DNA of 32,000 nucleotides, taken from assembly GCF_028752835.1 (NCBI RefSeq), contig NZ_CP087952.1, positions 445,041-477,040 on the forward strand. Direction: 5' to 3'. Source of the stretch: Desulfosarcina sp. BuS5 (lineage in GTDB: Bacteria; Desulfobacterota; Desulfobacteria; Desulfobacterales; BuS5). Under the pieces are notes generated by a model. It was not told the DNA's origin, did no database searches, and worked only from the letters and a program-made list of their open reading frames with translations. A program made the translations under genes and the position numbers. Shown in pieces: positions 1 through 32,000 of the stretch (position 1 is the first letter of the stretch; every line of letters starts with the position of its first letter).

Positions 1-570
1 ATTTTACTTACATCACACGTAGGCAACTGGCAGATAGCTCTGACTGCATTAAACAAAATCGGGAAAAAAGTATATCTCCTTATGCGCAGGGAGGATAACC
101 CGGCTGTTATTGAAACGCTTCAGGTGGGAATAGAAAAGGGAGCGATAGAGATAATATCGCCTGATCAATATATGGGAGGTGTTATCGAAATAATGAATGC
201 CTTGAAAAATGGACATATTGTTTCGATCATGGGCGACAGGAGTTACGGCGTAAACACATTGGATATTCCATTTCTCGGAGAAACAGCATTCTTTCCATAC
301 AGCGCTTTCAGCATGGCTGCGGCACAGGGATGCCCGATAGTTGTTTTATTCGCAGCTAAAGTCGACTATACGAGCTATTTAGTGGATGTTAGCAATATAT
401 TACGCCCTGAATATAAGGGCAGAAGAAACAAAAAAGAACAATTAAGATACTGGGTAATGAGTTTTGCAGAACTTATTGAAGCATTTGTATCAAAACATCC
501 TTACCAATGTTTTTTATTTCATGATGTTTGGAAAAAGGAGATAGTTGATGGGAGAGCAGCAGGGCAATAG
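1..570 (+). CDS. LpxL/HtrB-like lysophospholipid (lipid A type) acyltransferase; 5' end lies outside the window
   Basis: Frame 1 is open from base 1 (ILLTSHVGNWQIALTAL...) into the listed 82..570 ORF. SHVGNWQ resembles the HxGNWE catalytic box of lauroyl/myristoyl acyltransferases, with Q in place of E here. The 3' end overlaps the start of the ACP gene. Confidence 0.6.
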   Translation: MLLTSHVGNWQIALTALNKIGKKVYLLMRREDNPAVIETLQVGIEKGAIEIISPDQYMGGVIEIMNALKNGHIVSIMGDRSYGVNTLDIPFLGETAFFPYSAFSMAAAQGCPIVVLFAAKVDYTSYLVDVSNILRPEYKGRRNKKEQLRYWVMSFAELIEAFVSKHPYQCFLFHDVWKKEIVDGRAAGQ

Positions 571-829
571 TTTGCCGGAGATTCGTGAAGAGTTAAAAAA
601 ACTTCTTGTGGAAAACCTGGCGCTTGATGATATTAACCCGGAAGAAATAAAAGACGATGAAATTCTTTTTGGTGACGGGCTTGGTCTTGATTCCCTGGAC
701 GCAGTGGAAATAGTGGTAATTCTCCAGAGGAACTTCGGCCTTGAAATACAGGATATGGAGCAGGGTCAAAAAATATTTTATTCAATCGAGACCCTTGCAA
801 ATTATGTTTATGAAAACATTAACCAATGA
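548..829 (+). CDS. Acyl carrier protein (ACP 1)
   Basis: About 93 aa with the phosphopantetheine attachment motif LGLDSLDAVE. AAGGAG lies 7 nt upstream of the ATG at 548 (the track starts at TTG 545). The stop overlaps the next start as ATGA at 826-829. Confidence 0.85.
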   Translation: MGEQQGNSLPEIREELKKLLVENLALDDINPEEIKDDEILFGDGLGLDSLDAVEIVVILQRNFGLEIQDMEQGQKIFYSIETLANYVYENINQ

Positions 830-1989
830 AGATTGCAATAACCGGAACCGGTATCATTTCCGCCGCTGGCAGAGGTGTCAAAGAGACACTTGCAACATTC
901 AAATCCGGCATCGGCAATCCCGGCCCGGTCTCCGGCTTTTCGACGGATTTATCGTATCCTGTTTTTGAAGTAAAAAATCTATACATAACGAAGCAACAAG
1001 ATGGTATGCGCACCATCCGGCTTGCCCAGACTGCTGCCGGAGAGGCTGTGGCCGAAGCAGGCCTCTCGGATAAGCTCTCTCCGTACCGTGTGGGGGTTTG
1101 CCTTGGCACCACTGTGGCCGGCCAGTTGAATGATATAGATTTTTATCGTAAATACCGCAGCAGCGGCGCCGGCCCTGCAGAACCGGTGGATCGTTATTTA
1201 AATGGCAACCTTGCCGAAAGTATTGCCTGTACATTACAAGTTGACGGACCTCAAATGACAGTGGTAAATGCATGCTCATCAGGCGCTGATGCAATCGGTG
1301 TTGCTGCTGCCTGGCTGAAAAGCGGGCTTTGTGATATAGCTATTGCAGGAGGCGCGGACGAACTTAACCGGGTTCCGTTTTGCGGCTTTGGTTCGCTTGG
1401 CATTTTGTCCGGTTCGGCATGCAGACCATTTGACAGGGAAAGAAACGGATTAAACCTGGGAGAAGGCGCCGGGATTCTGGTTCTGGAGCCGGAAGCTTCT
1501 GCACGGAACAGAGGCATTGAACCATTATTATTTCTGTCCGGATACGGCTCTGCAGGCGATGCCTACCATCTCACAGCGCCGCATCCTGAAGGCGCAGGAC
1601 TGGAATCTGCAATTAAAGCCGCGCTGGATGAGGCCAGTATAAGCCCGGATGATATATCCTTTGTCAATGCACACGGCACAGGCACAAGAGAAAACGACAA
1701 GGTTGAAGGCGCAATGCTGTTAAAAATGTTCGGGTCTGAAATTAAATTTTATTCCACCAAAGGTTTTACCGGGCATACTCTTGGAGCAGCCGGAGGTCTT
1801 GAAGCCGCATTTACCGCAATAGGCCTGAAAGAGGGCTGGATTCCGGCCGGCCCGGGTTTCAAATCTGTTGATGATCAAATATCCATCAGCCCGGTCACAA
1901 AGATTACTCCCGTAAAGGGTACTTTTGCGCTTTCTACATCACTGGCCTTCGGAGGCGCCAATACTGCGCTGATTATCAGCCTGGAATAA
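826..1989 (+). CDS. Beta-ketoacyl-ACP synthase (FabF/FabB-like KS, catalytically complete)
   Basis: The Cys-His-His triad motifs are present: VVNACSSGADAIG, NAHGTGT, GHTLGAAG. The gene is translationally coupled to ACP 1. Confidence 0.9.
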   Translation: MKIAITGTGIISAAGRGVKETLATFKSGIGNPGPVSGFSTDLSYPVFEVKNLYITKQQDGMRTIRLAQTAAGEAVAEAGLSDKLSPYRVGVCLGTTVAGQLNDIDFYRKYRSSGAGPAEPVDRYLNGNLAESIACTLQVDGPQMTVVNACSSGADAIGVAAAWLKSGLCDIAIAGGADELNRVPFCGFGSLGILSGSACRPFDRERNGLNLGEGAGILVLEPEASARNRGIEPLLFLSGYGSAGDAYHLTAPHPEGAGLESAIKAALDEASISPDDISFVNAHGTGTRENDKVEGAMLLKMFGSEIKFYSTKGFTGHTLGAAGGLEAAFTAIGLKEGWIPAGPGFKSVDDQISISPVTKITPVKGTFALSTSLAFGGANTALIISLE

Positions 1990-1992
1990 CGA

Positions 1993-3072
1993 ATGAATAT
2001 TACCGGAATAGGTACGGTTTTTACAAGAGGACGTGGTATCAACAACTTTGAGGCGGCATTGATCGAGGGCTGGGTCCCTCCGCTTCAGCAACCATACTCC
2101 CTGCTTCCTGATAAGTCTTTGCCTGTATACACAGTTAATAAGGAATATCTCGTCGATAAAAAACTGTTAAAAAGAATTCGCAGGGCCGATAAATTCAGCA
2201 AAATGGCGGTTCTTGCGGCCTGTGATGCTGTTATTGACAGCGGCCTTGGCGCCGACAAGATCGAATCTACAGGAATAATTCTTTCAACGGCATTCGGTCC
2301 CCATGCAACAACGTTTCGTTTTCTTAATGATATTATAGATTATGGCGACGGAGGAGTATCCCCGACTCTTTTTTCCAATTCAGTTCATAATGCCGCTGCA
2401 TCCTATATCGCATCAGTCTTGAACATTCACGGGCCTACTTTAACACTGACCCAATTTAAATCCTCCTTTCACCAGGCCCTGATTCTGGCCGGACTCTGGA
2501 TTGAGCAGCAAAGATGTGATAATGTTCTGGTTGGAAGTGTGGACGAATGCAGCGATGTGATGAAATATATATGTGCGGAAAAGCTTGAAATTGCAGGGGA
2601 CGGCAAGATCAGGCCTTTCCGGTTTTCTCCTGTTGCGCCGGCTGTTCCAGGAGAAGGATCCGTTTTTTTCCTTGTCTCTAAACAAGATAGGCCGGGAAAG
2701 TATTGTAAAATTTCATCTGTAACAACGGGAAACAACTTAATTGACGAAAAGAGACCCGATATGTATATTCTTGATGCCGACGGAATGGGAGGCGATGAGA
2801 CTGGATACTTGCAATTTGCCTCATCCGGTGCAATAATTACAGGATATGCACCTGTTTCCGGCAGCATGATGGCAGGCAGCGCTTTTAATTGCGCAGCCGG
2901 CGCTTTGATGCTGAAAAACCGGGTTAAATACAGGTGCCCGGTTCAGGATAATCCCCACTCCGTAAACCTGTGTTTAAAAACCGAACCTGCGGATATTGAT
3001 TATATCAGATGTATAAAAAATAATTGCAGTGGAGAAACTTCCGCTGTCAGCCTGCGGCGGGCCGGAGCTTGA
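1993..3072 (+). CDS. KS-like protein lacking the catalytic triad (chain-length-factor-like partner)
   Basis: It has the thiolase-like pattern (SPTLFSNSVHNAAASYIASV). The position aligned to ACSSG reads FKSSF (Cys to Lys) and NAHGTG reads DADGMG (His to Asp). It starts 3 nt after the KS stop. Confidence 0.7.
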   Translation: MNITGIGTVFTRGRGINNFEAALIEGWVPPLQQPYSLLPDKSLPVYTVNKEYLVDKKLLKRIRRADKFSKMAVLAACDAVIDSGLGADKIESTGIILSTAFGPHATTFRFLNDIIDYGDGGVSPTLFSNSVHNAAASYIASVLNIHGPTLTLTQFKSSFHQALILAGLWIEQQRCDNVLVGSVDECSDVMKYICAEKLEIAGDGKIRPFRFSPVAPAVPGEGSVFFLVSKQDRPGKYCKISSVTTGNNLIDEKRPDMYILDADGMGGDETGYLQFASSGAIITGYAPVSGSMMAGSAFNCAAGALMLKNRVKYRCPVQDNPHSVNLCLKTEPADIDYIRCIKNNCSGETSAVSLRRAGA

Positions 3073-3092
3073 GCGAGCCCTTATGGAGGAAA

Positions 3093-3341
3093 ATGAAACA
3101 TATCGAAGAAACCCTTGTCAATGAACTTGCGGTAATTTTATCCAGAGATCCTGCTGCAATATTGCCTGAAACACCCCTGCATGAACTCGGAGTTGATTCC
3201 TTGAGCTTTGTTGAACTTCTTGTTTTTATTGAAAAAACATTTAAGATACAATTAATGGAATCAGGTTTGACCAAAAAAGATTTTCAGACTGTCCGTTCCC
3301 TTTCATTTACCATAAGCAAAATGAGCAACCCGCCCTTATAA
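3093..3341 (+). CDS. Acyl carrier protein (ACP 2)
   Basis: Carries the LGVDSLSFVE motif. GGAGG lies upstream of the ATG at 3093. The track's 3024 start would overlap the preceding gene and lacks an RBS. Confidence 0.8.
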   Translation: MKHIEETLVNELAVILSRDPAAILPETPLHELGVDSLSFVELLVFIEKTFKIQLMESGLTKKDFQTVRSLSFTISKMSNPPL

Positions 3342-3347
3342 ATTTAT

Positions 3348-4685
3348 ATGCTTCTTTCAGTATTATTAAAAAATATCACAGACAGGCGATATTTGACCGG
3401 TATGGACTGGCTTGTCCATGTGTTTGACTATATGACCAAACAGGCCACCGGCGTTGGAAACATATCACAGCTTGTCTTTGAGCTTGCAGGTGAATTGGAT
3501 GAAAATCAACTTAAAAGCGCACTTAAGAAGTTGATCCAAAAGTATCCACTCCTGTCAGGGCATCCGGCGCGGGCTTTTAACCTTGCCCCATACTGGAAAA
3601 TACCATCAGAAAAAAATACTGTCAGGATACCGTTTAATACTGATCAAATCGGAACAGACGCAAAAAACGGCTGGATAATCCGCTTGCTGGAACGATCTGT
3701 TAATGCCCCATTTAACAGCGAAAAGGAACATCTTGCGTTTAATCTCATAAAAGCGGGAAAAAAAAGTTTTTTAGCTATGACATTCGACCACCGCTTGCTG
3801 GACGGGAGGGGAGCCGAGGCATTTTTAGGTTTGCTGCAGGATGAATGGGACAGCAATTTTGAACTGTCAACGGATGTTTCTGTTACGGAACCTCCTCATC
3901 TTTCCGGGTGGGTTAGAAAATTCAAGGCAGGGCAAAAGGTCAACCGCTTATTATTACGGATAGCTGAAAATGCGCCTCCGCTTGTTTTACCTGTTGGGCC
4001 GCCTTTAAAATATCCTGATTTTAAATTTAAGTTGCTTTTTTTCAGCAAGGACAAGAGCGATAGAATTATTGAAAAATCGAATAATGAGGCCGGATACCTG
4101 ATGCTGATGCCTTTTCTGCTGGCATCCTCTGTTAATGCACTGCATTCTGCTTTTAAAGCAAGGGGAATAGTGGGCAGTGATTATCTTGTGCCGGTCGGAA
4201 TAGATATGCGTTCACCTGAAAAGATTAAAAAACAAGTATTTTTTAACCATGTTTCTTTTTTTATGCTCAAAATTAAGGCGGACAAATCAGATGACCTGAA
4301 TTTTATTTTAAACTCCATCAAGTCTCAGATATATGACCAGGTCCGGAACGGCGTGCTGAACAATTTTATAGAAGCCGGAATGCTTTTACGAATTGCGCCC
4401 CCTGCTCTATTGAGCCGCCTGATACTCCTGCCTTTCAAGGGAGTCATTTCGTCTTTCAGTTTTTCTTATGTTGGAGAATCCGCATTCAAGTCAAATGAAT
4501 TTATGGGCCGGGAGGTATTAAACCTTACCCATATGCCCAGGGTTCCTGTCCCGCCCGGTATTGGAATATTTTTTCAAAAATTTAAAGGAAAACTCAACGC
4601 TGTTTTATCCTATAAGCAGGATCTATTGTCCGATAATGAGGCAAACTTGATTACAGGCGTCTTGAAATCCGTGCTTGGAGCCTAA
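3348..4685 (+). CDS. Condensation-domain-like / CAT-superfamily acyltransferase (HHxxxDG type)
   Basis: FDHRLLDGRGAEAF matches the (H)HxxxDG active-site motif of NRPS C domains, PapA5 and WS/DGAT acyltransferases. At 445 aa the size is typical of a stand-alone C-like enzyme. Confidence 0.55.
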   Translation: MLLSVLLKNITDRRYLTGMDWLVHVFDYMTKQATGVGNISQLVFELAGELDENQLKSALKKLIQKYPLLSGHPARAFNLAPYWKIPSEKNTVRIPFNTDQIGTDAKNGWIIRLLERSVNAPFNSEKEHLAFNLIKAGKKSFLAMTFDHRLLDGRGAEAFLGLLQDEWDSNFELSTDVSVTEPPHLSGWVRKFKAGQKVNRLLLRIAENAPPLVLPVGPPLKYPDFKFKLLFFSKDKSDRIIEKSNNEAGYLMLMPFLLASSVNALHSAFKARGIVGSDYLVPVGIDMRSPEKIKKQVFFNHVSFFMLKIKADKSDDLNFILNSIKSQIYDQVRNGVLNNFIEAGMLLRIAPPALLSRLILLPFKGVISSFSFSYVGESAFKSNEFMGREVLNLTHMPRVPVPPGIGIFFQKFKGKLNAVLSYKQDLLSDNEANLITGVLKSVLGA

Positions 4686-5882
4686 ATGTCCCGCAAACAA
4701 ATAGAATGTGAAGTGCTGGTTGTGGGGGGTGGTGTTGCCGGTTTATGCGCCGCCGTCACCTCTGCCAGGTCAGGCGCTGAAACTATTCTGATTGAAAAAA
4801 ATGATTTCCCGGGCGGCACGGCTGTTACCGGTTTGCATAGTTTTATTTGCGGGCTCTATTTAAACGGCGTAACAATGCCGGGGAAGACCCTGAACAGGGG
4901 TATTGCGCGTGAAATCACGGCGGGATTAAAAAGACTTGCTCCAGGGACAAATATTTATAAAATGGGAAGGGTGTATGTCCTCCCGTTTTCAACAGGAGAT
5001 CTTGTTTCTGTTTTCAGGGCATTGAGTGAAAACACTGACCGCCTGGTCCTTTTGTATAATACCAGGGCTGTTTCCGTGCAATCAGGGCATGACAGAATTG
5101 TTTCCGTAACCGCATGTGATTTAATGGACCAAATTGATATCAAGGCCGGATTTGTCATAGATTGTTCGGGTGATGGTGTAATAATTAAATTAGCAGGCTT
5201 GAAATACAGATCGGCGACGCCGGATAAACGTCAATTGGCAGGATTTACATTTAAGCTCAAGGGCCTTTACCCTCCGGATGATATGGCAAGTATTAAGGTG
5301 CCGTACTATCTGGCCCGGGCGGTAAGAGCACAAAAGATTCCTTTTCACCTGAAGTTTACCACTTTTATTGCAGAGGATGATGGGGATGAAGGTTTTTGCC
5401 GGCTCGCCATTCCTCCCGGTTCAGAAGCGAATAGAGTGTTACAGGCACAAGCGGATGCCCGGCTGGTACATTCTGTTCTTAGAAAAAAGATCCCTGCTTT
5501 TCGGGATTCTTACATCATGGAAAAATCTTCAGCCGTAGTTGACCGGGAGGGGATCCGTTTAAGCGGCGAATATTTATTGACCGGAGAGGATGTGTTAAAG
5601 GGTAAAAAGTTTTCTGACGGCATAGTCAAAAGTTCATGGCCGATAGAGTTTTGGTACCAAAACAGGGGCCCACGCTATCAATATCTGTTACCTGGTGATT
5701 ACTATACAATTCCTTTCGGATGTCTCAAGGATAAAATGATAAAAAATTTTTTATGCGCCGGACGATGTATATCAGTAACCGGTGAAGCATTAGGCTCCAC
5801 CCGGGTTATGGGCACCTGTATGTCGATGGGTGAGCAGGCCGGCCAAGTCGCCGCATCAGGATATAGATTTCCACATAAATAA
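4686..5882 (+). CDS. FAD-dependent oxidoreductase (FAD_oxidored / GidA-like fold)
   Basis: N-terminal dinucleotide-binding motif VLVVGGGVAGLCAAVTSARSGAETILIEKNDFPGGT. The start directly abuts the previous stop (TAA ATG at 4683-4688). Confidence 0.75.
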   Translation: MSRKQIECEVLVVGGGVAGLCAAVTSARSGAETILIEKNDFPGGTAVTGLHSFICGLYLNGVTMPGKTLNRGIAREITAGLKRLAPGTNIYKMGRVYVLPFSTGDLVSVFRALSENTDRLVLLYNTRAVSVQSGHDRIVSVTACDLMDQIDIKAGFVIDCSGDGVIIKLAGLKYRSATPDKRQLAGFTFKLKGLYPPDDMASIKVPYYLARAVRAQKIPFHLKFTTFIAEDDGDEGFCRLAIPPGSEANRVLQAQADARLVHSVLRKKIPAFRDSYIMEKSSAVVDREGIRLSGEYLLTGEDVLKGKKFSDGIVKSSWPIEFWYQNRGPRYQYLLPGDYYTIPFGCLKDKMIKNFLCAGRCISVTGEALGSTRVMGTCMSMGEQAGQVAASGYRFPHK

Positions 5883-5966
5883 TTTCACTGCGTTATCGGT
5901 CGTCGGAGTATTATAATACGCCTTCCTCCCTCTGGCCTTGTGCAATTAATTATCTGAAAATCTATA
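5862..5966. repeat. Imperfect 27-nt inverted repeat (arms 5862-5888 and 5940-5966) around a 51-nt core
   Basis: Arm A is tatagatttccacataaataatttcac. The reverse complement of arm B is tatagattttcagataattaattgcac. About 23/27 positions match by eye. Arm A spans the stop codon at 5880-5882. Confidence 0.5.
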
Positions 5967-6127
5967 GAAAAAGTTTATCTCTATTTTATTGATCAAAGCA
6001 TCAAAACCCCTCCAGCTAAACAAGGTCTGTCATCCATTGCGGGAATCGATAAAGGTTGTTTTTCGGGAAATAAAATTTGTTGTACCAATGCGGACTATTT
6101 GCAAAGATTATCTGCGGAGCATAAAAA

Positions 6128-7570
6128 ATGAATATTGTTGAATTAATCAGAAAGGAAACTTCGGCTTTTCAGGATAAAATCGCAGTTATACAGAACGATG
6201 ATAAGCTTTCCTATAAAGAACTGTTGGTTAAGATTAATAAAGCAGCCGACGAGTTAAAAAGAAACGGTCTAGGGCAGGGAGATCGGGTCGGATTATTATG
6301 TGAAGACTCTATAGATTATATCATTACCTGTTTGGCAGTACTCTCCGTTTATGCGGTGATAGTTCCGGTTCCGGATTCTTGTTCACATGCCGAAACGGAT
6401 GAGCTTATTGACCGGATAGACGTAAACTTTTTTATCTTTGACAGATCTGAATATTCTACTGAATCCTATAGTAATGACAGCAAGATTGTTTTTGCCGATA
6501 TTGTTGTGACAAAAGAACTTTGGATTTATAAACGCAGGGCAGACAACAGCTTGCCCGGAGAGTATCACAATCTTAATCCTGCGTTTATAAGATTTACATC
6601 AGGAACTACAGGTGAGAGCAAGGGGGTTCTCCTTTCCCATGAAACCATAGTTCAAAGAACGGATGCTGCTAATAATGCTCTGGATATAACTTCCGATGAT
6701 GTGGTGATCTGGATGCTTTCCATGAGTTTTCATTTTGTGGTCACAATTTTGCTTTTTTTAAGGCAAGGCGCAACCATTATAATCTGTTCAGGCTCGTTTC
6801 CCGATTCACTGCAGCAAGGACTGAAAAACAATAGGGGCACATTTATCTATGCATCACCCTTTCATTACCGAATGATGATAAAATCAGATATGTTCCCGCC
6901 TGCAACATTCAGTTGCTACCGTCTGGCAGTATCAACCGCCACACATTTATCTGTATCCACAGCCGCCGATTTTCACAGGAAATTCGGATTGGAACTCTCC
7001 CAGGCCTACGGTTTGATTGAGGTCGGGCTTCCGTTTATTAATAATTCAAAAAACCCTGCCAAACGTGAATCTGCAGGAAAAATTCTTCCTGATTACAGGG
7101 TCAGAATTGCAAATCCGAATCAAGAGGGAATCGGTGAAATATATATAAAGGGCAAAGGGATGTTTGATGCCTATTTTTCACCATGGAGGAGCAGAAACCA
7201 GGTTGCACCGGACGGATGGTTTGCGACCGGCGACCTTGGCAGACTGGATAATGACGGTTTCCTTTTTATTGCGGGGCGTAAAAAAAACATCATAAATTTT
7301 ACCGGCATGAAGATATTTCCATATGAGGTGGAATATGTAATTAATCAGTACCATGAGGTGCAAGACTCCCTGGTTTACGCCAATCCGCACAATATTTACG
7401 GAGAACTGCCATGTGCCAGGATAGTGCTGAAAAACGGGACAACAGACGATTTTGATTTAAACAAACTCAGAAAATTTTGCTATCAGCGCCTTGCTTCATA
7501 TAAAGTGCCCAAAGAATTTATACTTGTAAAAGAATTAGACAGGACAGCCAGCGGCAAACTCAAACGGTGA
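6128..7570 (+). CDS. AMP-dependent synthetase/ligase (acyl-AMP/acyl-ACP or CoA ligase, ANL family)
   Basis: Adenylation motifs FTSGTTGESKGV, GDLGRLDNDGFLFIAGRKK and C-terminal SGKLKR. GGAG lies 9 nt upstream of the ATG. Confidence 0.9.
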   Translation: MNIVELIRKETSAFQDKIAVIQNDDKLSYKELLVKINKAADELKRNGLGQGDRVGLLCEDSIDYIITCLAVLSVYAVIVPVPDSCSHAETDELIDRIDVNFFIFDRSEYSTESYSNDSKIVFADIVVTKELWIYKRRADNSLPGEYHNLNPAFIRFTSGTTGESKGVLLSHETIVQRTDAANNALDITSDDVVIWMLSMSFHFVVTILLFLRQGATIIICSGSFPDSLQQGLKNNRGTFIYASPFHYRMMIKSDMFPPATFSCYRLAVSTATHLSVSTAADFHRKFGLELSQAYGLIEVGLPFINNSKNPAKRESAGKILPDYRVRIANPNQEGIGEIYIKGKGMFDAYFSPWRSRNQVAPDGWFATGDLGRLDNDGFLFIAGRKKNIINFTGMKIFPYEVEYVINQYHEVQDSLVYANPHNIYGELPCARIVLKNGTTDDFDLNKLRKFCYQRLASYKVPKEFILVKELDRTASGKLKR

Positions 7571-7689
7571 TGATCTATAAAGGAATGGTGGATTTCTTGC
7601 CGCTTTAAAGATATAAAATTTAATTTATTGATCTACATACAAAATGTATTGGAGTTGCATAAAAAAATGTTTGAAAGGTTTGATTTATA

Positions 7690-10600
7690 ATGGATAATCG
7701 ATTCTTTGAACAACCCATCCTCAACTCCCCATATGAATATCCGGCACTGCACTGGGAGCTTGATAATGAAGGCCAGCCGACACAGCGAATTATTAAAAAC
7801 CGTCGCAGCGCAAAGTTCATCACTCCGATTCCAAAGCCGAAAAAACGCAAAAACAAAGATGCGCCCCAACAACAGGAATTTGTTTTCGACGAGGGCAAGG
7901 GGCTTTCAACTAAAGAGCAACAATACGACCCAACGCCGATCATCAATGCCCTTCGTCGTGATGTGGATAAATGGCGAACTTTAAAGAATCCAAATGACTG
8001 GAAAGTTAGTCCCGAAACGGCCCGCCTGATTCAGCACTGGCGTCACCATAAGTTCAATGATATCCGCCCATTCTTTTGTCAGGTGGAAGCAATCGAGACG
8101 GCCATCTGGCTTACCGAGGTCGCCCCAAAATCCGGTAAAAGCGAAAAAGGCTTTCTTAAACATCTTGTAAACGCAAACAACGACGCAAACCCGGAACTTA
8201 TGCGCCTGGCTCTGAAAATGGCTACAGGCACAGGTAAAACTACCGTTATGGCAATGCTGATTGCCTGGCAGACCATCAATGCCGTGCGTCGCCCCACCAG
8301 TAAAAAATTTACACGAGGTTTCCTGATTGTCACTCCGGGCATAACTATCCGCGATCGGCTTCGCGTACTTTTTCCCAATGATCCGGACAGCTACTATGCA
8401 AGCCGTGAATTGGTGCCAAACGATATGCTTTCTGATCTGAAACGGGCAAAAATTGTAATTACCAATTATCATGCGTTTAAACAGCGTGAACGAATGGAAC
8501 TTTCCAGGGGAGGTCGTTCCCTGCTTCAGGGCCGGGGCGAAGCTTTAAATACATTAGAAACAGAAGGCCAGATGATTCAGCGGGTGATGCCCGACCTCAT
8601 GGGAATAAAAAATATCATGGTGTTCAATGATGAGGGGCACCATTGTTATCGAGAGAAACCAGGCGAAAATGATGTAAGTACTTTGAAAGGTGATGATAAA
8701 AAAGAAGCCCAAAAAAATAATGAAGCCGCACGTCTCTGGATTTCCGGTCTTGAGACTGTTAATCGAAAACTCGGCATTTCGCGTGTTATTGATTTATCGG
8801 CAACACCATTTTTTTTAAGCGGCTCCGGTTATGTCGAAGGCACCCTGTTTCCATGGACCATGAGTGATTTTTCATTGATGGATGCCATTGAATGCGGAAT
8901 CGTCAAACTGCCGAGAGTACCGGTAGCCGACAACATACCCGGAGAAGAGATGCCAAAATTCCGAAATCTCTGGCAGCATATTGGTAAAAAAATGCCAAAA
9001 AAAGGTAGAGACAAGTCAAAAGTTCTTGATCCTCTCAGCCTGCCGGTTGAACTGCAGACCGCGCTGGAAGCCCTTTACGGGCATTACAAAAAAACATATG
9101 ATCTATGGGAAGAAAACGGCATTCATGTGCCGCCCTGCTTTATCATTGTCTGCAACAACACCTCCACATCCAAACTGGTTTATGATTATATTTCCGGTTT
9201 TTACAGGGAGAATGAAGATGGTACAAGTCAGTTAGTAAATGGCCGTTTGGAGCTGTTTAGAAATTTTGATGAACATGGCAATCAGTTGGGGCGTCCAAAC
9301 ACCTTGCTTATTGACAGCCGGCAACTGGAATCCGGCGATGCGCTGGATAAAAATTTTCGGAACATGGCAGCCGACGAAATTGATCGTTTCCGCCGGGAAA
9401 TTATCGAGCGCACCGGTGACCGTTGTCAGGCTGAAAATATTACGGATCATGATCTGCTCAGGGAGGTCATGAACACTGTCGGCAAGCAGGGACGACTGGG
9501 TGAATCGATCCGATGCGTGGTGTCAGTCTCCATGCTCACCGAGGGATGGGATGCCAATACTGTCACCCATATTCTTGGCGTGCGTGCGTTTGGAACACAG
9601 CTTTTGTGTGAACAGGTTATTGGCCGCGCTCTGCGCCGTCAATCTTATGACCTTAACGAAGAAGGTCTCTTCAATGTTGAGTATGCCGATATACTGGGAA
9701 TCCCGTTTGATTTCACAGCCAAACCGGTGATAGCGCCGCCTCAGCCGCCAGGAGAAACCATCCATGTCAAAGCGGTTCGACCTGAACGCGACGCTCTTGA
9801 AATAAAATTTCCCCGTGTCCAGGGTTATCGCGTTGAATTGCCAAAAGAACGTCTGACGGCTGAGTTTAATGAAGACTCTGTTCTGGAGTTGACACCGGGT
9901 ATCGTTGGTCCGTCTATTACCAAAAATCAGGGCATAATCGGTGAGGGTGTGGATCTCAGCCTGAAGCATCTAAAAGACATGCGGCGATTAACCCTGCTGT
10001 TTCACGTTACCAAACGTTTACTATACACAAAATGGCGAGATCCTGACAAAGATCCCGAGCTGCATTTGTTTGGTCAGCTCAAGAGAATCACAAGGCAGTG
10101 GCTTGACAATTGTCTGCTCTGTAAAGGCGGCACGTATCCGGCCCAGTTGATGTACCAGGAACTGGCTGACATGGCCTGTGAACGGATTACTGCCGCCATT
10201 ACCCGTTCCCTGATCGGGGAACGACCTGTCAAAGCAGTGCTTGATCCGTATAATCCCACCGGCTCCACCATGCACGCAAACTTCAATACCTCCAAAAAGA
10301 GCCGCTGGCAAACAGATGCCCGGCGATGTCATATCAACTGGGTGATTATTGACAGCGACTGGGAGGCCGAATTCTGCCGAGTAGCGGAATCTCATCCAAA
10401 AGTAAAGGCATATGTCAAGAACCATAACCTTGGGCTGGAAGTCCCATACCGCTATGGATCTGAAATGCGGACGTACCTGCCTGATTTCATTGTCCTGATT
10501 GATGACGGCCGGGACAAGCCTATGAACCTGATTGTTGAAATCAAGGGATATCGCCGCGAGGATGCCAAAGAAAAAAAATCTACTATGGAGACCTACTGGG

Positions 10601-10749
10601 TTCCTGGCGTAAATAACCACGGACATTATGGGCGCTGGGCATTTGCTGAATTTACCGAAGTTTACCGGATCGAATCTGACTTTAAAGCAAAAGTTGAAGC
10701 GGAATTTAATAAAATGATTGAACAGGTATTAATAACGGGAAAGGTTTAA
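7690..10749 (+). CDS. res: Type III-like restriction enzyme Res subunit (SF2 helicase plus C-terminal PD-(D/E)xK nuclease)
   Basis: Walker A MATGTGKT and motif II FNDEGHHCY. The later helicase motif is SVSMLTEGWDANTVTHILG and the C-terminal nuclease motif is PDFIVLI...LIVEIKGY. The N-terminus MDNRFFEQPILNSPYEYP...HWELD is typical, from memory, of the long Type III-like Res family. Confidence 0.85.
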   Translation: MDNRFFEQPILNSPYEYPALHWELDNEGQPTQRIIKNRRSAKFITPIPKPKKRKNKDAPQQQEFVFDEGKGLSTKEQQYDPTPIINALRRDVDKWRTLKNPNDWKVSPETARLIQHWRHHKFNDIRPFFCQVEAIETAIWLTEVAPKSGKSEKGFLKHLVNANNDANPELMRLALKMATGTGKTTVMAMLIAWQTINAVRRPTSKKFTRGFLIVTPGITIRDRLRVLFPNDPDSYYASRELVPNDMLSDLKRAKIVITNYHAFKQRERMELSRGGRSLLQGRGEALNTLETEGQMIQRVMPDLMGIKNIMVFNDEGHHCYREKPGENDVSTLKGDDKKEAQKNNEAARLWISGLETVNRKLGISRVIDLSATPFFLSGSGYVEGTLFPWTMSDFSLMDAIECGIVKLPRVPVADNIPGEEMPKFRNLWQHIGKKMPKKGRDKSKVLDPLSLPVELQTALEALYGHYKKTYDLWEENGIHVPPCFIIVCNNTSTSKLVYDYISGFYRENEDGTSQLVNGRLELFRNFDEHGNQLGRPNTLLIDSRQLESGDALDKNFRNMAADEIDRFRREIIERTGDRCQAENITDHDLLREVMNTVGKQGRLGESIRCVVSVSMLTEGWDANTVTHILGVRAFGTQLLCEQVIGRALRRQSYDLNEEGLFNVEYADILGIPFDFTAKPVIAPPQPPGETIHVKAVRPERDALEIKFPRVQGYRVELPKERLTAEFNEDSVLELTPGIVGPSITKNQGIIGEGVDLSLKHLKDMRRLTLLFHVTKRLLYTKWRDPDKDPELHLFGQLKRITRQWLDNCLLCKGGTYPAQLMYQELADMACERITAAITRSLIGERPVKAVLDPYNPTGSTMHANFNTSKKSRWQTDARRCHINWVIIDSDWEAEFCRVAESHPKVKAYVKNHNLGLEVPYRYGSEMRTYLPDFIVLIDDGRDKPMNLIVEIKGYRREDAKEKKSTMETYWVPGVNNHGHYGRWAFAEFTEVYRIESDFKAKVEAEFNKMIEQVLITGKV

Positions 10750-10754
10750 TTAGG

Positions 10755-12227
10755 ATGCCGGCCATTCGTCTGAAAATATTCATTAGCAGCGTTCAAAAGG
10801 AATTCCAGGATATTCGCCGGGATCTCAAGGTCTTTCTTCTTGGCGACGCTGTTTTGCGTCGTTTTATATCCGATGTTTTTCTCTTTGAAGAACTGCCGGC
10901 CAAGGATCGCTCTGCGGATCAGGTCTACCTTGAAGCGGTTGAACAATGTGATATTTATGTGGGTATCTTCGGCTACGAATACGGATACGAAGACAATGAC
11001 GGCGTTTCCCCCACTGAACACGAGTACTACCATGCTACTGAACACCAAAAAACCCGTTTGATTTACGTTTGGGGCAGGGACGAAAAAAAACGTGCACCCA
11101 AAATGAAGCAACTGATTCGAAAGGCCGGTGATGGGCTGATTCGCCGCCGCGTCGAAGACGTCAGTGCCCTGACCGCAGAAATTTATGCCAGTCTTATTGA
11201 TTATCTTGACGGAATGGGGGCGCTGCGCATTCCGCCGTTCGACACCTCGGCTTGTGACGGAGCGACCCTCAAGCAGATTTCCCGCAAACGCATCGACTGG
11301 TTTATAGAGACCGCCCGCCGGGAACGCGGATTTCCCCTTAAACCCAGGACAAGCACAAAAGCGCTTCTCACCCATCTAAATCTGTTGGAAAATGGGAAAC
11401 CAACCAACGCCGCGACACTGCTTTTCGGAGTCAATCCCCAGCGATTCCACCGCCCTGCCGAAACCAAGTGCATTCATTGCCACGGCACTATGTATCGACG
11501 GCCGTTTGCATCCCAGCAGATATACACAGGGGATCTTTTTGAACAAGTAGATCAAGCCCGCGATTTCGTTCTTGCAAAGATCAACAGGGCCGTCGGCACC
11601 CGCGCGGACAGCATCACCGCACCGGCCACTTATGAACTTCCACCCGATGCCGTGGGTGAGGCCATTGTTAATGCCATTGCCCATCGTGATTACCATAGTA
11701 ATGCCTCCGTGGAGATACGTCTCTTTGTCGACCGGCTGGAAGTTTGGAACCCCGGTGTTTTGCCCGGTACTTTAACGCTGGAGAGTCTGCGGGTTGACCA
11801 CCCTTCTTTGCCCGGCAATCCGCTGATTGCGGAATCTCTTTATTTAGCGCGATATATTGAAAAGGCCGGTTCCGGCATCCAAATGATGATTGAGCAGTGC
11901 AGTGCAGCAGGTCTTCCTGAACCGGATTTTGAGCAGCGCCAGGGATCTTTCGTTAACACACTGTGGCGGGACTGGCTGACGGAAGAGGTGCTGTCTGTAT
12001 ATAATTTGAACGACAGGCAGAGAAAGGCCGTGGTCTACTTAAAGACACATGGAAAAATCTCCAACGCAGAATATCAACAGGTGGCAAATTCCATTAAGAA
12101 GACTGCTACGAGAGATCTAAACGGTTTGAAGAAAAAAGGGATCATTGAGCAAGTAGGCAGTCGTGGACCAGGCGTCCACTATGTCATTTCGAAGAAAAGG
12201 GACAAAATGGGGACAAATGGGACATGA
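10755..12227 (+). CDS. DUF4062 / Schlafen-AlbA_2-like / HATPase_c_4 / wHTH protein (the RecG-like 'ATP-binding protein / transcriptional regulator' class)
   Basis: The N-terminus KIFISSVQKEFQDIRRDL...CDIYVGIFGYEYG fits DUF4062. TNAATLLFGVNPQRF fits the distal half of AlbA_2. EAIVNAIAHRDY...VEIRLF...LEVWNPG...IEKAGSGI fits HATPase_c_4. The C-terminal RQRKAVVYLKTHGKISNAEYQ looks like a wHTH. The gene starts 5 nt after the res stop. Confidence 0.7.
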   Translation: MPAIRLKIFISSVQKEFQDIRRDLKVFLLGDAVLRRFISDVFLFEELPAKDRSADQVYLEAVEQCDIYVGIFGYEYGYEDNDGVSPTEHEYYHATEHQKTRLIYVWGRDEKKRAPKMKQLIRKAGDGLIRRRVEDVSALTAEIYASLIDYLDGMGALRIPPFDTSACDGATLKQISRKRIDWFIETARRERGFPLKPRTSTKALLTHLNLLENGKPTNAATLLFGVNPQRFHRPAETKCIHCHGTMYRRPFASQQIYTGDLFEQVDQARDFVLAKINRAVGTRADSITAPATYELPPDAVGEAIVNAIAHRDYHSNASVEIRLFVDRLEVWNPGVLPGTLTLESLRVDHPSLPGNPLIAESLYLARYIEKAGSGIQMMIEQCSAAGLPEPDFEQRQGSFVNTLWRDWLTEEVLSVYNLNDRQRKAVVYLKTHGKISNAEYQQVANSIKKTATRDLNGLKKKGIIEQVGSRGPGVHYVISKKRDKMGTNGT

Positions 12228-12273
12228 ATTTCATCATACTGGAAAAGGGACAAAATGGGGACAATGGGGACAT
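12194..12273. repeat. 32-nt direct repeat (12194-12225 and 12242-12273), 48 nt apart, straddling the stop codon of the DUF4062 gene
   Basis: The copies are gaaaagggacaaaatggggacaaatgggacat and gaaaagggacaaaatggggacaatggggacat. A second short motif, atgtcattYcRaa, occurs at 12181 and 12277. Confidence 0.8.
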
Positions 12274-12437
12274 CTCATGTCATTCAAAGAAAGGCCTCAC
12301 AAACGCATCAAACGCCTCATTGGGTCATGGATGAATGCTCTATGCTAAAAATTGCCTTCATTATGCAAAAGGCCAGTACTTTAAACTGGACATAAGCCAG
12401 ACGAACAGAATACGAACCATCAACACTGGATTGAATT

Positions 12438-15203
12438 ATGCCGCGCAAAAAGAAAAAAATCAGCAAAACCGTTGAAACCATTACACACGCTGAAGCAATC
12501 CGCAAGAACATCCCTACGGCTGAATATCAGTCTGTAATGCGAAAAGACGAAGAAACGCCTATTCAAATCGCATACGAACGCCGCAACCGCGATCTGGACC
12601 CCCAGCTTGTCTGGCGCGGCAAGGATGAACAGGACTGGTCTGACCTGGTAGTGCATGCCCCGCCTTTGTACATCCAGGAAAAGGTTCATCCAAAGGTCTT
12701 GATTGACGATTTGATCAAACAGACCGAGGCGCAGGAAAAGTCGGGTATAGCTCAACAGATGGATCTTTTTTCCGATTTTAACGGTCTGCCCAGCGAAGGC
12801 GCAAAAACCGAATTCTACCAGCACGATGCAAACTGGTCCAATCGAATGATACTTGGCGACAGTTTGCAGGTCATGGCGTCTCTGGCCGAACGCGAGGGGC
12901 TTCGTGGAAAAGTGCAATGCATTTATCTTGATCCGCCTTATGGGATTAAATTCAATTCCAATTTCCAGTGGTCAACGACGAGTAGGGATGTGAAGGATGG
13001 CAAGGTTGACCATATTACCCGGGAACCGGAACAGGTGAAGGCATTTCGGGATACATGGCGGGATGGGATTCATTCGTATTTGACTTATTTGCGGGATCGG
13101 TTGACTGTGGCTCGGGATTTGTTGACGGAGTCGGGGTCGATCTTTGTTCAAATTGGAGATGAGAATGTGCATCGGGTACGGGCTTTGATGGATGAGGTGT
13201 TTGGGGATGAGAATTTGGCATCTACTATCGCTTTTAAAAAGACTTCAGGCACAGGGTCTCGTTATCTTGAGAATATCTACGACTATGTGTTGTGGTACGC
13301 AAAAAAAATTGATCATCTTAAATATAGGCAGCTTTTTACGAAAAAAAGCGACCAATTGTTTGACACTCAATATTCAGGAAAAGACGAAATCCGAGAGCAT
13401 ACAGTGACCGGGGATCCTCGCTTCATGCCTGGTGATATGAGTTCGCAAGGTGCAAGTGAAGCTGGGACATATCCTTTCTTATATCTTGGGAAAACATACA
13501 AACTTCCACCAAACACTCATTGGAAGGCTTCGCAAGAAGGTTTGCCAAGATTGGCAAAAGCAAGTCGACTTGTAGGAATCGGCAAGCGTCTTCGATATCG
13601 ACGCTTCGCTGATGATTTTCCGGTAGTAACGTTCAATAATTCTTGGGATGATACTGTGATTTCAGGATATGCCGAATCAAAATTATATGTCGTTCAAACA
13701 TCTGGGAAGGTAATTCAGCGGTGCCTAATGATGGCGACAGACCCAGGTGACCTCGTTCTCGACCCTACATGCGGCTCGGGTACCACAGCTTACGTTGCCG
13801 AGCAATGGGGCCGTCGCTGGATCACCATTGACACTTCACGTGTTGCACTTGCGCTTGCCCGCGCCCGCATCATGGGCGCTCGTTATCCCTATTATCTTTT
13901 GTCTGACAGCCGTGATGGGCAACTCAAGGAAGCTGAAGTCTCCCGAACCGCTCCGTCAGAAGCACCGACCCAAGGCAATATCCGTCAAGGATTTGTTTAC
14001 GAACGTGTTCCACACATCATGCTTAAATCAATAGCTAACAATACAGAAATTGATGTAGTCTGGGAAAAATTCCTGAAAATTTTGGAGCCATTGAGAGAGA
14101 AAGTCAATAAGTCGCTCGGCAAAAATTGGGAAGAATGGGAAATCCCCCGTGAAGCAGACGACAAATGGTCAAACAAAGTCAAAAAATTCCATAACGAATG
14201 GTGGAGACACCGCATTGCCCGGCAAAAGGAAATTGATGCATCCATCGCGGCAAAAGCGGATTTTGAATATCTCTACGACAAACCCTATGAAGACAAAAAA
14301 AAGGTTCGAGTGGCAGGCCCTTTCACCGTTGAAAGCCTGTCTCCCCACCGTGTGCTGACCGTGGATGAAAACGATGAATTGATTGACACTGTTGCAGAAT
14401 CCCAAGAGGGCTATGGAGAGAAGCAGGATTTTGCGGGAATGATTCTGGAAAACCTTAAAACCGCAGGCGTGCAGCAGGCCCACAAGGAAGACAAAATCAA
14501 TTTATCATCCATTACTCCCTGGCCTGGGTACTATGTTTGCGCGGAAGGCAAATATATTGAAGGTTATACTGAAACCAAGGCTGAAAAACGCGCCGCCATT
14601 TTCATCGGCCCTGAGTTTGGCACAGTAACACGGCCGGACCTGGTTTCTGCCGCCCGTGAAGCCGGTGATGGGGATTTTGATGTGCTGATTGCCTGCGCAT
14701 TTAATTACGACGCGCACTCATCGGAATTTGACAAACTTGGCCGCATACCCGTGCTTAAGGCCAGGATGAATGCCGACCTGCACATGGCTGATGATTTAAA
14801 AAATACCGGCAAAGGAAACCTGTTTGTAATTTTCGGTGAACCTGACATTGACATTCTGAATGCTGAAGACGATCAGATTCAGGTAAAAATTAACGGCGTA
14901 GATGTATTTCATCCCAACACCGGCGAAGTCCGCAGTGACGGGGCCGAGGGCATTGCCTGCTGGTTCATTGATACCGACTACAACGAGGAAAGCTTCTTTG
15001 TCCGCCATGCCTATTTCCTCGGCGCAAACGATCCGTACAAGGCATTAAAAACCACCCTCAAAGCCGAAATCAACCAGGAAGCCTGGGAGACTCTTAACAG
15101 CGACACATCCCGCCCGTTTAACAAACCAAAATCCGGCCGTATTGCTGTGAAGGTGATCAATCATCTGGGTGATGAGGTGATGAAAGTGTTCAAGGTGAAC
15201 TGA
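12438..15203 (+). CDS. mod: Beta-class N6/N4 DNA methyltransferase, Type III-like Mod subunit (921 aa)
   Basis: Motif IV IYLDPPYG (about 12921-12947) precedes motif I VLDPTCGSGTT (about 13754-13789), which is the beta permutation with the TRD between them. The long C-terminal extension is typical of partners of the long Res family. Confidence 0.85.
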   Translation: MPRKKKKISKTVETITHAEAIRKNIPTAEYQSVMRKDEETPIQIAYERRNRDLDPQLVWRGKDEQDWSDLVVHAPPLYIQEKVHPKVLIDDLIKQTEAQEKSGIAQQMDLFSDFNGLPSEGAKTEFYQHDANWSNRMILGDSLQVMASLAEREGLRGKVQCIYLDPPYGIKFNSNFQWSTTSRDVKDGKVDHITREPEQVKAFRDTWRDGIHSYLTYLRDRLTVARDLLTESGSIFVQIGDENVHRVRALMDEVFGDENLASTIAFKKTSGTGSRYLENIYDYVLWYAKKIDHLKYRQLFTKKSDQLFDTQYSGKDEIREHTVTGDPRFMPGDMSSQGASEAGTYPFLYLGKTYKLPPNTHWKASQEGLPRLAKASRLVGIGKRLRYRRFADDFPVVTFNNSWDDTVISGYAESKLYVVQTSGKVIQRCLMMATDPGDLVLDPTCGSGTTAYVAEQWGRRWITIDTSRVALALARARIMGARYPYYLLSDSRDGQLKEAEVSRTAPSEAPTQGNIRQGFVYERVPHIMLKSIANNTEIDVVWEKFLKILEPLREKVNKSLGKNWEEWEIPREADDKWSNKVKKFHNEWWRHRIARQKEIDASIAAKADFEYLYDKPYEDKKKVRVAGPFTVESLSPHRVLTVDENDELIDTVAESQEGYGEKQDFAGMILENLKTAGVQQAHKEDKINLSSITPWPGYYVCAEGKYIEGYTETKAEKRAAIFIGPEFGTVTRPDLVSAAREAGDGDFDVLIACAFNYDAHSSEFDKLGRIPVLKARMNADLHMADDLKNTGKGNLFVIFGEPDIDILNAEDDQIQVKINGVDVFHPNTGEVRSDGAEGIACWFIDTDYNEESFFVRHAYFLGANDPYKALKTTLKAEINQEAWETLNSDTSRPFNKPKSGRIAVKVINHLGDEVMKVFKVN

Positions 15204-15661
15204 TGAACTTCCGAATAGCCGATACATTCACCGACAATCTTGCAAAATTAAGCAATGATGAACAAAAGGCCGTCAAAACTACTGCTTTTGATTTGCAATT
15301 GAATCAGGCCAATCCAGGCATGCAGTTTCACAATATTGAAAGGGCCAAGGATCTCAATTTCTGGTCTGTGCGGGTCAACCGTGATATTCGTTTAATCGTC
15401 CATAAAACCCGGGACAATTTAATGCTTTGTTACGCAGGACATCATGATGATGCCTATCAATGGGCGGAAAGACGAAAACTGGAAACACATCCTAAAACCG
15501 GCGCTGCCCAATTTGTTGAAATCAGAGAAACAGTCAAAGAAATCACCATTCCCAGATATGTTGATAAAAAATATCCCAAAGAACCTAAACCTCTTTTATT
15601 TGAAAATATATCTGATGATGATCTCCTGACCTACTTTGAATATGATGGCTTTAAACAATAA
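15203..15661 (+). CDS. RelE/ParE-fold domain protein; probably the 5' stump of a RelE-fold/SF1 (UvrD-like) helicase fusion gene
   Basis: The start overlaps the mod stop (TGATG). FWSVRVNRDIRLIVHKTRDNLMLCYAGHHDDAYQWAERRKLETHPKTGAAQ is a RelE/ParE-like core plus linker. From memory this is the N-terminus of 600+ aa helicase proteins. Here the ORF ends 9 codons after ...DDDLLTY, inside the radical SAM gene start region. Confidence 0.55.
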   Translation: MNFRIADTFTDNLAKLSNDEQKAVKTTAFDLQLNQANPGMQFHNIERAKDLNFWSVRVNRDIRLIVHKTRDNLMLCYAGHHDDAYQWAERRKLETHPKTGAAQFVEIRETVKEITIPRYVDKKYPKEPKPLLFENISDDDLLTYFEYDGFKQ

Positions 15662-17087
15662 CAAGATTCTGCTCGTTTATCCACTCGGTTATAGAGCCGA
15701 GGCGGCAGCACACGATATCTCCAGAATAGCCGGCATAATGCCGCCGATCGGGCTGATCAGTATTGCAGCATTTCTTGAACGTCGCGGAATAAAAACTACA
15801 ATTGTCGATTGCTATGCCAGGCCAAACGCAGATACTCTTATCCGTGATTATCTCCTGTCCAATAAGCCGGCCTATATTGCTTTTAGTTGCACCACTTCCA
15901 ATTTCCTGGACGGCATTCGCATTGCAAGAGCTGTAAAAAGTATCCAGCCGGATATAAAAACTGTTTTCGGCGGAGCGCATGTTTCAGCCCTGAAAAAAAA
16001 AGTTTTATATCACTTTCCGGATGTCGACTTTGCCATAGTTGGCGAAGGCGAACAAACCCTGGCAGATCTGGTTGAAAGAGGGCATGATGGGGCAGGATCA
16101 ATAAAAGGGATTGTGCTGCGTGAAGATAAGGGAAAAATATCTTTTACCGGTTACAGGAAGGATATGCTTGATCTTGATACGCTTCCGTTTCCAGCTTATG
16201 AAAAACTTCAAGGATATCCCCAGGCATACAAAATGCCGATTTTCAACTACCCCGAAAATCCCGGCACAAGCTGCATTTCCAGCCGCGGCTGCCCGTATCA
16301 ATGCAGCTATTGCGACAGATCTGTGTTTCAGCGAAGTTTTCGGTATAATTCGGCCATATATTTATATGAACATTTGAAATATTTAAAAGAACGATTTAGG
16401 ATTCGGCACCTGGCTTTTTACGATGATCAGTTTACTTTTAATCGTAAAAGAGTGGCGGAGTTTACCCAAATGTTGATTGACCGTCCCCTGGGAATAACTT
16501 TCAACTGCGTTGTCAGGGCCGAACATATTGATTTTGAGCTTCTTTTGCAAATGAAAGCCGCGGGCTGCTGGATGATCAGCCTTGGTATCGAAACAGGCGA
16601 TCCGGATCTGCTTGCCCGGCACAGACAGAATCCGGATCTCGATCTTCTGGCCCAAAAAATATATTTAATCAAAAAGGCCGGGATACGTGTTAAAGGGCTT
16701 TTAATGATCGGCTTGCCCGGCGAAACAGAAGCAAGCATTAAAAAAAGCATGGATTATGTATTTTCACTTCCCATTGACGACATTAATCTGGCCAAATTTA
16801 CTCCCTTTCCCGGCTCCCCGATTTACGAAAATATAAACGAACTGGGAAAATTTGATGAAGACTGGGAACAAATGGATTGCATGAATTTTCAATTCATCCC
16901 CAAAGGGATTACAAAGCAAAAGCTGGAAGAACATTTTATAAAATTTTACAAAACATATTATACGCGTCCTGCAACACTTTTTAATTATTTCTCCATGCTC
17001 TGGCGTTCTCCGGATAGTTGGAAGCGCTTTATCCTTAATCTTGGTGATTTTTTAAAATTTGCAAAAAGCAATAAACGTTTTAGATGA
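15642..17087 (+). CDS. B12-binding domain radical SAM enzyme
   Basis: CX3CX2C cluster motif SSRGCPYQCSYCD. The N-terminal cobalamin-binding-like domain reads KILLVYP...PPIGLISIAAFLERRG. Candidate starts are ATG 15642, ATG 15645 and TTG 15636. Confidence 0.9.
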   Translation: MMALNNNKILLVYPLGYRAEAAAHDISRIAGIMPPIGLISIAAFLERRGIKTTIVDCYARPNADTLIRDYLLSNKPAYIAFSCTTSNFLDGIRIARAVKSIQPDIKTVFGGAHVSALKKKVLYHFPDVDFAIVGEGEQTLADLVERGHDGAGSIKGIVLREDKGKISFTGYRKDMLDLDTLPFPAYEKLQGYPQAYKMPIFNYPENPGTSCISSRGCPYQCSYCDRSVFQRSFRYNSAIYLYEHLKYLKERFRIRHLAFYDDQFTFNRKRVAEFTQMLIDRPLGITFNCVVRAEHIDFELLLQMKAAGCWMISLGIETGDPDLLARHRQNPDLDLLAQKIYLIKKAGIRVKGLLMIGLPGETEASIKKSMDYVFSLPIDDINLAKFTPFPGSPIYENINELGKFDEDWEQMDCMNFQFIPKGITKQKLEEHFIKFYKTYYTRPATLFNYFSMLWRSPDSWKRFILNLGDFLKFAKSNKRFR

Positions 17088-17175
17088 ATCGGTGATATTC
17101 AAACACAAACCTGCTATAAACTGCAGGATGAGGTAAATTTGCTCAAAAGCGAGCACGGAAAGGTGAAGCAAACCC

Positions 17176-17940
17176 CTACTTTAATCCTTCGGCTATTTCT
17201 TCCTGGATTGTTTGAATGGTATAAACCGGATCGGAAGATGTGCTTATGGGCCGGCCAATAACAACATGATCGGCACCGTTAATAATAGCCTGTTTTGCTG
17301 TTGCTGTTCGTTTTTGATCGTTTTTTTCAACATCACGGTTCAGCCCCGGTCTGATGCCGGGAGTTACAATGAGGAATTTTGACCCGAATTCATTTCGGAG
17401 GGCAACGGCCTCCAGGGGAGATGAAACAATGCCGTCACAACCTGATTGTAATGCTTTTCTAGAACGAATTAATACTAAATCTTCAACACTTTTTGTAAAC
17501 CCCATTTCACGCATATCAGATTCATCAAAACTTGTAAGAACCGTAACAGCCAAAATTTTAAGGTCGTTTTTTTCTTTTACCGCAGCTTCAATTATCGGCT
17601 TATTGCCATGGATAGTTGCAAAAGCGGCCCCCCGGTCTTTCAGTTGCCGCACAGCAAGCTTTACGGTTTCCGGAATATCAAAAAATTTTAAATCGACCAT
17701 AACTTTATTGCCGCGATCAGCGATCTGATCAATAACCGGCCACCAGCCTGCCAGAAAAAGCTGCAGGCCGACTTTAAAAAATTTAATTTTGCGATCCAGT
17801 TTTGCAACCCATTGTAAAGCTTCTTTGGGGTCTGAAAAGTCCAGGGCAAAAATTATACGTTCATTTAAGGGGATATTTTTCACGGTATTTGTAATATTTT
17901 GTTTATAAAAAGTGAGCGGGTTTAAAAAATCGAATACCAA
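17176..17940 (-). CDS. pyrF: Orotidine 5'-phosphate decarboxylase
   Basis: Motifs IIFALDFSD, KVGLQLF, DLKFFDIPETV, ILAVTVLTS, VIGRPI. The start is uncertain: TTG at 17940 as listed, or GTG at 17883 giving (M)KNIPLNERIIFALD. Confidence 0.85.
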   Translation of the reverse strand: MVFDFLNPLTFYKQNITNTVKNIPLNERIIFALDFSDPKEALQWVAKLDRKIKFFKVGLQLFLAGWWPVIDQIADRGNKVMVDLKFFDIPETVKLAVRQLKDRGAAFATIHGNKPIIEAAVKEKNDLKILAVTVLTSFDESDMREMGFTKSVEDLVLIRSRKALQSGCDGIVSSPLEAVALRNEFGSKFLIVTPGIRPGLNRDVEKNDQKRTATAKQAIINGADHVVIGRPISTSSDPVYTIQTIQEEIAEGLK

Positions 17941-18010
17941 AGTCTATATTTTTTACTAAGTCCAATGAGACAAGTCAATATTTCTTGCGTTTTCGAACAG
18001 ATTGTTTTGC

Positions 18011-18259
18011 TTAATCCGTTTTTAATGAATCAATGAACTGATAAATATCTCCTAATGTACGAATCTGTCTGACCCTTTCATCATCGCGAATATTGACTCC
18101 GAATTTTTGCTGCAATGCAACCACAAGATCTACAATATCGAGACTATCGAGTCCCAAATCCTCAAAAATATTCATTTCCGGCTTTAATCGATCCGGTTCT
18201 ATTTCAAACGATTCTTCAAAAACCTGGTTGGTTAAATTGATTATATTGTTATTGGTCAT
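18011..18259 (-). CDS. Acyl carrier protein (ACP 3)
   Basis: 82 aa with LGLDSLDIVDLVVALQQKFG. The ATG at 18259 overlaps the upstream KS 3' end by 11 nt. Confidence 0.85.
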   Translation of the reverse strand: MTNNNIINLTNQVFEESFEIEPDRLKPEMNIFEDLGLDSLDIVDLVVALQQKFGVNIRDDERVRQIRTLGDIYQFIDSLKTD

Positions 18260-19490
18260 TTGAATATTTTCCGTTTCTTAATACCAGGACAGCGTTAATA
18301 CCGCCAAAGGCAAAACAATTTTTTGCCAAAATGCGAATATCTTTTTTAAATGGCTCCATTACGTGACAGATCCCCTGACATTCAGGGCTTACGGTTTCCA
18401 GATTAAGGGTCGGATAGATAACCCCTTCTTCCATCATGGAGATGGATGCTATCAACTCAAGCGCTCCGGAGGCGCCGAGGGTATGGCCGATATAACCCTT
18501 AAGGCTGCTCACAGGAACGGATCTGCCAAAAATTTCCCTTATGGCTGCAGCCTCCTCTTTGTCTCCATGTAAAGTAGCTGTTGCGTGGGCGTTTATATAA
18601 TCAATATCTCCAGGGGATATTCCGGCATCTGCCAGCGCTTCCGTCAGACATGCCTGCATAGATATCCTGTCCGACTGGCTGACATGGGACCCGTTTCCGC
18701 ATGTATGATATCCGATTATTTCCCCGTATATTTTCGCTCCCCGCTTTTCGGCATGTTCATATTCTTCCAAAATCACAATTCCGCTCCCGTCTCCGCAAAC
18801 AAGGCCGTCCCGCTTTTCATCAAAGGGTCTGGGAGTCGACTGGGGAGCGTCATTATAGCTAATCGATGTTGCAAAGAGTATGTCAAAAGATCCTGTAACC
18901 GTGGGATGAAGTTCTTCGGCCCCGCCGCACAGCGCCATATCCTGCCGCCCGAGCCTGATAAGGTCGTATCCTGTGCCGATGGCCTGCAATGATGAAGCGC
19001 AGGCAGCGGAGGTAGCCATAACACAACCTGTAACACCCAAATATTGAGCCACATTCATGGCCGCCGTATGTGAAACACACTGGAAGAATTTCATGGCTGT
19101 AAGCCGGGACAGGTCTTTATCGGGCAGCATTATTTCGAATGTTTCATTTAGACTCTCAGCTCCGCCCATGGTGGAACCGATAATACATGCGACCCTGCCG
19201 GTTGAGCATATTACGGTATCAAGGCCCGCATCCGCCAAAGCTTCCTGAGCCGCCTGGACCGCAAAAATACTCATTCTGCTCATGGATCTTCTGCTTTTAC
19301 GGGGGATTTTTTTTTCGCCGGTTAAAACAGAAGCGGCTCCGACCCTGCTGCGCAAACCAATATACTTATCCCAGCCAGCCATTTGCCGGACAGCGCTTTT
19401 GCCGGCCCTGATCCCTTTTATAAAGGAAGGAACGTCATGCCCAAGGGGTGAAACTGCCCCCAAACCTGAAATGACAACCCTGTTTATCAA
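18249..19490 (-). CDS. Beta-ketoacyl-ACP synthase II-like (FabF-like KS)
   Basis: Motifs ATSAACASSLQAIG (Cys), NAHATAT (His), GHTLGASG (His). The TTG start overlaps the upstream stop as TTGA at 19487-19490. Confidence 0.9.
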   Translation of the reverse strand: MINRVVISGLGAVSPLGHDVPSFIKGIRAGKSAVRQMAGWDKYIGLRSRVGAASVLTGEKKIPRKSRRSMSRMSIFAVQAAQEALADAGLDTVICSTGRVACIIGSTMGGAESLNETFEIMLPDKDLSRLTAMKFFQCVSHTAAMNVAQYLGVTGCVMATSAACASSLQAIGTGYDLIRLGRQDMALCGGAEELHPTVTGSFDILFATSISYNDAPQSTPRPFDEKRDGLVCGDGSGIVILEEYEHAEKRGAKIYGEIIGYHTCGNGSHVSQSDRISMQACLTEALADAGISPGDIDYINAHATATLHGDKEEAAAIREIFGRSVPVSSLKGYIGHTLGASGALELIASISMMEEGVIYPTLNLETVSPECQGICHVMEPFKKDIRILAKNCFAFGGINAVLVLRNGKYSNDQ

Positions 19491-21010
19491 CTGAGCCTCT
19501 TGTTTATAAAACTGTGAAAAGATTCTTTGCCTGTAATACTTCGGACTACGATAAATGAAGACATCATGGCCCCCATAATCCCCGGCAAGACGGAATTCTG
19601 ACCGGCGGCATAGATGTTTCTGAATGCTATTCTACCGAGAAGATTTATCTGGCCTGTTTTTTGTTTTATCCCGTATGCCGATCCGTGCGGTGAATTTAAA
19701 TAATCACGGCATGTCAGGATTGACGATGCATCAATTACCCTGTACGAGCTCCTGAATTCAGGATAAACTTTCAGGATACGCTCTTTGATACTCTCTGTTC
19801 TTTTATTCTTATACTCCCGGTAACCGGAAGGCCTGTTGCCGGGTTTTGAATTTTTCCAGGCGCTTACATGCTCCGGAAATGACACTTCAAAAGCATTCAG
19901 CAGTCTGCAGGATTTACCATGGGCTGTCTCCAGACTTTTCATGATAACCAGAGCAGGATCGCCGGTATATGCAGGATCTATCATCCTGTTTGCATCTGTT
20001 TCAGGAAAAAGAGATAGAATTGACGGGGCAAAATTGTCAGGGCGCTGATTTGCCGTGTCGTTATCCTCTAAAACACCGTACACTGAAAAAAAACCTGCCG
20101 ACGCTTCAAAGGAATTAACCCTGTTTGTAAAAGCTTTACTCAAATTTTGTTTCGGAAGTGTTTTTAATATCTCTTGGGGATGAATTGTAAAGATGCAGCA
20201 ATCGCTTGAGATTTCTTCTCCTGTATTTAAAATAAACCGGCCCGCATGCTTATTCTTTATATCGCCGCATTTAACAATATATTCGCCGCACCTGATATCA
20301 ATGTCAAATTCCGAGAATCGCTTCCTGAATGCCCCTATAAATGCGTCACCACCATCTTTTACTCTTGCAACGGATTCATAGAGACTGTAACTGACCCTGC
20401 TGTGATCTGCAAAGGAAAACTCGGAGGGCTTGACTCCGTAACACATGCTGTATGCGGAAAGAAGCCCCTTTAATAACGGATTATCCGTTAACCTGCATAA
20501 TACATTGTCGAGGCTTACATAATCTTCAGGAAGAAAACCCTGTGCAAGAGAAATCCGTCTAAGATTCATTGCAGAGGTTTTTAAACACACATTCCTGACC
20601 ATTTCAAAATAACGGTCAATTCCGGATTCCTCTTCAGGAAAATACCCCTTTATTTTTTCGATAATTTCCCGATAACCGGTCGGTATGCCGTAGGCCGCCT
20701 GTTCCGACTCAAAGAGGAATCTGTTATTTTGTTCCCCGGTGATAAAAACCGGTACAATTTCATTACTGATTCCCAGAACAGCCAGCATATCCTGGAGAAG
20801 TCCGTTTTTATCACCCGATTTATTAAGGCCACCGGTAAAATGGAAACCTGTATCAAAAGGGATACCATTTCTGTAAAATCTGGCCATTGATCCGCCTATA
20901 CGGGGATTTTTTTCAAGAAGAAGAACAGAGTACCGGTTCATAGCCAGCAGAAGCGCAAGGGTCATTCCGCTGATACCGCTTCCGACTACTATGTTGTCAT
21001 ATTTTTTCAT
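19487..21010 (-). CDS. FAD-dependent oxidoreductase of the phytoene desaturase (CrtI)-like family
   Basis: MKKYDNIVVGSGISGMTLALLLA...LLLEKNPRIGG is a dinucleotide-binding motif. I placed the start at ATG 21010, 2 nt downstream of the fabG-like stop, rather than at the listed 21079, which overlaps that gene. Confidence 0.75.
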   Translation of the reverse strand: MKKYDNIVVGSGISGMTLALLLAMNRYSVLLLEKNPRIGGSMARFYRNGIPFDTGFHFTGGLNKSGDKNGLLQDMLAVLGISNEIVPVFITGEQNNRFLFESEQAAYGIPTGYREIIEKIKGYFPEEESGIDRYFEMVRNVCLKTSAMNLRRISLAQGFLPEDYVSLDNVLCRLTDNPLLKGLLSAYSMCYGVKPSEFSFADHSRVSYSLYESVARVKDGGDAFIGAFRKRFSEFDIDIRCGEYIVKCGDIKNKHAGRFILNTGEEISSDCCIFTIHPQEILKTLPKQNLSKAFTNRVNSFEASAGFFSVYGVLEDNDTANQRPDNFAPSILSLFPETDANRMIDPAYTGDPALVIMKSLETAHGKSCRLLNAFEVSFPEHVSAWKNSKPGNRPSGYREYKNKRTESIKERILKVYPEFRSSYRVIDASSILTCRDYLNSPHGSAYGIKQKTGQINLLGRIAFRNIYAAGQNSVLPGIMGAMMSSFIVVRSITGKESFHSFINKRLS

Positions 21011-21012
21011 GT

Positions 21013-21747
21013 TCAACCGGCCATACCGCCATTTACGCCGATAACCTGACCATGTATATACATATTTTCTTCTTTGCACAGGAAATCGACTACAGACGCA
21101 ACATCCCCAGGATTACCAAAGCGGTTCAAGGGTATCAGGGGCAGGATTTGATCCTTCGGAAGTTTGGAGGTCATATCTGTTGCTATGATACCGGGAGCAA
21201 CAACATTAACAAGAATATTTCTTTTTCCCACCTCTCTTGCCAAGGCTTTGGCAGCTCCGATTAATCCCGCCTTTGAAGCAGAATAGTTCACCTGCCCGGC
21301 CTGGCCGGTCTGACCTGAAATCGAAGATATAATCACAATGCGTCCCTGTTTTTCTCTGAGCATGGGGAACATTACGGTATGCATGACATTATAAAACCCG
21401 TCCAGGTTGGTAGAGAGAACCGAGTCCCATTCATCTCTGGTCATCCATACAAATAGATTGTCCCTGGCTATACCGGCATTATATACAACCACTTGGGGTG
21501 GATCGGCATCCACTTTTGCGGCCAGCGCTGATTTGGTTGCCTGATAGTCTGATATGTCAAAACAGATAACTTCGCATTCCGCGCCTATTTTTTCGACTTC
21601 TGTTTTGACCTTTTGAGCGGCATCGTGATTGCTTTTGTAGGCCAGCCGGATGTTAAAGCCGGATTCCGCAAGGCGTAAAACTATCGCTCTTCCTATACCA
21701 CGGCTTCCGCCTGTCACCAATGCGGTTTTTTTGTTTTTAGTTTTCAT
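21013..21747 (-). CDS. fabG: 3-oxoacyl-ACP reductase-like SDR (FabG-like ketoreductase)
   Basis: TGGSRGIGRAI (cofactor motif), NAG, YSASKAG (YxxxK). I chose the start at 21747 (MKTKNKK) because AAGGTG lies 5 nt upstream. The listed 21777 start adds 10 unsupported residues. Confidence 0.85.
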   Translation of the reverse strand: MKTKNKKTALVTGGSRGIGRAIVLRLAESGFNIRLAYKSNHDAAQKVKTEVEKIGAECEVICFDISDYQATKSALAAKVDADPPQVVVYNAGIARDNLFVWMTRDEWDSVLSTNLDGFYNVMHTVMFPMLREKQGRIVIISSISGQTGQAGQVNYSASKAGLIGAAKALAREVGKRNILVNVVAPGIIATDMTSKLPKDQILPLIPLNRFGNPGDVASVVDFLCKEENMYIHGQVIGVNGGMAG

Positions 21748-22027
21748 TAACACCTTGAAATTGAAGTATTTTATCAAATGCTAACAGTGAAATAATAATT
21801 CAAAATCTATATTTATACCTTAACTACATGAAAAATCAAGCGGTTAAAATTTTTTACAGCAATTCTAATTTTAGAAATAACGGCCATCGGCAGTATTATT
21901 AAAAATTTATTTTTCAACGGGTTTAAGAAAGAGAAGAAGATTTTTTGTGGGTATGGTAAGTTTCTGGTTTACCGAGAACTACTTTTTTGACCTTTGGCCG
22001 ATACGCAGCATATTTGCCGCATTTTTT

Positions 22028-22043
22028 TGCATATACCAGGCCA
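22028..22043 (-). promoter_or_regulatory. Possible sigma-54 (-24/-12) promoter facing the fabG-like operon
   Basis: The minus strand reads TGGCCTG-GTAT-ATGCA against the consensus TGGCACG-N4-TTGCA, with correct GG/GC spacing. It lies about 280 nt upstream of the 21747 start. This is a single by-eye match only. Confidence 0.25.
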
Positions 22044-22096
22044 TTGATGCTCTGAAATCATCTTGTTTTAACCGAACTTACGAATTACAGTAACCA

Positions 22097-23159
22097 TTAA
22101 CTTGTATCCGGAACCTTCAGTTCGAGGCCATGGAGCATAAAAATTAACATCGCATCCCAGTTTTCGAAGTAAAGATAGCGAGTCAACGCGCGTATGTCAT
22201 CGAAAAAGGTTTTCCGTGTTGGAAGGTTGCGACGAATAAGTTCATATTTTTTATCCATCATTTCAAGAACGGTATGAAACAAGAAGGCCAAAAGATTCAG
22301 TGTCATCATAAGTTGAGATAAATACTTCTTTCCATGACCAAAGTTGTGTGCAAGATGATATCTTCTGTTTTTTAGTATGTTATTGTTTTCGTTTTCAATT
22401 TTCCAGCGAGCCCGACCATCTGCTACAATTTGCTTTACATTGTTCTTTGAGATTTTGAAATTGGTTGCAAAAGCGTTCTTATATATAAATAGTACCATCG
22501 GGCAGCGTTGTTGTAAGTTCACACCAATTGACCATCTGAGCATCTTTACCATCACGCAAAGGGACTTGATTTACAAAACGATAGGTATCGATATGATGGG
22601 TTTTGCCTGTCCACCTTTTTTTCACTACCGTTTCAACAGCTTGCAGGCCATCAAGTTCTTCAACCCATTGGTAAAGGGTTTTATGAGAATCGGGTTTGCA
22701 AACAAGAATGAAATCAAGCCCGTTCTGCAAAATCAATTTGCATAGCGATTGCTTACAATATAAATCATCGCCTAAGATGGTGATACCAAATGCCTTATAA
22801 AGCGGAACAAATTGGTTTAACCAGCGTTTAGCTGCCGCATTTTCACAGTCTTGTTTTTTATGTCCGTCCTGCGGGGTAATAAACTCAGGTGGTAAGGAGA
22901 TTACCTTGTTGCAACCCGGTTTGAGAAGCACCGGTGTGATGGCCGTGTGGGAATAGGTTGAGGAACCGTTTTTATGCTCTTTGGTGCTGCAGTTGTCACA
23001 GTGAATCGTTTTGGAACAAAAATATTGGGTACCATCCAATGCACACAGTAAATTGTTGTTGTATGAGCGAAAATCATCAAGGTAGTTGGCAGCTCCTAAT
23101 GCTTCAATAATAAAATTGAAGGCCGGAAATACTTTTTCCGGCGGCACCCAATCCAGCAT
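22097..23159 (-). pseudogene. Outer IS transposase, C-terminal about 75%, frameshifted near 22490-22500
   Basis: ...CELTTTLPDGTIYI* in one frame continues as ...VLFIYKNAFATNFKISKNNVKQIVADGRARWKIENE... in another. It carries a Cys/His cluster (HCDNCSTKEHKNG) and the RWKIENE DDE-region motif. There is no slippery heptamer at the shift. Confidence 0.7.
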
Positions 23160-23178
23160 ATCTCTTATATGATTATCA

Positions 23179-24729
23179 CTCGATGTTCAAGTTTTTGATG
23201 ACGAACTTGCCAAAAGCACTTAGCAAGGACAATATTTACGTGATAGAGAGGGTGTTGGCTCCAATCTACCTATGGTTCTTCCGCTCATATGTTTTCCCGA
23301 TGGCATAAGTCGGAAAACTTTTTTGATAACTTGCCCCATTTCTTTAAGCTTTTCACCGGGATCTTGTTGTTGCAGCAAAAATTTGACACATTCCATCAAA
23401 ACATCCATTTGAGCTCTTTTTTGTAGACTTCCCACGGTAAACACGGGAGTTTTGTTCTCTATGCAGGCCTTTTGCTCAGGGTGAAGGAGGAGGCAATGGT
23501 CTAGCAACAGACTCAAGATCAGGCCTCGGCTTGATCCTTCTTCGTCATATTGTTTGGCCTCTTGTCCCCATCCTTCATAAAGCTTCCAGTCTTCAAAAAA
23601 AACCTCTACAAGCCATCTCAAAGAATATGCTTGAATAATGTCAACTGTGCGCCAACTCACATCAGTGGCAGCTAAGTAACGGTATTCATCTTCCCCTTCA
23701 TATTTAAGAGCTATCACAAAAAGCACATTGCCATCGTGTGCATCAACCTTAAGGCGGGCACTGCTCACTGTTGCATTGACTTTTTCACCGCCTCGCACAC
23801 GAATGGTGCAATTTACACCTTTGTTAATCATGTTGAAATAATCCGTAATTGTCTTTTTTTTACCTTTGTACCGTATATTTTGATTTGACTTTAATTGGCT
23901 GATAACTTGCACTCCTCCCAAAATATTAGAGGCTCCATTCATAAATTCTTTTGAACCGTATAAAGCGTCAGCCAATACACATTTAACAGTAATTTTAGGA
24001 TAATATTCTTTAAAATTTTCAAGTAAGAGCAGGGCTAATTGAATTTTTTTCGGGTACTCAGGGTTAAATGCTGGTTTGACAGGACGCTTATTCTTCGGGA
24101 GTCCCTTTTTTTTCAATCTCTCTTCTTCTTTTTTCCAGGCACTAACAACTGGATCAGGCATGTAAAACTTAAAACCAATAGGTACGGTTATAGAGTCTGT
24201 GACCAAAAGAAGCAAAACAACTGTTTGCCCATTAACATAACCTCCGCTTGCTTTGTGTTTTTGCTTATGAGCCTTGTATATTCGCTTTGTATTCTTAGAA
24301 CGGGCACGATCAGACTCATCAAAAACAATTACACCATTTGTGATACCATATTTTTTCAAAATACGCCTGACGCTTCCAACAAGTAAATTGTCCCATGAAA
24401 TCTTACCCTTACGAAACATCCAAGATAGAGCTGCTAATTTATAATTGCCCAGACTCGCCCGTTCAAATTTTGCCCAACATACAGCATTTACCATTAATAT
24501 ACCGGTAAGACAAAAGCTTAGCCATGCTTTCTGGGTAAATGTTAATCCCGCACTAGGTTGGTATTGCTCCAGGCTATTGTTGAGATCTTCAATGTACTGT
24601 TTGATAAATGGTGCAGATTCAGTTAATAGCATTATGAATGGGCTCTTTCAAAGTTGTTAATATTTTTAATGGTCGTGATTATACTATCAAACTTTAAATT
24701 TAGCTAATCATAAAAACTTGATCATCGAG
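23179..24729 (-). mobile_element. Intact IS4-family insertion sequence (1551 bp) with terminal inverted repeats and a 5-bp target duplication
   Basis: IR at 23179-23196 is ctcgatgttcaagttttt. The reverse complement of 24712-24729 is ctcgatgatcaagttttt (17/18 match). TATCA occurs at 23174-23178 and 24730-24734. Confidence 0.85.
23220..24632 (-). CDS. IS4-family DDE transposase (470 aa, apparently intact)
   Basis: Candidate DDE residues lie in VIVFDESD and CVLADALYGS, and in the Y(2)R(3)E(6)K signature AYSLRWLVEVFFEDWK. Confidence 0.85.
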   Translation of the reverse strand: MLLTESAPFIKQYIEDLNNSLEQYQPSAGLTFTQKAWLSFCLTGILMVNAVCWAKFERASLGNYKLAALSWMFRKGKISWDNLLVGSVRRILKKYGITNGVIVFDESDRARSKNTKRIYKAHKQKHKASGGYVNGQTVVLLLLVTDSITVPIGFKFYMPDPVVSAWKKEEERLKKKGLPKNKRPVKPAFNPEYPKKIQLALLLLENFKEYYPKITVKCVLADALYGSKEFMNGASNILGGVQVISQLKSNQNIRYKGKKKTITDYFNMINKGVNCTIRVRGGEKVNATVSSARLKVDAHDGNVLFVIALKYEGEDEYRYLAATDVSWRTVDIIQAYSLRWLVEVFFEDWKLYEGWGQEAKQYDEEGSSRGLILSLLLDHCLLLHPEQKACIENKTPVFTVGSLQKRAQMDVLMECVKFLLQQQDPGEKLKEMGQVIKKVFRLMPSGKHMSGRTIGRLEPTPSLSRKYCPC

Positions 24730-25015
24730 TATCAGATGGAATATTTTGTATTCCAAACAAAGATTGAGCATTGTTGACACCCTTATTTTTCTGCATAAAT
24801 TTTTGAAAGGCAAGAAAAGAAGGAGATTGCGTAAAGAATACCGAAAAGCCGCTAAGGGCTATATCTTCAATGCTGTATTGTATGTTGCTACCGGTGCGCT
24901 TATCAGGAAAATTGTGGCTCTCAATACGAAACTGCCGCGCCATCATCTCAAAAGAGATATACGGCAGTTGCGTTGATGCGATTATTTTCGCTTCCTGATT
25001 TTGGGGCAAACGCAT
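24730..25015 (-). pseudogene. Outer IS transposase, N-terminal fragment cut by the nested IS
   Basis: MRLPQNQ...LFGIQNIPSD then runs into the inner IS terminus (TR*). Deleting 23179-24729 plus one TATCA copy restores ...IPSDNHIRDMLDWVPPEK... in frame. Confidence 0.8.
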
Positions 25016-25238
25016 ATGAGTCCAAGATAACCGATAATAGTTAATTGTTCTTACCCATTATTTGTTACCACAAGCATATGTGTTTGTCTATAGATTTTAT
25101 TTTTAATTAAAACAATGCGTTATTGGTTGTGATGGTTAGGGGGGATAAATATCCCAAATATCTTGCTCCAACTAAAGCCATAATTAGAATTGCTGCTGTG
25201 AAAGCTGCTTTTCGTTGGTTTCAAAATGGGTCATTGTT

Positions 25239-25988
25239 TTATCCCAATTTCCTTACGAGTTTTCCCATGCTGTCATAAACATATCCTGTGATGAGTGCCA
25301 CAAAATCTGTTTTGTCTTGATTCAAATTGCATTTTTCCAGGGCATTGTAATAAGCCAGTCGGCTTTCTGTGTCTCCGGAGATACTGGCAATGGTGTAGCC
25401 GTTTTGCAAAAGAACCAGATTCATCAAAAGCCTGGCTGTTCTGCCGTTTCCATCTATAAAAGGATGGATAGTTGCAATTCGCTCATGGATTTCAGCAGCA
25501 AAGATAACCGGATGTAAATTTTTAGCTTCTTCTTGAATCCAGAAATTCAGATCCTCCATCAGTTTCGGAACCTGCCAGGGCTGAGGAGGTTCATGCCGGC
25601 TTCCTGAAATTGACACGGGAACACCGCGATATTTTCCTGCATTTTCTCTATCAATACCTCGCAAAACAAGAGAGTGAATATCTTTGATTATCTTTTCATT
25701 TAAGATGTCGCCTGTCGTTACAAGCTCTTTTATGAAAGCAACAGCCTCGTAGTGGTTGACCGCTTCAAGATGTTCACGCATTGACTTTCCGCCGATGGTC
25801 AGCCCCTTATTAATGACAAGATCCGTTTCCCGTAAAGTCAGGGTATTACCTTCAATACGGTTACTATTATAAGTATATTCGATATCTATGGCTTGAAGTA
25901 TCGTCTCGTTAAGCAAAGGGCGGGAGGCATCAAGTTTTTGTTTTAGTGCGTCTATTCGGGTGAGCAGGTGTTTTATTCTGCTACTCAT
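25239..25988 (-). CDS. fic: Fic family protein (AMPylase-type) with an N-terminal inhibitory helix motif
   Basis: Fic motif HPFIDGNGRTARLL. The auto-inhibitory (S/T)xxxE(G/N) motif is SNRIEG, upstream of the core. A strong RBS (AGGAGAGG) precedes the ATG. Confidence 0.9.
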   Translation of the reverse strand: MSSRIKHLLTRIDALKQKLDASRPLLNETILQAIDIEYTYNSNRIEGNTLTLRETDLVINKGLTIGGKSMREHLEAVNHYEAVAFIKELVTTGDILNEKIIKDIHSLVLRGIDRENAGKYRGVPVSISGSRHEPPQPWQVPKLMEDLNFWIQEEAKNLHPVIFAAEIHERIATIHPFIDGNGRTARLLMNLVLLQNGYTIASISGDTESRLAYYNALEKCNLNQDKTDFVALITGYVYDSMGKLVRKLG

Positions 25989-26101
25989 ATATCCTCTCCT
26001 GTTTTTAGAAAGTTTATATCATTTTAATTATAGTAGTATTTTTCTAACTTCACCCTGTCCTATAAGTTCAGTAAACTTTGTATAATTTGATTCTTCCCAT
26101 C

Positions 26102-26245
26102 TTATTCGACCTGCAATAATTGCAGGCGATATACCAAGATCCTGGAGAACTGGCGCGCCATCCAGAACTCTTCTCCATCGAGCCCGGTTTCCTTTATACT
26201 GTCAAAAGTCTGATAGTATTTTTTTTCTATATTTTTTCCGTTCAT
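26102..26245 (-). pseudogene. 47-codon ORF resembling the 5' end of a DinD/Bro-N-like gene, truncated
   Basis: The ATG overlaps the hsdM stop (ATGA). MNGKNIEKKYYQTFDSIKETGLDGEEFWMARQFSRIL fits the F-x-x-I-[KR]...G-x-E-[FY]-W-x-A-R pattern of DinD-like proteins (about 270 aa), then ends after 47 codons. This ORF is not in the supplied track because it is under 60 aa. Confidence 0.4.
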
Positions 26246-27807
26246 CGCTGGATCTCCTTGAGTTTTTCAGCTATTTTTACCCGAACTTTCTTCAGCTCTT
26301 TTTCCAGTTCGTCTATCTCTAACTGAACGGCATCGATATCGATCTCTTCTTCTTCAAACGTATCAACATAACGGGGGATATTAAGGTTAAAGTCGTTTTC
26401 CTTGATTTCCTCGAATACGGCTACATGGGCATACTTCTCCACTTCTTCACGTGACTTGCAGGTCCCCATGATTTTAGTTAGATGTTCTTCCGAGAGGGTG
26501 TTATGGTTTTTACTGGACACATATTCCCGGCCGGCATCTACAAATAGAACATCCTTGCATGTTTCATTTGACCCGCCTTTTTCACGGCTTCGATCAAAGA
26601 CCAGAATAGCAACCGGTATATTGGTAGTCGGGAACAGATTCCCCGGAAGTCCGATAACTGCATCGAGAAGATTTTCCTCAATCATTTTTTGACGAATCCG
26701 GCCTTCAGCAGCTCCCCGGAAAAGAACCCCATGAGGAACGACAACGGCAACACGCCCCTGTTTTTCCAGAGCAGTCTCCACCATATGGCTGATAAATGCC
26801 CAGTCGCCTTTACTTTTTGGAGGAATTCCGCGCCAGAACCGGTTGTACTGATCGCTTTCAGCATTTTCCGCTCCCCATTTATCAAGCGAGAATGGTGGAT
26901 TGGCGACTATGCAGTTGAATTTCATCAAACGGTCATTTTCAATTAGAAGAGGACTGTTGAGAGTGTCGCACCATTCGACACGGGCGCTGTCAAAGCTGTG
27001 CAGAAACATGTTCATACGGCATAATGCCCATGTACTGCCGTTTGATTCCTGTCCGAAAAGGGCAAAATTCCGGTCACCAACCTCTCTGGCCGCCTGAATC
27101 AAAAGACCTCCTGATCCGCAGGCAGGGTCACAGATGCGGTCACCCGGCTTTGGCCCGGCAAGTTTAGCTACAAGTTCGGTTACTTTGAGCGGGGTAAAAA
27201 ACTCTCCGGCCTTTTTCCCGGAGTCGGAAGCAAAACGTTCAATCAGATAAATATAGGTGTTGCCAATAACATCCCCTGAAACCCGGCTTGGTCTCATGTC
27301 TAACTGCGGCTTGTGAAAATCTTCAAGAAGTTGTTTCAGTCGTCTGTTTCTGTCTTTGGTTTTTCCAAGATTTGCTTCGCTGTTGAAATCAATATTACGG
27401 AAAACGCCTTCAAGCTTGCTTTTGTTAGATTCTTCAATGTGGACGAGAACAATATTGATAAGTTCCCCGATATTGGCTGCGGCTCTACGTTCGTAAAAGC
27501 TGTAATAGGTGGCGGGGAACTCGTCCAGCACAGTTTTCTGTCCTGTCTTCTCATTTTTTTCAGTTAATTTGATTGCAGGGAGAATAAAACGTTCACGTTC
27601 CAGTTTTCGGCGAATTCTAACATCATCATCACCATACTGTTTTTGATAGGCTTCATAGTGATCCTGCCATACATCCGAAATGTATTTTAAGAACAACATC
27701 ACAAGGATGTAGTCCTTGTATTGAGCAGGATCTACCACTCCCCGGAAGGTATCGCATGCAGCCCATGCAGCGTTGTTGATGTCTTTTTGATCAATTTGGC
27801 TGCTCAT
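26242..27807 (-). CDS. hsdM: Type I restriction-modification system methyltransferase subunit
   Basis: HsdM N-terminal domain (AAWAACDTFRG...YKDYILVMLFLKYISD), motif I DPACGSGGLL, motif IV IVANPPFS. AAGGGGA RBS. Confidence 0.9.
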   Translation of the reverse strand: MSSQIDQKDINNAAWAACDTFRGVVDPAQYKDYILVMLFLKYISDVWQDHYEAYQKQYGDDDVRIRRKLERERFILPAIKLTEKNEKTGQKTVLDEFPATYYSFYERRAAANIGELINIVLVHIEESNKSKLEGVFRNIDFNSEANLGKTKDRNRRLKQLLEDFHKPQLDMRPSRVSGDVIGNTYIYLIERFASDSGKKAGEFFTPLKVTELVAKLAGPKPGDRICDPACGSGGLLIQAAREVGDRNFALFGQESNGSTWALCRMNMFLHSFDSARVEWCDTLNSPLLIENDRLMKFNCIVANPPFSLDKWGAENAESDQYNRFWRGIPPKSKGDWAFISHMVETALEKQGRVAVVVPHGVLFRGAAEGRIRQKMIEENLLDAVIGLPGNLFPTTNIPVAILVFDRSREKGGSNETCKDVLFVDAGREYVSSKNHNTLSEEHLTKIMGTCKSREEVEKYAHVAVFEEIKENDFNLNIPRYVDTFEEEEIDIDAVQLEIDELEKELKKVRVKIAEKLKEIQR

Positions 27808-27810
27808 GTT

Positions 27811-28389
27811 TTATTCCCCTTTTGCAAATTGCATTAGTACTGTTGAAATGTATTGATCCCGTTTTTCTGACAGCGTACTCAGAATAGTCCGTTCCCGTGC
27901 AGATAACTTTGCCATGTCCACGATGTGTTGTTGTTTTTTCAAGGTTGGCAAGTAGACCTCCATATCCTCGACAGCCTGCTTGCCGATCATTTTCTGCACC
28001 GTCACCTTGGCTCTGCTTAACAGAAATATTTGGGCATTCCTTTGGCTGATATACCAGTTCAGGTATTCCGGCAGGATTTTATCAGGCTTTGCAATTCTGA
28101 TCCTGAGCAGAGGCGCTGCAACAACAGCCCTGCCTGGATCTTCAAGAAGAATAGCAGCGGTTGACATCTGACCTCTCGACCTGAACACCAGATCACCTTT
28201 TTGAACCAGGTGATGTTCTTTAACTCTATCCATCTCAATCTTGACCAGCTTCTTGCAACCTACAGTATTATCCTGAAGTAAATCCTTCATTTGGATAACA
28301 GCGACCTCTCCACCCCTTGAAGCTTCGAGACGAGACCGAAATGAATACCCCATCTGCACTGTCGCTAATTGCTTTATTTTTAATTTCAT
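27811..28389 (-). CDS. hsdS: Type I specificity subunit, half-size (single target-recognition domain)
   Basis: 192 aa from ATG 28389 (the listed start at 28395 is GTG). It has one TRD plus one conserved helical region (LPTLKKQQHIVDMAKLSARERTILSTLSEKRDQ). The stop lies 3 nt before hsdM. Confidence 0.75.
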   Translation of the reverse strand: MKLKIKQLATVQMGYSFRSRLEASRGGEVAVIQMKDLLQDNTVGCKKLVKIEMDRVKEHHLVQKGDLVFRSRGQMSTAAILLEDPGRAVVAAPLLRIRIAKPDKILPEYLNWYISQRNAQIFLLSRAKVTVQKMIGKQAVEDMEVYLPTLKKQQHIVDMAKLSARERTILSTLSEKRDQYISTVLMQFAKGE

Positions 28390-28413
28390 AAACACATCTT
28401 AATATTATGCTGT

Positions 28414-28486
28414 AATGTTATTTCTGCACAATGTACGAATTGTAGAACTGTTTGTCAATAGTTAAAATGCAAAAATGTTATTTCTG
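28414..28486. repeat. 13-nt perfect direct repeat AATGTTATTTCTG (28414-28426 and 28474-28486), 60 bp apart, bracketing the putative hsdS promoter
   Basis: Read directly from the sequence. The two copies sit one just upstream of the -35 and one just downstream of the -10 of the promoter at 28430-28458. Confidence 0.7.
28430..28458 (-). promoter_or_regulatory. Sigma-70-like promoter for hsdS-hsdM
   Basis: The minus strand reads TTGACA (28458-28453), a 17-nt spacer, then TACATT (28435-28430). It lies about 40 nt upstream of the hsdS ATG. Confidence 0.4.
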
Positions 28487-28913
28487 TAAGATATATCCTT
28501 TTCGAAACCTAAAGGCGTGCCATTAGGGCAAGTTGGGGATGTCCGTTGGATTGTTGGTTTGCAAAGAATCCAATGTATGAAAATAGGGCCAAGTCGAAAG
28601 CATCGGGATAAACCGATTATAAGTTTCTCATGCCTTCGTTGTTGTTTTTGTGCTGTTGGTAAAAAAAGCCCGTATAGACGCTACCGGCGTCCTGCATCAG
28701 ATAAAAGGATTTATGCCAAAGCTGGAAGAAATTTGTCCGGAAGTGACAAGGCGCATGTTGCAACAGGATTTAGCCAATTGAGTTGAATTTAGTGAAGGGA
28801 TCTGCCCGACAATCGAACTGCGAGCCGGCCAAATAGTATTGCGACATGGTACAAAAAAATTGGAAATATACGAAAAAGTGGTATGAATATGTCTGTAATT
28901 CGCGAAAAACTCG

Positions 28914-28941
28914 TTGACAAAAATAAATATCTCCATATAAT
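28914..28941 (+). promoter_or_regulatory. Near-consensus sigma-70 promoter immediately upstream of the AAA ATPase ATG
   Basis: TTGACA (28914-28919), a 16-nt spacer, then TATAAT (28936-28941). The ATG at 28948 is only 6 nt past the -10 and has no Shine-Dalgarno sequence. Confidence 0.45.
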
Positions 28942-28947
28942 TCTCTT

Positions 28948-30264
28948 ATGAAGCGAACAATCTATGCAAAGCTACTTGAATGGAAAGATGCTGCCGCACG
29001 CTCTCCCCTCATTCTGAAAGGAACGCGTCAGGTTGGGAAGAGCTATATTCTTCAAGCCTTCGGGGAAAACGAGTTTTCCGATTGCCATACCTTCAATTTT
29101 GAGAAGGATAAAAAGCTGTCAACGGCATTTGAAGCTGATTTGAACCCGGAAAGAATACTAACTGAGTTATCCATCTATTCCGGCAAAAGGATTGATATTG
29201 CCAAAGACCTTGTCATTTTTGATGAAATCCAGGAATGCCACGCAGCCCTGACATCCTTAAAATATTTTTGCGAAATGATGCCTCAACTTGCGCTTTGCTG
29301 CGCAGGTTCACTGATCGGTGTTAAGTTGTCTTCAGGATCTTTCCCTGTGGGTAAGGTCGATTTCCTGAAACTATACCCGTTGAATTTTGAAGAGTTTCTC
29401 ATGGCGTTGAATGATGAAGTCTCATTGGAGTTGTACCGGGATTCAGACAGGGTTGATTCTTTCTCTGAAATAGCCCATCAGAGACTGTGGAATCGGTTGC
29501 GGGAATATTATGTCACAGGCGGAATGCCGCAGGTTGTTTTAACCTATTTGACTTACAGGGATGATCTTTTTGAAGCCATGAAAAGGGCAAGGAATGTTCA
29601 GGAAAAGCTGGTTGAGAGCTATAATAACGACTTTGCGAAGCATTCGGGCAAGATCAATTCAATACATATTGTGTCTGTATTCGAAAATGTACCTGTGCAG
29701 CTTTCTGCAAATATTGACGGGTCAGTCAAAAAATACAGATTTAAAGGGGTAATCACCAGGAAAAAAGGTTATGCGGAACTGCAGGGTCCCATTGCCTGGC
29801 TGGAAAAGTCCGGGCTAATTCTAAAAGTTAAGGTATGTAAAAGGGCTGAGATACCCCTGGAATCATTTTGCAGAGAAAATATGTTCAAGCTGTTTTTGTT
29901 TGATATCGGTCTTCTCGGGTGTATGCTGGATCTACCGGTTGGTCTCATCCACTCACAAGATTACGGCATTGCAAAAGGGTATCTCGCAGAGAATTTCGTT
30001 GCCCAGGAATTTGCTGCTTCAGGTGTTTCAAGGCTGTACTCATGGACGGAGGGGACTTCTGAAATTGAGTTCATAAGGGTTATTGACGATCTCCTTGTAC
30101 CGGTAGAGGTTAAATCCGGGACCCGAACACATGCAAAAAGTCTGCGGCAGTATATCTTGAAGTATTCACCGAAAAGGGCCGTCAAGATATCCGGAAAACC
30201 GCTGAGCAGGATCAGGAACCAGGTTATTCAGAACTATCCGCTCTATCTCGCTGCAAAGATATGA
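28948..30264 (+). CDS. AAA family ATPase with C-terminal DUF4143 (PD-(D/E)xK-like) domain
   Basis: Walker A GTRQVGKSY, Walker B LVIFDEIQ, and C-terminal EIEFIRVIDDLLVPVEVKSG. The N-terminus MKRTIYAKLLEWKD is typical of this family. Confidence 0.8.
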   Translation: MKRTIYAKLLEWKDAAARSPLILKGTRQVGKSYILQAFGENEFSDCHTFNFEKDKKLSTAFEADLNPERILTELSIYSGKRIDIAKDLVIFDEIQECHAALTSLKYFCEMMPQLALCCAGSLIGVKLSSGSFPVGKVDFLKLYPLNFEEFLMALNDEVSLELYRDSDRVDSFSEIAHQRLWNRLREYYVTGGMPQVVLTYLTYRDDLFEAMKRARNVQEKLVESYNNDFAKHSGKINSIHIVSVFENVPVQLSANIDGSVKKYRFKGVITRKKGYAELQGPIAWLEKSGLILKVKVCKRAEIPLESFCRENMFKLFLFDIGLLGCMLDLPVGLIHSQDYGIAKGYLAENFVAQEFAASGVSRLYSWTEGTSEIEFIRVIDDLLVPVEVKSGTRTHAKSLRQYILKYSPKRAVKISGKPLSRIRNQVIQNYPLYLAAKI

Positions 30265-30390
30265 TCGGCGTGGTCTCCAGTTTGCCAACCCTACACCAAT
30301 GGGCAGTTTCTGGAACCCTTAACCCTACTTAACCTTTGCCGCTAATAACATTATCAAGATAAAATTAACAGCCGCCCGGATATTTTTTGT

Positions 30391-30693
30391 TTATAATTTG
30401 TCTTCCACAGATTTTACTTTTTTTTCTATTCTGCAGAAAGAATCTTTTCTGTAATCTGCCTTCATTGTCATGTATATCCTGTCACAGTCTTTTTTTAGTT
30501 CTTCAAAACAGCTGTTAATAACGGTCATAATTTCTTCCAGCCCGCCTTCAATACTTGTGCTCATGGGACCGAGCTTATAATCAAGCCCGCTTTTTTTTAT
30601 AATGTTTACAGCTTTGGCCACATATGGGCTAACACTTTCCCCTTTATCCGTGGGAAATATAGAAAAATCGATGAGAACACTCATGCTTATCAC
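30391..30693 (-). CDS. MTH1187/YkoF-like (UPF0045, thiamine-binding fold) protein
   Basis: 100 aa. IDFSIFPTDKGESVSPYVAKAVNIIKKSGLDYKLGPMSTSIEG matches the family pattern. Confidence 0.7.
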   Translation of the reverse strand: MISMSVLIDFSIFPTDKGESVSPYVAKAVNIIKKSGLDYKLGPMSTSIEGGLEEIMTVINSCFEELKKDCDRIYMTMKADYRKDSFCRIEKKVKSVEDKL

Positions 30694-31100
30694 CCTAAAA
30701 AATATTATTTTTTAAAAGTCATGTTGTATGGCCGATCCAAGGAGAATTTGGAATATAAATTCGAATAAAATGATATTGAGAGCTTTGCACAACCCCCATT
30801 TTTGTTCAATTTTGGTCTTTGCGAGGAGCAGGTGAGAGAGCCGCCTTTAGCCGCAAGCGAAACGTGACGGGAGCTGACAATCTTGGATTATCAACATGTT
30901 TTGAAGTTGCTTCGCCCGCAATGACAATGCCGGAATGGTTTTTTAACTTGTCTTCAGGAACTTCATAATTTTAAGTTCCATGGGAACCAAAATGCAAAAA
31001 GATTCTGATCTGCGGGTTAAATACAATCATATTTATTCACTATGCAAGATGTGACACCTTAACCGCTTGATCCAGTTACAAGAGAAGTTCATCATCCGTA

Positions 31101-31868
31101 TTATGATTTGCCGGATGAGGGAATAAGGAGATTTTTTAGATTCAGGCCTAAAATCATATCTTTTTTTTCAGGAGGTATGTTTAGCCTTTCTATTTTTGAG
31201 AGCTCATACAGGGGATCTCCAAACGGAAAATCAGAGCCGAACATAATCCGTTGGCAGCCATACCTGTTTATATAATCCTTGATCTCATACGTTGAGGCCA
31301 GAGCCGTATCGGTATAGACATTCGGTATGTCCCAGATTCCTTTATTCAACAAGCTGTTATATCCCCCGTTTAATATGCCCAGGTGCGGTATTATTATCCT
31401 GATACCGGAAGCTATTTCCTTGATAAATTTAATTGTGTTGCTTAACTCCTCTTCAAAAACCACCGGCATGTTTCTGCGCCTGATTTCATTGACGGCCTTT
31501 TCGCATAGCGGGTCGTCATAATGATAAACCGGTTCATCAGAATGCCTGTGCCACTTGATGCCTTTATGCTTATCCGTAAGCTGATCAACGGCAAAATCAT
31601 TCCATATGAAGAAATATGGAATTACCCTTAAATCTTTATTTCCGATCTCAAGTAAATGCTGATTAGATTTTTTTCTTCTTTGCTGCCAGTCAGAGTCATC
31701 CTGGAAATTATAATCATAACGATCATAAATTTCCATAACCGGGGAAAACATTGCGACTTGTTTTATTTTACTCCCCCGTACAAGGGATAGATAATCATCG
31801 AATGCTTGCGTAGTCGATATATCTTGTATTCCGCAATGAGCGTGTGCGTCTGTGATATATGGTAACAT
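31101..31868 (-). CDS. Metal-dependent amidohydrolase (TIM-barrel, amidohydrolase_2-like)
   Basis: N-terminal ITDAHAHCG (HxH metal motif), IIIPHLG, and C-terminal MFGSDFPFG. Confidence 0.6.
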   Translation of the reverse strand: MLPYITDAHAHCGIQDISTTQAFDDYLSLVRGSKIKQVAMFSPVMEIYDRYDYNFQDDSDWQQRRKKSNQHLLEIGNKDLRVIPYFFIWNDFAVDQLTDKHKGIKWHRHSDEPVYHYDDPLCEKAVNEIRRRNMPVVFEEELSNTIKFIKEIASGIRIIIPHLGILNGGYNSLLNKGIWDIPNVYTDTALASTYEIKDYINRYGCQRIMFGSDFPFGDPLYELSKIERLNIPPEKKDMILGLNLKNLLIPSSGKS

Positions 31869-32000
31869 TTTTTTAATCGATTATCCTGTCCGTATCTGTA
31901 TAAGCAAATCCGGGCGCAAATTCAACCAGGTTATTTTTTACCGGGTACTTATTCAACCTTGATCCTGGTCATTTCTTTTTTGTCTCCGGCAGATGCTTTT

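Follow-up and report, generated by a model that had tools for sequence, protein, structure and literature searches.

A locus in Desulfosarcina sp. BuS5, lying within the 32,000-nucleotide stretch of DNA analysed here (the window), contains a Type III-like restriction-modification (R-M) operon of the BPTD_3080 family, whose conserved core consists of three genes, res, mod and a helicase gene. The gene located between res and mod, referred to here as Mid, is an optional cargo of this operon, and most likely an embedded, autonomous module for abortive infection by NAD+ depletion. The winged helix encoded at its 3′ end, together with adjacent DNA repeats (boxes), is a 300–400 nt cassette exchanged independently of the gene body. 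The covariation of winged helix and boxes, and their exchange as a cassette, are what appears to be new at the level of sequence. We put the probability of the whole reading, an R-M operon carrying a self-contained NADase cargo with a swappable winged-helix/box cassette, at roughly 65%. The features are as follows, all on the plus strand.

7690–10749, res, a 1019-aa BPTD_3080-family Type III-like restriction subunit with an SF2 ResIII motor and a C-terminal RE_endonuc domain
10755–12227, Mid, the embedded cargo gene, 490 aa (Pfam, Foldseek, homologue alignment)
11013–11027, T87-E-H-E90-Y91, putative NADase catalytic motif (E-Y), from alignment to KpSwz
12032–12411, hypervariable cassette comprising the winged helix (starting near residue 426), the two own-class boxes and the greater part of the spacer (blastn)
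12090–12119, recognition helix S446-I-K-K-T-A-T-R-D-L455, with I447-K448-K449 as putative specificity residues
12194–12225, box 1, GGGACA-N5-GGGACA-N3-GGGACA, a triple direct repeat over the last 11 codons of Mid, ending at the stop codon
12242–12273, box 2, a second copy of the box 1 triple repeat, starting 48 nt after the start of box 1
12290–12320, box 3, a triple repeat of another class (GCCTCA/GCATCA/GCCTCA)
12384–12413, possible degenerate fourth box of CTGGACA type, a weak match seen by eye against the intact TGGACA boxes of loci L005, L022, L023 and L024
12438–15203, mod, 921 aa, an N6/N4 DNA methyltransferase of the Type III class, with a long C-terminal extension
15203–15661, truncated third core gene, 152 aa, the RelE/HigB-like N-terminal domain of a ~696-aa UvrD-type SF1 helicase

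The coordinates of the four co-oriented open reading frames are exact, and they bear out a preliminary description of tight linkage on one strand with res ahead of mod. The res stop codon (10747–10749) is followed after 5 nt by the Mid ATG at 10755, the mod TGA (15201–15203) gives its A to the ATG at 15203, and the only gap, described as about 210 nt, is 210 nt (12228–12437). Pfam, NCBIfam and PADLOC domain and family matches agree with the same description in identifying a Type III-like R-M locus with an embedded gene, and in regarding the 152-aa ORF as the remnant of an SF1 helicase with a RelE-like N-terminus, although the RelE fold itself is weakly supported.

Res matches NCBIfam NF046055 at 1401.7 bits (cutoff 800; protein residues 6–1001, profile positions 1–969 of 970), with Pfam matches to ResIII (3.1e-9) and RE_endonuc (2.2e-6). 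It resembles the classical Type III Res profiles of PADLOC only marginally, and it scores 25 bits against NF012027 (classical Type III Res; cutoff 564). Mod matches PADLOC MTase_III PDLC03632 at 1441.9 bits and Pfam N6_N4_Mtase at 1.6e-34. An Hma identity was rejected, as PADLOC gave Res no Hma model and there is none among the Mod matches listed. The 152-aa ORF represents the first part of a 696-aa UvrD helicase (residues 1–144 at 65% identity, E = 1e-65); the helicase part is deleted here, leaving the first ~145 residues, and the next gene, for a B12-binding radical SAM protein (Pfam B12-binding and Radical_SAM), starts at about 15636–15645. The RelE-family profile PF05015 matches the window protein at E = 0.032 and 20 of 22 homologues at E ≤ 1, and the best Foldseek matches, obtained with a low-confidence model, are YoeB, HigB and YafQ. 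A full-length helicase is encoded downstream of mod at many other loci (L001–L003, L005, L006, L012, L025–L027, L029, L036–L038, L066, L071 and L087, among others), and its truncation may have impaired the R-M part of the BuS5 locus.

The core is found with a variety of inserts or none. On a Pseudomonas avellanae plasmid res is followed after 2 nt by mod and an overlapping helicase gene, without Mid. Other plasmid-borne res-mod-helicase operons have small hypothetical genes between res and mod, and PCC 7002 pAQ5 has a UPF0175/DUF3368 toxin-antitoxin pair in this slot; the slot between mod and the helicase gene may hold HEC-01, SIR2-HerA, CBASS or a STAND-like gene. A plausible history is that an ancestral, translationally coupled operon of res, mod and RelE-like/UvrD helicase genes gathered passenger defence genes at both junctions, and that at the BuS5 locus the helicase was deleted to its N-terminal domain while Mid came to occupy the res-mod slot.

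Mid is organized as a DUF4062/NIR TIR-like domain (residues 1–155), a middle region with an invariant C239-x-H-C-H motif, a GHKL-like HATPase_c_4 domain (~300–402), a winged helix (~417–478) and a short tail encoded by box 1. Pfam matches DUF4062 at 7–94 (2.9e-20) and HATPase_c_4 at 317–402 (3e-22), and the winged helix is confirmed by the structure model and by DIP2311-like_C, HTH_DeoR and MarR matches on family members. The model is of moderate quality (pLDDT 66, with a poor middle region); its best Foldseek match is 3LMM/DIP2311 (7e-11), and the N-terminal domain matches nucleoside 2-deoxyribosyltransferases and TIR-STING. Of the domains first proposed for this protein, DUF4062, HATPase_c_4 and the winged helix are upheld and AlbA_2 is rejected, with no Pfam match in any of 35 family members even at E ≤ 1. 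Three 2026 preprints (10.64898/2026.05.01.722283, 10.64898/2026.09.04.749371, 10.64898/2026.06.25.731849) present DUF4062 as a TIR-like NADase defence effector with an 'E-Y' motif, and report the catalytic Glu as E97 in KpSwz, E108 in PsAvs2, E98 in Vulcan and E103 in VstA. In a profile alignment with the sequence of the KpSwz DUF4062 structure, KpSwz E97 falls opposite Mid E90, and both E88 and E90 of Mid are invariant in 35 homologues. By analogy, Mid probably kills infected cells through NAD+ destruction.

More than 4800 Mid homologues were found, the best 120 of which are 72–94% identical, and related loci occur in more than 12 phyla. The res-Mid-mod-helicase order recurs in many loci, and Mid is no one-off insertion: a BPTD_3080 Res is encoded directly upstream in 51 of the 100 loci with enough upstream sequence, a figure biased toward Mid's own lineage because the loci were retrieved by similarity to the BuS5 Mid. 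Mid also lies inside at least four further families of ATP-dependent modification-restriction operons, including Type I (hsdM-Mid-hsdS-hsdR and hsdS-Mid-hsdR), a second Type III family (mod-Mid-res), Hma (HmaA-Mid-...-HmaB) and an HKD (PLD)-SNF2 operon with a IIG-like MTase. Mid follows its upstream neighbour at −3 to ~30 nt, and its N-terminus tracks the host operon (MPATRL in Res operons; VKLKIF in those with HsdM, PLD-SNF2 or MTase).

These arrangements bear on whether Mid is a guard like PrrC, silent while the R-M enzyme is intact, with the NADase firing when a phage anti-restriction factor disables that enzyme. PrrC in EcoprrI, and RloC, are known precedents for guard genes in Type I R-M loci. 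Mid recurs between motor/nuclease and methylase/specificity genes in five kinds of ATP-dependent R-M-like operon, its start codon overlaps or nearly overlaps the upstream gene, and distinct N-termini pair with distinct hosts. However, it seems unlikely that the host partners offer a common physical interface, since they are unrelated protein families. Moreover, a relative stands alone on Legionella plasmids, several Mid loci have no R-M neighbor, and Mid has no domain in common with PrrC or RloC; the unrelated cargo in the same slots fits simple 'embedding' (Payne et al., 10.1101/2024.01.29.577857). A guard role is a possible but less likely reading, and it refines, rather than excludes, the explanation of Mid as a cargo module.

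The 3′ end of Mid carries a 32-mer that is duplicated as first described (12194–12225 and 12242–12273, 94% identical), although only the second copy is in the gap, the first lying inside the last 11 codons of Mid. Judged by sequence, the two copies are operator-like triple direct repeats. First, adjacent GGGACA units are confined to this position within the window (4 matches against 0.01 expected), and the position and geometry of box 1 recur in related loci. Second, there are three sites per set, 11+9 nt apart, and two sets ~47 nt apart (across classes, own-class boxes 1 and 2 are most often 44–48 nt apart); this spacing is fixed although the core sequences are unrelated. Third, a constant frame, CA-TAAA/CA-AA/CA-T, surrounds the variable core. 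Finally, box density from −60 to +450 around the Mid stop codon is 3.85 per kb versus 0.049 per kb elsewhere, about 80-fold higher. The spacer also holds boxes of other classes. It has no detectable RNA structure (z +1.55) and no Rfam match.

From the two residues just ahead of the conserved T-A-x-R-D-L, the box core is predicted correctly at 70 of 82 non-redundant loci; permutations give 36 correct on average and 43 at most. The rule holds inside one scaffold cluster and across at least six, and is kept in distant DUF4062-less relatives from Hymenobacter (SKP/GGCTCA) and Rhodothermus (SKR/TGGGCA). In a blastn comparison with locus L041, identity is 94.8% up to 12031, homology is then absent, and identity is 92% again from 12412; breakpoints of this type are seen in three more locus pairs from other operon types (four pairs mapped). 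N-terminal Mid bodies that are 94–99% identical bear different winged-helix/box classes. The covariation could partly reflect physical linkage, because helix and boxes are exchanged as one block.

The boxes could alternatively mark Mid as a regulator analogous to controller (C) proteins, setting how strongly the methylase or specificity gene downstream is expressed, with DUF4062 and the GHKL domain sensing a small molecule and no killing. C proteins form incompatibility groups, which the exchange of specificity cassettes resembles; the box pairs are immediately 5′ of the next gene, the winged helix falls among the 'transcriptional regulator DIP2311-like' and MarR/DeoR-like families, and the DUF4062-less relatives retain the helix-box rule. 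Nonetheless, a purely regulatory role seems improbable. The catalytic Glu and its flanking motif are invariant, and every DUF4062 protein assayed to date is an NADase effector according to the three preprints. The boxes, unlike C-boxes, are direct rather than inverted repeats and stand at the 3′ end instead of a promoter; the spacer yielded no convincing promoter, and boxes also follow Mid at L014, L021 and L030, without a downstream R-M gene. Classical autoregulation is likewise unlikely because of the 3′ location and because there are no own-class boxes near the res promoter.

It is quite doubtful that the boxes are recombination scars or slippage products tied to a variable 3′ end. Exchange along with the winged helix could make the covariation pure linkage, and arrays of other-class boxes do resemble relics. 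However, the internal and pair spacings and the frame stay constant around unrelated cores, the residue-to-core rule recurs on different scaffolds and in distant relatives, and the boxes are within the swapped cassette, away from its breakpoints. Finally, the reading, close to that of the preliminary description, that all four gene products form a single obligate multi-component helicase-methylase-ATPase system of a new class, for which tight linkage and the recurrent gene order speak, is very improbable, given the triad without Mid or with unrelated inserts on plasmids, the lack of a full-length Mid homologue in all 56 plasmid records carrying a BPTD_3080 Res, the presence of Mid in other operon families or alone, and the Hma result above.

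We therefore favor a self-contained cargo, in which the N-terminal DUF4062/NIR NADase would be the effector, depleting NAD+ and causing abortive infection in the manner of Swarozyc, Evangelion, Vulcan and NIR-Avs. The middle region and HATPase_c_4 domain would likely be the sensor or switch that responds to the trigger, and the winged helix would bind the two triple repeats straddling the Mid stop codon, with the cassette exchanged by recombination akin to a repressor/operator immunity region. Box binding might serve to control or insulate the downstream gene, or to tether an inactive oligomer at its own locus. Because the winged-helix auxiliary domain of KpSwz is reported to bind a phage portal rather than DNA, that of Mid could instead be a protein sensor.

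As the preliminary description held, no characterised system of this composition is found among PADLOC models or in the main text of any of the three DUF4062 preprints, none of which mentions there a restriction, methyltransferase, HATPase or Schlafen context; no PADLOC v2 model captures Mid, there being only partial matches to pAgo-associated proteins. With Swarozyc KpSwz, Evangelion Eva01, Vulcan and NIR-Avs, as presented in those texts, Mid shares the N-terminal DUF4062, the E-Y catalytic Glu, a variable C-terminal 'auxiliary' part (a winged helix also in KpSwz) and spread by horizontal transfer. It departs from them in its C-terminal part (HATPase_c_4 plus a DIP2311-like winged helix) and in being embedded in R-M operons with matching cis DNA repeats, and its sequence similarity to KpSwz is confined to Mid residues 4–160. 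In nesting between core genes of a multi-gene system it resembles PrrC, RloC and other embedded defence genes, although the first two are anticodon nucleases of the ABC-ATPase/HEPN type rather than NADases. Payne et al. examined 'guilt by embedding' in Hma, BREX, DISARM and Type I loci, not the BPTD_3080 family, and Mid likewise occurs within Hma and Type I operons. The host operon resembles EcoP15I and EcoP1I in its beta-class N6/N4 Mod and in a Res with an SF2 motor and C-terminal endonuclease domain, but mod and res stand in the opposite order, each subunit is larger, and the family has a third, translationally coupled RelE-like/UvrD helicase gene.

The best structural and sequence match for Mid residues ~160–490 is the DIP2311 (PDB 3LMM) family of HATPase_c_4 plus winged-helix proteins, annotated 'ATP-binding protein / putative transcriptional regulator' and often found in R-M loci (a Type I locus of Aliarcobacter, for example, has a member flanked by a KAP NTPase gene and hsdR); we found no member with a tested function. 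The DIP2311-type plasmid relatives of Hymenobacter and Rhodothermus bear 3′-end boxes as Mid does, whereas typical members have AlbA_2 at the N-terminus in place of DUF4062. In C proteins with their C-boxes and in phage repressor/operator regions, specificity and cis site are exchanged as a unit. Similarly, the putative DNA-binding specificity of Mid and its cis site co-vary, swap together and define classes, although the Mid boxes are triple direct repeats straddling a gene 3′ end, not promoter inverted repeats, and Mid, at 490 aa, is an enzyme fusion rather than a small HTH repressor.

From computational analysis we conclude that the window carries a Type III-like restriction-modification (R-M) operon of the BPTD_3080 family, with a decayed third gene, in which an autonomous module, predicted to be a NIR-type NADase, is embedded. 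Four open reading frames lie on one strand, exactly as the preliminary description stated, with the res stop five nucleotides ahead of the ATG of the middle gene (here called Mid), the mod stop overlapping the next ATG as TGATG, and a gap of 210 nt (12228–12437) between Mid and mod.

7690–10749, plus strand: res, 1019 aa
10755–12227, plus strand: Mid, 490 aa
12438–15203, plus strand: mod, 921 aa
15203–15661, plus strand: truncated helicase ORF, 152 aa

The 32-mer reported as duplicated within the gap does occur twice (12194–12225 and 12242–12273), but the first copy falls within the final 11 codons of Mid. Res matches the BPTD_3080 family of restriction endonucleases over its full length (NCBIfam NF046055; 1401.7 bits versus a cutoff of 800, with protein residues 6–1001 covering 1–969 of the 970 profile positions), and contains the Pfam domains ResIII (3.1e-9) and RE_endonuc (2.2e-6). 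Its matches to classical Type III Res profiles are marginal and extend over about 80 residues (PADLOC REase_III 2.5e-8; NF012027 25 bits versus a cutoff of 564). Mod belongs to the Type III class of N6/N4 methyltransferases (PADLOC MTase_III PDLC03632, 1441.9 bits; Pfam N6_N4_Mtase, 1.6e-34). Type III R-M enzymes cleave in an ATP-dependent manner and need two inversely oriented unmethylated sites, Mod giving hemimethylation; whereas the classical gene order is mod then res, it is res then mod in the window and throughout the BPTD_3080 family. A literature search on BPTD_3080 found no report, and one on the source accession was equally empty. Membership of the locus in Hma, which consists of an SNF2 helicase (HmaA) and a DUF1156 methylase (HmaB), was rejected: Res matches only Type III Res models in PADLOC and there is no HmaB among the best 25 of 51 Mod matches, whereas true Hma operons with Mid score 562 bits for HmaA and 355 bits for HmaB.

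The 152-aa ORF has no significant family match by itself, but its residues 1–144 share 65% identity (E=1e-65) with the N-terminus of a UvrD-type helicase of 696 aa that lies 3′ of mod in related loci, in agreement with the helicase proposed for the intact operon. Because only this N-terminus is present, and the next gene encodes a B12-binding radical SAM protein (Pfam), the helicase has been deleted in the window. The ORF terminates within the start of the radical SAM gene (15636–15661), and the deletion therefore took about 550 helicase codons and joined the island edge to a housekeeping-type gene. The RelE fold assigned to the 152-aa ORF is weakly but consistently supported. RelE-superfamily profiles score below cutoff with the window protein (PF05015, E=0.032; ParE_like, E=0.023), PF05015 is found at E≤1 in 20 of 22 homologues (best 3.9e-6), and the top Foldseek matches of a poor model (pLDDT 54) are YoeB, HigB, YafQ and RelE (probability 0.94–0.99, E about 0.04–0.1). 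Some sources name homologues 'RelE' or 'DNA helicase, partial'.

The operon also occurs without Mid. A tblastn search with Res recovered 56 plasmid records, none of which has a full-length Mid homologue, and the two junctions between the core genes vary in content.

Contents of the res-mod and mod-helicase junctions in plasmid operons
Pseudomonas avellanae p1NCPPB4222: res-mod, empty (2 nt); mod-helicase, empty, mod overlapping a 697-aa helicase
Gemmobacter p6: res-mod, 139-aa hypothetical; mod-helicase, 192-aa hypothetical
PCC 7002 pAQ5: res-mod, UPF0175/DUF3368 pair; mod-helicase, no entry
Rhizobium plasmid: res-mod, 307-aa hypothetical; mod-helicase, two hypotheticals
Methylomagnum plasmid: res-mod, 173-aa hypothetical; mod-helicase, CBASS phospholipase and nucleotidyltransferase

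These Mid-less operons and their varied junctions indicate that the conserved core is res-mod-helicase with two cargo slots. The single four-component system envisaged in the preliminary description, of which Mid was part, is thus not upheld, since no full-length Mid homologue is present in the 56 plasmid records and Mid is also found in other operon types. Elsewhere the mod-helicase slot holds HEC-01 (L002, 13987–15519), SIR2-HerA (L005, 13866–16947) or a STAND-like ATPase (L006), these L numbers denoting our comparison loci. The junction cargo of these operons includes CBASS CapV with a CD-NTase (L123, 14675–17183) and a UPF0175/DUF3368 toxin-antitoxin pair (L121, 11112–11856), and the small hypothetical genes in these junctions are defence candidates by embedding. 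With its two fixed slots for known defences, the operon brings a Type III-like family within the scope of 'guilt by embedding' and provides more candidates.

Mid has more than 4800 homologues, the best 120 listed being 72–94% identical. The locus sample, scored by tblastn, comprises 36 loci from genomes and assemblies (more than 12 phyla) and 80 from metagenomes. The BPTD_3080 Res gene is directly upstream of Mid in 51 of the 100 non-redundant loci whose upstream sequence is 300 nt or longer, a fraction that is biased because the loci were retrieved by similarity to the window Mid. The order Res-Mid-Mod is seen on the available sequence of 34 loci, and where downstream sequence suffices the helicase usually lies 3′ of mod, either directly (L025, L029) or after 1.3–4 kb of other genes. 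With synteny recurring in this way Mid is not a one-off insertion, the case that would have told against the earlier account.

Mid is also present in several other settings. It is found in Type I operons, as hsdM-Mid-hsdS-hsdR (L010, L056, L078) or hsdS-Mid-hsdR (L063), in a second Type III family as mod-Mid-res (L060; PADLOC MTase_III 1017 bits, REase_III 1658 bits), in Hma operons beside other embedded genes (L106–L109), in pairs of an HKD-SNF2 protein and a IIG-like methylase (L019, L064, L068, L081), and between a Fic gene and a STAND ATPase (L018). Mid is separated from the gene 5′ of it by −3 to about 30 nt, and its N-terminus varies with the host operon. This spread is the pattern of genetic embedding described for defence genes (10.1101/2024.01.29.577857). 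A search of 50,697 phage records for a full-length homologue found none.

Two apparently solitary Mid genes (L007, L050) keep the last ~15 Res codons (...FNKMI...) at their 5′ side and are decayed cassettes rather than independent insertions. A solitary relative beside parB on a Legionella pneumophila plasmid (L040, 6992–8563; 54% identity over residues 6–405) contains a (TGQV)n repeat, differs in its C-terminal domain and lacks boxes of the kind described below. Many relatives in the sequence library align only over residues 5–406, and one protein of 2918 aa (P0241) contains four tandem copies of the Mid 162–482 region.

The window has a second, decayed R-M locus, of Type I, on the minus strand at 23220–28395, in which no hsdR was seen. 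Its features and a neighbouring ATPase gene are as follows.

27811–28395, minus strand: half-size hsdS
26242–27807, minus strand: hsdM
25239–25988, minus strand: Fic gene, embedded in the decayed Type I locus
23220–24632, minus strand: DDE transposase
28948–30264, plus strand: AAA_14/DUF4143 ATPase

Two of the domains assigned to Mid in the preliminary description are found by Pfam: DUF4062 (PF13271) at residues 7–94, with 72.7 bits versus a gathering score of 24.7 and matches in all 35 aligned homologues, and HATPase_c_4 at residues 317–402. Another, AlbA_2/Schlafen, was rejected, with PF04326 absent at E≤1 from all 35 family members (0/35). Models for DIP2311-like_C, HTH_DeoR and MarR match many of the 35, and the GHKL-like ATP-binding motifs (EAIVNAIAHRDY and KAGSG) are conserved. 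Compared with solved structures, the family profile finds 3LMM (1.4e-6), the DUF4062 domain of KpSwz (2.6e-4, residues 4–160) and a Fic-protein winged helix. The AlphaFold model (pLDDT 66) is good at both ends (N-terminal domain and winged helix) but poor in the middle. Its fold matches 3LMM/DIP2311, of the HATPase_c_4 and winged-helix family (Foldseek, E=7e-11), which the C-terminal two thirds resemble, though the model is poor there; the N-terminal domain matches nucleoside 2-deoxyribosyltransferases, DNPH1 and TIR-STING. As the models of Mid and of the 152-aa protein are mediocre (pLDDT 66 and 54), fold matches are taken as support only. PADLOC has no model for Mid and gave only partial matches to pAgo-associated proteins. 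A C-I-H-C-H-G motif at residues 239–244 (11469–11486), in the unassigned middle region, with C239 and H241 invariant and C242 and H243 at least 90% conserved, may bind a metal or take part in catalysis.

DUF4062, renamed NIR, was recognised as an immune effector only in 2026, in three preprints (10.64898/2026.05.01.722283, 10.64898/2026.09.04.749371, 10.64898/2026.06.25.731849). They show it to be a TIR-like NADase, the effector part in Swarozyc, Evangelion, Vulcan, Vesta and some Avs proteins, and defence involves NAD+ depletion and abortive infection and needs a catalytic glutamate (KpSwz E97, PsAvs2 E108); the main texts mention no restriction, methyltransferase, HATPase or Schlafen context. 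The KpSwz position replaced by alanine in the E97A construct (10.64898/2026.05.01.722283) aligns with Mid E90, within T-E-H-E90-Y91, and neither E88 nor E90 varies among 35 homologues. Given its domain, this invariant motif and what has been published on its relatives, we infer that Mid probably has NADase activity and acts through abortive infection. It would add a large, very conserved predicted branch to the DUF4062/NIR NADases, with a different sensor architecture and with restriction operons as its preferred home.

The repeats at the 3′ end of Mid have several distinctive features. First, each 32-mer is a triple box, in which a 6-nt core is repeated three times, at spacings of 11 and 9 nt, within a constant frame (core-CA-TAAA, core-CA-AA, core-CA-T). 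Second, every related locus has its triple boxes concentrated around the 3′ end of Mid, at 3.85 per kb between −60 and +450 of the stop versus 0.049 per kb elsewhere; in the window, no adjacent units of its own class are present outside this end. Third, one box usually spans the stop codon, and its same-class partner begins 44–48 nt further on. Fourth, the core differs among loci, being GGGACA in the window and GGCTCA, GGGCCA, GCGCCA, GTGCCA, (A/C/T)GGACA, CCG(T/C)CA, GACTCA and others elsewhere. An operator was looked for at the res promoter and none was found, and 12100–12600 yielded no inverted repeats. A structured RNA or riboswitch in the 210-nt gap was rejected, as the gap has no Rfam match and folds more weakly than shuffled sequence; this, together with the three-unit internal periodicity, makes RNA repeats like those of type III toxin-antitoxin systems unlikely. 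A promoter and terminator scan of the gap was uninformative. The boxes were considered as Mod target sites and set aside; they accompany Mid into Type I and Hma operons and into places that lack R-M genes.

Triple boxes of other classes lie 3′ of the two own-class boxes, in the window (12290–12320 and, as a possible degenerate box, about 12384–12413) and in the spacers of L005, L022, L023, L024, L055 and L071. Their order is partly conserved (TGGACA, GGCTCA, CCG(T/C)CA, GGGGCA, GAGACA), and they extend as far as the ribosome-binding site of the gene that follows.

The pair of residues just before the conserved T-A-x-R-D-L motif of the recognition helix predicts the box core in 70 of 82 non-redundant loci, compared with 36 on average and at most 43 in 2000 permutations, although part of this signal is due to the physical linkage of helix and boxes. 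The rule applies within a single scaffold cluster of the winged helix (KR with GGGCCA, KP with GGCTCA) and across at least six (P/A/G with CTCA). Distantly related proteins with HATPase_c_4 and winged helix but no DUF4062, on plasmids of cultured bacteria, have direct-repeat boxes of the same kind across the stop codon. SKP is associated with TTGGCTCA in a Hymenobacter canadensis relative (L127, 3857–4948), and SKR with TTGGGCA in one from Rhodothermus marinus (L125, 3953–4708); the boxes and rule therefore belong to the wider DIP2311-like family. Geometry and covariation together suggest that the winged helix binds the boxes, and the pairing may be a compact, testable protein-DNA code.

The winged helix and the boxes are an exchanged cassette. 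N-terminal Mid bodies of 385 residues that are 94–99% identical bear different helix/box classes, one class is also found on bodies merely 53–56% identical, and mean body identity is 0.70 for same-class versus 0.71 for different-class pairs. In four locus pairs, from four operon types, nucleotide homology ends at Mid residue ~404–426, just 3′ of the invariant TLWRDWLT, and returns 290–395 nt later, just 5′ of the next gene; between the window and L041 the variable segment is 12032–12411. As the boxes lie within the exchanged segment in all four mapped pairs, they are ruled out there as recombination crossover sites. The other-class boxes are likewise within the swapped cassette. A silent second winged-helix 3′ end in L020 (~1640–1720), which closes with GNRGLGVHYVLRRKGPKWGQWGH at its stop codon and has a GGGACA-class box, lies downstream of a GGCTCA-class Mid and resembles a leftover cassette or one stored as an alternative. 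The Mid cassette is a case of immunity-region-like exchange inside a defence gene.

What Mid does in these operons can be read in more than one way. PrrC/RloC-type guards are latent in complex with an R-M enzyme and are activated by an anti-restriction factor, and a similar role is attractive for a protein that ATP-dependent R-M operons repeatedly embed; it fits poorly, however, with partner proteins that are unrelated and with copies that lack an R-M neighbour. A role in regulation alone does not sit easily with a catalytic motif that is invariant. In a further reading, given a low probability (roughly 0.15), Mid is a TIR-like NADase that six cognate DNA sites at its locus would keep bound as an inactive oligomer, firing when this tether is lost or remodelled. 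The programmable and rapidly exchanged winged-helix/operator pair would provide the hold, and release might follow, for example, phage-induced DNA degradation, DNA-mimic anti-restriction proteins or action of the neighbouring R-M motor. If true, such tethering would give a TIR-like NADase a new principle of sensing, coupling R-M failure to NAD+ depletion, and the helix-start rule (K with GACA, P/A with CTCA, R with (G/C)CCA) would be a natural, re-codable DNA recognition code. Should box binding be confirmed, control of a TIR-like NADase by its DNA-bound state becomes directly testable.

PrrC and RloC are, like Mid, embedded in R-M operons, but they combine an ABC-ATPase with a HEPN anticodon nuclease, and the domain content of Mid differs. 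R-M controller (C) proteins are small HTH proteins with inverted-repeat C-boxes 5′ of their own gene, whereas Mid has 490 aa and multiple domains and its boxes are direct repeats at its own 3′ end. Likeness to the Swarozyc protein KpSwz is confined to Mid residues 4–160, and the KpSwz auxiliary domain, a portal sensor, was not found; beyond residue 160 Mid matches 3LMM and HATPase_c_4.
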